A stretch of 64,000 bases of DNA from Cenococcum geophilum (taxonomy: Eukaryota), in contig CP158635.1 of NCBI GenBank assembly GCA_050273025.1, forward strand, positions 1,302,001 through 1,366,000. The letters run 5' to 3'. This document shows, in pieces, positions 1 to 64,000 of the stretch; position 1 is the stretch's first letter; each line of letters starts with the position of its first letter. A program made the translations under genes and the position numbers. The notes under the pieces were generated by a model. That model saw only the letters and a list, made by a program, of their open reading frames with translations, was not told the DNA's origin and made no database searches.

Positions 1-49
1 TTTAATAGGGGTGGAGTTATAAAAGGCTAAAGTTGGTAGATTTTAGTGT

Positions 50-102
50 ATTTTGGGGTGGCTTGACTAGGTAGCTGGCTCGACTAGGTAGCTAATACAT
101 TA
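50..102. repeat. Possible right TIR of a pogo/Fot1-like element (element extends left of window)
   Basis: Duplicated GCT(T/C)GACTAGGTAG motif ending GGTAGCTAATACATTA; resembles GGTGGCTAATACGTTA at ~11235-11250. Reverse strand reads TA-ACGT..., like fungal pogo-type termini. Partner TIR not found. Confidence 0.3.
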
Positions 103-254
103 GTGGCCACACTGCCCGCAAATAAGATTTAGCATTTTAGGATTAAGATATAAGGATCTCTTCCCGTTGTTTTATATTATCTAGCTGTTCTAGTAGCTTC
201 TATATATTTATAATACGAAGAGCTACGCTTTATATGGTTAAAACAACGTCAGCG

Positions 255-295
255 CTAGCAGGGAGGGCGGCCAGCCCGCTTAGGTAGCCCCCTTA
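255..295. mobile_element. Orphan right TIR of the CAAGGGGG MITE family
   Basis: CTAGCAGGGAGGGCGGCCAGCCCGCTTAGGTAGCCCCCTTA matches the right TIR at 11484-11525; the adjacent subterminal sequence resembles 11711-11740 in reverse complement. Confidence 0.75.
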
Positions 296-3238
296 CAGCT
301 TATACAAGCTTCGGCTTCTCCCCCCCCCTAGCGCGCAGCGGTACATACCGAATTTCGCTAAGCCTGCAGCTAAATTAGTATATAGAGCTAGCAGGAAGAG
401 GTGTAGTATATAGCCCTGGCTTGGGCCACTAGCTATCTCAAATTTAGAGCTTAAATCTGAAGCTATTCGTGACTTTTTTTTATATTTTTATTTTTTATAT
501 CCATTGTATTATACTATGTATAATACTGCGCATGCAGCCTTTAAGCTATGGCGCTATAGTTCTATATATATGAATCCTTTTAGGCAGCTTAATATATACT
601 AGTAGCTATGTCCTAATAGTTTATAAACCTCTAGACTAAGGGTTTACTGCTCCCTAGTAAAGTACTAGATTGCCAACAACTAATAGGTAAGTTAAAAATA
701 ATAGAAAAGACAATAAGAAATTAAGAAACCCTAACGCTTATCTATATCCAATTTGTAGCTTATTTCTATCCTTTTGCTTTCTAATATCTATCTACTAAAA
801 ACCTAGTAGGAGTTACCTTCTTCTAAGGATCCTGCTATTATTAGCTACTTCCTAGTAGCTATTCCTGTCCTATCTAGAAATATATTTATAACTTGTCTCC
901 CTTACTAAAGGCCGTAATATTTGCTCTAGATCGTGGTATATTAAAGCTTCTTTTTCTCATTAATATAAGCTCTAAACGTACTGCTGCTGCCTTTATTAGT
1001 AGTCCCTCCGGCCGCCTACCTATATAATGATTTCGAATATCACTAATATAGCCTTCCTTATTAATCGCCTGCCTACCTACTTTAACATAGAGCTTAAGTA
1101 TAAGTATGGTGGTAACTCTCCCACCTATATACAGTAGCCAAATTAATACGTAGTTTAAGTATCCTTAGCCTATATACGAGGGCTTATATACGTTGTAATA
1201 GGCTGCCTTATTTGCTACGGGTAAGTTTAATAAGATCCTAAACGATCCGGCGGCTACTAAGGAGTATAATAATAAGGAAGTTTAATACTTTTACTACCTA
1301 CAAGATTATAATGTGGCGAGAGCTTCTATGCAGCTTTTGTAACTCTCGCAGCCTATAAATATAGGTCCCCTTATATTGCCAAATTAATTATATACTGAAA
1401 GGCATTTATTAGCAGAGGCCTTAACATCTAAATCTTTGGTAGAGAGGGAGGAGGAGCTAGCTCTAAGGCTTTAGATAGAATAGGAAGAGCAGCTAGTGAA
1501 GCCTTCTAAAGGAGGTTCCTTCTTTAAATATCGCCTCTTGGTAATAACTAAGATTAAGAAGCCAAATCACTTAAATGGTTTCTTAGCTTATACATTTCCT
1601 AGGGCTCGCCTTTGCCTCTTAGTTATATATAACCGAGAGGTTCTTTCTAAGGTTAATAGGGCTATATAGTAGAAGTACGCTGGCCGTACTTTTATAAGTA
1701 ATATGTGTAATAGTATTGTAAAGGTTCCTAGGCGGTTAAAAGGCTCCTCTAGAGCTACATTCTAATTTAATCCTAGCCGTATAATAGATGGCTTAATTCT
1801 AAGAGTAAGCTTATAAGGCTAGCGAGAGCCTATTACAATTGCCCTAGTAATGTAATTAAGAAGCTTAAAGTTAAACTTGGTCTTAAATATATTAAGACTA
1901 TAAGATAGCAAGCTCCTCGCCCCTCTAGTCGCTCTTCTATAATAACGTAATTAGCTTTACAATTAGCTCCAGAATCCTTACAGAGCTCTCTACCAGCTAC
2001 GCCGCAGCGTGTAGCTAGTAATCTTACGGCTTTTACAGTCCCTATAACAAGCTTTATAAAGATATCGCAAAGGCAATAATATTATAAGAACTGCGGTAGT
2101 AACTAGTGCTAGGTATATTAGTAAGTCGACTATAGGCTTATATAAGAGGACGTAAGGGAGTAGGCTCGGGTAATGGATAAGGGCCTTACTACTAAATATA
2201 CTCCTCCCATTAAGTTAATATAGAAGCTTTTTAATAGGAAGATAAGTAGTATGAAGAAAGGAGAGCTTACTACTAAGGCGTCTGCGCTTAGTACTCCAGG
2301 CGTAGTTAATTAATTCTATATTAACCCTACTAGCAGTTATAATAGGCGCCCATCTATACCTCTGGCAGCTCTTTCTTAAGCTTAAAGTTATTGCCGATTG
2401 CTCCTCTACTATACGCTTAAGGCCTTAATCGGCTTACTAATTTACAGGAGTATTTTAAGTGGCATAAGTAGGCAGTGCAAAACTTAGAGGACTAGTAGGA
2501 AGATATTAAGGCCGTATATTAAGTGGCATTTAAGAAGTAGTAAGACTTAAAGATAATTTAAGAGCAGAGGCTAAACAAGTAAGGGAAGACGCCGATTAAG
2601 GTAATAATTAAGGTAGGCGTTCTAGAGGCAATTGCTAAGAGATTATAAATAGATATTAAGGAGTAAAGAGCTTTAAGAGGCGTTACTGGTGGTGACTTTA
2701 AGAGCCTTATATTCAATCAGTAGTAGATTTTTTAACTTAAGCCTACGCCTGCTTATAGGCACCTATTATAATATACACTTTGCTAGTAATTCTTATATAA
2801 ATCGTATATTACAATTGTAGAAGGTAGCTACACTAGGCTTTATACGGTAAAGACACCTTACTATATAATAAAATCTCACTCCTCCCTACTAATATAACCG
2901 CTATAGTAGAAATAGGCTCTCGCGCTCTTACATTTACCTCCTACTACCTCTATATACTAGCTTAGAAAGCTTCTAAAGCTATCGCCTTATTGCTTTAGCG
3001 CCTCTTTCTAAAAGGCAAAGTGTTACTAAATAAACTCCTTTAGCTTACTAAAGAATTCCTTAATTAGATTTAAATCGGGTAGGTATATAGGCAAGTATAT
3101 AAGCTTTACCCTAGCTCTCTTAAAGAGAGTAGTAATATACGGTAAGTAATAGAAGCTTATATTATCTATAATAACTACCAATCTTAGTACTAGATAAGGA
3201 TTACAATAATATAAGAGGAAGTATTTAATCTAATAGTT

Positions 3239-6200
3239 TGTCACGGAACCCTACCGCAGGGGCCTCCATAGGAGAGCCCCGTGCTCTCGCGTACACCTTA
3301 CATACAGCTTATGTCAGCTACGCGTAGGTATATCACCTCCTTACGCCCTCGACCCTTACGATCGATCGCGCAATGTCTTGTAGACTCCTCGAATACATAC
3401 GTCTTGTAGCTACTGCCCCGTCCCGTGACATTACGTTGCGCCTTTTTACCACCGATACCCAGCCTACGACTAATTCTACGTCTCTGTAATACTACAGGCG
3501 CTGCCAAAAGCAGCATGCCTATAAGTTACCTCACTTTATACTTCTAAGGAACCTATAATAGTAAGATAATATTCCTTACTAGCCATTATATTAAACCCAA
3601 AGAACAATCTAATACCTACACTTAACCTATAACGCCAATTAATCCCAGAAGAATTCGATTTATTAGCCCTAGCCTTAACCCCTAAGGAGAGGGATACTAA
3701 TAATATCTTATCTTTTATTAACTATATAACTATAGATAAGTAAGTAAAAGGGCTACTACCTATTAAAATTAAAATATAAGACGCTAAGATGTTCGCAAAA
3801 ATGGTAATATAAGAACCCGATAAATACTACCGCCTTCTATAAAACTACTACCTAAAGCTTATATAAGCCGAGATGCGTACTGCCTAAGATCGCAATATTA
3901 TCTAAGACCTATAAGCTTATGAGGCGCTTGCCGATAACACGCGTTAAAAAACTAAAGATGACCTCTACGTGTCTAAACGCGACGTCTAACAGTTAAAGAA
4001 GGCTAAGATTATACTTATTGCTACGGTTACTAAAAGAGAAGGTATAATTAAATACCTATAATCTTAGCTTAATAAGCACATTTATAATAACGCCAGACAC
4101 CTCTCTACTGCATATAACGCCACTTAAGTCTTTACGCCCTTAGTAACTTCACCTACTTAACGCTTAACGGAGGGTTAGCGCCAAGCAGCCTTACCTAATA
4201 GAAACCCCTACTAAAGTGATAATAAAAGCTATAACGACCAAACCTAAGCTGCTACCGTAGGGTCTAATATACGTTACCCTAATCCCCTAGTTTTTTAGGG
4301 AGACTGCAAAGAATATAGCCACTAAAAGATGTAAATCCGTAAGAAACTAACTTAGAGCGCCTGCCTTTTTCCTATAGAAGACACTAAGATTGGCTATATT
4401 ATTGGGCGAATAAAGGGTATACTATTTAATAGACTCTTCGCCTAATAGGAGACCAATAGCCCCTGAAAGTGGCAGTCCCACTAAGAAGTTCTTAATAATC
4501 TTAACCTAATATACCACGACTATAACCTACTAGCCACTAACCGAGCTAAACTATGTGCCCTAAAGATGAGCCCTATTAAATTATTTAATGAGTTCTATAT
4601 TAAATTCTAGGAATATACTAAAGCCCTTACCTAAGACGATACTAAAGACCAGGAAGATCTTCTTAAAAAAGTCACTTATCGCCTTAATTACGCAGCCGCT
4701 AGCCACAATTATAATAATATTTATAATATAGTAGCAGCTATATGGAAGATTAAACGACGACTAAATTAGATCGCTACTGTAAACCCCCGCCTAAAGACCT
4801 CTCTATAGAAGCCCTCCGGACCTACTAAACCACTAACGCCCACTACCCTAAGCAATACTACTAGTCCTAATATTGACCTTTCCATACTAACCTTCCCGTA
4901 GAAGCTACTAGATGGAGAACGTAAGCTACTTTAAAAGCTAAAGCGTTGCTATAGATATTATTAAGAAAGCTATTATAGCTATAGCCTAAACTACCTAATA
5001 GCTAGGTTTAGTAGCTGCCGCCTAATACCTAACCTAGTACCTTAAACACTAAATACGTTGCTATATGCCACTACCGTATAAGATAAAGACGTAGTAATAG
5101 TAGTAGAATTAGATACGGAAACGGAAAACGCTAAGTCCTAGCCCTAAGTTGTAGGTTAGGACGCCCTAATAATAAAGGGATCTATATATTGGCCTACTTA
5201 ATAAATAACTTAGTAAAAATAAATAGATGGAAATAGATAGTTTTACCTATAATAGGAACTACTGCTAAAAAATAATATAAAAGCCGTTTTATAATTAATT
5301 GCGAAGCTATTAATAAATTTATAGATACCTAATTCGTGTGTACTTATAACTTACTTACCTTACCCCTTACTAAAGCCCGCGCCCTATAACTCGTTAATAG
5401 TAGTTATACTGCACAGAAGATTACCTATATGGTATAACTCTATTTAGACATAAATAGGCACCAAAAAGAACTCTGGGCCTATATTACACCACTTGCTAAC
5501 TACCCTATTATCCTTAGAATAAACTAGCTCGAATAATACAACCCTGCCATTAACTAAAAAAAGAGAGAAGTAACTTTTAACTCTAAATACTGTAGAGAGA
5601 CCTGCCTAGGATATAGCCTAGCCGCCTTTATCTACTCCCTAGGATACCAACCTAAGGAACCCCTTATTACCCTACCTATAACTAACTGCTACTATATAAG
5701 TGCCGCGGCCTTCTACCGTATAGCACGTAGGAAAGGCTAGACTGTTACTGCAGCCTCCTAATTATAACTATATAAGCTTAATAAAGAACAGGATTACGTC
5801 CTCTATAGTAATAGGATAGATATAGTTAACCTTTTAGAAAACGATGCCCCCGTAGAACTCTACGGACTTTCACCTTTAGACTTTAAGAAGTTTATAAAGC
5901 TTAAAAAAGGACTTACTAACAAGGAACTCCGCAAGCTCCTCCCTAAAAGGTACTATAACTTTATTAACGTATACTTATAAAAGAGCGTAGATATACTCCC
6001 CCTATATTAACCTAATAACTATACCATTAATATTAAATAAGGAAAAACGCTACCCTATAAGAGACCCTACCTAATATTAAAAGATGAACTTCTAGTTATT
6101 AAAAAGTATATTAACGAATACCTTGATAAAGGGTTTATTCGCCCTAACATATCCCCAATAGCCGCCCCTATTCTCCTTATTAAGAAGCTAAAAGGAGGTA

Positions 6201-9200
6201 TTTAATTTTGCGTTAACTATAGAGGACTTAACGCTATTATGATTAAGAACTAATACCCCGTACCGCTTATACGTGAGACTCTTAAGTGGCTTAGCTAAGC
6301 TAAAATCTATACTAAGCTTAATATTATCGCCGCCTTTAACCGCCTCTAAATATAAAAAGGTAACGAATAGAAAACCGCATTCGCATCGTACTTTAGCCAA
6401 TTCAAATATACTATTATGTCCTTTAGCGTATATAACGGCCCAGGCAGCTTCTAAAGCTATATTAATAACGCCTTATGGAACTACCTTAATGACTTCTGCT
6501 CTGTGTACCTGGACGATATACTTATTTATAGTAATAACCCTTTTAAGTATACTGAGCATGTTTAAAAGGTCCTATAGCGCCTTAGGGATGTAGGACTTTA
6601 TATTAATTTAAAGAAGTGCGAATTCTTAGTTACAGAAGTAAAATACCTTAAACTAATTATTACTACTAAGGGTGTCTGTATGGACCCTAAGAAGGTACGC
6701 ATAATTACCGAATAGTAAACCCCTAACTGCATTAAAGATGTATAAGCTTTCCTTGGTTTCGCTAACTTCTATTAAAAATTTATATACAACTTCTTGGGTA
6801 TTATAGCACTATTTATAGCAATGATATAAACGAAGGGCTTTTCCGTAAAAGGAAGAAAAACATATCTACGTTTTATCTAGACGCCTAAATATAAGAAGGC
6901 GTTCTAAGACCTTAAAGATGCTTTTACTAAAGCACCTATTTTAGCTTACTTTATACTAGGACGATAACTCTATCTTAAAACTGACTCCTTAGACCACGTT
7001 AACACAGGCATCCTTTCCTAGATGGGCGATAATAGTTTCCTCTACCTAGTCGTATTCTATTTATCTAAGCTTATACTATAAGAATATAACTATAAGATCT
7101 ATAATAAGGAACTTCTCGCGATTATATAAGCGTTTAAGGAATTCTGATTGGAACTTTCCTTAGCAGAACCTGACTAGCTAACTGAAGTCCTTACGGATCA
7201 TCGCAACCTTGAGTACTTTATAACTACGAAATAGCTAAACTAACGCTAAGCACGCTGGAACGAGTTCCTCTCTAGTTTTAACTTTAAAATTATATATAGG
7301 CTAGGAGTATAAGGTACTAAGCCTAATAGCCTAATACGCCGCTTATAAGACCTTCCTTAGTCTAAAGATAACCCCTATAACTAGTTCCAATAATAGATAA
7401 TCCTAAAAGCATGGAATTTAGCCTTAGGTATATTACCTATAATAGAGCCAACTATACCTTAGCTCCATACCACAGAACTAAAATTACCTCCTGAAATTAA
7501 TAAGCTTATTACTACGGTATATAACACCTCTGTTAACCCATTACTGTATTAACTTATTGCTGTAAAGACCGCCAGCGCTTATATGCTGCCGACTAAACTC
7601 TAAAGCTTAGGCTAGATTAATATAGTAGCCTTAGAAGTAAAAGAAAATAGGCTCTATTATAGAGGCCGTCTATTTATCCCTAACTTAGAAAATCTATAAC
7701 GGTAACTAATCTAAATGGCCCACGACCTCCGATTAAGCGGCTACCTAGGTAGAGGAGGAACCTATAAGCTTTTTAGCCGATACTACTTCTGGCCTAAAAT
7801 AATAGACTTAGTTAAACGCTTTATAGGCGCCTGCTACGGTTATAAGCGCACTAAGGCCTTTAATATAAAGTACCAAGGACTACTGCACCCTCTACCAGTA
7901 CCTATACGACGATAGGCAGATATCGCTATAGATTTCGTTATTGACCTACTACCCTATAAGCAACATAGCCGTACCTATAAGAACATCCTTATAATAATAT
8001 GCCGACTTATAAAAAAGCGCCACTACGTCCTAACCAAAGGCGTAGCTATTAGTGACGTTACTAACGCCTTCCTCCGTGAAATCTACCGATTATATAGGTT
8101 ACCTAACTCGATTATATCCGACTAAGGTATATAGTTTGGCTCTAATGTATAGAGACGAATCTACTAACGCCTTGGCATCTCCGTTAAGATATCTATATCC
8201 TTCTACTACGAAACTGCTAGGTAACCGGAAAACGCTAATGCTAGTATAAAAGCGTACCTATGACAGGTAGTCGCCTATAGTTAAGATAACTGGGTAAATT
8301 ACCTCCTACTAGGTGAATTTGTAGCGAATAACTACATCTTAACTACTATAGGACTTACCCTATTCTTTGCGAATAAGAAATATTACCCCTAATCCGGTAT
8401 AGAACCACCAGAACCTATTAATAAGAAACTGCCATATAGAAAACGCCTTAAGATACTACTTACCGACTAGCATATAGACCGCATAAAAAATCTACTTAAC
8501 TACTGTAAGGGAGAAATGGCCTAGGCTTAAGCAAAGTAGGCTTACTTTGCCAATTATTATAAAACGCCACCACCGGAGATACGTGTTAGCGACTGGGTAT
8601 AGCTAGATGCACGTAATATCTCTATATAAAGGCCTATAAAGTCACTTAATTATAAGAACCTCGGCCCCTACCTAATTAAATGAGTTATTAATAGGGGAGC
8701 CGTATATAAGCTAGAGCTTCTGCCTACCCTAGCTACCCGCGGAATATAGCCTGTATTTTACCTATGGCTACTACACCTTCACTAGCCTAACCCCTTACCG
8801 GGGTAGATATAGCCTAAACCCCTACCAGTACTAATCCGAGATAAGAATGAAGACAAGAACTATAAGGAGTGGACCGTTAAACGAATTATTAACTCTAAAT
8901 ACTTTGGTAAAGGTAGAGGACGATAGCTCTACTATAGAGCTATATACACAGGATTTGATATAGATTAGCTAGAATGGCAACTATAAAAAGACTTTAAAAA
9001 TACAAAGGATCTAATTAGTGACTTTTACTACGCGAACCTATAGAAACCGGGCCTAAGTAGAGATTTTATACCTAATTCTCTATAGGAGCCCTTATAGAGC
9101 TAAACCGTTATATATTACCACGTAGGGGTAAATTGCCGTTAGATTGCCGTTAGATTATGGTAAAGTGTGATTATATAACCGGAATATCGTTAAGATGTCC

Positions 9201-9582
9201 AGGAACTTTAACCGGCGGTTAAAGTTATCTAATTGGTTAGATTCTTAGATGCCAAGCCTTATTATATAATATTGTTTTAAGCCTTTAGCAATACCCCCCT
9301 TTCTTCTTTTCTATACCCTAAGTGTCCCTTCTATATATATATAGTAACCATAGCGTCGCCGGAGCTCCGCCTTTATAGGAGGGGGGGTAGTGTCATAGAA
9401 CCCTACCGCAGGGGCCTCTATAGGAGAGCCCCGTGCTTTCGCGTACACCTCGCGTATAGCTTATGTCAGCTACGCGTAGGTATATCACCTCCTTACGCCC
9501 TCGACCCTTACGATCGATCGCGTAACGTCTTGTAGACTCCTCGAATACATACGTCTTGTAGCCACTGCCCTATCCCATAATA
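3239..9582 (+). mobile_element. Gypsy/Ty3 chromovirus LTR retrotransposon A, full length, RIPed
   Basis: 192-bp LTRs at 3239-3430 and 9391-9582, TSD TAGTT, PPT AGGAGGGGGGGTAG at 9377-9390, RT VYLDDIL at ~6503, RNase H YEIYDKELLAI-like motif at ~7090, integrase, chromodomain EWTV.RII.S at ~8866. Confidence 0.95.
5170..9100 (+). pseudogene. RIPed pol (PR-RT-RH-IN-chromodomain) of Gypsy A
   Basis: Motifs in Gypsy order; ORF-track fragment 7715-7915 (RYYFWPKI..VKRFIGAC..LHPLPVP) is the integrase zinc-finger region. Boundaries approximate. Confidence 0.85.
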
Positions 9583-11379
9583 TAGTTATAGCCCTCTATA
9601 TTCGTTAAGCCACTATATACTAATAATATCAGCACGCCTTTAATGGTGTAGGTAGGTAGTATATTAACTCTCTACTTACTATAGTTATACGGTATATATA
9701 AAATAGGTATAACTCCTACTAGTAACTAAAACGCCTTCTATATACTAGTTTTTAAATTAGCTCTAGATTTATCTATAAACACTAGCTACTTAATAGTAAA
9801 CTATAAGATATAGGCCTAGTATAAGTTACGGTCTTCCTAGCTTTACTTAAAAGCAACTCCCTAAGCCTAATATACTTAGCAGCTTCCTTATATATATAAT
9901 AAAAGCTTCCTTACTAGCTTCCTACTCTAGCTAGTAACTCTTAGTTCTGCACTAAGCGTCTACCTACTTATAATAATCTAAAATTAATCGTAAATAAACC
10001 ACGTTATTTTATCGAGATATATATTCGGGGCATTATTTAATTAGCAGAGCAATGCGACGATCGCCTTATTACTTAGCAGGCGTCTTAACTTATATATATA
10101 ATTAAGCTTTATCTTCCCGTACAGCTATAGATTCCTTTAAATAGACTAGATTAATTTAGTAGAGTAGTTGGCTTAACGGGCGCATTAATATTTAGTTGTA
10201 CCGGCTGTAAAAAGGATCTTAATAAAGGCGTGCTGCCAACTGCCCATATTTAGAGCCATATTAATAAGAGGAAGAAGCTTTAGAACACTATAATCCGGTA
10301 TAAATATCACGACTTTAATAAACAAGGGACAATAAGATCAGCTTTAAATTTAAGGTAGCTAGTGGCCTAAGCCAGGGCCACATACTACACCTCTTCCTGC
10401 TAGCTCTATATACTAATTTAGCTGTAGGCTTAGCGAAATTAGGTATATACCGCTGCGCGCGCTAGGGGGGGAGAAGCCGAAGCTCGTACAAGCTGTATAT
10501 AGAAGGGCGTCCGTTTAGTAGGATTGTCGCCAGGTCAAGCCTATTAAGGAGCTAAACGAACAGCTCTTAATTAATGAGCCAGGTCAATGTCTGAATCGCC
10601 TACAGAGGCCTAAGTAGCAGTTCTACTATCCTTCCCTTGCCGCGTAGAGGGTTAACAATTTACGAGCGTCTACGACTAGGCGTAGGAAGGCTTTTCGCAC
10701 AACCCATACTATTAATAATTAAGGCTTTATTTTCGGTAAGTGATGTCATATGATGGCGATATTTGGTTAAAAATCGTCAAAAATATGGTCAAGTCGATCG
10801 ACCTAGCCTGACAGGCAGTTGAACAGTACCCGCAGAAGTGGAGGTACTGGTAAGATTAGGCACAGTTTATCTACCAGGTGGGCGGTTTTTGCCAAAATTG
10901 CGGCTGACGCGAGGACTCCACCTGCCCAGATAGTGGCTCGACTTTTGGCTGCCAAGACCACCCACCTGGGTTACTAAATGGACGACCCCTACCCACTAAG
11001 TGGATATCGATCTGCCCGGGTGGCTTTTTTAACCGCTTACCTGGTCAATTTGACCTGGCAAGAGAAAGTTACTAAACAAGCCCTTAGGCAGACCATATAT
11101 AGAGCCTTCGGCTCCACCTCCTTTCAAAAAGGAAACGCGGGACGTTTACCACTCCTACCTTCTCTAAAGGGCTTCGCTATACCGCAATAATAGGTTTTAA
11201 TGGGTGAGTCGGCTGGGTGGCTGACTCGTATGGGGGTGGCTAATACGTTATCCCTTCGTCTAGCAAAAGAGACTTTTCGTATTGGGCGCTTTAGGCGCCC
11301 CTGCCTGGGTTAGCATGCTGCAGGCACCCTAACTAGCGTGATTTTATTGGCAAGCCTTATTACTACGGTACTAGGCATA

Positions 11380-11525
11380 CAAGGGGGCTACCTGAGCGGG
11401 CTGCCGCTCCCTCCCTGCAAGTATGGTGGCAATATAATAATGTCCTACGAAAACAGTGTAGATACGACTAAAATGCTACAAAACTTGCAGGGAGGGAGCG
11501 GCAGCCCGCTCAGGTAGCCCCCTTG
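11380..11525. mobile_element. MITE, CAAGGGGG family copy 1 (146 bp)
   Basis: Perfect 43-bp TIR CAAGGGGGCTACCTGAGCGGGCTGCCGCTCCCTCCCTGCAAGT, TA TSD. Confidence 0.9.
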
Positions 11526-11673
11526 TAAGTTTCGTTAGTACGCCCGGTCCGACACGGATTATCGACAAGGATAAGACAGGCCACCCGACCAACGATGCGC
11601 GATAATCTTTTAAAGTAACCAATGAGAAAAAAAGAATTCATTTGCCAAGCTCCACGCACACTAACGAAACTTA

Positions 11674-11956
11674 CAAGGGGGCTACCTGAGCGGGCCACCA
11701 GCGCTCCCTACTAGCGTTGGCGTAGTTTTAGCCATATACGTATGGCTTATAAGTAGTAATCCTTAAATTACAAGGTAAAGAAGCCGCTGGAATACGTAGG
11801 TAATATAAGGAAGCGCTACCTCGCTATAATTACTGTAGATAGAGGCCCTATAAAATACTAAATAAGCACCTGTTTTAATGTAGCAATATAGCAATATAAG
11901 CACTAGCAGGAGGCGCTTGCAGGGAGCGCTGGTGGCCCGCATATGTTACCCCCTTA
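11674..11956. mobile_element. MITE, CAAGGGGG family copy 2 (283 bp)
   Basis: ~41-bp imperfect TIRs sharing GCGGGCCACCAGCGCTCCCT, TA TSD. Confidence 0.85.
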
Positions 11957-12008
11957 TATGCCTGGTACCGTAGTAAAACGCGTTAATATTACTAAAAATA
12001 CCTATATA

Positions 12009-12273
12009 CAGGGTGTATAGCATCCGGTGTCCCCCTCTCTGTATACGCGCGCAATATACAGCAATTTCGCTTTGTACGCACTAGAGAATTTCAAGTTTAA
12101 CTCTTGTAATTAGGCTTAAAAAATCAAAGGCTTTGCCTTTTTTGCAGGTGCACAGCTCTTTTGGCAGGCGCACAGTATCTACGCTAGATGGTGCACTTGA
12201 CTAACGATTACCGAAATTGCTGTGTGTGTTGCGCGCGCGCACAGAGGGGGGACACCGGATGCCGTACACCCTG
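12009..12273. mobile_element. Tc1/mariner-type MITE (265 bp)
   Basis: ~62-bp TIRs CAGGGTGTA...CAGCAATTTCG and CGAAATTGCTG...TACACCCTG, TA TSD. Confidence 0.9.
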
Positions 12274-12300
12274 TATACCACCCAGGCGCATCTCGTTGTA

Positions 12301-13081
12301 CAGGCAAAACTCCTTAGTACGATACCGGGTATATAACGATATCATTGGTATTACGATCTACACGCCCTGATCAAGCCTTTTTTGGTGTAATTAACGATAA
12401 TCTGACTTTTGACGATATCGTTAGGTGCCTCCACCAAAATCGGTATAACCAGTTTTAATTCGTCGGATTTGGCCTCACCTCACCGCGAGTTCAGCCATTA
12501 GCTTTCATCACACAACGATCAAAATCTATCAAATTGAACCTTAGATCTTACTCTCCATACTTAATTCTACCTTATTGATTACGGGTAGGTCTCGAAATTC
12601 TGAGAGGCCACGCCGTCATGGATTCTCTAACTTCGAACGCCAGAAAATACGCGCCTACCACCAAAAACACCCGGTCTACTACAATTGGAGGTTGCTCGCT
12701 GGGTAAGCGACTTCCTCCGTCGAAAAATTAACCAATCCTTAATATCATACTAAGCGATAAATTTAAGCAGCTTGATCTAGCCAAATTGCCTCGCGGGCAA
12801 GGCCTACGAGAGCGGAAGAGGCCTGGTGGTTATTGTAACTCTGTTAAGGCACGATCGTCGAATTTAAGACCGACGGCTTCAAAACACCAAGCAAGTGGCA
12901 ATCACCTCTTTTTTTGGTAGAGCCAGTCGCCCAATTACGGCTTCGCGCATGTAGATACACAATACATACTATAATTTTGATTTTTGGTGTATCTTACATA
13001 CAAAACCTGAATACAACGATACCATTGGTATTACGATACGCTCGGCTGCAGAAGCCATATCGTACTAAGGAGTTTTGCCTG
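12301..13081 (+). mobile_element. Non-autonomous pogo/Tigger (CENP-B/Abp1-like) deletion derivative (781 bp)
   Basis: 24-bp TIR CAGGCAAAACTCCTTAGTACGATA, TA TSD; frameshifted N-terminal HTH relic at ~12608-12835 (FSNFERQKIRAYHQKHP / QLEVARWVSDFLRRKINQSLIS / ILSDKFKQLD...RERKRP); repeated AACGATA(T/C)CATTGGTATTACGAT near both ends. Confidence 0.8.
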
Positions 13082-13217
13082 TAAGTGCTTACTAGCGCTG
13101 CCGATCGTTTGGAGAACGCCGCCTGTTTTACTAGGCAAAATTGGGTTAATCTCCGACAGATTAGCATGCTTAAAAAAACGCCCAACATCAAAATTAAACG
13201 AAACTTTTCTCACCTAA

Positions 13218-13610
13218 GAGGTCGTTCGGTTGCAAAAGCGTCAGATTAAATCTGAACCGAAAGTCTGGCAGAACGAACGCGTTCCTTCCAGATTTGACAC
13301 GCGTCTGTGGCTCTACGGGTTGCACGGACATGTGCAATCTAAAACCTTCAGATTTAAATAAGGAGCTTCGAGCTCCTGATTTGAACTAACGCCAAGACCT
13401 CAGTTCAGATTCTATATACGGTAAAGTTGCCAAATTTTTAGTGACTTTTAGCGTGTCTTTTGGGCGGTCAGAGAAACATCAAAAATTTGTGGCTAAAAGT
13501 CAAGTTGAACTGGAATTCAACCGAACGGTCGCCTCAGAATCAGATTAGAGCTCCAAATCAACTCCATTCCAAAGCCCTCATTCTGACCTAAACCTGCAAC
13601 CGAACGCCGC
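13218..13610. mobile_element. PIF/Harbinger (Tourist-like) MITE (393 bp)
   Basis: TIRs GAGGTCGTTCGGTTGCA and TGCAACCGAACGCCGC, flanked by TAA on both sides (13215-13217, 13611-13613). Confidence 0.7.
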
Positions 13611-14421
13611 TAAGTCTACTATTTAGCTATACCACCTCCGACTTTAATTACGTCGCCTTATAGATACAATAAGGTGATATAAATCTTTTTTATTAACCTT
13701 GTCCTACTCGCTCACCTAATTACCTGCCCCAACAATTACCTACTCTCTACTATTTTGTATATAACCCCTTAAAGAGGCGTATAAGCCTTCTTTAGTAAGG
13801 AAAGCGCGTTATAATCGCGAATATTATTTAGTAAGATAAATTTAAGAAGAGTATTATTTTAACTCTACTGGGTAGGCACCTAATCATTAATTAATACTTT
13901 AGCCTTATTTTCTTAAGCTCTACAATTACGAGGTAAGGTTGTTCGGATATTTCCATTTGATATCGGCGATCAATCTATATACGGCGAGTGGAAGGCTCAA
14001 TATGCCGAGGTGGTGTATATATGTATAAAGGAAGCTAGATAAAAAGTTATAATATATAACGTTATAACTATAGGTTTCTACCCTTCCTCTAATAACCAGC
14101 TACAATTATATAGGAAAATACTCTATTTTAGTCCTTTATTAAATTACTGCTACCTATCCGCTTATATAAGTTCTTAATATTAATAATAATAAGCTAGTAA
14201 AGGACTAGCTTAAGGTTATAAGGGAGGACGTACTATATACGTTAAATGAGGTGTGTTAAGTGCTATAAGTGGTTAATCGGTTCAACTAGCGGCTATTCGA
14301 TATCAAAGCGTTAATGAGGCGCTAGCGCCCTTGCTGCCGAGTAACCGCACTGACTAGAGGCTTTAACACCAAGCTCTATACGGCATAGAGCCTCCAGATT
14401 GGCTTATGAGGCGTGCATATA

Positions 14422-14564
14422 CAAGGGGGTACCACGAACGGGGCAGACGCCCTCCCTGCTAGTGAGTTTTCAAAATAAGCGAGCCCTTGCAAAATGGTTG
14501 GGCTGTATTATTCTGCTAGCATACTAGCAGGGAGGGCGTCTGCCCCGTTCGTGTTACCCCCTTG
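14422..14564. mobile_element. MITE, CAAGGGGG family copy 3 (143 bp), in the promoter region of the FAD oxidoreductase
   Basis: 42-bp TIR with one mismatch, TA TSD. Confidence 0.9.
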
Positions 14565-14687
14565 TACGAAAAGTCCCTGAAAACTTGCCACACGAAGGGA
14601 TAATTTAGCCTGGGCTTGACGGGGCCTCTCTTTATTCGTATATTCTTGCGAGTGCGATTACGAGAGATTGCTAAATTGCGAAAGCAG

Positions 14688-14694
14688 TATAAAA
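14688..14694 (+). promoter_or_regulatory. TATA box of the FAD oxidoreductase gene
   Basis: TATAAAA starting 79 bp upstream of the ATG at 14767. Confidence 0.6.
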
Positions 14695-14766
14695 GGTTCA
14701 GAGTTCTTCGCAGCAGATCGAATCCGTTAACTCATAACTATTTCCGCACGACACTTGACCACCACT

Positions 14767-16391
14767 ATGCATATTCTTCTTATCTTAGGTTCTGCATCAT
14801 TTGTTATTGCTGCCAAGTCTGCTTCCGGCGCCTTCTATCATACTTCCTCTGCCAAGGCCTGTCAATATTTCAAAACCTTTTATCCCAATTCCACATATTT
14901 TTCAAATGAGACGCTGTACACAGAAGCAAATGACGGTCAGTGATTGTGAAACTTGGAACACTTTTAAATCCCTAACAATTTGGTATCAGCTTATTACACG
15001 TCGAGCGCTTGGCTTGGACCAGCCTGCGTGTTTGCGCCTACTTGTGCCCAGGAAATGTCCCAAGGCGTTAAAGTTTTAACGGATTTCAACACTCATTTTG
15101 CGATTCGAGGGGGAGGGCATATGCCTATCTCCGACGCTGCTAATATTAACTCGACCGGGGTGCTCCTATCAACTTCTGGCCTAACCCAATTAGATCTGTC
15201 TAGTGATCAAACATCTGTTTCTATAGGACCCGGTAACAGGTGGGCCAATGTCTATAAATATCTCGAACCATTTAGTTTGAGTGTTGTAGGAGGCCGAATG
15301 GGAGTCGTAGGAGTTCCCGGCCTTTTGCTTGGAGGCGGTATTTCCTTCTTTGGCAACCAGTATGGTTGGGCTTCTGATAATGTGGTTAAGTTTGAGGCAA
15401 GTATTCACCATCTATTCTCTACCCCCTTCGTGGCGAACGCTAATTCGCGTAGTGCGTCTTGGCGAATGGGGACATTATTGAAGCTACCGGTACGAACGAG
15501 CATTCAGATCTCTTCTGGGCTTTGAAGGGTGGCGGGAACTCTTTGTGCCTGGTGACAAAGTTCGAGCTAAGGACGCTCTCTGTCCCTGCGGTCTATGTGG
15601 GAGAAGCCGATTATGGCGATAGTGTCAGGTCCAAATTTCTTGATGCCGTCTTCACCTTCGCTGTCAATGGCTCAGCCGACGTTAAAGCAGCCATTGTTCC
15701 AATTGTTCGATGGGGATCGTCACAGGGAGGCCCAACATACAACACTTGGTTATTTTACAACGGAAACCAATCATCGCCTATTGCTCTGCAAAACTTCACA
15801 GCACCAAACATGATGCCATCGAGCAACACGTTCTCGTATCGGTCTATGTATGGATGGACTCAAGAAACCGACCCACCCATGTCCCAAATCCATGGGTTCC
15901 GTCAGCGCTTCTATGTCACCTCAATCACTGCATCCTTGGAAGCCATGTCCATCATTCATGATACTTATTTTACCGCAGCGCAAGCCCGGCTATCGAATGT
16001 CACCAACTTCTTCACTGGTGTAGCCTTCATGCCCATATCCGAGAACTACATTGCTGCGGGGAATGACAGGGGTGGGGACCCTATGGGTGTAGATGCATCT
16101 AAGGCTCCTTACATTTGGGTTGAACAATCACTCAGCTGGCCCGATCCCGCCGACGACTCTAAGATCGAAGAGTTCCTTACATCCGTCAACGCTGAGATCA
16201 GCTCCAAGCTCGAAAGCCTAGGGGTGACATCTCCCTTTTTGTATCTCAACGACGCGGATGCAGGCCAGCCTGTGTTTGAGGGTTATCCAAAGCAAAATGT
16301 AGAGCGGCTGAAAAAAATTCGTGCTCGGTATGACCTACACATGATATTTACGGATCTCATGCCAGGCGGTTGGAAAATAGAGCACACGTAA
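14767..16391 (+). CDS. Secreted FAD-linked oxidoreductase (FAD_binding_4/BBE-like), ~504 aa; exons 14767-14935, 14990-15396, 15453-16391
   Basis: Hydrophobic signal peptide MHILLILGSASFVIA; RGGGH flavinylation motif; VGVPGLLLGGGISF, SDLFWALKGGG and YLNDA...YD motifs; intron 1 GT-AG (54 nt, CTAAC branch), intron 2 GC-AG (56 nt); no RIP damage. Confidence 0.93.
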
Positions 16392-17031
16392 AGCCAATCT
16401 TATTAAGCAAAATTACAGGGGTTCATTTAAAAGATGTATGGCTTCCGCAGTTCTACTAGTTAGACAAGAATATCGTAGGCTGTAAAGAAGTGGTAATACG
16501 ATCTACAAATTGCTTGGATTTTATTTGTGCAGTTATCCTTCGGCAAGGGAGATTTGGATATATACTAGAACACTTTTATAGGAACTTGAGAATAACTGGC
16601 TATAGACTATGAATAGACTTTGTAAAATATCTCTAGTGCTGAATTTTTGCTTAATTATAAGCAAAGTATCTATGGTTATATATATATAGATACAAGGAGC
16701 TTATATAACCTCCTTTGTGGAGGGTTAAGGACAATTTCTTAAATTTCTTAACGCGCTTAGACTTTAAACCCCTAAGAAGCCCGCTCCCTGTTAGCGACTT
16801 AGTCAATCGAGACATAAGCACGGCAAAAGGGTCGCGCAAGCCTGTACGATTGGATTGTCTATAAACGAGAATCTAAAGCTAGGGAAAGGAAAGAAGAAGA
16901 AGAGCAGCGCCGTTCGGTATTTTATACTATACTTTGCGAAAGTATTACAAAAATCAAATTAAGCGAGCCCCCCTGCCCGCAGACTGCTCGTTTTACAAAA
17001 TGCTTTTACAACTACCAAAAATAAGTCTTAT

Positions 17032-20000
17032 TGTTAAAATAGGTATAGTTTAATGATTATTTTTATTGAGCATTCATTTCTAAGAGGGTAAGGAAGCGAC
17101 AATTATATAGAAGAGTGTTAGAGGTTCCACCCGACAAGAAGCAATACACGCTAACTGGAACCCACTTTAATAGCCCCCCTTAAGCTGAATATAGGTAACA
17201 ATATAAAGGTTATAAGAGACGTTAATATCTCTCTAAACCTAAAGCATCTCTAAATGCATAGAATGCATCTTTTGGCAGCGCCTTAGTGAAACCATCAGCC
17301 ATTTGTCGACTTGTTTATATATATTTCAGCTTAATATCTCCGTCCATAACCTTCTCCCAAATAAAGTAATGTCGGAGAGTAATATACTTAGTTTAAGCGT
17401 AAAACTTAGGGTCTTTTGTAAGAGTAATAGCACCTTAATTATTGGCGTAAATAATCGTTGCGTAAGGGGATTCGTTAGTTAGAGATAGTTCTTAAAGGAG
17501 TTGTCATAACCAAATAGCTTCTTTTGCTGCAACTATCTATGCTATATACTCTGCTTCGCAGGTTAAAAGTACCACTATAGGTTAGCGCTTTAAGGACTAG
17601 CTAATTATACCGCTTCCAATATTAAACACAAATCCCAACGTTAATCTTTAAGTTTTCAAGTTATCTACCTAGCTAGAGTCTGTGAACCCCCAAAGCGCTT
17701 ATATCTCTCCTTAGAGGATAAGTTAGAGGTTAAGTATACCGCGTAAGTAGGAAAGTATTCGAAGAATAGCTTATATATAAGACTTATTAGGATTAGAAGT
17801 AAAGTGACTAACAAGAGAGACGGCAAAGGCGATATTAGGTTAAGTACCGAGTATAGCGTACATTAGGGTGCCAACTAGCGATTAGTATTAAGTCTTAAAC
17901 GCAGAGTCAGCTTAATAATCTACCGCCGCCGGTTAAAGACGAGAGGTTCCTATTAGTATAAGGTAAGGGGAATAGTTCCAAAGACTAGCGCTATAAATAG
18001 CCTCTTTAAGGTAAGAGAATTGGCTGAGCCGTAGTTTACGGAGTTATTAATCTTAAGTTACTTTTATACTAAGGTAATAAGCAATAAGGCCTAGATCGGT
18101 CATGCTAAAGCGTCCACTAAGTTAAGCTTTAACAATCTTAATATTAATAATATCTGGTCCAATAAGTAGGAGGTTATTAACGTAGACTGCGATATATATG
18201 GAACCTTTAGCGAAGACTAAAGAGTTAGAGTTAAGGGGTTTAAAACTAGCATCTATAAGGAACTTTAAGAGCGTTTAATGCTAAACTTAAGGCGACTGTT
18301 TAAGACCGTAAAGTGCTTTATTTAGATAATAAACCCGTCTAGTTCCATTATTAAAACCTTTAGGTTAATTAACGTAGATCTCCTCCTTAACGCTTCCGTA
18401 AAGGAAAGCGGTCTTAATATCTATTTGTTCAATCTTAAGGTCTTATATAGCTGCGATAGCAAAGAGCGCTTTATAGCTTATAGGTTTTATAATAGACGCG
18501 AAGGTCTTATTAAAGTTAACCCTAGCTTATTATTTATAACCCTTTACCACCCACCTTACCTTATATCGTATAATCCTTCCTTTACTATCCCGCTTGTGCT
18601 TAAAAACCTATTAGGCGTTAAGAACTTTATAATTAAGAGGTCGGTTAATAAGTATCTAGGTATTATTTACTTTATAAGAGCTAATTTTGTCTTTACTAGC
18701 GGAGTACTATTTATTATTATTAACGTTAAGGGTAGATTGTTTCTATAACCTTAGCTTATAAGGTTTAGCTATAGGGGAGTTGCTAAGCATAGCGTAGAGG
18801 TGTTTAAAGGAAGGGGTCGAGAAGTAGGCAAGCGCTGAGAATGCTGTAATAGGCGGGTTTTCTCTAATGTCGACAGAATTGCGATACTTAAGAGGTAGTT
18901 AAGGCCCATTAGTAGCTGCTAGACGTTTTAACTTCTATAGGGGTGTCTTATTAGTAGCAAGACGCTTTAATTTTTAAGCTTTCTTAAGGAGCTGTTTCTC
19001 TTCTTAATACTATTTACGTCGGGTAGCGTAATTAGGTGGAGCTTCTTCTCCCTTAAACTAAGTGTTAATATCTAGAGTATTAGAGTCGTATTCAATATAT
19101 TATTCTTAAATTTAACGCTTATTGCTACCGGGAACTATTAAAATAGTCTCTTAGAAGTAGACAGCTAAGGCACGTATAAGCCGTCCTGTCTCTTTATCTT
19201 AAATTTAAATGATATATTTACCCTTAAAGCTAATAAAGTTCCCTAATCTTGCCTTCTTATCTATATAAGAGCTGAACTTCTTCTAACTATTGGCCCTATA
19301 CTAGACATTACACCTAAAGGTACGAATCTAGGAGTAATTAAAGACTTCGCCTTACTCTATTTTATAGGGGGTCTATATTTTCAACGATTTAATAGGGAGA
19401 ATATTTCGTATAAAGTTAGCGTGCTTAACTACTTCTGGCTAGAAGTTCTTAAGAAGTAAGCAATTATTTATAAAGGTAAAGGCTCGGTTATATATTATGC
19501 GATTAAGTCATTCTAAGGCTTTATTTTGTTGTTAACTCTCTAGGGTTAAGTATAAGAACTAAATTCCCTCATTCGCAAGTTCTAGCTAAAAAGCATATCC
19601 AAGATATTCTCCTCCGCCATTACTATATAGCCGTAAGATAAGACTTCCTTATCGTTTAACCTTCGCTTAATATTGTTAAAAATAGAACGGGACTTCAGCC
19701 TTGTACTTTATTAGGTAGACTTTACTTATTTTATTAACTCTATCTTAAAAAGTAACGAAATATCTCAATCTATTATAGCTAGCTACTTTTATAGGTCCTT
19801 TAATATCAGAGAATATAACTTTATAAGGCTTAATATCGTGGTTAATAAGAGAATCCCGATATATAACATTGTGCATTTTGCCACATAGGTAGGCTTCGCA
19901 GGTGCAGTTATAAAGGTTTAGTAAGTAAGTAAGGTCTATCCCTTTTAACATTCTTTAGAGCTTTTATAAGTTCTAGGGGCTAATATAACCGAGCCTTTTG

Positions 20001-22702
20001 TACTATAACCTCTCAGCTAGGTTTTATAAGCTGCTGTATAATATATGGCTGGTTTAATAGCCAACTGCAAAGGCTATAAGCCCTTCTTAATAGTCGGCCT
20101 AAGTATAGAGAAAAAAGAGGCCGGATTTGCAAAACGCGTAAGCTATAAGCTCTAAGTTATAGAGAAAATCGCATCTAAGGTTAGATAAATAAAGATAAAC
20201 TCGATTATTAATAAGCTGTAAACTAGATACTAGGTTAGCTTATAAATTAGGGATATAAAGAATATTAGTGAGAATAAGCTCTCTCTCGACTCCTAGAACT
20301 ATAAGTCTTAGGTATATATCTCCCTTTCCTATTAACTAGAGACACGTTTCTCCAATTCCGGAGATAATAATCTTCTTATTAACTTAAAGATCTTAATAGG
20401 TAATAAATAGCTCTCTTAACTGAAATATGTGCTAAGTATACCTAGTATTAATAATAATTGCAGAGGAGAGGTTGATATTTAGTTTGGCCATAAAATAAAG
20501 TTATCTAGTAAGCTTAGAGGCGTAGGAGTAAGGAGGAATGCGAATAATATAGGGAACCCGCCACCGATAGGCAATAAGGTATAGTTGGCGAAGTAGGTTG
20601 CGTATAAAGTAGCGTAAGTTCTTCTATAGGTTATATACGTAGGCTAATAGTTTCCATACTAATAGTAAAGGTTAAAGGGCGATTTATATAAGCAGTAAAA
20701 GACTATAAAAGAAGAATAGTATACCGGCTATAAAGAGTCTGAAGGAAACAAATAAAAGATAATATAAGAGTGGATGGATCTATAGTAAAAAACGTTTAAT
20801 ATAATCGGAAATACGGGAGTTTTGGCCATAATTATTAAGGTGCAATTATGGCCTAGTCAGCTTACTATGGAGTTAAAGCTTTTATAGCCACCTTATTCGT
20901 TACTAAACTATAGTTAATTAAATAGCCATTCCTATATATTGCCTCAACTTAGTAAGAGGCTTGCTATTTATTATTGTCGCTAATAGTGCTATAGGTAATA
21001 ATGCAGATCCTAATAAGGAGTTACTCTAATAGGCTTTTTATTGTTTTCTAAAGTCCCTTTTATAAGTAGAGCGCGTATCCATCTTTATGGCTTTCTTAGG
21101 GTTTTCCTTTCGCCAGATCTCCTTTAAGTAGGGTTAAAGGATCTAGTATCTATCTTCCTAGTAGCCAGCGCGTTTGCATAGCCTGCAATACGGTCTATTA
21201 TATTATTGTTAGCCTTACTAATCGTAGTACTGCTAGCGGTAAGAGGCTTAATTTATATATGCTTAAAAAGCTACTAGTTAACTTCGGAGCATAAGTTACT
21301 CTTATATATAGGTAAGGCCCTAAACTTTTAAGAGAGTAAGGGTCTTATTAGTAAGGGAGTATATAAGGTAAAACGATTCTTACTAGCTATTAAAAGCAGG
21401 ACTAAGATTATTAATAAACTTAGAGAGTAGGTCTATTCGGTCTATAGTATAGTTTTAGGTCTTAAGGTCCAAGTATATCTCCTTAAATTTAATAACGTAT
21501 TCTTTAACGTTCTTACAGTTTACGAGAGTAAGGTTTCGCTATTTAGCGCATATTTTAGCGTATATCGCGTCTCCTTTTGGCTTAAATTCCACGTATAAGA
21601 TTTCTATTACATCCTTAATTTCAATATAGTCTTTAATAAGGTTTTATCCGCGAGTGCCACAGGTTATAAAGATGCAGTTTACTCCCTTAAGTTGCTTTCT
21701 TTTTTAAGCTTTAAGATCCGCCTAATAAGTTTTAATAAGTTTATTATAAGCGTCTCTCTTAACCTAAGGTTGGTTTATAGCTAGTCTAGCTTCTAGGTTA
21801 ACTAGAGTATCCAAATTAAAGTTATTCTTAATTAGCCACTACCTAGTACCTTTCTTCCACTTCTTATGGTTTGTGGGGCTTTTAAGTGTCTAAATATTAG
21901 AGAGATTAATATTAGACTTAGAGTATTTAATCGCTATAATAACTTGTAAGAGAGAAGTAAGTATTTTAGTAAAAAGGTGGGAAATAATGTTCTTTGGCTT
22001 ATATACTATCACCTTTTTAGTATTTAGTATAGTGCTAAGGATTTAACGACTAATAATAATGATGATAATAATGATAATGGCACTAGGAATAGTAATAGTA
22101 ATAGGCAACTAAGACATTAATAGAAAACCTAATTTAAGGTTAATAGATAGTAACAGGCAACTAAGATATAGTAAGAAAAGCCGATTTTAATTAATAGGAT
22201 ATCTAAAATTTCTAGAGTGCGTATGTCTAAGTTAGAGTGTGCATATCTAAATGTCTAAAATATCTAGAGTGCGTATATCTAAGGTGTTTAGAGTATATAT
22301 ATCCGAAATATCTAGAGTGTAAAGTATCTGGAGTGCATATGTCTAAAATATCTAGAGTGCGTATGTCCGAAGTGTCTAGAGTATAAAGTATCTAGAGTAC
22401 GTATATCTAAAAAGTCTAGAGTGCGTATATCCGAAGTGTCTAGAGTATAAAGTATCTGGAGTGCGTATATCTAAAATATCTAGAGTGCGTATATCTAAGG
22501 TGTATCTTAAGACGTAGTATATAGGTCGCTGCGCGATAAAAGCGTCTCCGGGCTTATAACCTGTTAAAATAGGTATAGTTTAATAATTATTTTTATTGAG
22601 CATTTATTTCTAAGAGGGTGGGGAAGCGACAATTATATAGAAGAGTGTTAGAGGTTCCACCCGATAAGAAGCAATACACGCTAACTGGAACCCACTTCAA
22701 CA
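17032..22702 (-). mobile_element. Copia/Ty1 LTR retrotransposon, full length, RIPed
   Basis: 141-bp LTRs at 17032-17172 and 22562-22702; TSD CTTAT; PBS GGTTATAAGCCC (RIPed GGTTATGAGCCC, tRNA-iMet half type); PPT at 17173-17182; ALYGLKQSP at ~18300, AVYVNN (=YVDD) at ~18180, ADGFTKAL at ~17290. Confidence 0.95.
22198..22505. repeat. Tandem repeat array in the Copia 5' leader
   Basis: Multiple units of TCTAGAGTGCGTAT(G/A)TC(C/T)(G/A)AA(G/A)T interspersed with TCTAGAGTATAAAGTA. Confidence 0.85.
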
Positions 22703-25700
22703 CTTATTCTATAAAATTAGTAAGTAAAACTATAAAATAGATACTGTTTTATAATTTTAAATATATGGCAGCTTAGGAAATAATGTGGTTGTAAAATTTT
22801 AGGTGGTAAAGCATTAGGCTAAGCGTTACCCCTCTATCAAAACAATACACCCCCTATTGCCCTACTAATACGACTCTATATTTTATAAGTAGGGATATAT
22901 TTTATAGCCCTAAAATAGGGCTATAAAATAAGCCCCTATTTATATAAATTGGAGGGGTATTAGTTGAGTTATATAGGGTACTTTATAATAGCTGTAAAAC
23001 TTAAATTAAGGCTTTGCGCTAACTAACCTAACTCCTTTACCCCTAAAAATAAGCACCCCTTATAACTCTACTAAAATGACCATAAAATATATAAATAAAG
23101 GCTTGTTTTATAGCCCTAGAATAGGGCTATAAAATATATCTTTATTTATAAAATGTAGAGCTATATTAGTAGGGCTATAGGGGGTATATTGTTTTGGTAA
23201 AGGGGGTAATGCTTAGGCCAACGCTTTACTACCTAAAACCCCACAACCACATTATTTACTAAGCTGGCATATATTTAAAATTGTAAAGCGGTATCTATTT
23301 TATAGTTTTATTTACTAATTTTATAAAATAAGACTTATTTTTAGTGGTTATAAGAGCATTTTTGTAAAACAAGTGTCTGCGGGCGGGAGGCTCGCTTAAT
23401 TTTGATTTTCGCAATACTTTCGCAAAGCATAGTAAGATCTTCGCGTCACGTGATCGCAATATGCGGCAATCTGTGGCAACTTGCCGGTGTAAAGTTCTGC
23501 CAGTTCTGCCAGTTCTACCAGTGCCGTAACATTACCCCCCCCTCTAAAAAAGCCTGCCCTTAGGCTTTGTTGCTAAAAGTCTTAATAAGAGAATCTAACT
23601 AATTAGACAACTTTAACCGCCGGTTAAAGTTCCTAGATATCTTAATACCTTATATAACTAAGAAATTTCTAGGGCGTTTTTATCCTTATATTCTTCTGGT
23701 AGCTTATTATCTTTATTATACTAGCATTCTATCTACTTGTTTAGGTACTTTAGTAGTCTGGATTTATTAGGGTAATAGCTATAGAACTTCTAAAGCTTAT
23801 AGGGACTACCTATAAAGTTCTATATAGGGTACTAAGTAGGGTCTAGGTTATATCCTTTCTAACTAATATAATACTTTAACATTCCCTTTATAAGTTTATA
23901 GGCTAGCACTTCTTTAATTTCCTATTTATTATCGCCATTAACTTAAATTAGTAGGGGAGATTTATTCTTTTATCCGGGCAGTAGGTTATTTATAGCTTTC
24001 CGTAGCTTATCTAGTAAAAAAATAGAGTAAACTTTAATTAAGTCTAGGAGCTTAACCTTATATAAATTGCTTACTTTATTAAGAATTTTATACAGTCCTG
24101 CTATCTTATAGTCTAGCTTATGGCTAGGCCGTTCTGTTTTTTAGTTCTTTATTATAACCTAGACTATATCGCCTATAGTAAAGTTAGGCTCGCGCCTATG
24201 TTTATTTACCTACTATTCTATTAACTTTTAGGCCTTTTTTAGGTTTGTATAGGCTACTTTTTAGGCTTCTTCTAAGCGCTTAGCGTACTACTAGGCTTCC
24301 TTATAAGATAGTTTTTCGCGTATAGTCTAGGGCCCTTTTAGTCTTTCCTAGTTAAAGCTTATATGGGGTAAGTAACCCATTTCTAGTTAAATAGGGGCAA
24401 ATCCGGTAGAGTTGTAGGGTAGGGTCACTTAGGCGTAGTCTATTAAGGGCAACAGTTCGGCCTAGTTATCTTAGAAGTAGTTAATAAAAGGCCGGAGTCC
24501 CCGGTCTAAGTATTAATTTATAATCTCTATTTAACCGTCTATTTAGGGGTAATATACTATAGAAAGCTTTAGCTTAATACCTAAGATTTAGGTAAACTTA
24601 TTCTAAAAGGCTAATATAAACTATAGCCTATAGTCGGATATAATAGTATCTAGTAGTCCATAAATTTGGTAGACGTAATAGATATACAGCTAGGCTACCT
24701 CTTTTATATTAATATTCTTGTAATAGGGAATTAAAAATAGGCGCTTGCTAAAGCGGTTAACTAAAATTATAACTATATTATATCCGTTACGGTCTAAAGG
24801 TAGCTTATAAAAGTCTATAGAGATATATTACTAGAGGCGGTCGGGTATTAGGAGGGGTTTTAATAGTCCTAAGGTTTTATTTTATAGAATTGTAGACCTA
24901 TAGTAGTTATTATAGTTCCGTATATAGCGGTTAATATCTATAATTATTCTAGGCTAGTAGTAGCGGTCGCTAATAATCCTGCGGGTTTTATTTTTTCTAG
25001 GGTAGGCCGTAGAGACCTAGGCATATACTTTAGTAATAAGCCAAGTCTATAAGTTCTATTCCTCTACTACTACTAGCTATTCGCGGTACTTAAGTAGTCT
25101 ACTTTTAAGGGACTATAGGCTAGAAACGTTCTTTGCCTTTTTACGGTACTTCTATAGAGAAGGGGCTGTATAGTTTGCCTATAGTAGTTTATTAATAAGG
25201 TCTAGTTCTATAGAGTTAATAGGGTATATCTCAGCATTTAAAGAGTCTGTATTTAGTTCTACCCATATTTAGGAGTTAAGGTGCTCTAGTTATAGTAGTG
25301 CTTAGGTCTATAATAAGATCTTTATAGCTATCTAGTTATTTATATTTTATTTACACCTTATAAGAGCGTCTATACGGTTAGTAGCGCCTGGCCTATATAT
25401 AATTAAAAAGTTAAATTAAGATAGGGTGTCCGCCTAGTGCGCCTATTAGGCTATAAGGGCCTTTATTATTATAAAATATTCTAAGGCCTTATAATCGGAA
25501 ACTACCTAGATAGACTTAGGGGTGCCTTCTAGTTAGGCTTACCAGTGCTAAAAGCTAGAGATAATAGCTAGCATTTCTTTGTTGTAAATTGGGTAGTTTA
25601 GCTTAGCATCTACTATAGTCTTTAAATAGTAAGCAATAGGGTGCTATTCTCCGTTTATTTGCTTTTAGGAGTAAACGCTAGCTATAATACTATCTAAGGC

Positions 25701-28700
25701 ATCGGTTTCTAGCATTAAGGGCCGCTCTAGGTTAAAGTAGGTAAGTAAGGGAGTAGAGACCAGTCATTTCTTAAGCTTATTAAAGGCCTGCCTATATACA
25801 GTATTAAAGTAAAAGGGCCGGTCCTTATGGGTAAGTAGGCTTAGTAGCTAGGTAATTCTACTATAGTTCTTAATAAAGCGTTAGTAGAAGTTATAGAACC
25901 CTAAGAATAACTATACCCCCTTTACGGTCCTTAGGGGTACCTATTAGTTAATTACGGCCGTCTTTTCTAGGTCTGCCTTAATCCTATTTATACTAATAAT
26001 AAACCCTAAGTACTTTATACGCTTAACACTAAATTCTAACTTCTTAATATTAGCTTAGAGGCTAGCTTCCTAAAGCCGTTATAGGACTTTATAGATATGC
26101 TCTTTATATTCCAGTTCGTTTTTAGAATAAATTATAATATTATCCAGGTATACTGTATAGAAGTCATTAAGGTAGTTAAATAGTACGTTATTTATATATC
26201 GTTAGTATATGGCCGGTCCGTTAGTTAGTTTAAAAGGCAGTACTTTATATTTATACGTTCCGTAATAGGTCTAAAACGTAGTAAGGTTTTCTAATTTAGG
26301 GTCTATTCTAATCTAGTAAAAAGCCTAGCAGATATTAAGTTTTATAAAGATCTTAGCTCTACTTATTTAGGCTAAAGTCTTATTAAGTAAAGGCAGTAGG
26401 TAGCGGTCTTTAAGGGTTAAATTATTAAGCTTATAGTAGTCAATACAGAAACAAAGTCCTCTATTTAGCTTTTTAGTAAAGAGAATAGGTAAGTTAAAAG
26501 GGGCTTAACTAGGCTTAATAAAGCCCTTATCTAGGTTATTAATAAGATACTACTTTATAGCCTATAATTCGGCAGTAGATTGCTATTAGAGGGGGCTATA
26601 GCTAAGGGTAACCACCTTATCCGGCTTAATTTTAATCTTATAGTTGTACGGTTGGTAAAGCGGGAGTATATTAGACGCTGCTTTAGAGAAGGTATCTTTA
26701 AATTTCTAGTATTAACGGGGTAGTTTCTATTCTACTAGCTCCTTATCTATAAGCTTACCTTTCTCTTAGGCTAGGGCTTCTTTCTTTTTAATTATTTAAT
26801 TAATTTTATATAAGCTAGTTATAAAGGTAATGGTATTAGGCTAAACTAGGTTTTAGTAGAATTCTATAACGCTAATATAGTAAATATTAACTAGCGGGAG
26901 GTCTATAGATTTCTTTACGAATGTTTATTAGGCCGTATTTTATAGTATAGGGTTTATAATCTTCCTTAGCTTACGTTCTATTTTCTACAAGTTATCCTTT
27001 TAGTTTATTAGTTTAGTATATTATCTAATATTCCTAGCCTTTCTTTATAGCTGCGTAGGGCCTAAGTTCTCTATTAGGGACTTAGCTAGGCTACTACCGA
27101 CTTCCTAAGTCTTTAGTGCGGGTAGTATAATATAGGTAGTTTAGGGGCGGTATAGTATACAGATCTATTGCGGATTAAGCTATATATCCTTCTTAAAAGC
27201 CTAATCCCTACGCGTCGCATTAGTCTAGTAAATAGTGTTTATCTACGGCCGTATAAGGTTTTCTATTATAATACTAATCTCTTTTATAAAGGAAGGCGTT
27301 AGGGGTATAGTTTTGGGCTAGATAAGCTACCTATTTTATATATTAAGCTATAAGCCTAAATAGGCTAGCTATTTTCTCCTTAAGATTATATTATAGCTTC
27401 TAAGGTCTATAATAAGGAAGGAGATATTATACTACCTTTATCCGTTAACGCGGAGGTAGATCTATAAGATAGTTATAATAGGTAATCCTATCCGTCCGTT
27501 ATAACCGCGAATAGGAACTAGTTTAGGCAGTTCTTTAAGGGGTATATTTAAAAAGTTAGCCAGTTTTACAGCGCACTTTATATTAATTAAGGTAAAGGTA
27601 TTTACTTTTAAGTTAGCTAAAGCAGAGGTTAAAACTTAATATCTATTATAAAATAAAGTATAAGGGATAGTGCAGCTTCTTTTACTAACTAGCCGACCTA
27701 GATTAATATATAATATATTAATCCCTTTTAACCCTAGAAGAAAGTCTTCCTTTAGGGTTCCTCTTTTTCTAGCTCTGTACTATCTTCCTAAATTAATAAA
27801 ACCTTATTTATCTTTACCTTTATTAGGCAGTTCCTTATAGGGTAGCCTATTTAACCGTATAAAAAGTAAGCTCCTTAATCGCTAAGGGCCTATATATAGG
27901 GGTCGCTATATATAGGCCGGGTGTATACTAAGCCCATAGTAGGGATAGCTGCGCGGCTAGCTACTGGGTTAACTATAGGAGTTGCTAATTATACTAGGGC
28001 ACTACGGGCCGTACTTATAGTATTTACGGCTTAGTTTATAAGGTTTCTAGTTTTTAGCTAGTTAGCGCGTGCCTTAATTTAATAGAGGCCTTAGTTAATA
28101 GCTAGGCAATAGTCTATAAGTTCCTTTAACGTCTATACCGTAGTATAAGCTAGTAATACGGCCCGCTATAGGTCTAGGGTAAGCTTATTAAAGAGGTCTA
28201 GTAGTAGGTCTTCCTAGGGGATCTAGGCTTATCTAGCTAGGTATAGAAAGCGGGTTTAAAAGGCTAAAAAGGTCTCTATTATTTTTATATTTAGGCTTTT
28301 ATAGCTAAGGCGGGCGTTTTATACTTTAAAAGGGTCTTTATAAATAGAAGATAAGTATTTAATTATTTCTTCTTTAGAGATAAAGGGGTCTACTAAGTCT
28401 TTAGTGTATTGTGGGCGTAAATACGTCTAGGCGTTTTCGCCAGTACGGCCGAAAATATAGGCCATTTTAGCTTGGGCGTTAGGGAAGTAGTCTACATTAA
28501 CTTTAAGCTTATCCCGTAATTAAAGCTTCTAATTATTAAATATAGGGTCGGTTCCATTTATAAGTAGCGGGGGATCCACGACCTTTGCTAACCGCTTCGG
28601 TGCTATATAGGCCTTAGTAGATCTACTAAGGCGCTAAAATAGGGCCTAAAAGACTATAGTAAGTCTTTAGTTATCTAATAATAACTTATTATTAGATATA

Positions 28701-29689
28701 GGGGTATCTCTAGCTTTAAGCAGCTCTTGTAGTTGTTTAATTTTGGTATTAGTAGCCGTAAGCTCCGCCTAGGGGATTAAAACGTTAATTATTTCTTCGT
28801 CTAAAGTATTTAAGGGTCCTACAGCTGCTTTACCTGCTGCTGTAGTTCGTGGTATAGTAGTAGGGGTATTAGGTAATTCTAGGTAATTTCTTTAGGGGTT
28901 TTAGTCTGTGTATGTCTTATAAGTTCTTTCTTTAGGGTTCTGTTCTTTTCTTTTAGGTCCTATCCTTATAGCCCTAGTAATGTCCTTAGGGTCCTATTCT
29001 ATATTCTTATAGATATATTTAAGTTCCTTCTTAGGAAGAAAGAGTAGAGTAAGCTTTAGATAATATTAGCGACTTAGTTAATTGAGATATAAGTACGGCA
29101 AAAGGGTCGCGCAAGCCTATATAATTAGATTGTTTATAAACGAGAATCTAAAGCTAGGGAAAGGAAAGGAGAAGAAGAGCAGCGCCGTTTGGTGTTTTAT
29201 AAGATCTTCGCGTCACGTGATCGCAATATACGGCAATCTGTGGCAACTTGCCGGTGTGAAGTTCTGCCAGTTTTACTAGTTCTGTTAGTACCGTAACACT
29301 CCTAGGCAAATGTTTAATATAATATCTTTCTATAGAACGCGTTAATTCCTTTATAAATTTAATTTAATATAAATAAACCTTTACAATTTTAATTAATAAA
29401 ATTGCAATCTTATAATTTAAACTATTATAAAAGTTATTTTAATTTAAAAATAAGTCTTAAAAAGGGATTTTTTACTATTAGCTCCCTGGATATTAATAAC
29501 GCTTTATAGGGTACTAGAAAATTAGCTAATAACTTATAGGATAACTAATATAAAGCCTTATCCTATTTTCTCCGCTATTTACCACCTATTTCTAGTCCTA
29601 TTACCTCTATACTTTAATCTAAACTAAACTTATAAACCTATAGATATTATCCTTATACTATATATATATATAAATAATTGTGGTATAGC

Positions 29690-30350
29690 TTAAGGTTCTT
29701 GTATAGGGGGCTAAGACGTAACTAAAAAGGCCTATCTGGATAAGATAGGTAGGTATAGCGAATTAAGCAAAAGTAGTAGTAGATAAAAGGCTTATAAGGT
29801 AAGGATATAGATAGGGAGTCCAATTAATAGAATAATAAGGTATATTATATAGATAGACAAACCCTTAAGGGAAAAGGAAGAGTCTATATATAAGGTAAGG
29901 AAGGGTTTTCCCTAAGTATATATAGCGCACATACCTTATAGGCGAGTTACTCCTAGGTTACCCTTAGGTCGCCTATACCTTATAGCTATATAACTATCTA
30001 CTTAGGTTTTACCTAATAATGCCCCCCCCTTAAAAGGATTGTCCTTAATCCTTTATATACTTAAGCCTTAATAGAACCCTATAAAAACCTTAATAAGGAA
30101 AAAAAATTAGAGGGGAAAGAATATCTTAATTTTACGTATAGAGAGATAGATAGTATATATATGCGGCGCGAAGGTATTAAGGAACTTTAACCGGCGGTTA
30201 AAGTTATCTAATTGGTTAGATTTGCCTTACTAAAAACTCTCTATATTTAATTAAGCTAATAGCGATTTTTTATCCCAGGATAGAAAATCCTAATTAGTCT
30301 ATTTAGGGCTCGCCTAAATTTAATTAATTATTAAAAATATTCTAAAAGCT
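29690..30350 (-). mobile_element. Relic 3' end (3' UTR, PPT, LTR) of another Gypsy element
   Basis: Minus-strand PPT AGGGGGGGGC at 30021-30030 preceded by hairpin AAAGGATT-AAGGAC-AATCCTTT (30033-30054). Boundaries approximate. Confidence 0.55.
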
Positions 30351-30672
30351 TACTTATCTAGGCAGGTCCCTAGTACCCTATAGGTATATTATAAGTTATT
30401 TATATATAGCTAGACTTATAGGTAGTAAGGTAGTATATCTATTAAATCTACTACTAACCCTATACTTTAGCCTTATACTATACCAGCGTAGCGCCCTATA
30501 TACTTTATAGGTAGGCTATAGGTTACTTATATATAGCTAGACTTATCCCTTGCATAGATAGCGTCCATACGTTTATAGCCCGTGCGCGACGCATAGGAAT
30601 ATTAATTTTGTTAATAGTACAAACCTCTATAAATATTATCGATTGAATAAACTACTACAATGGTTTGAAATC

Positions 30673-33600
30673 ATGCAACTAATAATAAGGACTTTATTCA
30701 GCCTACCTAGTACCCTAAACTACCGCGCGGGTTTGCGAAGAAACCCCCTCTAGAGCCCTTACCACTGCCCGACTTTAAACCTCTTAATATTAATAATAAG
30801 AACCCCTATAGCACCTTAAAGCTTCCACCTAACGTTAATACTAGCGATCTTTATTAAATATTTAAGCTATTTTAGACGGACGAGCTACTAAATAAGCTTA
30901 CTAAATATATAAATAGGAACGTGGAGTTATACCCACCTTCTAAAGAAAAGGACTTCCCTCGCCTATGGAAGCCTACATGCGCAGGGAAGCCTCGCACATA
31001 CTTAGCAGTGCTTATTTATATAGGGTTGCACATAAAACCTACCATTAAGGATTACTGGCATAAAGACTTTAAGCATAGAACGATGTATATACTTCGGAAC
31101 TTAATTTTAGTTAACCGCTAGTAGCAGCTTAATCGCTACTTCTACTGCACTAAACTAAAGAAAGAAGACGGCGAGGACTTCTAAAATATATTTAAGAGGA
31201 TTAAGGAGCCTAGTAAATATCTTCAGCCTTTATATAGAAAGTTTTATTAGCTAGGAATTAACCTCACCGTCGACGAAACGATAGAACGATTTACTAGCCA
31301 TATATCTAAACTCGTTAATATCCCAACCAAGCTAACACCAGAGGGCTTTAAAATATAAGTATTAGGCAATTAGGGCTATATTCTAGATTAGATATTTCAC
31401 GCTAAAGGCAATAAGAAGGGCCCTTACAATCTTAATAAGCACTAGTGTCATGGCTAGCTTCCCGTGGGAGCGGTCCGATAGATTAAGCAATAATAAGGGG
31501 CTATATTATAAATAGACTAAGGTAAGGGCTCGAAGAAAGGGGCGCAGTAGACGACTATGTACATATTCGGTCGTCGGGGCAACGTTAGGGCAACGTTAAT
31601 CCGTGACCAACGACGCCTTAATGGTAGCTATATAGACGAACCATTACATCACCCCCCTTTAAGCCAGGAGGATCGCCCTCGATCCTCATAATCAGGCTCT
31701 CCTTATCCGTCTCGCCCTTCCGTCCTTCTCTACTTTATTATCTTCCTCTAAGGGCTCTAGATCTACGTCCTTATAATACGCCTCTAGCTATTATATTAGC
31801 CGTATGGGTGGTCCAGCATTATAGGGTCTCTTATTATAGAACGCCTTAATCTTATAGGGGGCGCCGATAAAGCCGTTTACGTTATACCAGGTATCGTCCA
31901 AGTCGTGGCCTACCTAGTTAACCTTATACTGTAGCCTTCTATAGTAGGTTTTACTAGTAAGGATCTTATTAATCTCGTACTCCGGCTCGCTATTAATTAG
32001 GATTAGCTCCTCTAGCTCCCTATTCTAGCCCGGTAGGGGGTTATCTAGGTCCTTTTACAGTCGATCGGCATAGAAGATGTTTAACATCTTTATATTTGGG
32101 GGTAGGTTAATAATATATAAGTGTCCTTTTATGCCTAGAATCTTATAGGACCCTACGAGCTATCTATCTAGCTTAATACTCGGTTAGTTAGTAGCCTAGC
32201 CCTTTCTGGTAACGTATACTTAATCGCCTACTCTAAAGTCTGGTTCGTGACGGTGCCTATTTACTTACCTTGTCTGCCGCTCTTAGGCCTTAGCCAAGTT
32301 ATCTCTTACCCATTTAACTGCGTCCCAGGTCCTACGTGCAAAGACTTAAGCTTTTTATTATGTCAGCTTCTTATAAGGCGTTAAGGCTGCTCGTATACAT
32401 TCCTCCCAGTTAAAGTAAAGCCTTAGCTTAAATTCTAGCTCTAGCTTATATGGTGCGAAGCTAGTAAATTTATAGGGTAAGATTGCTTATACAAAGTCCA
32501 TATAGGGGAGGAGCTCTAACTAATTATCCTAGTAGTGGTTGATAAAGGGCCTTAAGCGTTAGTTAATATACTAGTTTAGTACTTCTATATTACCATTAGT
32601 TTGCGGGTAACCAGATATAGAGAGCTTTTACTTAACGCCGGTTAGTTTATATAGCTCGTCTATAAAGGCTAAGATAAATTAGGGTCCTTAATCTAATATA
32701 ACTATCTTTAGAAGGCCGTACACGCGCCAGACGTATTAGTAGTACAGGTTTGCTGCGTTAGCTACGGTAGCAGTTTTATAGCAGGGTAGTAAAAAGGCTC
32801 TCTTGCCTAGTTGATTAACGACCATAAAGACGTTGTTAAAGCCCTTTTTATCCGTTAGGAAGGACTTAAAATTAAAAGAGATATACTGCCAGCAGCGTTC
32901 ACCAATTAGTAGGGGGTGCAGCAGGCCTAGGGTTTTATCGCGGGGTATATAGGTCCTCCTATAGGTCCTATAGTTTCCTATATAGGTATTGCAGTCTAAG
33001 GGTAGTCCTGGCCAATAATATTGGTCTGCTACAAGTTTCCTAGTCTTTGTTTTGCCTAGGTAAGCAGTTACCTAATAAGAGTGTACCTCTACAATAAGGT
33101 AGGTACGGAGGTAATTAGTATTAGGGACCATTAGCTTGCCAAAGTAAGTTAGTAGTCCTCCTTAGAGTTTCCAGCCCTTCTAGTCTTACTTAGCTAGCTA
33201 ACGTAGCCCTACTAGCGACTCGCTAGTTCAATTGGCCTAGAGGATCTAATTAACCAGCTTATACGGTTTCTATTCGTGACTTACTGCAACTAGGGGGTCC
33301 TTAGAGGTTAACTCTAATATAGCAATTGTAAGGGCGGGGTTAATTAGGTATATAGTGCGTGCGGCTACATCCTTCTCTTTTTACGTCTTTAGGTCCTCTT
33401 GCTTTCGTAATAGGGTATTAGCCACTATATTTGCCGTGCCTGGCCTATATATAATCTACATATAGAAATTAGCTAGCAAGTCTGCCCAGCAGGCTTACCG
33501 TAAACTTAGTAGCCTCTTAGTTGTAAAGTACTCAAGGGCTTAATAATCTGTAATTACTATAAAGGGTGTACATTAGAGGCCGATAAGGTAACCTCGCCAT

Positions 33601-36600
33601 TCCTATAGGCCTCTTATTACCGCTAGCATCTCTTTATTATAGATCTCGTACCGCATCTCCGCAGGAGACATTGTCTTTAAAAAGAAGGCTACTAGCTTCC
33701 AGGTCCCATCGTTTTATAGCTAGTTTAGCACCCCAGCTACTACTCCGTTACTCGCGTCCGTCTCCATATAGGTATCTTAGAACGGTAAGTAGTACTTAAT
33801 TACGCTGCTAGATAGTATAAGGGCCTTAACTCGCTTAAAGGCTTTAAGCTCTTCCTCCCCCAGCGGGTGCTATACTCCCTTCTTTATAAGCTTACTAAGC
33901 GGTCGTGCAACTCGGCCGTAATCCTTTAAAAAGGCCTAGTAGAAGTTACAGAATCCTAGGAAGGATTATATCCCTTTTACAGAGGTAGGGGGTTCCTAAT
34001 CCTTAATCGTAGATAGCTTGTCGGTGTCCATAGCGACCCCATTAGTACCAATAACAAAGCCTAAGAACTTCGTCTTAGTAATATTAAACTCGCTCTTCTT
34101 AATATCCGCTTATAAGCCTACCTCTTAAAGCTTCTATAGGACCTTCTTAATATAGACTTCGTACTCTAGCGGGTCGTCTAAGTAGATTAGGATGTTATCT
34201 ATATAGGCTGTATAGAAATCGTCTAGGTAGTCGAAAAGGACGTTATTAATAAATCTTTAGAAGGACGTAGGGCCGTTATATAGTCCGAAGGATACAATAC
34301 GGTACTTATATAATCCGTACCTTATACGGAAGGTAGTTAACTCCTCTACCTCTTCCTTTAGCTATATACGGTAGAAGGCCTGCCGAACATCTAGCTTAGT
34401 AAAGATCTTAGCTCTTAATAGCCTGGTCAACGTCTCCTCAATTAATAGCAGCGGGTGGCGGTCCTTCTTAGTAATTATATTAAGCTTTTAAAAGTTAACA
34501 TAGAATCGCTACCCCCCTCCTAGCTTCTTAGTAAATAGGACTAAAGCTATAAAGGGTGCATTGCTTAGTACAATAAACCCCTTCTATAGGTGCTCCTATA
34601 GGTAGGCCTTAACTAGCTCTAGCTATTCTAACGACATATTTTATAGCGGGCTAGGGGCTAGTTCTCTGCTGCTGCTTTTAAGAACAATATTATAGTCCAC
34701 CCCCTCGCGATACAGTGGTAGCATATTAGAGGTAGCTTTTAAGAAACCGTCAGCGTACTCTTAATAGGGCTATAATAGCTTTTCGTAGATAAGCCAGCAG
34801 AGTTCTTCCTTATCGTCTAGTAGCGTATCCTGTCCCTTTCTATCTTCTATTAGCCGGTCAATTTTATAGAGGCTAGTAAATCCAATTACTACGCCTTTAC
34901 GCTTCGCTCCGTACAAGAATCTCCTAGCCTTAAGTAACGCGATATCCACAGCTCTAATATCCGCAATAGGCGAGGACTGCCTTACTCTCGGCTTTAGTAG
35001 TAAGGCTAGCTTAGGGTAGAGCTAGTCTTATATCTTCCTTATCGCGTCTTAGGTATTAATCCTCTAGGTATACTTATAGTTGTATAGGGCTCGTTTTAAT
35101 ATAATTTTAGTAGGAGGCTTCTTCTCCCAAAGCTCTTTAATTGCGGCTATATATTTGAAAATACGTTGGGGCATAGGCATAGGCTCTTAATCTAGTAGTG
35201 CGTCTCTTTAATCTGCATCTTTCTAGTAATCCTCGTTAATTGGCGGGGGAAAGAGCTCCTTTCTTAGTATAATTACGTCCTACCTGCCGTAGTAGTTTCT
35301 CTCAGTTAGCTATACTAAGGCCCGGTGTTTATAGTTAATAAAGGCCCTAGTCTTCTTAAACCACCTGCGGCCAATAAGAAGATTATAGCGGCCCGTATCG
35401 CAGAATAGGAACTATATAGGGGCTCGTTAACCGTCCATAACTAGATTCGCCTTAAAGAGCTATCTAATTATGTCTGTCTACTAATTGTTATAGCCAGACA
35501 CGGTAACTCCTTGTCCTTTAATCTTGTAGAGCTTTAGTCGCAGTCGTTACTTAATAATTAGCAGTAGCTTATAGTATATAAAGGCCTCTCCGCCTGCACT
35601 AAAGTTAAGCAGGCTTACTATATTAAGAGCCACGCCACCTAGCGCGATCCTATATAGTATTGTAAGGGCTGCGCCTCCTAATATCTCCTTTAGCTATACG
35701 GGCGCTATATTAATTGCTCCGGTCTGCTCTAGGTAAAAGACTTCTCCTAGAGCTGCTTATTTTCTAATTCCGCCGAGTTAATAACTATCTCGTACTCTTC
35801 GCTTTAGTTAATTACTTTAGCTTCTATCTTCTTCAGCGCTATATAATCCTTAGAATAGTGTCCTTACTTACCATAGTTAAAGTAGGTAACTAGCGCTCTT
35901 ACAGCTAGTGCTGGAGTTAGAGACTGCTAGGAAGGGGGGGGACCCTTAATCTCTTTAGCGCCCCTAGTAAATGCTCTCTTTATAGCCTAGGCTGCTTTAT
36001 AGTTACTTTGTTCCTTACCTATCTGCTTTAGACCTTAGGCGTACTATTAAGCAGTCTTACAATAAGCGTAGAAGCTATAGTCTTCGTCTGCCACCTTAAC
36101 TTCTATTTAAACGCGTAGGCTGTCGTAAAGCTTATTATAAAGCTTTTCTTTCCATTAATCTTATAGCATCCTTGAGATATTTACTAGCCATACGAAGTTA
36201 GATTAAAAATCGTTAAAGTCTCCTAGGTACGGCATTTTAAGGCCTTTAAGTTCCTGCTAGGCCTTAATGCGGCGATCTAGGTCCTTAAAGACGTTCTCTA
36301 AAAACTTAAGTACCTCTTTACTAATAGGGTTACGTTCCGCGTCACGCTCTGCCTCTAGATAAGGTAAGAGGTGGTTATAAGCTTTACCTCCTACACGCGT
36401 CTCAATATACGCTACTTTTATATCTTCTTCTTGGCCTAGGTCGTCCCAGTAAAACCAGTCTATATTAGATTGAAGCTTATTTCATACATAGCCGCTCTAG
36501 GCCCGATAGGTAGGTTCTTTCCTATTTATAAGCGTAGGTAGGTCTAGGAACTTCGCCGTGCGTCCTAAGCCCGTAACACTACTTATCTAAAAGAGTGGTG

Positions 36601-38610
36601 TCCTTTCTTAAATTGTCCGTAACGGTGTGCTTTCTTACTCGCTATCTTCCCGATCTAGGGCTTATATAGTAACCTTGCGGCCCATCCTTAATATCTTCCA
36701 ATTGGCCTTACGGAGCTCGTTAGTCCTATTATCCAAGTACTTCTTAAGCTCCGCTATCTTTGCCTTAGCCTCCTCTTTCGCATTAATAGCCTTATATGCG
36801 TAGTTATTTGCAAAACGCCATAGCATAGCAATCTGCTGTTCCAACGCCTTCCTTTATATTCCCTGGAGCCTCAGCTCCTCTATAAGTTTAGTTATAGGTA
36901 TCTCGGCTAGGCTTTAAGTAGTCGCGGCTGTAAACTCCCTTTTGGTCTCCATCTTAAAGTATATAGGGTTCTTATCGTCTTCCGATTATGCTATAAGACA
37001 GTCCTATTTACTCTTTATATTGTCTAAAAGCTCTATCTCGCCATAGTACGGTTAGAGCTCTGGCGGCTTAAGTATTACATCTACAGGTTCCTCGCAACCT
37101 GCCAGCGCTGGGTCAATAGCTATCTCTAGTGCACTAGGCCTTAATGCGCTCTTTCTTACTATAGTATCTCTTTGCTTCCTTAGGTAAGTCCTCTTACTAC
37201 TAAGATTGTAATTAGGGTGATCCTTTTAATCTAATTACCGCAGTCTCTTCTTTTAGCTGCTTAATCTACTGTCGCAATTGCCTACCTTAAGCAGGGCTTA
37301 GAGGGTCAGTTGGTCTGTAGTTATAGTAGTAGAACTGGCTACGCATTTAACCGTTAGACCTAGTATTATATCGCCTCTACAGGCCAATTAGGGTTGACCT
37401 TAGTCTAATATCACGGCTAGCTTCCTGTGGGAGCGGTCTGATAGATCAAGCAATAATAAGGGGCTATATTATGAATAGACTAAGGTAAGGGCTCGAAGAA
37501 AGGGGCGTGGTAGACGACTATGTACATATTCGGTCGTCGGGGCAACGTTAGGGCAACGTTGATCCGTGACCGACGACGCCTCGATGGTAGCTATGTAGAC
37601 GAACCGTCACAACTAGTGTAAGAAGGAAGGCTTTTCGAAGACGCAGGTAGTTGTGCTTAACTTCCTTATATAGCGAGACGCCGACACTAATAAACGCCTC
37701 TACCTACCTAATAAGCACATTATATGGCTCGATAACCTATTTATGTTAGTTCTACTTCTTAAACGACTTTAAGAGCTTAGAATTAGCGGCGCCGGAACAG
37801 CTTAATTAACTAAAATAAAGCGTAAGGAGCAGGAGGAGTAGGAGGAGCGTTAAGATAAGGAAATGCCTTCTAAAAATAGTAAATAAAAGGCACCTATTAA
37901 ATGAATTAACTCTAACCTCGCCGACCTTAAATTAATGCATTCCTCTTAAATTCTTTAGGGTATATTGTACGCAGAGCTTTTAAATAATCGTATAGTAATA
38001 GAATTTGCTTAAAAGGACGATTAGGTAGTCCTATTTATAAGTACTATTACTAATGGTAAGTTAATCTATTTTTTAAACCTCTATTCCCTAATAATGTTAT
38101 ATATTACTAGGTTTAGAATATACTAAACGCCTTTAATAACGGCTTGCTAAAACGGCTAATAGCGCTGCACAGGCTTAAAAGATATTTGGTAATGCTATAA
38201 GAAAGTAGCTATGGATTTAGCGCTTTATTAACTTCTATAATTGCTTTATAAAGGGCGTTGATACTACTAACCAAATAAAGTCTTATTACGCCTCTCTTAA
38301 GAGGCACCGGAGAACCTAGAAACCGCTATTCCACTTCTTACTTAATATAATCGTCACTAACTACTTTAAGATATCCTCCTTTGCCAATAGAGGCTGGCCA
38401 AATTACGCTGGTTATAAAGCCTTTGTTAAACGACTCGTTAACTCCCTCTTTAAGCACTTAATTCAACCCCACCGAACTTATAATTCATAGGTCCCTATAG
38501 ACCAAATATAATGGCGTCTAGCTATATACCATAAGTATAAGCTAGAGAGGATAAACGGCGAACCTATCTCTTATTCGGCGTGCTTAAAAGTAAAAAGAAA
38601 AAACTTTTAC
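30673..38610 (+). pseudogene. RIPed piggyBac-like transposase (DDE_Tnp_1_7) interrupted by Gypsy D; termini not resolved
   Basis: FKLF.TDELL, YLAVLIYIGL..KDYW, LTVDETIERF, NIPTKLTPEGFK, WLDNLF and FYNCFIKGVD motifs; probable intron at 38056-38110. Confidence 0.85.
31446..37611 (-). mobile_element. Gypsy chromovirus D, full length, RIPed
   Basis: 203-bp LTRs at 31446-31648 and 37409-37611; TSD ACTAG; PPT at 31649-31660; RT AYIDNIL at ~34195; chromodomain at ~31850-31985. Confidence 0.95.
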
Positions 38611-39460
38611 CGCACATGCAACCTTATTAAAAGGTAGCGCCGCACTTTAAAACTTACGCATACCTATCTTCCTACCAAAAACAATTGATTTTTCAACTTT
38701 TAAGACCTAATCCCTACTGCCTAGCGAGCTAGAGGTGGATTTATCTACCCTTTTACCCCCTTTTCCTAAGAGAAAATTTTTCCTAAGGTGGTCCTAGCTT
38801 ATAAGCGAATATAGGCAAGATAGGGATAGGAATACCAAAACCAAAAAATAGACTTTTCCTAGGTTTTTCTTTTAATAAAGCAAAAGCCTTATAAAATAGG
38901 AGGTGTAGGTACTTTTCTATATTTCCTTAAGTTAGATTTTCTTTAGTAAGAGAAGGGTTTCCTTTTTAGGCTTTTCTGCTAGTAAAAGCCTAATAAGTCC
39001 TTTTTTTAAGTAGTTTTTTCTACTTCTAATAGAGAAGAAAATAACCATTATAGTCTTTTTACCGAGTTTTTCTACTACCTTTTAGTCTAATTTCCCCAGA
39101 AACTCTCTAGTAGGGTTAGTAAGGAAAAAGGATATAGAAGGACAGTAAAAACTAGGAAGGCTTTTTACCTAGTATTTTACCACTATACTAAGAGATAAGA
39201 GACCTAAGGAGGTTATTATCTACTGAAAAAACTAAGAACCCCCCCTATAAGATGGTAAGGCCTACTAGGCCTAAACAAAGGCCTCCTAAAGGTGGAAATA
39301 TAGAGACAAGCAATAACGAACTCTCATCTACTTCTTCTTCTTCCCTTTCGTCTTCCCCCTGCCCTTCTAGGAAAGATGTAGGAAAAAAGAATATAAGAAA
39401 AAGACAATATACACAATCTCCTTCTATAAAAGAGAGCTAAAACTAAAGAAGGATACTAAT
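38610..39460 (+). other. Unclassified RIPed repeat fragment with a basic/Ser-rich ORF start
   Basis: RIP-type composition; ORF 39252-39440 (MVRPTRPKQRPP...SSSS); no diagnostic motif recognised. Confidence 0.25.
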
Positions 39461-41085
39461 ACCTAAACCTATTACGGCTATTAAGAAATACAAGTTCTTT
39501 ATAAAGAAGACCGATTTTGTTAAATTTATTATTAAATTAGGTTATATTAGTATAAACCTAAAAAATATTAAAGCTATAGTAAGTTAGTAAGAACCGGAGA
39601 ATGTAACGTAGTTAAGGTTATTTTTAGGGTTTTGCAACTACTATAGAAGGTTTATAGTATATTAGTTAAAGAATATTAAACCGTTTACTAGGCTTACTAA
39701 GAAAGAGAAACTATAGATTTAGGGAAATAAGTAAAGAAAGTTATTTAAGAAACTTAAGGAGTTATTTACCTAGGAGCTAATTCTTAGGATTTATTAACTA
39801 GGACTAAACATAGTTATAAAAATAGATATATTAGACTTTATACTAAGAGTATATTTACTATAAAGGTACGAGAATATATAGAACCTAATAGCGTACTATA
39901 GTTAGAAGATAATACTACTGGAATTAAACTACAACATTTATAACAAAGAGTTGTTAGGTATAATTACAGCACTTAAGAAATAGAGAGCATTCTTATAAGG
40001 CGTAGAAAAACTATTTATAGTTAAGGTGGATTATAAGAACCTAACGGGGTTCCTAATAATAAAAGAACTTAATTAGAGATAAGTTAAATAGGCAGAGATG
40101 CTTATAGAATACTATTTTAAAATTTAGTATACTAAAGAAACTAAAAATACAAGAGCGGATGTACTAAGTAGAAAGGCTAAATTATAGAACAATAAGAAAC
40201 TATTAGGAGTAATACTACGTAGAGATAATAACGGATTAATTAGATATAATTACCCTAAACTAGTAGTAACCTAAAAGGATAAAAAATTAAAAAGAGTCTA
40301 TAAGATACTAGAAAGCTTTTAGATATAGAAAATCCTAAAAATATAGCTAAAAGATTTATAGATAGATACGTACGAGAACTAAGAAGTAAAGTATATCCTA
40401 AAAAGTATTACAAAGCATTTTATAAAAGATTTCTATAAGGGAATAACTTAAGGACATAACAAAGTAATAGGCTTAGTATTAAGACTTTAGGAAGAATATA
40501 TTATTAATAGAATCTAGGGCATAGCTAGAAAAGTAATAAAAGAGTATTTAGATTGCTAAAGAAATAAATTAATAAGGTATAAGCTATATAAAGGGCTATA
40601 ACCTATTAAAATACTCTAGAGACTATAGGAGGTTATATTATAGGACTTTATTATTAAGTTACTAAGTTAAGAGATTCTATTACTAAATAGGAGTATAATG
40701 TAATCCTAGTAATAGTGGACAAGTTAACTAAATACGGCTACTTTATAACATGTATAGAAAAAATCTTAGCAGAAGATATTACTGAAATCTATATTAAGGA
40801 AGTGTTTATAAGATATAGAGCACTAAGTAAAATTATATTAAACAGATATCTAAGATTTATAGTAGTATTTTAGGAGGTATTTTTAGCGGAATAAGGAGTT
40901 AGAGCAGCAACTTCTACTATATATTACCCGCAGACGGATAAATAAATAAAAGGATTAAATTAGACGCTAGAATAGCATTTAAGGCACTATATTAATTATA
41001 TATAGAATAATTAGGTATTATTATTACTAGTTATATAGTTTATATATAATATAATACTATAGAAAGGAATAGACATATTAATATT

Positions 41086-44000
41086 ATTATTATTCATTAC
41101 TTAACGTCCGATTCGGATCCCTATTGGGCCCACGCGGACTACTCCTTATATATATATGGGGAGAAAACTCTATTTAAGAAAACCCCATAATCTATCTCCC
41201 CGCCTTTTAGGACTCGCCTATAAGGCGCCTACGAGGCGCCTGCGAGTTACCTATAGTGCTCTACTACCTTACTTTTTAACCTCCTTAGGAACTACTACTG
41301 CCGTAATAAGCCTACGGACGCGGTAGTATTATAAACTTTACTCTACCACTATAGAGTTATTAGGGGGCGCCCGTTACTCGCCCCCCCCACTCTTTATTAC
41401 TATTTCCTTTATAACCTAGAACTAGTTTAGTATATTTTAGCTAATAAGCCACTAGGTAACCGCCTTAAGGCCTTTTTATATTAAGAGCAGTATATTATAG
41501 TTCTCTATACTAGCTACTAAGAGCATTACTTCTTAGTTAGTGCGTAAGGGGCATAATAGTATTATATGTTTTAGTATCTGTCTTAGCCAGCCACATTTAT
41601 ATCTTAGGCTACCTACTAAAACACCCACCCAGTAGAGCCAGTCTTTTAGTCCTATTATTCCTATTCTTAAGAGTATTGCCATTATATTTTCTGCCTTTAT
41701 TAGGCCTTCTCAAAGCCCTAAAGTGTTTACCCCCTATAGCGTTAACTATGCTACGGCTTAGGTTCCTCTTGCCTTAGTCAGCCTCTATACCTTTAACTCC
41801 CATACACCTCTCTAGTATTAGTTTAGCCAGTGTTATATTATAGTAGATGGTTTCCTAGCATTCTTTTATACTCTACTTTTACTCCTTTTTCTCTCTTGCT
41901 ATTATCTTTACTAGCCTCTTATGCGTCTCCCTTCCTCCTCTATATAGGCCTAGGCCCTAAAGCAGTACTATTCTTCTTCTACTTTCTTTACCTGTTTCTC
42001 TAATATATCTTCCCTACTTTGGGGTTATTAGTTTATTCTCCTATAGGGCGCCCTAGGGTCCCTCTATAGTTTATTTAGGCGTGTCTTAATATACTTTATA
42101 ATATTAAAGTTATGTTTATTTTACGCCCTTTATATTATAGCGGCTTTAATATATAGTTATAGGGGGGGAATATTGGCTTCCTTTTTAAGTAGTACTGTGG
42201 CCGTTCGCTTATATCCGCCTATTATACTCTAAAGGTAGGCTATTTGGACCTTTTAGAGTGGTTTAAGGAGCGATTTAGGGGGGCCTTTTTTAGATTCTCC
42301 AATGGCCCAAATACTGGACCTATACGTTATGGTTAGCCGGATAACTACTATATATAGTAGGCGTAACCTCTAGAAGCATAGACCCCATATAGAATTAACG
42401 ATCCTAGATAATGCGATATACTATACTTAGCCCTTATAGGCCGCTTGCGCCGTATATACGCTCTACTAGAGCTTACTGTCTACCTATACTCCTAATACCC
42501 TTAGACCCTAAACTAGTTAACCCCTAAAGCGTTAGATGCGAATTATATGCTAAAGATCTGCAGATTGGTTGCGTTTTCTTATAAAGTAGATTAGCTGGTA
42601 TTTCTCTGGTAAGAATTGGACTCTATATTGTCTTGCCTATTCTATATAAGTGTTATAAGCTTTCTCTAGTGTTCTGCAATTTTCTGCGGCTATTGGCCCG
42701 TATATAATTAGGTTTATATTATTAATAAAGCCTATCCCCTAGGTCGCCCCTTTCTTAAAGGAGTTAAGTAGGTTACTTATAAAGAAAAGGAAGAGTATAG
42801 GCGAGAGGGGTAATCCTTATGGTATTCCTATTGCAACTATAATAGGGGGGCTCTAGTATCCGCTAAAGACTAGTAATATTTCTTTCTAACCTATAAACCC
42901 TTAAACAAATTGTATAATCCATTCTAGGAAGCCTTTTACCCTAAGGATATATAGGAGACGCTTATGGGGTACATTATTATAGGCGCCGCTAATATCTAGG
43001 CTAAGCATTAATACTATAAAGTCCCTTCGCATCGCCTATGCGGATTTAATGGTGGCAGCGAGTAGCGTAAGTACTAATAGTGTTAAGCGGTTCTTTCTTG
43101 CCCCCATTTAGCTTTATAGTAGTAGATTGTATTCCTTAGCCATATCTGCTATATAGTCCGCTATTACCTTTTCTAAGATCTTACTAAGGGTGTTTTCTAA
43201 GGCAATAGGGCGGTAGCTTCTTAGGATTAAGTAATCTGCTTTACCTTCTTTCTATAGAATAACTGTCGTTATAGCTCTTCCGAGTTGTGGGTAGTAGCCT
43301 ATAGTAAAGTATACCCTAGCTATATCTACAAGCTAGGGTGCTATAAGTGGTCCACAGGTTTTTAAGGCCTTATTTAGAATCCTATCTGGTCCTAGTGCTG
43401 TGTTATTTAAAGAGCGGCTAATAGTTCTGGCCATTTCCTCTATTGTTATATCGCTGTCGACCCTTAGGCAAGTCACTAGTGTTTTACCCGTAATATTGCT
43501 GAGGTCTACTAGAGCTAGTTAGGGGAAGAACCTTTCTATAAGGATCTTTGCCTTCTTATCGTTATTATTAGTGGCCTATAATTCCCCTGCTCTTTATAGG
43601 GGTAGTAGGTATAAGTCTTCTACTAGGCGCCCTACCTTTTTCTTTACCTATTTTGCTATAGCCTAAAGGCCCTTATTATAGGGGAGGCTTAGGTTAAAAG
43701 TGTGCTTATTTATAAACCGTCTCCAGTTATTCCTTACTTCTTTCTTTAGGGTATTCTTTAACTAGTTTCTTATATCTTTATATTATCTCTCATCTTTAGA
43801 GTTATAGCTACTTATATATTTCCTTCTTACTTATTATTAGCTAGTAATAAAAACCGCGCATTATGCGGACTATACGTGTCGCGCGTAGGGGCCCGGTTTT
43901 AAGACCGGGCAGTACTCTTTTAGCCTATTTTTAATCGCTGCCTAGATCCTTTCTAGTCTTTAGTTAATTTCCTTAGGGGTAGCTAATAAGCCTCGCTTAT

Positions 44001-47000
44001 TTAGAATTAGGTGGATTTCTTCTAGGTTTTAGAGTTGTTATTTAACTATATTAAGGAAACTATCTATTTTAAGCTTCCTTATTATATATCTTTTACTACT
44101 TAGTTGCGCCTTAATATCCAAATCTAGCTATATTTAGATGGGGATATAGTCTAAGGCGAGTGCCTATTCTTCTTTAGGGTTATACCTTTTAAGTCTCTAG
44201 TATAGGCCTTCGTCTATAAATATAAGGTCAATTATACTTCTAGAGGTTCCTCATTGCTATATAGTTGCTCCTAGGGGGGTAGCCAACTTAAAGCCCTAGG
44301 TGTCTATAGCTCTTAGTAGGCACTTTACCTATTAATCAATAGCAATATAGATACCCCCCTACCGCGGGTAGTGGAGGTTTATATCTCCTAGTAGGATAGA
44401 CTCTATACCTTTAATTTCTAGCAAGCTTATTACTAATATAATATTCTCTATTTATAGGACCCCTTTAACCATAAGGTTATACACATTAATAATTTATACC
44501 GGTCCCCTATATATCTAAATTATTATAACTGCAATATCTAGGTTAACTGCCTGCTATAACTATAAGGATAGGCTAATAGCCTTACTAATTATAAAGCACA
44601 TATATATAGCTGCTTTTGGTTTATATAGGAGCTAGAATCCTTAGGGGCAGTATATTAATTATATATAGGTATTGTAGTACGGCTCTTATATAGTAAGGAT
44701 ATAGTATTTCTCTAGGTCTAGACCGTCTAGTAAAGGCCTTATAAGACGGTGGTTTATGTTGCCGCAGTTATACTATATAATGAATAGGTAGCGGACCCCT
44801 AGCGAGGGTCCTTCGCCTTTCCTTTGTTCCTTGCTTCTTCTATTTTTACTTTCTCTAGAATATTTAGAACTTCTGTCTCTTATATCTATACCCTAGTTAC
44901 TACTTATTTTATATAGAGCTTTCTATTCCTATATCTTGTGTTCCTACTAGCGCTTCTATATCTAAATCTATTATTATCTCCAGTTTCTTCCCTATTCTTA
45001 CTAGCTATCTATATGCCCTTTATAGGTCGGCTATAAATATTATATTTACCGCGTTAAATCTAATTCTTAATTGTCCTGGTTTTAAGCTTACTATAGCTGT
45101 CTATAGGGGTCTTCCTATAGGGCGTCCTCTCCCTTATATCCCCTATAACCCTTATATCCCTATACAGTCTAGTAATATCGCGCGGCGCCGCTTCTGGCCC
45201 ATTAAGGCTTAGGATGGCTAGCCTAGCCCCCTAGTACTAAAGGTAGGAAACGCTAGGAAGGCACCTATATCCCCCTAGCTTATTACCTGTTATTTCCATT
45301 CGTATAACCTAGCGTATAGTTATTCCCGTAGCTATTAAGCCCTTACCTTCTACCTCCTGTATTTAATACAGTCTTCTCTCTCTTACGCCTTATATATGTT
45401 ACGGCACTGGCAGAACTTGGTAGAACTTGGCAGAACTTGGTAGAACTTGACTGGCAGAACTTGGCAGAACTTGACTGGCAGAACTTGGTAGAACTTCGCG
45501 GTTACGTGACTAGAGGACCGTATAAAAGAACCCTACTTTGACCGGCGCTGCTCTTCTTCTCCTTTCCTTTCTCTAGCTTTAGATCCTTGTTTATAGACTA
45601 CCAATCGTATAGGCTTGCGCGTCCCTCTTGCCGTGCTCGTGCCTTAATTAACTGAGTCGTTAATATTATCTAAAGCTTAACTACCCTTTCTTCCTAAGAA
45701 GGAACTTAAATATATTTACGGACCACGAACCAGAACAGAACATAGAATTAGACCTAAAGAATATTACTAGAACCAGAAGAATAGAAAAGAATAATAAGAC
45801 CTATAGAATACGTATAGACTAGAACCCCTGCAGAATCCTACTAAAGGTTACCCTAATAACTATACCATGATGCCAAGAAATACAGCAGCCGGCAAAGCAG
45901 CCGTAGGACCCTTAAATACCTCCAATGGTGAAACAGTAACTGACTCGAACTCCCAAGTGGAGCTTGCAGCAGCTAATGCCGAAATTAAATAACTTTGAGA
46001 GCTGCTTAAAGCCAGAGAACCCCCTACGCCTAGCAAGGAATTATTAGACACCTAGAGACTTGCTATAGTCCTTAAGGCTCTAGCCTAATGTATAGTATTA
46101 GTATTGTTGCGGTCCGCAAAGGTCGTGGACCCCCCGTTGCTTATAGACGGAACCGACCCTACATTTAACAATTAGAAGCTTTAATTGCAGGATAAGCTTA
46201 AAGTCAATGCGGACCACTTCCCTACTACTTAGGCTAAAATGGCCTACGTCTTTGGCCGTACCGGCGGGGACGCACAGACGCACCTACGTCCGCGGTATGC
46301 ATAGGACTCGGCAGAGCCCTTCCTCTCTAAAGAAGAGATGATTATCTACCTGTCTTCTATTTATAAGGACCCCTTTAAAGTATAAAACGCCCGACTTAAT
46401 TATAAAAGCCTAAATATAAAAACGATAGAGACCTTCTCGGCCTTTTAGACCCGCTTTCTGCACCTAGCCAGCTAGGCTCGAATTCCCCAGAAAGATTTAA
46501 TGCTAGACCTATTTAATAAGCTTACCCTAGACCTATAGTAAGCCGTACTGCTAGTTTTTACTACTATATAGACGCTAAAGGAACTTACGGACTAGTGCTT
46601 AGCTATCGACTAAGGCCTCCGCCGAATTAAGGTATATGCTGAATAGTATAAAGCCAGAAACCCTTTAAATCAGACTATAAGCAATATAAGAACGGCCCGT
46701 AATGCCCCAGCACGATTGGCAACCCCCGCAGCACCACCCGTACAGCCTACCGCCAATTTAGCAGCTAGCCGTGCGGCCAGCCCTGCTATAGGTCCGGCGA
46801 ATGCTCGGCCTACGTATAGCAACCCCCGTATATAGGCCCTTAGTGATTAAGGAGCTTGCTTTTCTTGCGGATAGAAAGGTTACCGTATAAAGGATTGCCC
46901 AATAAACGCGAAAGCGGACAAGGTTCTATTAATCTAGGAGGATAGCGCGGAGTCGGAAAAAGAGGAACCCTAGAGGAAGACTCCTCTCTAGGGTTAAAAG

Positions 47001-50000
47001 GGATTAACATGTCAGATATTAATCTGGGTCGGCTAGTTAGTAGAAGAAGCTACATTATCCCTTATACTTTATTCTGTAATAGATACTAAGTTTTAACCTT
47101 TACTTTAGCTAACTTTGGAGTAAATACCTTTGCCTTAATAAATACCTAGTGTGCCATAAAGCTGGCTGACTTCCTAAATGCACCTATCAAAGAACTGCCC
47201 AAACTAATTCCTATCCGCGGGTATAATGGGCGGATAGGACCACCCATTACAACTATCTTGCGGATTCACCTCCGTGTTAACGGACGAAGGTAGTATAACG
47301 CCCCCTTTCTTATTACGGACCTAGGTAGCCACAATATAATCTTAGGGCGAAAATGGCTAGCCTATTTAGGCTTATAGCTCGACATACGGAGTAAACGGCT
47401 TACCTGGCCCAAAACCCTACCCCTAACCCCTTCCTTTATAAAAGAAATCAGCATTATAATAGAAAACCTCGTACGGCCCTAGATTAATACTATTTACTAG
47501 GCCAATGCTATGCGTAGGGACTAGGCCTTTAAGAAAGATGTACAGCTTAATTCGTAACGGATCCGTATACTACGTCGCCCCCAGACTACCTATGTTACGC
47601 CACCCGTATTAAAGACCTAGGAAGTTAGTAGTAACCCAGAAAAGCCCCCCATGGAGAGCTTAAGCCCTATGTAGCCACGAAGAACAGCAAGGGATGTCGG
47701 ACGTTACACTGAACTAATAGATTAAAGGGATAACCTGCGGAAGATGGAATAGGAGCTAAGAAAGATTATAAACCCTAGACCGCAAAATACGGTCCGGAAA
47801 ACGGCTATAAGGAAACCAGCGGACCTCCCACTAGTTAATGTCTGCTATATTAGTGCCGTAGGATTCTACTAGAACTTGGTTCAGCCTAATACCGTCGCCT
47901 TTATAACAAGCTTATACGAAATTAATTAAATAATTAAGGAAAAGGGAAACAAGCTTAGCGGACAAGAAAGCGAGCTTATAGATAAGAAACTAGTAAAACA
48001 AAAGCTGCCCTATTGATACTAGAAATTCAAGGACGTATTCTCTAAAGCAGCGTCTAATATACTTCCACCTTACCAACTATATAACTATAAGATTGAGATT
48101 AAGCAGGGCAAAGAAAACACCCTTAGCTTTAGCCCCCTCTACGAGCAGTCTATTACCAAATTATAGGCTATAAAGTAGTATCTTATTAATAACCTAAATA
48201 AGGGCTTTATTAAGCCTAGCCAAGCCCCTTTCGCCTCGCCTATTCTCTTTATTAAAAAGCCAAATAGAGGACTCCGCTTCTGCATTAACTACTATAAGCT
48301 AAATAATATAACCCGCAAGGATCGCTATCTGCTGCCTCTACTTAATAAGACTCTAGCCCGAATAAGTAGAGCTAAGGTCTTTATAAAGCTTAATATCCGC
48401 TAGGCCTTCTACCGAATTAGGATGGACCCCGGGTCTAAAGATCTTACTACGTTTTAGACCTATTACGGAACATATAAATATAAAGTGCTCCCTTTTAGAC
48501 TGACTAACGGACTAGCTACGTACCAGCGGTATATAAATAATGTACTCTTTAACTACCTTAACGATTTCTGTATGGCCTATTTGGATGATATTATAATCTA
48601 CTCTAAGAACGAGCTAGAATACGAGGAGCACGTCTATAAAGTCCTATAACGGCTCCGCGAGGCTGGCCTCTAGGTTGACATTAAGAAGTTAAAGTTTAGT
48701 GTTAAGCGTATAAAGTACCTAGGTTTTATTATTAGTATAGACGGAATTAAAACCGACCTAGAGAAAACGGCCGTAATTAACTAGTGGGTACCTTTACGGA
48801 CCGTAAAGGGGGTACAATCCTTTTTAGGGTTTTGTAACTTCTACCGACGCTTTATTAAAAACTACAGTAGGATTGCCCGGCCTCTTAACCGTCTTACTAG
48901 AAAAGACCAGCCCTTCTACTTTAACGCTATATATAGGCAGGCCTTTAATGAGCTTAAGAAACGGCTAGTATCGGCTCCCCTACTTGCCCATTTTGACCCG
49001 GAACGGCCCTTAATGCTAGAAACTGATGCCTTAAACGGCGCGATAGCTGGTGTTTTTTCCCAGAAGTAACCGGACGGAGAGTGGCACCCTATTATATACT
49101 ATTTGAAGACTATAATAGATGCCAAGCTAAATTACCACATCTATAACAAAGAAATGCTGGCTATTATCTCTAGCTTTTAGCACTGGCGTGCACAGCTAGA
49201 GGGGACCCCTAAGCCGATTAAGGTAGTTTTAGATTATAAGGCCCTAGAATACTTCATAATAACTAAGGCCCTTACGGCCCAGCAGGTACGCTAGGCGGAT
49301 ACCCTATCTTAGTTTAACTTCTTAATTATATATAGATTAGGCGCTATAAACCGTGCGGACGCTCTTATAAGGCGCGAGTAAGACCTAGATAACTAGACGG
49401 CTGCGAAGATCTTACTACGGACCTAGACGCTACTATAACCAGAATACCTTGACCCCTGGATACGGGCAGAACTAAGTATAGACTTCTTAGGCGCCGAGAT
49501 ATGTCCTATTAACTCCTCCGAACTTAACCTTATTAATAAACTACTATAGGCTAACCGAATAACCCCCTCTTTATAGGAATACTATAAAAAGGTAAAGAAC
49601 GTTACTAGCCTATAGTCCCTCGAAAACGGACTACTTAAGCACTAGGAATGGCTAGTAGTAGCTAAGGAACAGAACTTACGGACCTGGCTTATTGCCGAAG
49701 CTTATACCTAGGTCTCTACGGCCTACCCTAGAAAAAATAAGACCCGTAAGATTATTGGTAACCGCTACTACTGGCCCGGAATGGTTATAGATATTAACCG
49801 TTATATACGGAACTGCGACAGCTGCCATAGATCTATAATTCTACGAGATAAGACCCCAGGACTATTAAAACCTCTCCCGATACCCGACTGCCCCTAATAG
49901 CATATCTCTATAGACTTCTATGAGCTACCAACAGACCGCGACGGATATGATATGGTTATAATTCTAGTTAACCGCTTTAGCAAGCGCCCGTTCTTAATTC

Positions 50001-52645
50001 CCTATTATAAGAATATTAATGCTAAGGAGGCGGCCTAATTGTATATCCACTACGTCTACCGTATTTACGGACTACTAGATACTATTATATCCGATTACGG
50101 CCCGCAATTTATATTGGCCTTTTGGAACGAGTTTACCTAGATCCTAGGTATTAGGCTAAAGCTCTTTATAGCATACTACCCCCAGACAGACGGCTAGACG
50201 GAGATTGTAAATCAATATTTAGATCAGAGACTCCGGCCTTTTATTAACTACTTCTAGGATAACTAGGGCAAACTGCTACCCCTAATAGACTACGCCCAGG
50301 CGACCCTACCCTATGACTTTATAGGATTTGCACCTATCTAACTAGAAATGGGGTATTTACCCTAAATAAGCTTTAACTGGGATAGACTAGAAGGACCATG
50401 GACTGTATGCAAGAAACTGTTTTATAAGGAAGCCCAGTAGTACGCCAAGCGCTTAGAGGAAGCCTGGATGGTAGCCCGTATAAATCTAGAAAAGGCCCAG
50501 AAATTAATGGAATAGTAGGTAAATAAGCATAGGCGCGAACCCGACTTTACCGTAGGCGATATGGTCTGGGTTATGATAAAGAACTAGAAGATGGAACGGC
50601 CTAGCCGTAAGCTAGACTATTAGATGGCGGGACCGTATAAGGTCCTTAAGAAGATAGGTAACTTATATAAAGTAAAGCTCCCGGATTCAATTAAGGTTTA
50701 CCCCGTTTTCTCGCCGGATAAACTATGAAAAGCTGCGAACGACCTATTGCCTAGATAAAAGAACGAACCTCCCCTACCGATTTAAGTTAATGGCGACAAC
50801 GAATAGGAAATTGAAGAAGTACTGGCCTATAAACTAGTAAGGAAAACGCTAAAGTACCGCGTTAGTTGGAAAGGCTATAACCCAGATCCTACCTGGTACC
50901 CTATATAGAACTTTATTGGCAGTCCCCATAAGCTTTAAGAATTCTATAACCGCTACCCTAATAAACTAGGACCCCTAAAGTACCTAGACGAGTAGATGGA
51001 GTGCTAGTATAGCGAAGATAATAAGCTACCGGAAGAATATAAAGATAAGAACGCCCTATAAGCATAATACGGACTACAAAGCCTGAGGGCAGGCTTTTGC
51101 GGAGGGGGGGGTAATGTTACGGCACTGGCAGAACTTGGCAGAACTTGACTAGCAGAACTTGGTAGAACTTAACTGGCAGAACTTGGCAGAACTTGACTGG
51201 TAGAACTTGGCAGAACTTCGCGGTCACGTGACTAGAGGACTGTATAAAAGAACCCTACTTCGACTGGCGCTGCTCTTCTTCTCCTTTCCTTTCTTTAGCT
51301 TTAGATCCTTGTTTATAGACTACTAATTGTATAGGCTTGCGCGTCCCTCTTGCCGTGCTCGTGCCTCGATTAACTGAGTCGTTAACAATATATGCTTTAG
51401 TAGCAGTTTGCATATTTTATTTAGTCTTAATTTAAGTAGTATTTTATATCGTGGGGGCCTATATAGTGGCTGCAGCATACCTATGCTGCGCATATAGATT
51501 AAGTATATCCCTATTATACGTAGTAGTAGTATTATTCTAGGCGTAGTTTATAGTTATAGAGCCTTGCGTTGTATATAAGGCCATTTATAATTATTCCTTT
51601 TTAGATAAGGAGTTTTTATATTCCTAGTATATATATACTAACGATAAGGGAGCTATGTGTTTAACTGGCGTCTCCCTAGCGAGTCTCTGGCAACCCTTAT
51701 ATCCTCTTATTGTTTTTATTATTTGCTTAGTTTATATTTTCCTATTAAAGCTATTAGATTTAGGTAATCTCGAGGCCTAGTATAAGGCGTTTTATATATT
51801 TTACTATCTCCTATATAGTTACTATATTGTCCGCCTAGCGTCCCTTTTTTACCCTAAGGCTTATAGGAACCGCTAGGACTTTAACTAAGTAGTCTTTATA
51901 GAGCACTTTTATGCTAATACGTTCTCCTAGCCTGTCCCCTACCCTTATAGCTTATTCCTTTACCTATTAGTCCTTTAGGGTAACTCTAATATCTCTACTC
52001 CTAAGGTATTGGACTATAACTACGTTGTAGACCTCTTTATAAATCTTTATAAGGACTTCTATTTCTAATTATCTCCTAAGCCCCTCTACTTTTTCTATAT
52101 TTAGTTATATTGTAATTATATACCCAGTTATTATCTTAAGGGGGGTGGGTTCCCTATAGTGTAGAAGCGCGGCTACGGCGGCCTAGGTGCGGTTTACCAG
52201 TAAAAAGGGATTTTATTTATTTTTAATTTTATTTAGCCGTTAGAGGATTTAATTAAGGGTTTACTAGAGGGGCGCTTAAGGTTTACTAGACTGGCGGAGC
52301 CATTCTACTAGCTATATTAGTTTATTATAGCTAATAGTTACTTCCCTATAGTTCTAGATACTAGACGCTTCTAATAGGCTTTATATTTTATTAGATGCCT
52401 TCTTAATAGAGGTATTTCCACTTTATAGTGTGGTATTCGCCCGTCTTTATTGTGGAGGGCCGTTGTTAGGCGTGGATCTGGCGGTTACGCGTGAGTGCGA
52501 GCCACCGTCGGTCGACGTGTGCCTCCCCTGCGATGTATACATCTTAAGGGGATTCTCTAGGTGTTTTTCAGGGTTCTTTTTGGTTGGTTTTAGTCTTTTT
52601 GGGCCGGGTGTAGCAAGAGCTCCTTTTTCGCATTAGTTTATTATT
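41086..52645 (-). mobile_element. Tad1-like LINE, apparently full length (~5.56 kb net), RIPed, interrupted by Gypsy C in ORF1
   Basis: 16-bp TSD TAGACATATTAATATT (41070-41085 and 52646-52661); (TAA)n 3' tail; ORF2 with APE II*YNCG at ~44770, RT GIP*GLPLSPILFLF at ~42810 and GFINN (=FVDD) at ~42725; ORF1 from ~52303 with zinc knuckles. Confidence 0.92.
45397..51387 (+). mobile_element. Gypsy chromovirus C, full length, moderately RIPed; same family as B
   Basis: LTRs at 45397-45665 and 51115-51387; TSD ATATA; PPT GGAGGGGGGGGTAA; gag from ~45868; RT AYLDDI at ~48575; chromodomain at ~50800-50960. Confidence 0.96.
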
Positions 52646-53795
52646 TAGACATATTAATATTTAAGGCAAATTACGGATATAAGCTAAGAATATTATTATT
52701 ACTATAATAAGTAAAGAAAACGAGTAGTATAGCTAAAGAAAGAATAAAGATATTAATAAATCTTTATATAGACCTTATAGAAGGAGTAAAGATAGTATAA
52801 AAAAGAAGAAAAAGGTACTATAACGCTAAGAGATCTAAAGGACTATATCCTAAGGAGGGGGATAAAGTATAGCTACTATATAAAAATTTTAAGAGTTAGC
52901 AACTAAGTAAGAAATTAGACTATATTAGACTAGGACCTTTTAAAATTATATAAAGGATTTTATTAGTTACGTTTAAGTTAAACCTACTAGCTAAGATAAA
53001 GATCTACCCTATATAGTATATTATAATACTAAAGCTAGTATATAGAAATATTAAGCTACTAATTTATAAAGTAGATATATATAAAGGATAAGAAGAAAAC
53101 AAAGAGTAAGTTTTAAGGATTATTAGTTATAAGGATATTAATAATAAAATATAGTATAAGGTTAAGTAGATAGGCTATAATAAGACTACCTAGAAACTAA
53201 AAAAAAACTAAAAAAAAAACGCTATAGAAAAGGTATAGGAGTTGTATAATTACAGCACCTGTTATACCAAACGCGTGCTTACGCGTTCGGTACACCAGGT
53301 ACGCGTTTACGCGTTTAGTGCACTAACTACTCGCTTACGCGTCTGGTGCACTTATGAAGCACTGACTAATTAGGGGGGAGGTGCATTAGTATATAGACCA
53401 CGTAGTCTGCTTTATATAACCGATAGTTACCATCTAAACAAGTATACGATACTATATGTATTTCGTGCCCGTGGATACGACTTATTCATACTATTAAGTT
53501 AGTACGAATACTGATTAGTGAGCGCGCATAGATCAGCAATCACTTAACACCTCCCCCCGAGCGATATATACGATAGCGACCACCCGTTTAGACTCCTAGT
53601 ACGACCTGCTAGAAGGTCGGAAGTCGGGGATTATAGACTTATCTCCAACTCTATATACTTATTTAAGTCTTAGTACGGTTTACTAGAAGTTATAAACGCG
53701 AATACAGACCTATATGGAACCCCTATTCTCAACCTCTTTGAACCTTAAACCCCTATTCCTACTATACCCTCTTTTAACACCTCCGACGTCTTTTT

Positions 53796-53945
53796 AGACC
53801 CCTTACGGAGACCCCCTACCCTTCTGCGAACCGTTACGGACCTGTTAATTACCTTTACGGACCGTTACGGAGACCTCTTACCCTTCTACAAACCACTATG
53901 GACCCGCTAACCGCCTTTACGGACCCTATAAGACCTCTACCACCC
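53796..53945 (+). repeat. ~60-bp tandem duplication in the 5' region of Copia F
   Basis: Repeated TTACGGAGACC(C/T)C(C/T)TACCCTTCT...CCTTTACGGACC units. Confidence 0.7.
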
Positions 53946-54454
53946 GCCACGTACTATATAGTATGGCAAACATTAGCAAGTAAGTTAGCGAAGGTTAAAA
54001 GAAGTGGAGATAAGGCGTCGACGTTACGTCTATAAACGATGTTAACGACTATATTAGCTTTAAAATCCTTAAATATAGACACTTTGAGCTTATAAATGAC
54101 GACCTGTGGGAGCAATATAAGGAAGACTTTGCGGACTTTACGGAAGCTATTTTTAAGGCTTACAACCCTACTGCCATCCGTAACCTACGAACCCTTTTAC
54201 GTCACTAAGGCGTATAGGTTGAAAGGGACAAACGAGTTACTGTTGCACGGTCTCTATACGACATACTACGTGAGAAGGACCAAACGGAATGGACTAAGGA
54301 GCAGATCTTAGATTATATTAAAACCAGCGACCTCTTTACCTCCTTTAAACTTAACAGAATCTCTGGCCTTATAGCTAACCTATTTAACCGAATTCGTTCC
54401 ATAAACCCAAGTAGTATTAGAATTAATTTTACTGGCTAAAGTACACCTAATACT

Positions 54455-54608
54455 CAAGTTACGGACCATAATACCCCCGTAACCCAAATTACGGACCGTA
54501 ATACCCCTATAAACCAAAATACGGACTAAATTACCCCTGTTGTTTAAGTTACAGATCCGCAAGCTATATATCCACAAGCTATAAATCCGTAAGTTATAGA
54601 TCCGCAAC
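54455..54608 (+). repeat. 30-bp and 15-bp tandem repeats within Copia F gag
   Basis: CAAATTACGGACC(A/G)TAATACCCC units, then (A/G)ATCCGCAAG(C/T)TATA units; unit lengths preserve the frame. Confidence 0.7.
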
Positions 54609-57600
54609 CTACCTAAGTAAAGACCTATAGCAAGGAGCTAGCTAACCTGGCTAAGCTCTATACCGACGAATCTAAGTACAGCGGTGAAAACGATAACTTT
54701 AACTTTAAACTTACTATCTTTACGGACCTCTGTCGGAAGGCTGATATTCCCAAATAGGAATTTAACCAAGCCTATTCCACTATGCTGCGCGGCCTAGCAC
54801 TTAACCACTACTACACTAACCTTAAGAGTAACCCCCTTGGTGTCCCCTTTAATAAGCTATACGAAGCTACCTATAATTACTTTAAAGGACCGGAATATAG
54901 GCGTGATATCCTTACCCAATAGAATGCGACCAAGCTACGGACCGTAATTGATAAGAATACTAAAAAATCGACTATAGAGTGCCTGCAAATTCTTATTAAA
55001 GACCTCCGGCACCTATAGTATGGCCTTAACGCTAAGCTTTGAACAGATAACTTCCTATATAATAAACTTATTACAGCCTACTAGAAAGTAAAGCCCTGCA
55101 AGTACGCCTACTATAAGCCTATAGATACCTTAGCTAGCCTTATTAATGACCTACGCTCCTCTATTATAACGTATAAAGTCTTAAACCCACTAGGCAGCAC
55201 TTAAGCCTTTGTTGTGGATATTTAATATCCGTAAACAGACTTAGACGTCTACTTTACGGACCGCCGCTACCGCTAGCAGTACCTGTACCGACTAAGTCCC
55301 ACCCATAACCCCCGTAGCAACCCCCGTATAAAAACATACCCCTATAAATAAACTAACTAGAAGTACTTTATGTGCGGTAAGGAAGGATATTGGTCTATAA
55401 GGTATACCCAGGAAGAATATAATAAGTCTAGGAAGAGATTTAATAGCTATATTAACTAGTTTATTTTAGAATATAAAGGAAAGGAAGTAGAAGAGCCCCC
55501 TAATAAGTTAATAGAAGCCCTTATAATTAACTTTAACTTAGACGCTTAGGAATAAGAGACCTCAGAGACATTCCTAACCACTTTTAGACCTTTTACGGAT
55601 AGCCAAGCCTTTAATATTACGACCGTATTAGCCGACCGTTCCTTTATATACTTAGTTGCGCCTAAAAACCATTCCGCAAGTACCCCTGTTACGGACGTTA
55701 TAGATTATAAGTAGGACCTATTTATATATATTACCACGGAACGCTATACCCCTAAAGAATTCTACGGCGTTATAATCGATATAAGTGCCTCTAAGAAGTC
55801 TACTGTAGGTTATAGATAATACCTTATATATAGGACCACCGTAAATAACAATACAGATATTAATACTACGTAAAATAGGGCTATAAACGTCTAATTCGGC
55901 ATCGGCTTAACCGTATTAATTAGATCAGTTATAGTTAAGACTCCAATTAGCCTAGTTAACTTCCATATAGTAAAAGCGGACACCCCTTTCCTACTTTGCC
56001 TTGCGGACATAGATAGGTTATAGGTATACTATAACAACGTCACGGACACCCTAATTGGCCCTATAACCACCCTAGGAAGCAAGTATATTACCCTACCAAT
56101 TACACGACGATTTGGACACCCGTTCCTTATATAGGGAGAGACTTTACAGACCTACATTTAGGAATCTTTCGACTATAACCCGTACTACCTTACCAGTACG
56201 GAGATCCACCATCTATACTGCCGTTTCGGCCACCTGTTAGCCGAAAAGCTATATAGAGTCCTTAAACGCTCTGGACACGACAACGTTAATAGGAAGGCAG
56301 TTAATTACCTGACTAAATACTGCTCCTTTTGCCAGAAATACGGACGTTCCCCAGGCCGATTTAAGTTCACCCTTTGTAAGGATCTTAACTTTAACCACTT
56401 AGTGTACGTAGATATTATATATATTAACGGCAGCCCAGTACTATATATAATTGATAAGGCAACCCGTTATTAAGCCGCCTATTAGTTATAAAATATATCC
56501 GCAAAGCATACTTAGGATATTCTACGGACCTACTGGATTAACACGTACGTTAGACCCCCTAAGTATATTACCCACAACGCCAGTAGGAACTTTATTAGCA
56601 AGGAATTCCAGCAGTATACTACGGCTATAGCTATATTAATAAAAGCTGTTCTAGTTAAGGCGTATTAGTCCGTTAAGCTTATTAAGCGAGCTTACCTAGC
56701 TTTACGGAGAGCCTACTAAATTATTACGGATAAATGTAAGGATATTTAAAAGGAACTGGCTCTATAGATGGCTGTAAAAGCCGTTAACAACACCACTGGC
56801 CCTAACGGACTAGTACCCACCCTCTTAGTTTACGGAGCCTACCTAAGGATAAGCAGCCTAGGCCCTCCTGCCCCGTCTATTACGGAACAAGCAGCTGTAA
56901 TACGGAAGGCAATGGCCGAAATAGTTAAATTACGGGCTAAATAAACTGTTAATAACGCCCTATACTACCGCAACGGACCTAATATAACCCTAGTACACAA
57001 CCTCCCGCTTAACTCTAAAGTCCTTATGTGGCGTAAAAGCGGCAATTAGACTAGACCTTACTGTCTACTAGCCGTAGAAGACGAGACCTACTGTGTATAG
57101 CTCCCTAACGGACCGATAAGCTTTAGAAGCACGTCCGTAAAACCCTATTTTTGGTCTGAAAACATTTATAACATCAAGCTAGACGAACTAGAAGCACCCG
57201 CCGAATTGGATAAACTAGAAGCACCCTTACCTACCCTAGAGGTCCCCCAGAAACCCAATGAACCTGCGGAACCTGCTGTAAAGTGTGGCCGAGGACGCCC
57301 CCGCAAGAACCCCGTAATGGAGAATTACCTAACCTCCGCAGGCACATCCACAAAGCAATCTCCGCCTGTGGATATATCAGTTTTAGTATAGGAAACCCCT
57401 TTTACGGACTTATAACGTAAAGAGATTAATGGACTACTTAAGAAGGGCGTCTTTGCGGTTATAATGGAGAGAGACGTTCCGTAAGGCGTCCGTATATTTA
57501 ACTTGCGCTTTATTAACGAAATTAAGCACCCTAGTACTAATAAAGCCTTTAAAAAGTTAAGGCTTGTTATATAAGCTTATAACGACTAGGGAAAGGACCT

Positions 57601-59456
57601 TGTCCTTACGCAATCGCCTATAATTTAATGGGTTAGTTAACGGATTATACTTGCGCTTATACCGGGTCTACAGAAAACTAAACCCGTAGCTCTCTACTTA
57701 CGGGACATCTTATAAGCCTATATGTAGTCTAGTACCTACCTAAGTAGGGATATCTTTATACGGCTACCGCTCGAGCTTAATTTATAACTAGGAACAATTT
57801 TATGGGTTATAAAACCACTTTATGGAGTACCAGAAGCTAGAAACCACTGGTTTAAGATATACCACTAGCACCACGTTAGTAAACTTAAAATGGAGCAGTT
57901 AACCTACAACCCCTGCCTCCTATACAGCCCATTGAACGGCCTTAGTATTATTAGACTTTAAATAGACGATACCCTCTTCTTAGTAGACCGGACATTTATG
58001 GACACTAAAGAGACTAAACTGTAAGAAGCTAAGTTCCTGGCAAAGCCGCGAGAGTAGTTAACTAAGTAGACTCTAATTAAGTTTAACGGAGGCTTAATTA
58101 TACAAAAGGGTAACTTAATCTAGCTGACCCAGGAACGCTAAGCTTAAAACCTAAAGCTTGTTATAGTAAAGCCTACGGACCTTACCAGTTCCTGTAGAGA
58201 AACCCATAAGACCGTAAATATAAAGGACTAATACGCTGTATAGCGTGCAAGAGGCGCCTATATTGCCATAGTCTGTCAACCTAAATCTGCCTACGATCTG
58301 TCCTTTGTGGCCCAGGCAGTAGACCCGTAAGAAGAAAATATTAAGTAGCTTAATAAGCGCATCTAGTGGCAAATTAATAATGCAGCAAGGGGACTTACTT
58401 TTATACCACTAGACCTGAATTCCCTTAGCCTACTGGTATTTACGGACGCATCTTTTGCTAATAATAAAGACCTATTATTACAAATTGGCTTTGTAATTGT
58501 ACTTACGGACCGCAATTAGGACGCAAATATACTATACTGGTCTTTAATTAAGTGTAAATGAGTAACCCGTAGTGTACTAGCTTCTAAACTATATACACTA
58601 GCTTATAGATTTAATATAGCAGCCGCAATTAAATTAACGGTCCAGAAGATTTTATAACTGGAGCAGTTACCCCTGGTTTTATGCACCAATTTAAAGTCCC
58701 TTTATAACTGCCTAGTTAAACTAGGTACGACACAAGAGAAGAGGCTCATGGTTGACCTAATGTGCTTATGTTAGGCCTATGAACGACGTGAGATTATGGA
58801 GGTTAAATGGATTAGCAGCGGAGACAACCTAGTAGACGCTATGACTAAGGCAAAGCCGTGTTAAGCTCTTAAAACCCTAATTAATATAAACAAGCTTAAC
58901 TTAAAGGTTATAGAATGGGTAAAGCGAGACTAACGGAGCATTTACGGTTCAGCTACGGCCCGTCAGAAGGCCGTATAGTGCATTTATAGCCCGTTAAAAG
59001 GCCGTATAGTTCATTTTACGGACCGTAAGTAGGACTTACGGCCAGCTTGGAGCACCATTTGGAAGGCAACCCAGAAGGCACCTCAGGAGGGATTTCCTAT
59101 GTATTTTCCTTTGTGTTCTATAGTTTTATTAAAGCAATTACGGAGGCTGTATATAGGTGGTTTCATTTTTTAAGTACTGCCAGTGTATAATTACAGCACC
59201 TGTTGTACTAAACGCGTGCTTACGCGTTCGGTACACTAGGTACGCGTTTACGCGTTTAGTGCACCAACCACTCGCTTACGCGTCTGGTGCACTTATGAAG
59301 CACTGACTAATTAGGGGGGAGGTGCATCAGTATATAGACCACGTAGTCTGCTTTATACAACCGACAGTCACCATCCAAACAAGCATACGATACTACATGT
59401 ATTTCGTGCCCGTGGATACGACTCACTCGTGCTATTAAGTTAGTACGAACAGGAGT

Positions 59457-60096
59457 ATTAGAAGAGAAAGGGTTAGGTAATATTAAGAAGGAGCTAAAGA
59501 TAAAGGGATTAGTTAAGGGTAATAGACAAGCCGGATTATTTAAGGGATCTACTATTAGCGTATTAGTTGTTTCCGCCTCTTCTTAATTAAAATCCTTTTT
59601 GGCCTCCTTAGCCTTAAGCTTAAAAAGACCTTATTTAATAAAACGTAACTCCTTTAAGCGTACCTTTTTATAAACCTTTATTAGACGGCTTAAACGAGTA
59701 TAAGTATTTAGTTAAGTTTTTAGAGCCTAAGACGCCTTATTAAAACGATGTTAAACTTTAGTAAGGACTTTATCTAGCTTACTCTCTAGTTTTTTAGCTG
59801 CTACTAATACGCGAGACTCTAAGGCAGATTAGATAAGGAAGTTAAAGACTTTAAAAATTAATAAAACACGTATACTTAGCGTTAAAAATAGATTAAATAT
59901 TACAAGATAATCGCATATTCGCTCGCGTATACTTAGTATATAAAGAAAGTTAGCGACTAAATAGAGCCGCGATTATAATATATACTAACTTCTTCTCCGT
60001 ATAATAAAAATAAGATAGTATAACTTTACTAAGTAATAGAATAAACGTCACTAGCTAATTACAATGATTAGACGCAGAGGATTTAATAGAAGGTAT
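59457..60096 (-). pseudogene. RIPed antisense accessory gene of Gypsy E: Cys6-type zinc-binding domain plus coiled coil, one intron (59819-59873)
   Basis: De-RIPed reading MPS.KSS...MPSCSxCxEKKLVC...SSCxECTRANMRSSCD...AEW / SRV...EKLESELDEVL...; 55-nt intron with CTAAT branch and TAG acceptor restores the frame. Confidence 0.6.
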
Positions 60097-60789
60097 TAGA
60101 AACAATAAAGGTTATTAAATTAAAGATAGGGATGCTATACCTCTAATAGACAACTTAGAGATAGGAAAGATCTTTAAGAATAAAGATAAAAAGGAGGGAG
60201 ATAGTGTTACGGACCTTATATTGGTAGTAGTAGAACTACTAAAAAGATATATAAACGGACTAGTGGTAGAAGTATAAGAGGTGCTAAAATTAGTTAAACT
60301 ATAGAATAAGGGGTAGCTAAGTTACGTAGTTAGTTATATTATAAGTTTAAAACGTAAAAACGTAGGAATATAGGAACGCGATATACTAACCTACTAACAT
60401 ACTAATATACTTAGTACATTTCTTAGGCGTAGTATTGTATATTTAAAGGACTACAGTCCCTACCTAGATAGTTCTCTTCTTTATAGTAAATCTTAGAATA
60501 TAATTAGAGTTAATCTATTAGGCAACCACTCCACTAGTTATTATTACGTTATTAACTTCTTATTTACCTATATACCTAGCCTATTAATAAGTCTACTATA
60601 GTTCCTACTATAAGGCCTCGTTATATAAAGTTATATAAAAATCCTTAGGTTAACCTAGGTAGTTACTAGTATACTTTTAATAGACTTTTTATAGGTCTCC
60701 TAGTAATCCTTATACCTTTTCTCTAGTTATATATTTTTATTAAAGTTTTTAGGAGTTTAGAGTAGGGGTTAGATAGATAATATATAGTA

Positions 60790-61220
60790 ATATGCTAATA
60801 TCTCTCCGAACCCCTTCCGGGACGAGCTCTTATAATCTCCCTCTACCGTAAGGTAATGGCGATCAGGGGCCGACTGTAAGAAGAGGTGGGCAATATAAGG
60901 GATATTATTGCGGGCACGTGCCCGTAGTATATAGTCTCCACGATCCCAGAGGCCTTACCTCCTCAAGAATTCGTCTCCTCCACAATCTATCTGTTCCTAC
61001 AACCGTGCCTTATAGCCCCCTGTCTACAAAGTCCCCTCACAATAACATCTTGACTTTATTATATAGTTTACGTACTATCATGCCCAAGCCCAACCCACTC
61101 GACCATGCAAACTATCAAAAAGATAGCAGCAGTGTCCCGCGACTGGACGGACTGCCGGTTGGAATGCCTTATAAGCTCTCCAGCCCATACCTGCCATATG
61201 GGTAGCGCAAGGTCGTGACA
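60790..61220. mobile_element. Putative solo LTR or LTR fragment
   Basis: Ends in GTGACA like other LTRs in the window, with a TATATA box followed by a C/T-rich tract; 5' boundary and TSD not resolved. Confidence 0.35.
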
Positions 61221-62561
61221 CGTACATAGCTTAATAATATCTACTTCGCTATATATTATCGCCGCTTTTACTTACTCCGTAATAGTAGGGTATATTAAGA
61301 AATTATTGAAATAAAAGCGATAAATACTAACAAGCGAAAATTATAATAATTTATGATTGCATTGGAACGTGGTCGTAAAGAGGCCGAATAGCATCCAGGC
61401 TATGTTTAGAACAACGAGTATCTGACATTTACGTTGTGTGGATGGACTCGAATCCAATCGAGCAACTACGCGAGCGGATGTGACTTTTGCTAGGCCTTGT
61501 GCGGCGATGGCTAGCAGTTGAGCTATGTAGTCGAACTACGGATATCAGTTAGTAAGCCATGCTTCTAGTTAATCGGCTTGACAGAGCTTGCTTGCCTTGA
61601 ACGCTTCTATCGCATCCGTTTGATAGGTCTCCAATATGCCGCCCTAAGCCAGATTAGACCCTCGATCTATCATAATCGATTAAGCTAGGGTTATGCACTA
61701 CCACCGAGTCAGTTTTTCAGAGTCTCGAACTTTGACACCGAACTGCGAGGATTGCCTACAGTCGCAAAGAGAAACGTGTAGCCATCTATCCCCGGTTTCT
61801 GCTTCCGCTGAAGCATGGAATATAGACTCGAGCTGTGGCAAAGTCCTAGTGTAATGATAACGAGAGCATAGCTTACGGCTACGACATGATGATCCTTTGC
61901 ATACGGTGCACTATAATTACTCATGGCGGACAAATATTAGCTAGACAAACGTTGCTGAGAGTGCATGAGCTTAAGGTCGCCGTGTTTAAACGCTGTCGTC
62001 CTTCGAAAATGGAAAGACGGCACAAAATGCTGGCTTCCCGGTGGAGTGGATGGCGGTGCAGCGCAGCATCAGAACAAGGGAGTAACACGTGTGGGCCAGC
62101 ACCCTCCCTGCTAGCTCGAGCCAAAGCTTGTTCATTCAATTTCGCCAAGTTCGCTAATGCGTCCCGATCACACTACGCGAAGTCATGGGTTTTTTCTCCT
62201 GGTCCTACGATTTGCTGAGCGGCTCACGGCTCGCGAACGAGGAGCAGGGATTAGGCACGTTCCAGATGTGTCTTTGTCCCCACCCCAATTTTGCAAATAT
62301 GCACGCTAGAGGGACGCCATTAGTGTCGCGGGGGAACCGGGATGGTGTCCAGACGCACTTTCTCGCCAGATGGTGCACCGCGAGATGCTGCATGCGAACC
62401 TCCAACCCGTGTGAGTAACTTGGTGGAGGGATGGTTGTTGGGGGCTGGAGGTCACCAAAGACTTAGACCCGTCCCACAACCCTCTTCAGACTCGTGCTCC
62501 TGATCGTTTGGGACCGCACAAGTTTGTTCGTTGAATTATCAACCGTGTTGCACGTTTCACC

Positions 62562-64000
62562 ATGGCTGACCGCGAGGTAATTGAGTTAGCCGTCCATAAA
62601 GACGCGGAGCGCGGCGACCCAGTGTCTCCTTCGATGAGTGAATCGTATGCAATTTCGAGGCGGCAGCAGTTGGATGTGAGTGTCCGGTGTCTGAACAAAT
62701 GAAGCAGACAGCTTCTGACTGCCCTCTAGACGTTCATTACCGTGAAGCCTGCTGTGGCCTTTGGCCTGACGCTCCTCTCCACCTGGGAAGGCATTGGCAT
62801 CACCATCGGCGCCGGCTTGCTCAATGGAGGCCCGACTGCCCTCGTATGGGGACTGTTGTTCGCAGCGATCGGGTCCACCGCAATTGCTCTCAGTCTTGGT
62901 GAGATGGCATCGATGTGAGTACTTGCGTGAAGGCCAAAGGCCTCCGTTTCGCTGATCGCTTCGAGAACTCCTGTGGTAGGGGCGCAATATCGCTGGACTG
63001 GGCTCTATGCTCCGCGTATCATGACTCCCGCTTTTTGGAGCTTGCTTCAAGGTGAGTTTGTGCTCCTCGAAACGTACCGCACGAGAACGGAGCTAAAAGT
63101 TGGCAGGATGGTTGACGGTGAGCTCATCCTGGCCCTGTCCGATAACCCCAAAGCTCAGTCCACTAATATCCTCCTAGACCTTCGCCTGGATCTCCATCTC
63201 TGCCTCAACAGCCTACGTCTGCGGTGCAATGACACAAGGACTGATCGGGTTGAACAACCCCACGTACGTTCCCAAGCTATGGCACATTACGTTGCTGATG
63301 TGGGCATATCTCGCTCTCAATGTAATCCTAAACGTATATGGTAGGAGGCTTCTGGTTACTGTCGAGATGTTTGGCGGATTCATCCACTTGGCGTTCTTTG
63401 TAGCAACAGTTGTGACTCTTGCAGTTATGGGACCGAAGAGCTCTGCGTCATTTGTGTTTACAGAGTCGTTCTTTGGACAGAGCGGCTGGTCGAACAAGAC
63501 TGTTCAGTGGTGTTTGGGTTTGCTAACGAGTACATCTCTTCTAACTGGTAAGATTAAGGATAATCTATTGCTGTGCCGACATGGCTAATTGCGCCTAGGC
63601 TTCGACGGAGTGCTCCACTTAAGCAGCGAGATGAAAGACGCACCAAGGAAGGTCCCACAGAGCATGGTCCTTGGCGTGCTCATCAACGCACTCCTCGCCT
63701 TTGCCTTCGTTCTCGTCCTGCTTTTCTTCATGGGCGACCCCATGGCAGCACTCATGACCCCCACCGGATACCCAGTGATCGAAATCTATCTTCAAGCAAC
63801 CGGATCAATCACTGGCGCTACGGTATTAACCTGCTTTATAATCGTACCAGCTGCGGTGTGTCAGTTCAGCATCTTTGCATCCGTGACTCGTCTGGTGTGG
63901 GCATTTGCTAGGGATAAAGGCCTTCCATTTTCCTCTTTCTTCAGCGTTGTACGACCACCGCCCCTGTCTGAAGAGTCATTATAACTGATATCGAGCAGGT
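62562..64000 (+). CDS. Amino acid/choline/GABA permease (APC superfamily, ACT family; Hnm1/Uga4-like), 3'-partial; exons 62562-62675, 62730-62914, 62966-63051, 63107-63117, 63178-63547, 63599-63948, 63999-
   Basis: STWEG, NGGPTALVWG, SLGEMASI.P..GAQYRW, GWLT.FAW, GFDGVLHLSSEMKDAPRKVP and RLVWAFARDKGLPFS motifs; six 50-60 nt introns with branch sites. Confidence 0.93.

Follow-up and report, generated by a model that had tools for sequence, protein, structure and literature searches.

A small palindromic cassette in the 3' ends of Gypsy and Copia retrotransposons of one ascomycete lineage, and its probable exchange between families

LTR retrotransposon families are usually taken as separate lineages, each with independently evolving non-coding ends. 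The 64-kb window analysed here (the whole stretch of DNA) raises the question of how the same short, palindrome-rich sequence came to stand in three Gypsy elements whose LTRs (those of elements A and B and of the C family) show no similarity to one another in a self-blastn of the window. The original prediction proposed a cis-module that is exchanged between retrotransposon families. The sequence and its hosts, its spread beyond the window and the readings that could account for it are considered in turn.

The module and its hosts in the window

The degenerate 43-mer that defines the module has three exact matches in the window, as had been predicted, at 9201-9243 (+), 23592-23634 (-) and 30180-30222 (+), and none of 100 dinucleotide-preserving shuffles of the window contains any match. 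Among the three copies there are just two variable positions, each with a G/A difference of the RIP type. The 43-mer is the core of a composite cassette of approximately 70 nt made up of adjacent palindromes, namely a left arm, a 23-nt odd palindrome (P1), a hairpin that holds ATTGG (P2), and then TGCCAAGA. De-RIPed, the cassette reads ..AGATGTCAAGG / AACTTCGACCG-S-CGGTCGAAGTT / GTCTGATTGGTCAGATT / n / TGCCAAGA. Its length is 100-190 nt in several lineages, with a CACGTG-type palindrome added upstream and a second long palindrome downstream. A second shared palindrome, referred to as Pal-2, lies 69-130 nt downstream of P1 in at least 49 modules, occurs in two orientations and goes with the module in many lineages. 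The features of the window are as follows.

3239..9583, + strand: Gypsy element A (chromovirus-like), host of copy 1; LTRs at 3239-3431 and 9391-9583; pol (RVT_1, RNase H, Integrase_H2C2) in frame 3 of 3434-9388
9188..9268, + strand: module copy 1, sense in the 3' UTR of element A; covariance model 91.6 bits, E 2.9e-17; left arm 9190-9203, P1 9204-9226, P2 9228-9241, GCCAAG 9252-9257
23433..29298, - strand: Gypsy element B, host of copy 2; 5' LTR from ~29298 down to 29060; 3' LTR from 23531 down to 23433, broken by a nested insertion, with the remainder at 16926-16791; pol on the - strand, 26762-24549
23568..23647, - strand: module copy 2, sense in the 3' UTR of element B; P1 23609-23631; covariance model 88.6 bits
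29793..30545, - strand: 3'-end remnant of a C-family Gypsy; LTR 29793-30018, reverse-strand PPT 30020-30031, and a 3' UTR fragment to 30545 that contains copy 3 and Pal-2
30167..30247, + strand: module copy 3, in the remnant of the - strand C-family Gypsy and antisense to this host; P1 30183-30205; covariance model 83.9 bits
30263..30290, no strand given: Pal-2 (GATTTTyyATCCC..GGATrGAAAATC), from a loose pattern search
45396..51391, + strand: Gypsy element B2, a sister of B without the module; 78% identity to B over 5.5 kb

A covariance model of the 81-nt unit matches the window only at copies 1-3, the next-best matches being reverse-strand echoes or having E>1. In un-RIPed copies, as in window copies 1 and 3, the P2 loop has ATTGG, and copy 2 has the RIPed form ATTAG; in copy 1 the loop is TTGG and the other strand reads CCAAT. 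Through ATTGG, P2 holds the CCAAT pentamer of a CCAAT box on its reverse strand. The strict Pal-2 pattern, with up to three mismatches, has no match in the window, and the looser pattern led to the position given above.

The module had been placed ~45-150 bp from a Gypsy PPT. Copy 1 is followed after ~135 nt by a PPT-like G run (~9376-9387), and copy 2 by one after ~46 nt, on the - strand (23545-23535). The run for copy 3 is 150 nt off on the opposite strand (a C run at 30022-30029), so copy 3 is antisense to its host element. The C-family unit at 29793-30545 matches the metagenome loci L016, L022, L032 and L035, and in L032 the RT and IN are on the strand opposite to the module. Although the LTRs of the hosts show no similarity, as had been claimed, the surrounding UTRs are not entirely unrelated, since similarity among the three copies extends beyond the 43-mer by ~15 nt on its left and ~25 nt on its right.

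Spread, position and conservation

A metagenome scan, comprising at least 124 stretches (80 with 4-kb flanks) and drawn mostly from three related samples, gave at least 111 further copies beyond the three in the window. All of these and the three window copies belong to eight multi-copy, flank-defined LTR-retrotransposon lineages, i.e. five Ty3/Gypsy clades, two Ty1/Copia lineages and one further lineage. Among the at least 111 copies listed, none has private flanks on both sides and none lies outside an LTR-element lineage; random scatter outside the 3' UTRs of LTR elements had been named beforehand as an outcome against the proposed cis-module. Locus L015 overlaps L014 and does not enter the copy count. 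Nine loci sharing only the 23-mer (group i) are excluded from all counts and were dropped as module carriers, being the end of a PIF/Harbinger-like transposon from another organism. A prokaryote control scan gave 0 matches. Covariance-model scores are bimodal, with at least 81 matches at 64 bits or more and none between 34 and 64, and the module is a discrete entity. Its carriers are LTR retrotransposons of one RIP-affected ascomycete lineage. In three organisms the summed Logan-contig depth over P1 is 5-15x that over element A's own flanks: 2.5 million as compared to 0.09-0.67 million (X1), 113-121 thousand as compared to 2-24 thousand (X5), and 3.8-4.1 thousand as compared to 0.09-0.69 thousand (X13). 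The RNA-seq run X24 has 2 reads on 9100-9400.

In most lineages the module stands between the pol stop and the PPT. It is upstream of the PPT in six of the eight lineages, at distances of 35 to 317 nt, and is found in sense orientation in five lineages and in antisense in two (the C-family Gypsy and the Copia-2 LTR). Where the upstream flank is 1 kb or longer, a Gypsy pol on the same strand ends less than 1 kb upstream in 13/24 copies for lineages A/g/m, 15/16 for e/l, 6/7 for d and 2/4 for B/h. The pol end of Copia-1 is exactly 44 nt upstream of the module in all copies (6/6). The superfamily of Copia-1 is known from a homologue search; small Pfam scans of its pol gave no match, probably because of RIP. 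In Copia-2 the module is antisense and inside a 205-nt LTR. The prediction of a module of Gypsy 3' UTRs is thus correct for Gypsy but too narrow, as the module is also found in Copia, inside an LTR, and in antisense (copy 3 included). All positions seen (3' UTR in either orientation, or LTR) fit a location in the 3' part of the genomic RNA.

Conservation has sharp limits. Across 27 sequences from the eight lineages, 18 of the 23 columns of P1 are invariant, four have transitions only and one, the centre, has a transversion; in the same sequences transversions occur in all of the columns that border the unit (1-4 and 72-85). Unpaired positions of the module are as conserved as paired ones, and the loop TTGG and GCCAAGA are kept too. 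Upstream of the module, the ~4 kb of internal sequence aligns between Gypsy clades over only 55-671 nt at 65-78%, and Copia-1 and Gypsy B align over 26 nt. The modules oriented by P2, at least 113 in number (L015 duplicates counted), comprise 63 with a G and 50 with a C at the centre of P1. Both states are present in five of six large clusters, and the centre has changed at least four times on a 35-row tree and at least three times on a 22-row tree. The scan pattern allowed only G or C at this position; a relaxed search of the same metagenome loci, which had little power, found no A or T centre.

The un-RIPed copy L052 is predicted to fold at -33.3 kcal/mol (z = -5.0, and z = -4.6 for the other strand), with P1 as the stem itself. 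P1, which is fully self-complementary, has the same sequence in both orientations; its homodimer is predicted at -36.8 kcal/mol vs -25.8 for two hairpins. No compensatory changes were found for any helix. Of the ten P1 pairs, eight are invariant and the other two differ by RIP-type transitions, and covariation scores as high as those observed are often obtained with shuffles. A closing stem in the L052 fold (CAAGG/CCUUG) was considered and dropped: it is present in j, C and d, and in A as CCAGG/CUUGG, and is absent from B, e, h, f and g. A Ty3-type 3' PBS or a Ty1-type cyclisation sequence would pair with the primer tRNA or the 5' UTR of its element. For the duplex between the module and its own 400-nt 5' UTR, calculated on RIPed copies, shuffles were as good in 47/200 cases for A and 18/200 for B. 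ARAGORN found no tRNA in 0.6 Mb of sequence, and none at the module.

Exchange between families and its possible mechanisms

Gypsy B and Copia-1 have a common block of ~100 nt that starts abruptly at CCCTA, in the last pol codons, and ends at AAGACTTTT. Their pol and the sequence on either side of the block differ, and the block borders lie at microhomologies. The length of the common block depends on the lineage pair (~70, 100 or 170-190 nt). Element B2 has ~18 nt at 51061-51080 where B has ~105 nt, a replacement with no duplication and no clean insertion, and the same module-less junction is present in the B-type elements L023, L073 and L078. Because of the sharp-bordered Gypsy/Copia block and the module-less sister B2, recombination rather than vertical descent is favoured. 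Recombination of the 3' UTR-PPT-U3 segment has very probably carried the cassette between unrelated lineages, namely five Gypsy clades and two Copia lineages. The case for exchange is stronger than the original prediction supposed; simple vertical descent, which it had set as the contrary outcome, is not borne out by Gypsy and Copia carriers and a module-less sister. Since none of the at least 111 metagenome copies has private flanks on both sides, the cassette behaves as cargo of its host elements and not as a free mobile element.

In the simplest route of exchange, reverse transcriptase would switch templates between RNAs packaged together, at short stretches of homology such as the PPT and the CCCTA of the pol stop. 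The cassette would act as a structured nucleic acid within the 3' portion of the genomic RNA or of the cDNA. Because P1 is self-complementary whichever way it is oriented, a 22-bp P1 duplex could join any two carrier RNAs. Such pairing would favour co-packaging and further template switching. The outcome would be a cassette that stays identical from family to family, a mixing of variants with G and C centres, and mosaic 3' UTRs. Taken as a whole, an exchanged cassette together with a pairing mechanism at the level of RNA or cDNA is plausible but falls somewhat short of probable. That the cassette is in addition a "public" cis-signal, an RNA element for pairing and co-packaging across families and even between Gypsy and Copia, seems rather unlikely. 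If true, recombination would link these elements in a network, and families would trade and homogenise their non-coding control regions (3' UTR, PPT, start of U3). The cassette would be the first replication signal common to different superfamilies of LTR retrotransposons, and it would account for the concerted evolution of the tails.

Several observations weigh against an RNA mechanism. The P1 pairs vary by RIP-type transitions only, without compensatory changes, sequence outside the stems is conserved, and the motifs ATTGG, CCG-N-CGG and CACGTG look like protein-binding DNA. The LTR pairs of B2-type elements are 93% alike, about as those of other elements, which suggests that transposition can do without the module. 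The mechanism would also require particles of Gypsy and Copia to co-package one another's RNA, and we know of no such case. In addition, the dimerisation sites of Ty1, Ty3 and retroviruses, in the part of the literature account drawn on here, are short palindromes at the 5' end and not in the 3' UTR (PMC11381356).

A regulatory cassette acting at the level of DNA is possible, though doubtful. The module would be a cluster of host transcription-factor sites that serves as an orientation-independent enhancer or UAS in or just upstream of U3, with the CCAAT-binding complex (ATTGG/CCAAT), a zinc-cluster protein (CCG-N-CGG) and a bHLH protein (CACGTG) as candidate partners, and elements that acquire it would be better expressed. 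P2 contains TGATTGGT, and its reverse strand, GACCAATCAG, is taken by us to fit the CCAAT-box consensus. In un-RIPed copies Pal-2 is flanked by CCAATTAGG / CCTAATTGG. In A, g, d, j and Copia-1 a CACGTG or TACGTA palindrome stands at a distance of 20-35 nt from the module; such palindromes also occur inside the Copia-2 LTR, where the order in element direction is CACGTG, CCAAT, P1 and then a TATATAG box. The presence of both orientations and the equal conservation of paired and unpaired positions agree with this reading, and sharing across superfamilies would be easiest if the partner were a host factor. However, a module upstream of the PPT, as in six of eight lineages, is never copied into the 5' LTR and cannot precede the promoter of the genomic RNA. 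A transcription-factor site needs neither a perfect 23-nt palindrome nor hairpin arms around CCAAT. Copia-2 is the only lineage with a candidate CCAAT inside the LTR upstream of a TATA-like box, and this box is ~50 nt from the LTR end, which would leave a very short R-U5. If it is a pairing or packaging signal or a platform for a host factor, the cassette would point to a dependency common to many elements, on an RNA-RNA contact or a host protein.

It is less likely that the cassette is a functionless passenger of a 3' UTR-PPT-U3 region that tolerates inserts and is prone to template switching, spread by chance recombination and drift of master copies. Equally unlikely is the accompanying view that the palindromes are a trace of origin, by snap-back or strand-switch synthesis, and not of selection. 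Module-less B2-type elements have transposed, and Copia-1 deletion variants without a PPT still multiplied (L025, L040, L076, L079, L091, L098, L100). The varying orientation and PPT distance (35-317 nt), the borders at microhomologies and the lack of observed covariation also fit a passenger. On the other hand, the same cassette is kept by at least seven lineages in two superfamilies without decay other than RIP, while all of its surroundings differ, and its abundance is 5-15x that of one host's flanks. Repeated neutral fixation would require very frequent recombination between families.

A tiny mobile element with some autonomy (MITE-like or foldback) that inserts into retrotransposon tails is very improbable. 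The indel relative to B2, the two orientations and the loosely inverted ends of L052 (TCTTG..CAAGG vs CCTTG.CAAGA) could suggest one, but none of the at least 111 copies has private flanks on both sides, target-site duplications are not consistent (18 nt are replaced between B and B2), and the common block differs in length. This reading, which the original prediction had offered as a tiny hitch-hiking element, is largely refuted. Vertical descent from one ancestral element under strong constraint is just as improbable: the position near the PPT is broadly alike in most lineages, but the carriers include both Gypsy and Copia, a sister lineage lacks the module, orientation and position vary relative to PPT and LTR, pol alignments between clades cover only 55-671 nt (65-78%) whereas P1 is free of transversions except at its centre, and the sharp-bordered Gypsy/Copia block contradicts it.

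Exchange of the cassette implies that regulatory tails are traded between families and not solely inherited, in at least seven lineages of two superfamilies within one fungal lineage. Classification of LTR elements by the 3' UTR or the LTR start can mislead. The G/C switch at the exact centre of P1 provides a natural marker of palindrome inversion or of ongoing exchange between families.

Comparison with known systems

The module had not been recognised as a described element, and this still stands. Rfam gave 0 matches in the window at the gathering threshold and, at E up to 10, two weak matches in L052 (un-RIPed), L120 and L082, neither of them on the module; literature searches gave no match to it. 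A Helitron 3' end (hairpin plus CTRR) was dropped because all lineages keep the sequence that follows CTGA, and a mimic of an LTR-LTR circle junction was dropped for lack of a CA|TG centre. The MPMV constitutive transport element and the direct repeats / XSR enhancer of RSV lie between the last gene and the PPT/U3 and are structured or protein-binding. These differ from the module in that each belongs to one virus lineage and uses vertebrate host factors, and they have no sequence likeness to it; Rfam includes families of this kind and gave no match.

SINEs and their partner LINEs have a common 3' UTR stem-loop that is recognised by reverse transcriptase (PMC5135761). As in the module, the same 3' stem-loop is found in unrelated elements, and there it is a cis-signal for replication. 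In the portion of that source considered, these are non-LTR elements with target-primed reverse transcription and a parasite-helper relation, whereas the carriers here are autonomous elements of two superfamilies. The HIV-1 DIS, Ty1 PAL1/PAL2 and Ty3 PAL6 are described, in the sections cited, as element-specific palindromes of 6 nt that lie at the 5' end, frequently within a hairpin loop (Andrzejewska-Romanowska et al. 2024, PMC11381356). P1 resembles them as a self-complementary sequence of the genomic RNA with a predicted duplex able to pair two RNAs. Unlike these sites as described there, P1 is 23 nt long, is the stem itself and not exposed in a loop, is at the 3' end and not in the 5' leader or gag, and is common to many families.

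The Conserved Hairpin Site (CHS, "extended CHS") of GalEa Copia elements is also fungal (Donnart et al. 2017, PMC5445492). In the part of that paper used here, the CHS is found in GalEa Copia only, lies directly after the 5' LTR in place of the PBS and comprises 33-62 nt; CHSeq1, CTGATCAGT/CTAATTAGT, is palindromic with the last A of the LTR, and CHSeq2 is 12-41 nt further on (PMC5445492). Both the CHS and the module are short, hairpin-forming, non-coding palindromes of Pezizomycotina LTR retrotransposons, and the GalEa palindrome so reported is similar to the P2 arms (TCTGA..TCAGA) and to the Pal-2 ends. Unlike the CHS of that account, the module is at the 3' end (44 nt past the Copia-1 pol end or in the Gypsy 3' UTR), is common to Gypsy, occurs in both orientations and has another sequence. 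The Copia element E of the window has a GalEa-type CHS (A|CTGATTAGT) at 53509-53518 and, by the covariance model, is without the module.

In recombinant retroviruses, parts are exchanged as co-packaged RNAs are reverse-transcribed, and the junctions fall at short homologies. Similarly, chimeric and complex LTR retrotransposons arise by template switching (Sabot and Schulman 2007, PMC1950507). The exchange proposed here resembles the chimeras of that source in that parts would be exchanged in reverse transcription, with junctions at short homologies. Known chimeras, as far as the cited part describes them, are formed within one superfamily and from large segments such as LTRs and internal domains, whereas here a small, near-identical, non-coding cassette is found across Gypsy and Copia.

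The module and its copies in the window

The window holds a nest of LTR elements mutated by RIP. A degenerate 43-mer, noted as occurring three times in it, matches exactly at 9201-9243 (plus strand), 23592-23634 (minus strand) and 30180-30222 (plus strand), and none of 100 shuffled sequences contained a match. These copies, numbered 1 to 3, differ from one another at two positions only, both G/A, which is the RIP type of change. A covariance model of an 81-nt unit recovered only these three copies in the window, its other matches being reverse-strand echoes of the palindrome P1 or having E > 1, and it found no module in elements B2, D, E or F.

Palindromes and LTR elements of the window
9204-9226; 23609-23631; 30183-30205: P1, 23-nt odd palindrome, in copies 1, 2 and 3
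30263-30290: Pal-2, second long palindrome, GGATTTTCCATCCC-n-GGGATGGAAAATCC
3239-9583, plus strand: element A, Ty3/Gypsy (RVT_1, RNase H, Integrase_H2C2)
29298 down to 23433, minus strand: element B, Gypsy, 3' LTR split by a nested insertion
29793-30545: host of copy 3, a 750-nt remnant of the C repeat family, no pol in the window
45396-51391: element B2, sister of B, without module
31442-37611, minus strand: element D, Gypsy, without module
53243-59449: element E, Copia (tblastn with P0001, a protein homologue of Copia-1 pol, 54002-58930, 34%), without module
17032-22700: element F, without module

Copy 1 lies in element A about 130 nt past the end of pol and about 135 nt ahead of the polypurine tract (PPT), and copy 2 has the PPT of element B about 46 nt downstream. 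Full members of the C family (L032, L035 and L022, metagenome loci) encode RT and IN on the other strand from the module; their PPT, on the reverse strand, lies 150 nt from P1 with an LTR after it. Copy 3 therefore sits in a Gypsy 3' UTR, in antisense. The expected proximity to a Gypsy PPT was thus seen for copies 1 and 2, and for copy 3 at a similar distance but in the opposite sense.

Other contents of the window were also recorded. The 3' LTR of element B is in two pieces (the first 99 nt at 23531-23433, the remainder at 16926-16791), and the 6.5-kb insert has inverted ends of about 116 nt (16925-17040 vs 23434-23318, 87%), an internal LTR pair (17032-17170 / 22562-22700) and a tandem repeat (22199-22527). 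A piggyBac-type transposase remnant at 30852-31441 (DDE_Tnp_1_7, E 3e-12) appears to be split by the insertion of element D, its second part at 38224-38361 being a weak match that does not reach Pfam's gathering cutoff (E 0.0052, 16.6 bits). Three open frames reach 150 aa: two of 185 and 312 aa within 14968-16391 and a third at 62586-63092. The first two lie in a GC-richer island with a FAD_binding_4 match (E 3.6e-17) and are probably parts of a host gene for a FAD-linked oxidase, separated by an intron or frameshift.

The unit comprises a left arm (..AGAT.T..AGG), P1, the hairpin P2 (TCTGA-TTGG-TCAGA) plus T, 2-8 variable bases and TGCCAAGA. When 27 natural copies representing all lineages are aligned, 18 of the 23 columns of P1 are invariant, four have transitions only and one, the centre, a transversion; transversions occur in two of 17 columns of the P2 region and in all of columns 1-4 and 72-85. 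Covariance-model scores over 0.5 Mb of loci are bimodal, with 81 matches at or above 64 bits and none between 34 and 64, and four extra copies found by the model are RIP-eroded. Given this column conservation and score distribution, the cassette is a discrete and very uniform entity.

Census and carriers

Logan contigs of three organisms were compared with window positions 9100-9400 under a 90% filter. In each of the three runs, P1 had 5-15 times the summed depth of the flanks, a figure that is not a copy number, as a better-conserved stretch passes the filter more easily. The loose ends of these contigs show other recurrent contexts around P1, and such differing flanks are the direct evidence of other hosts.

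A metagenome scan with the pattern AACTTYRACCGGCGGTYRAAGTT, its centre limited to G or C, gave at least 124 stretches, with 4-kb flanks for at least 80 loci; the pattern had no match in the prokaryote genome collection. P2 orients at least 113 modules, or at least 111 without L015, which overlaps another locus, and is truncated in four loci among the matches listed (L025, L076, L079, L081). Upstream-flank clustering of 111 modules among the matches listed yielded eight lineages, and none of these copies has private flanks on both sides. Three related metagenomes, probably of the same fungus or close kin, supplied most loci among the matches listed, so the loci do not count as independent support for a wide taxonomic range; three other sources yielded lineage j and a single A-like copy.

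Lineages among the matches listed: modules; same-strand pol ending within 1 kb upstream; G-run PPT within 400 nt downstream (last two counted over copies whose upstream flank is 1 kb or longer)
A/g/m (Gypsy): 37; 13/24; 23/24
e/l (Gypsy): 22; 15/16; 0/15 by a simple pattern
d (Gypsy): 11; 6/7; 6/7
B/h (Gypsy): 8; 2/4; 3/4
C (Gypsy): 8; opposite-strand pol downstream 3/4; reverse-strand PPT upstream 4/4
Copia-1: 10
f (Copia-2 LTR): 11
j: 4

Nine loci sharing only the 23-mer (L021, L034, L038, L043, L063, L092, L096, L111, L123) were dropped from the counts. They come from other metagenomes and hold the exact 23-mer in a repeat, 15 nt from its end. The repeat has a duplicated TTA/TAA target, and its terminus, GGGCCCGTTTCACCA, is followed by an ORF start, as would fit one end of a PIF/Harbinger-like transposon belonging to another organism. 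Since the same pattern is absent from the prokaryote collection, the identity may not be chance; no link between this repeat and the fungal module was found.

In e/l the LTR seems to begin 30-45 nt past the module. Copia-1 was identified via homologues carrying PF07727 (RVT_2), PF00665 and PF13976, a Pfam scan of its RIPed copies giving no match. In at least nine loci the alignment with the closest homologue, P0001, extends to its final residue and stops exactly 44 nt ahead of P1. Copia-1 loci L025, L040, L076, L079, L091, L098 and L100 lack about 39 nt that include the PPT-like run and would lie between ..TTAGATTCT and ..CATTCTGCAG, a short direct repeat; with at least seven such loci, either a PPT-less form has multiplied or the G run is not a real PPT. 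Lineage f is an LTR of about 205 nt (TGTTAAA..CCAACA) with the module inside. Because a Copia ORF (RVT_2, E 1.2e-33) follows this LTR in L074 on the strand opposite to the module, and a PPT-like AAGGGAGGG precedes it on that strand in other f copies, the module there is antisense within a Copia LTR. Over about 4 kb upstream, internal sequences of the Gypsy clades can be aligned over 55-671 nt only (65-78%), and those of Copia-1 and Gypsy B over only 26 nt, itself part of a shared block.

Probable exchange among elements

Over 5.5 kb, elements B and B2 have 78% identity. They align without a break as far as ..GCCCTA at the stop of pol, and again from about 30 nt ahead of the PPT; in between stand about 105 nt including the module in B vs about 18 nt in B2. 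The module-less junction recurs in L023, L073 and L078, and the B-type junction with module in L031 and L120. A block of about 100 nt is common to Gypsy B and Copia-1; it begins abruptly at CCCTA in the last pol codons, where both read ..LEIS stop, and ends as abruptly at AAGACTTTT. In Copia-1, e/l and g the shared stretch measures 160-190 nt (69-73%) and reaches Pal-2. This palindrome, flanked in un-RIPed copies by CCAATTAGG / CCTAATTGG, lies 69-130 nt past P1 in at least 49 modules from five clusters and takes two orientations relative to the module. A PPT-like run and an apparent LTR start separate P1 from Pal-2 in Copia-1 and e/l, where Pal-2 seems to be inside the LTR; both palindromes are in the UTR in g, d and C. 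In the B-related lineage h (L061, L065, L075, L097, L103, L117), the stretch just upstream of the module resembles the reverse complement of a B-type LTR start (..CTGCCAGTACCGTAA..), apparently a further mosaic junction.

A cassette that LTR retrotransposons carry and pass to one another by recombination of the 3' UTR-PPT-U3 segment fits the data. The original prediction of a cis-module passed between retrotransposon families is borne out by the Gypsy and Copia hosts, the module-less sister and the sharp borders; these, with the varying position and orientation, also contradict vertical descent. A tiny hitch-hiking element, proposed as one option, is contradicted by the lack of private flanks and target-site duplications among the matches listed, and by a shared block whose length varies.

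Among the matches listed, 63 of the 113 oriented modules have G at the P1 centre, read relative to P2, and 50 have C. Both states occur in five of six large clusters, whereas only 1-25% of the other G/C columns in a cluster show a G/C difference. Trees built from flanks without P1 require at least four changes of centre among 35 rows (shuffles 7-10) and at least three among 22 rows (shuffles 4-5); being fewer than in shuffles, yet several, they indicate a centre mostly inherited but switching repeatedly. Palindrome inversion and module exchange between carriers, including sense and antisense ones, both fit. A relaxed search of the loci from the G/C-only scan, which has little power, found no A or T centre.

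Possible roles and known relatives

The RNA of the un-RIPed copy L052 is predicted to fold into a three-way junction (-33.3 kcal/mol, z = -5.0; other strand z = -4.6), and folds of RIPed window copies are unremarkable (z = -0.4 and -1.4). Predicted energies for P1 are -12.9 kcal/mol for the hairpin and -36.8 for the homodimer vs -25.8 for two hairpins. Pair counts revealed no covariation beyond RIP-type transitions in sequences too alike for the test, and the module is not notably complementary to the 5' UTRs of the elements themselves.

Our preferred reading is a structure that acts in the 3' part of the genomic RNA or cDNA, because every position observed agrees with that part of the transcript, the palindromes give the same hairpins in either orientation, and P1 would let any two carrier RNAs pair. 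Such pairing may promote co-packaging and template switching, which could in turn account for the cassette's uniformity, the circulation of the G/C centre and the mosaic nature of the tails. Against an RNA role, B2-type elements do without the module, and co-packaging across superfamilies is not known to occur. Known dimerisation sites, as described in PMC11381356, are moreover short 5' palindromes. The main rival is a candidate cluster of host-factor sites acting at the DNA level. It would comprise ATTGG/CCAAT in P2 and both Pal-2 ends, CCG-N-CGG in P1 and CACGTG nearby, which we take to be host-factor consensus motifs. This reading is attractive for the Copia-2 LTR, with its order of CACGTG, CCAAT, P1 and a TATA-like box, but fits poorly for modules upstream of the PPT, since the module there is never copied to the 5' LTR. 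A neutral passenger is possible.

As predicted, the module does not appear to be a described element: Rfam gave no match and a full-text literature search no description, and the extended-CHS supplement of PMC5445492 may bear on the likeness. The nearest described thing is the Conserved Hairpin Site (CHS) found in GalEa Copia elements of fungi, whose extended form is conserved between distant families within a species (PMC5445492). Element E carries a GalEa-type CHS directly after its 5' LTR (A|CTGATTAGT then ..AGATCAG.., 53509-53535). In the passages of PMC5445492 on the CHS, it follows the 5' LTR and is known only from Copia. Template switching is described as building complex LTR elements (PMC1950507), and exchange of parts between retroelements is already known, whereas no earlier case of a small, near-identical non-coding cassette common to both superfamilies is known.

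Follow-up and report, generated by a model that had tools for sequence, protein, structure and literature searches.

In plants, extra genes on the antisense strand of LTR retrotransposons have been described for decades; in Botrytis such a gene, brtn, has been described since 2011. The passages that deal with these genes call their function unknown. The layout of an antisense gene is therefore not new. The closest described system is brtn of the Boty-like elements (2011, Virology 417:248, cited in PMC8365987, PMC7264820, PMC4227169 and PMC5987419). According to the citing passages, Boty is, like the element described here, an ascomycete chromovirus with gag, PR, RT, IN and CHROMO, and it carries an extra, antisense gene located between pol and the 3' LTR. 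The same passages describe a Monilinia transcript with similarity to a truncated Pol as well as to BRTN, in keeping with a tail-to-tail overlap such as that of the present gene. They mention no cysteine cluster, domain or function, and brtn is likened here by its layout alone. None of the relatives that we looked up carries the name BRTN. We lean slightly toward the view that the present gene may belong to the same family as brtn.

The antisense ORFs of the plant Ty3/Gypsy elements Grande1, RIRE2, Retand and PvRetro13 have the same position and orientation, and the part of PMC7264820 that deals with them describes them as conserved in the majority of copies of a family and gives their function as unknown. 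Compared by that description, they differ from the present gene in that they belong to non-chromovirus lineages and no Cys6 cluster is mentioned for them.

Two known domains resemble the cysteine-rich part of the product. DUF3716 (PF12511) is a fungal cysteine-rich domain of ~60 residues, and three proteins of the present family match nearly its whole profile, although with 14.5-17.4 bits they lie under the cut-off of 22. In Zymoseptoria it is, in the published passages concerned, likewise found in an accessory gene of a mobile element, but the carrier is a DNA transposon and not a retrotransposon. The Gal4-type Zn(II)2Cys6 proteins with a coiled coil (Ppr1, 1pyi) share with the present product the six Cys arranged as two C-x2-C-x6/8-C halves and, according to the structure prediction, a short helix that follows each C-x2-C, as well as a linker leading to a long helix. 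However, the product described here stays below the Zn_clus cut-off, has a loop of 13 residues between the halves and few basic residues in the cluster, and carries a far longer helix (~80 residues) in a whole protein of ~200 aa. Fungal Gal4-type regulators have a middle homology region, which is absent from the present protein. Small Gal4-type factors consist of the cluster, a long helix and an acidic tail in that order.

HBZ of HTLV-1 is a bZIP factor with an antisense gene, which is transcribed from the 3' LTR and spliced. The present gene may be likened to it as an antisense gene beside the 3' LTR, with a spliced mRNA and a product apparently built for DNA binding via a dimerising helix. 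HTLV-1 is, however, an animal retrovirus and the fold is unrelated; the analogy is one of layout only. A literature search for a zinc-cluster antisense gene in retrotransposons gave nothing relevant among the matches listed.

The antisense gene and its host element in the window

The features found in the window, that is, in the whole stretch of 64,000 nucleotides that was analysed, are shown in Table 1. As shown in the table, two exons on the minus strand, separated by a short intron, make up a RIP-degraded gene.

Table 1. Positions of the antisense gene, its host element and the nested insertion in the window.
Feature	Position	Strand	Remarks
Pol C-terminal end of host Gypsy/chromovirus (integrase SH3 and chromodomain-like stretch)	52858..53242	+	SH3_Tf2-1 E 9.4e-5, below cut-off
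3' end of the antisense gene: last six codons (TPIPFL) and stop	53222..53242	-	separated by nested insertion; antisense to the pol chromodomain end
Nested LTR retrotransposon	53243..59451	+	LTRs 53243-53510 and 59184-59451, TG..CA
Exon 2, main part (long helix region and acidic/hydrophobic tail)	59457..59818	-	5 premature stops, plus junction codon T/AG
Intron, spliceosomal, 55 nt	59819..59873	-	ends AT..AG in the window
Exon 1, 223 nt	59874..60096	-	start codon 60096-60094 now ATA; 3 premature stops
In-frame TAA upstream of the start codon	60124..60126	-	TAA in 59 of 66 rows, CAA in none
Polypurine tract of host Gypsy element	60188..60204	+	read from sequence; directly before LTR start 60205
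Host Gypsy 3' LTR	60205..60602	+	begins TGTTAC; loose ends of reads and contigs; sharp family boundary in L001

The cysteine pattern lies in the minus frame 60300-3k at 60012-59902, and it reads Y-x2-Y-x6-Y-x13-Y-x2-Y-x8-C in the window. The Tyr codons at 60012, 60003, 59982, 59940 and 59931 are all TAT, and the sole real Cys codon is TGT at 59904. The helix part is read in the frame 60299-3k, and the skip of the 55-nt intron links both frames. Because of the counts in Table 1, the upstream TAA is probably ancestral and bounds the ORF.

The decay of this copy is evident. RIP-type transitions have changed the start codon from ATG to ATA and five of the six Cys codons to Tyr codons. The donor is AT instead of GT because of a RIP-type G>A change, and the acceptor AG is intact. 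The gene model also contains nine premature stops, counting the junction codon, which is TGG (Trp) in relatives. The initial annotation had called all stops RIP-type; all nine are indeed TAA or TAG, but this says little alone, because TGA makes up just 4% of the stops in the RIPed part. With these transitions, the nine stops and the nested LTR insertion, the window copy is dead.

The nested element is flanked by a 5-bp duplication, GGAGT, at 53238-53242 and 59452-59456, and position 59457 is the first base past it. The insertion has separated the last six codons and the stop from the main body of the antisense gene. The TPIPFL end, translated on the minus strand from 53242, agrees with the C-termini of P0003, P0008 and related loci. 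The gene had been placed between the chromodomain and the polypurine tract; because 59457 adjoins the target-site duplication of the nested element, this placement holds once the insertion is removed but not as the window stands. After such removal, the gene is seen to lie within an LTR retrotransposon, antisense to pol, in the interval that follows pol and precedes the polypurine tract and 3' LTR. It sits tail-to-tail with pol: its start is ~90 nt inside the polypurine tract, its end is ~30 nt inside the chromodomain-coding end, and its last ~30 nt, or more, overlap pol. Locus L022 is a second case of the same arrangement. There, a complete array of PR-RT-RNaseH-IN-SH3-Chromo lies opposite the gene, with the Chromo match ending at ~2637 and the gene stop at 2668.

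The edges of the host 3' LTR were marked by loose ends, at 60205 in X17 and in 42 reads of run X21, and at 60602 in 19 contigs of X1 and 21 of X5, and a peak of depth was observed within it at 60434-60595. We regard this LTR as the likely site of an antisense promoter. A RIP-tolerant local alignment found no 5' LTR partner of the host element in the six stretches tested. A direct-repeat search of three related loci of 12 kb gave no pair of LTRs, as the flank does not extend to the 5' LTR.

From the window sequence alone, the evidence against chance is weak. The [CY] version of the cysteine pattern turns up four times in a six-frame translation of the window. Of the 213 codons in the helix frame, 10 are stops, as against 15-31 in the other frames, and 10 stops or fewer were reached in 1.15% of 2000 dinucleotide shuffles. 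A Pfam search of 59452-61100 in all six frames gave no match, a comparison of 59000-61000 with the window by blastn revealed no second copy of the region, and BLAST in a purine/pyrimidine alphabet gave noise only. The reality of the gene is settled by its relatives: among those that are less mutated or intact, the inferred Cys residues are present, and so are the start codon (ATG at 60096), the donor GT and the splice junction.

Relatives, splicing and the protein product

A phmmer search gave 30 proteins with E<=1e-3 (best 2.7e-16), and a metagenome scan with a 5-row alignment as the query gave 375 relatives, from which 80 loci were kept. In two DNA runs, 9799 and 8813 contigs aligned to the region at 80% likeness. 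Codons were counted over 66 rows, that is, 65 related metagenome copies and the window. The six Cys columns contained TGY or TAY codons exclusively, and TGY was present at Cys 1 to 6 in 26, 45, 24, 27, 50 and 36 rows. The start codon was ATG in 17 rows and ATA in 49. The initial annotation had proposed an element-borne gene opposite gag-pol and had restored five Cys from TAT to TGT. These proposals were borne out by intact relatives that have the start at 60096, six Cys as the ancestral state and a helical second part; the less-RIPed copies possess the open frame, the Cys residues and the GT donor alike.

As for the intron, the donor was GT in 15 of the 65 copies and AT, the RIP product, in 50, and the acceptor was AG in 63. 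The intron length was 55 nt in 61 copies, 127 nt in two, and 61 and 54 nt in one each. Seven distinct stop-free natural proteins (P0003, P0050, P0054 and P0060-P0063), encoded on nine contigs of 941-1629 nt, lack exactly this intron, and in all seven the predicted junction is precisely where ..A[EK]-W-S[RQ]V.. is joined. The intron is retained in P0056 and P0059, which belong to the same 90% cluster, and the contig of P0056 is 120,785 nt long. The short intron-less contigs are probably derived from RNA. These sequences indicate that intact copies elsewhere give molecules from which the intron is precisely removed; such removal, together with GT..AG on the gene strand, marks the intron as spliceosomal and confirms its predicted place. 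In the alignment of reads and contigs at 80% likeness, no joint at 59873/59819 was seen among the 15 listed of 39 joints.

It had been argued that the intron can persist owing to its antisense orientation relative to the genomic RNA. This explanation agrees with its retention in all 65 genomic copies, the short contigs being the only ones that lack it. Transcription from the 3' LTR side, which had also been assumed, is suggested by the spliced P0050, because it covers the polypurine tract in antisense orientation and reaches ~30 nt into the LTR. A second intron may be present on the 5' side, and splicing of it would eliminate an upstream ATG. RNA raw reads of run X21 gave zero depth over 59462-60163, and one RNA-library contig retains the intron region. 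Both observations would be expected if the copies are silenced and the RNA is the sense genomic RNA.

Compared across these relatives, the ancestral product is a protein of ~190-200 aa with a short basic N-terminus, a Cys6 cluster, a helix of ~80 residues and an acidic hydrophobic C-terminal tail. The spacing C-x2-C-x6-C-x13-C-x2-C-x8-C was found in the window (in its [CY] form), in 64 of 65 loci by regular expression, and in P0050, P0054 and P0044, which have all six Cys. The six-Cys pattern of the initial annotation thus stands, but the gap between Cys 3 and Cys 4 is 13 residues and not 12. The spacing of Zn_clus is C-x2-C-x6-C-x5-12-C-x2-C-x6-8-C, and the loop here is one residue beyond that range. 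Between Cys 3 and Cys 4 the residues are hydrophobic (V/I-A-I-A-A-P), not basic.

The AlphaFold model of P0054 (mean pLDDT 81.3) predicted one helix from residue 72 to 151, with block-mean pLDDT of 95-99 from residue 81, and a short helix after each C-x2-C in a cysteine domain of pLDDT 50-70. A model of exon 1 alone had a mean pLDDT of 52 and was discarded. The heptad-like acidic/Leu helix claimed earlier is therefore supported as a long helix, but the crude heptad count is weak (0.5-0.62) and the net charge of the region is 0. The tail has 7 acidic residues and 1 basic residue in 48.

The identity of the cluster was examined by profile searches. No protein reached the Pfam gathering cut-off of Zn_clus (PF00172), 21 bits: the best was L022 (17.5 bits, E 0.0047), followed by P0044 (15.8), L020 (14.9), L009 and P0033 (14.1 each), P0054 (13.6), L057 (13.4) and P0050 (8.1). 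DUF3716 likewise stayed under its cut-off in L022 (17.4 bits, profile positions 4-59 of 59), P0055 (15.4, 3-59) and P0044 (14.5, 9-58). Among 24 proteins with the cysteine domain, sub-threshold matches were obtained to Zn_clus in seven and to DUF3716 in three. The spacing had been described earlier as reminiscent of Zn2Cys6 clusters; the Zn2Cys6 label is unproven, because both profiles score below their cut-offs. Atlas clusters gave leads only: one neighbour cluster (score 0.90) is automatically named 'Zn(2)-C6 fungal-type domain-containing protein', and another (score 0.77) has DUF3716 on 28% of its members. The Atlas neighbours are ascomycete hypothetical proteins of 161-204 aa. In a sequence search of the PDB the best match was the Zn2Cys6 regulator Ppr1 (1pyi), which was not significant (E 0.56), and the exon-1 alignment, used as a profile against PDB sequences, gave nothing meaningful (best E 1.3). 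Foldseek against the PDB gave no match at E<=0.001, and VIA-align wide gave just generic long-helix or coiled-coil chains (Z at most 7.4). The long helix dominated these fold searches.

A reading that accepts the gene but gives it another role has to be considered here. That is, the six Cys may form a zinc or disulphide module for contacts with protein or RNA instead of a DNA-binding Zn2Cys6 cluster, with a role in, for example, integration targeting, particle assembly, nuclear import or blocking of host silencing. The Zn_clus scores, which stay below the cut-off in every protein tested and give only E=4 for the unmutated six-Cys P0050, speak for such a module, as do the hydrophobic segment, the nearly full-profile DUF3716 matches, the uncharged helix and the weak heptad count. 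On the other hand, the module resembles a binuclear cluster in its spacing of Cys and in having a helix behind each C-x2-C, and the order of cluster, long helix and acidic tail is that of small Gal4-type factors. Moreover, the Neurospora orthologue of a DUF3716 protein is termed telomeric-sequence-binding in a passage of PMC10776026. We consider this alternative unlikely. The product seems to be built like a DNA-binding regulator, and from this build we infer its function; the transcription factor or anti-silencing factor suggested by the initial annotation is a candidate role.

Coding constraint in the family

In 64 of 65 copies, the length of the spliced coding sequence is divisible by 3; the exon-1 lengths (220-241) are all 1 mod 3, and the exon-2 lengths (347-401) are all 2 mod 3. 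In exon 1, the columns polymorphic for transversions at codon positions 1, 2 and 3 numbered 21, 8 and 43 (p=2e-6). In exon 2 they numbered 28, 27 and 62 (p=4e-5), with 16, 14 and 43 in the first half; the periodicity was not significant in the second half (12, 13 and 19). No codon periodicity was seen in the intron (8, 7 and 6) or the LTR (36, 31 and 28). The stops summed over the 65 copies were 143 in the gene frame of exon 1 as compared with 281-470 in the other frames, and 343 as compared with 386-1010 in exon 2. The antisense gene was present, at the same position overlapping pol, in all 65 aligned copies. Its periodicity and frame-keeping lengths across the copies indicate that the protein was under purifying selection during the diversification of the family, and the comparison identifies the gene as the third gene in a Ty3/Gypsy chromovirus family that has a high copy number in ascomycete fungi.

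It may be asked whether the antisense frame is a mere shadow of conservation on the sense strand, for example of a C-terminal extension of pol or of cis-acting RNA/DNA signals before the polypurine tract. The pol-strand frame of exon 2 is nearly as free of stops as the gene frame (386 compared with 343) and is open for ~90 codons in L020, the end of the gene truly overlaps pol, and indels in multiples of 3 do not tell which strand is coding. However, the gene frame of exon 1 has half the stops of any other frame, and the order of the exon-1 counts (position 3 > position 1 > position 2) fits the antisense reading, whereas a reading in the pol-strand frame with the same third position implies position 2 > position 1. 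The switch of frame exactly at an antisense-oriented GT..AG intron, the seven natural sequences with this intron removed and the six invariant Cys positions in the antisense frame also speak against a shadow, which we regard as very improbable.

Slightly less probable still is that a fragment of a host gene was captured once by the family and carried along without use to the element. The Atlas neighbours described above would be consistent with a capture, as would DUF3716-like genes, which the relevant parts of PMC8232023 and PMC10776026 report as ordinary fungal genes and in a DNA transposon. Against it, the frame, intron and length have been kept across subfamilies that have 40-60% protein identity and differing indels, both exons carry the signal of purifying selection, and all 65 copies examined have the gene at the same place, overlapping pol.

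The possibility that the ORF and the Cys pattern arose by chance from generously back-mutated, AT-rich RIPed DNA has next to no likelihood: the four occurrences of the [CY] pattern, the uninformative stops, the missing GT donor and the empty Pfam search of the window's six frames would permit it, but it is refuted by the evidence from relatives, namely homologous stop-free proteins, Cys codons in 24-50 of 66 rows, periodicity and frame-preserving indels.

Proposed mechanism and the nested setting

Taken comprehensively, the following reading is likely: the window holds a dead copy of an antisense two-exon chromovirus gene, the product of which may have acted as a regulator. The mechanism that we propose is as follows. 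An antisense promoter in or beside the 3' LTR would give an mRNA of 1-1.6 kb, and the intron would never be lost in retrotransposition, this mRNA being antisense to the genomic RNA. The six Cys are predicted to bind two zinc ions and the chains to pair via the long helix. The protein, built as a miniature Gal4-type factor of cluster, helix and acidic tail, would then bind DNA and may be the element's own regulator of LTR-driven transcription or of the chromatin state. Taken by itself, this mechanism of promoter, zinc binding, pairing and self-regulation seems to us plausible, if slightly on the doubtful side.

We further speculate that a widespread group of fungal chromoviruses encodes a spliced antisense Gal4-like zinc-cluster factor from the 3' LTR as a counterpart of HBZ, that this factor binds the LTR or host chromatin and controls transcription or silencing, and that the DUF3716-type genes dispersed over fungal genomes and DNA transposons descend from, or feed, a mobile pool of DNA-binding modules. 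This wider proposal is tentative, and we think it rather doubtful as a whole.

The family offers a concrete protein of ~200 residues with six conserved Cys, a long helix and an acidic tail, and it also shows clear purifying selection and occurs in nature in spliced form. Should the protein be a DNA-binding regulator, these elements would carry a transcription factor of their own. This would bear on the timing of transposon activity and the evasion of silencing in fungi, and also on the origin of some orphan cysteine-rich fungal genes (DUF3716).

The nested element that interrupts the gene has LTRs that are 94% identical. It gave no Pfam match at E<=1e-5 and a weak rve match (E 0.011) upstream of RT/RNase H-like motifs. 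Mainly from a reading of these motifs, its order appears to be of the Copia type. For the window itself the outcome is modest, namely a relic inside a RIP-mutated transposon nest.

The window copy and its setting

Up to about 61.3 kb, beyond which the ordinary genes lie, the window consists of nested, RIP-mutated transposons (GC 0.26-0.45, TpA/ApT 1.7-1.9). We conclude that the feature at 59457-60096 is a genuine accessory gene that a chromovirus carries in antisense and with an intron, and that the copy present here is dead, split by an insertion and riddled with RIP mutations. This confirms what the initial annotation had observed at this place, and the structure it proposed was largely correct. 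The features concerned are listed in the table.

Coordinates of the antisense gene, the host element and the nested element in the window
Feature	Position	Strand	Remarks
Antisense gene, exon 1	60096-59874	-	
Intron	59873-59819	-	55 nt
Antisense gene, exon 2	59818-59457	-	
Host element		+	heavily mutated Ty3/Gypsy chromovirus
Host pol end	up to 53242	+	Tf2-type integrase SH3 match and chromodomain-like stretch
Target-site duplication of nested element	53238-53242 and 59452-59456		5-bp GGAGT
LTR pair of nested element	53243-53510 and 59184-59451	+	268 nt, 94% identical, TG..CA ends
Polypurine tract of host element	60188-60204	+	sequence reading
LTR of host element	60205 to near 60602	+	start TGTTAC

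From its LTR pair, the ends of these LTRs and the GGAGT duplication, the nested element is a complete LTR element inserted into older sequence. The gene stretch runs from 59457, the base immediately past the duplication, and is followed by the polypurine tract and then the LTR. That is, the gene lies between chromodomain and polypurine tract, as had been claimed, once the nested element is removed.

Read by itself, the window sequence is weak evidence for a gene. The six codons of the cysteine pattern are five TAT and one TGT, as first read, with the spacing x2, x6, x13, x2, x8; the gap between the third and fourth cysteines had been given as x12, and the other gaps were right. The [CY] version of this pattern occurs 4 times in the six frames of the window. 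A charged helix-like stretch lies in a second minus frame, 55 nt further on. The proposed intron donor is AT and hence also depends on a back-change. The nine premature stops of the gene model are all TAA or TAG, so it is correct that all are of RIP type, but this is weak evidence, since TGA makes up only 4% of the stops in RIPed DNA. The low number of stops in the helix frame, 10 in 213 codons compared with 15-31 in the other frames, is the only signal in the window alone, and it is modest; the value was matched in 1.15% of 2000 dinucleotide shuffles.

Gene structure and splicing across the copy family

When the minus frame was translated with X in place of stops and used in a full HMMER scan, 30 short unnamed predicted proteins were obtained at E<=1e-3 (best 2.7e-16) from JGI, ENA and SRC metagenome sets, some of them free of RIP damage. 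The JGI metagenome contigs, scanned with five of these proteins, yielded 375 relatives, and 80 loci were kept. We aligned the window with 65 of these, namely 62 spanning the whole region and the three least mutated short ones; the other 15 did not cover the region. In two DNA runs (organisms A and B), contigs with 80-99% likeness to the region number in the thousands, and their differences are almost exclusively transitions; this is a high-copy family, and RIP mutated its copies independently of one another. The strand opposite the antisense gene in the metagenome locus L022 encodes protease, RT, RNase H, integrase zinc finger, SH3 and Chromo, and the Chromo match extends some 30 nt into the 3' end of the antisense gene.

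Only TGY or TAY codons were found at the six cysteine positions in the 66 aligned rows (TGY in 26, 45, 24, 27, 50 and 36 rows for positions 1-6). Because RIP changes G to A, cysteine is ancestral at all six. All six are present together in one natural genomic copy (L022) and in three database proteins (P0050, P0054 and P0044). At the start codon, 60096, 17 rows have ATG and 49 have ATA; the in-frame TAA 30 nt upstream, found in 59 of 66 rows and never as CAA, is therefore probably ancestral. The intron donor is GT in 15 copies and AT in 50, and the acceptor is AG in 63 of 65. The intron measures 55 nt in 61 copies (127 in 2, 61 in 1, 54 in 1), and under the gene model 64 of 65 copies have a spliced length divisible by 3, despite length differences in exon 1 (220-241 nt) and exon 2 (347-401 nt). 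Thus an open frame, the cysteines and a GT donor are all present in relatives of the window copy.

In order to detect selection, we counted transversion-polymorphic columns at codon positions 1/2/3, because transversions are not made by RIP. The counts were 21/8/43 in exon 1 (p 2e-6) and 28/27/62 in exon 2 (p 4e-5), and those in the intron (8/7/6) and the LTR (36/31/28) were not significant. No significant periodicity was seen in the latter half of exon 2 (12/13/19), where the gene overlaps the pol tail. Stops summed over 65 copies were fewest in the gene's frame for both exons; in exon 2 one pol-strand frame was almost as open.

In seven distinct natural proteins (P0003, P0050, P0054 and P0060-P0063; encoded on nine contigs of 941-1629 nt), exon 1 runs directly into exon 2 at a Trp codon that spans the junction, exactly as predicted by the 55-nt intron, and the intron first proposed is thereby borne out. 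Since genes were called in the source as uninterrupted ORFs, the intron must be missing from the short contigs themselves. P0056 and P0059, in the same 90%-identity cluster as P0060-P0063, retain it, and P0056 sits on a 120,785-nt contig. On the simplest reading, the short contigs would be assembled transcripts of intact elements. Two further proteins join the exons differently: P0045 (contig of 2113 nt) with four extra codons and P0011 with a large skip. They could be deletion variants or products of alternative splice sites.

P0050 reads on in frame across the antisense of the polypurine tract and some 30 nt of the LTR, and about 54-62 nt are missing from it; the missing stretch includes the upstream ATG and has GT..AG candidates. 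It corresponds to L020:273-335 and to about 60085-60150 (minus) of the window; P0054 retains it. These hints suggest that the antisense transcript may start in the 3' LTR with a second, alternative 5' intron, and the difference between P0050 and P0054 suggests two N-terminal isoforms. L020 is a metagenome contig of 1901 nt, and on it the database protein P0049 has Trp for the TGA that precedes the gene's start; genes must therefore have been called in the source with a TGA=W code on this fungal contig, which made the ORF artificially long.

The raw RNA reads of sequencing run X21 had zero depth over 59462-60163, and one RNA-library contig retains the intron region. Both are expected for silenced copies or sense genomic RNA and have no bearing on intact elements.

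Protein make-up, function and known counterparts

As seen in unmutated family members, the protein opens in some cases with a basic N-terminus of some 30 residues. A conserved hydrophobic stretch with Met-Pro-Ser at its end leads to the Cys6 cluster, and a short linker then runs to the junction Trp. Next come about 90 residues in which Ala, Glu, Arg, Lys and Gln are abundant, and last a 48-residue tail that has several Phe/Leu and 7 acidic residues against 1 basic. The AlphaFold model of P0054 with 38 rows (mean pLDDT 81.3) has a single helix at 72-151, with block means of 95-99 from residue 81, and a short helix directly after each C-x2-C, the cluster reaching only 50-70.

Both the Zn2Cys6 label and the regulator role are putative. 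Pfam Zn_clus stayed below its cut-off (best 17.5 bits against 21), as did DUF3716 (best 17.4 against 22), although the DUF3716 match covers almost the full profile in three proteins. Among PDB sequences the Zn2Cys6 regulator Ppr1 matched best, but not significantly (E 0.56), and fold searches returned only generic coiled coils. Atlas neighbours, which serve as leads only, are ascomycete proteins of 161-204 aa, one cluster being auto-named Zn(2)-C6 protein. We tentatively favor a DNA-binding, helix-paired regulator that would act on the element's own LTR or chromatin; this is the likeliest function predicted, at somewhat under an even chance. The main rival is a zinc module that does not bind DNA.

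A feature of this kind is already known. Published work describes an extra antisense gene, brtn, between pol and the 3' LTR in Boty-like chromoviruses of Botrytis and Sclerotinia (PMC8365987, PMC7264820, PMC4227169), and a Monilinia transcript similar to both truncated Pol and BRTN (PMC5987419). By its position and strand as described there, brtn is the same kind of feature as the window gene. Plant elements are also described as having antisense ORFs of unknown function at the same place (PMC7264820), and in Zymoseptoria two accessory genes of an IS3EU DNA transposon are described as carrying DUF3716 (PMC8232023). The matches listed in our literature search included no relevant zinc-cluster antisense retrotransposon gene. 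What is contributed here is the domain make-up, the evidence of selection and the natural spliced forms.

Neighbouring repeats

A second, less mutated Gypsy chromovirus lies at 45430-51391 (LTR pair 45430/51152, 94% identical). Its pol stops about 150 bp short of its own 3' LTR, too little space for an antisense gene, and the accessory gene is thus specific to the family of the host element. In the nested element, integrase-like motifs and a weak rve match (E 0.011) lie upstream of RT/RNase H-like motifs, an order that suggests a Copia type; no Pfam family was found in it at E<=1e-5.

Part of the host LTR, 60434-60595, stood out in both DNA runs by a very high peak of depth, with a summed word depth of up to about 1.7 million, far exceeding the adjoining bins. 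This part is shared with many further copies or solo LTRs, or else with another repeat. Within 39600-45400, from translations only, a heavily RIPed Gypsy RT/RNase H/integrase (GC 0.26-0.30) was read on the plus strand at about 39.6-41 kb; it could belong to the host element as its upstream part. After it, at about 41.5-45 kb, a non-LTR (LINE-like) reverse transcriptase was read on the minus strand in the same way.
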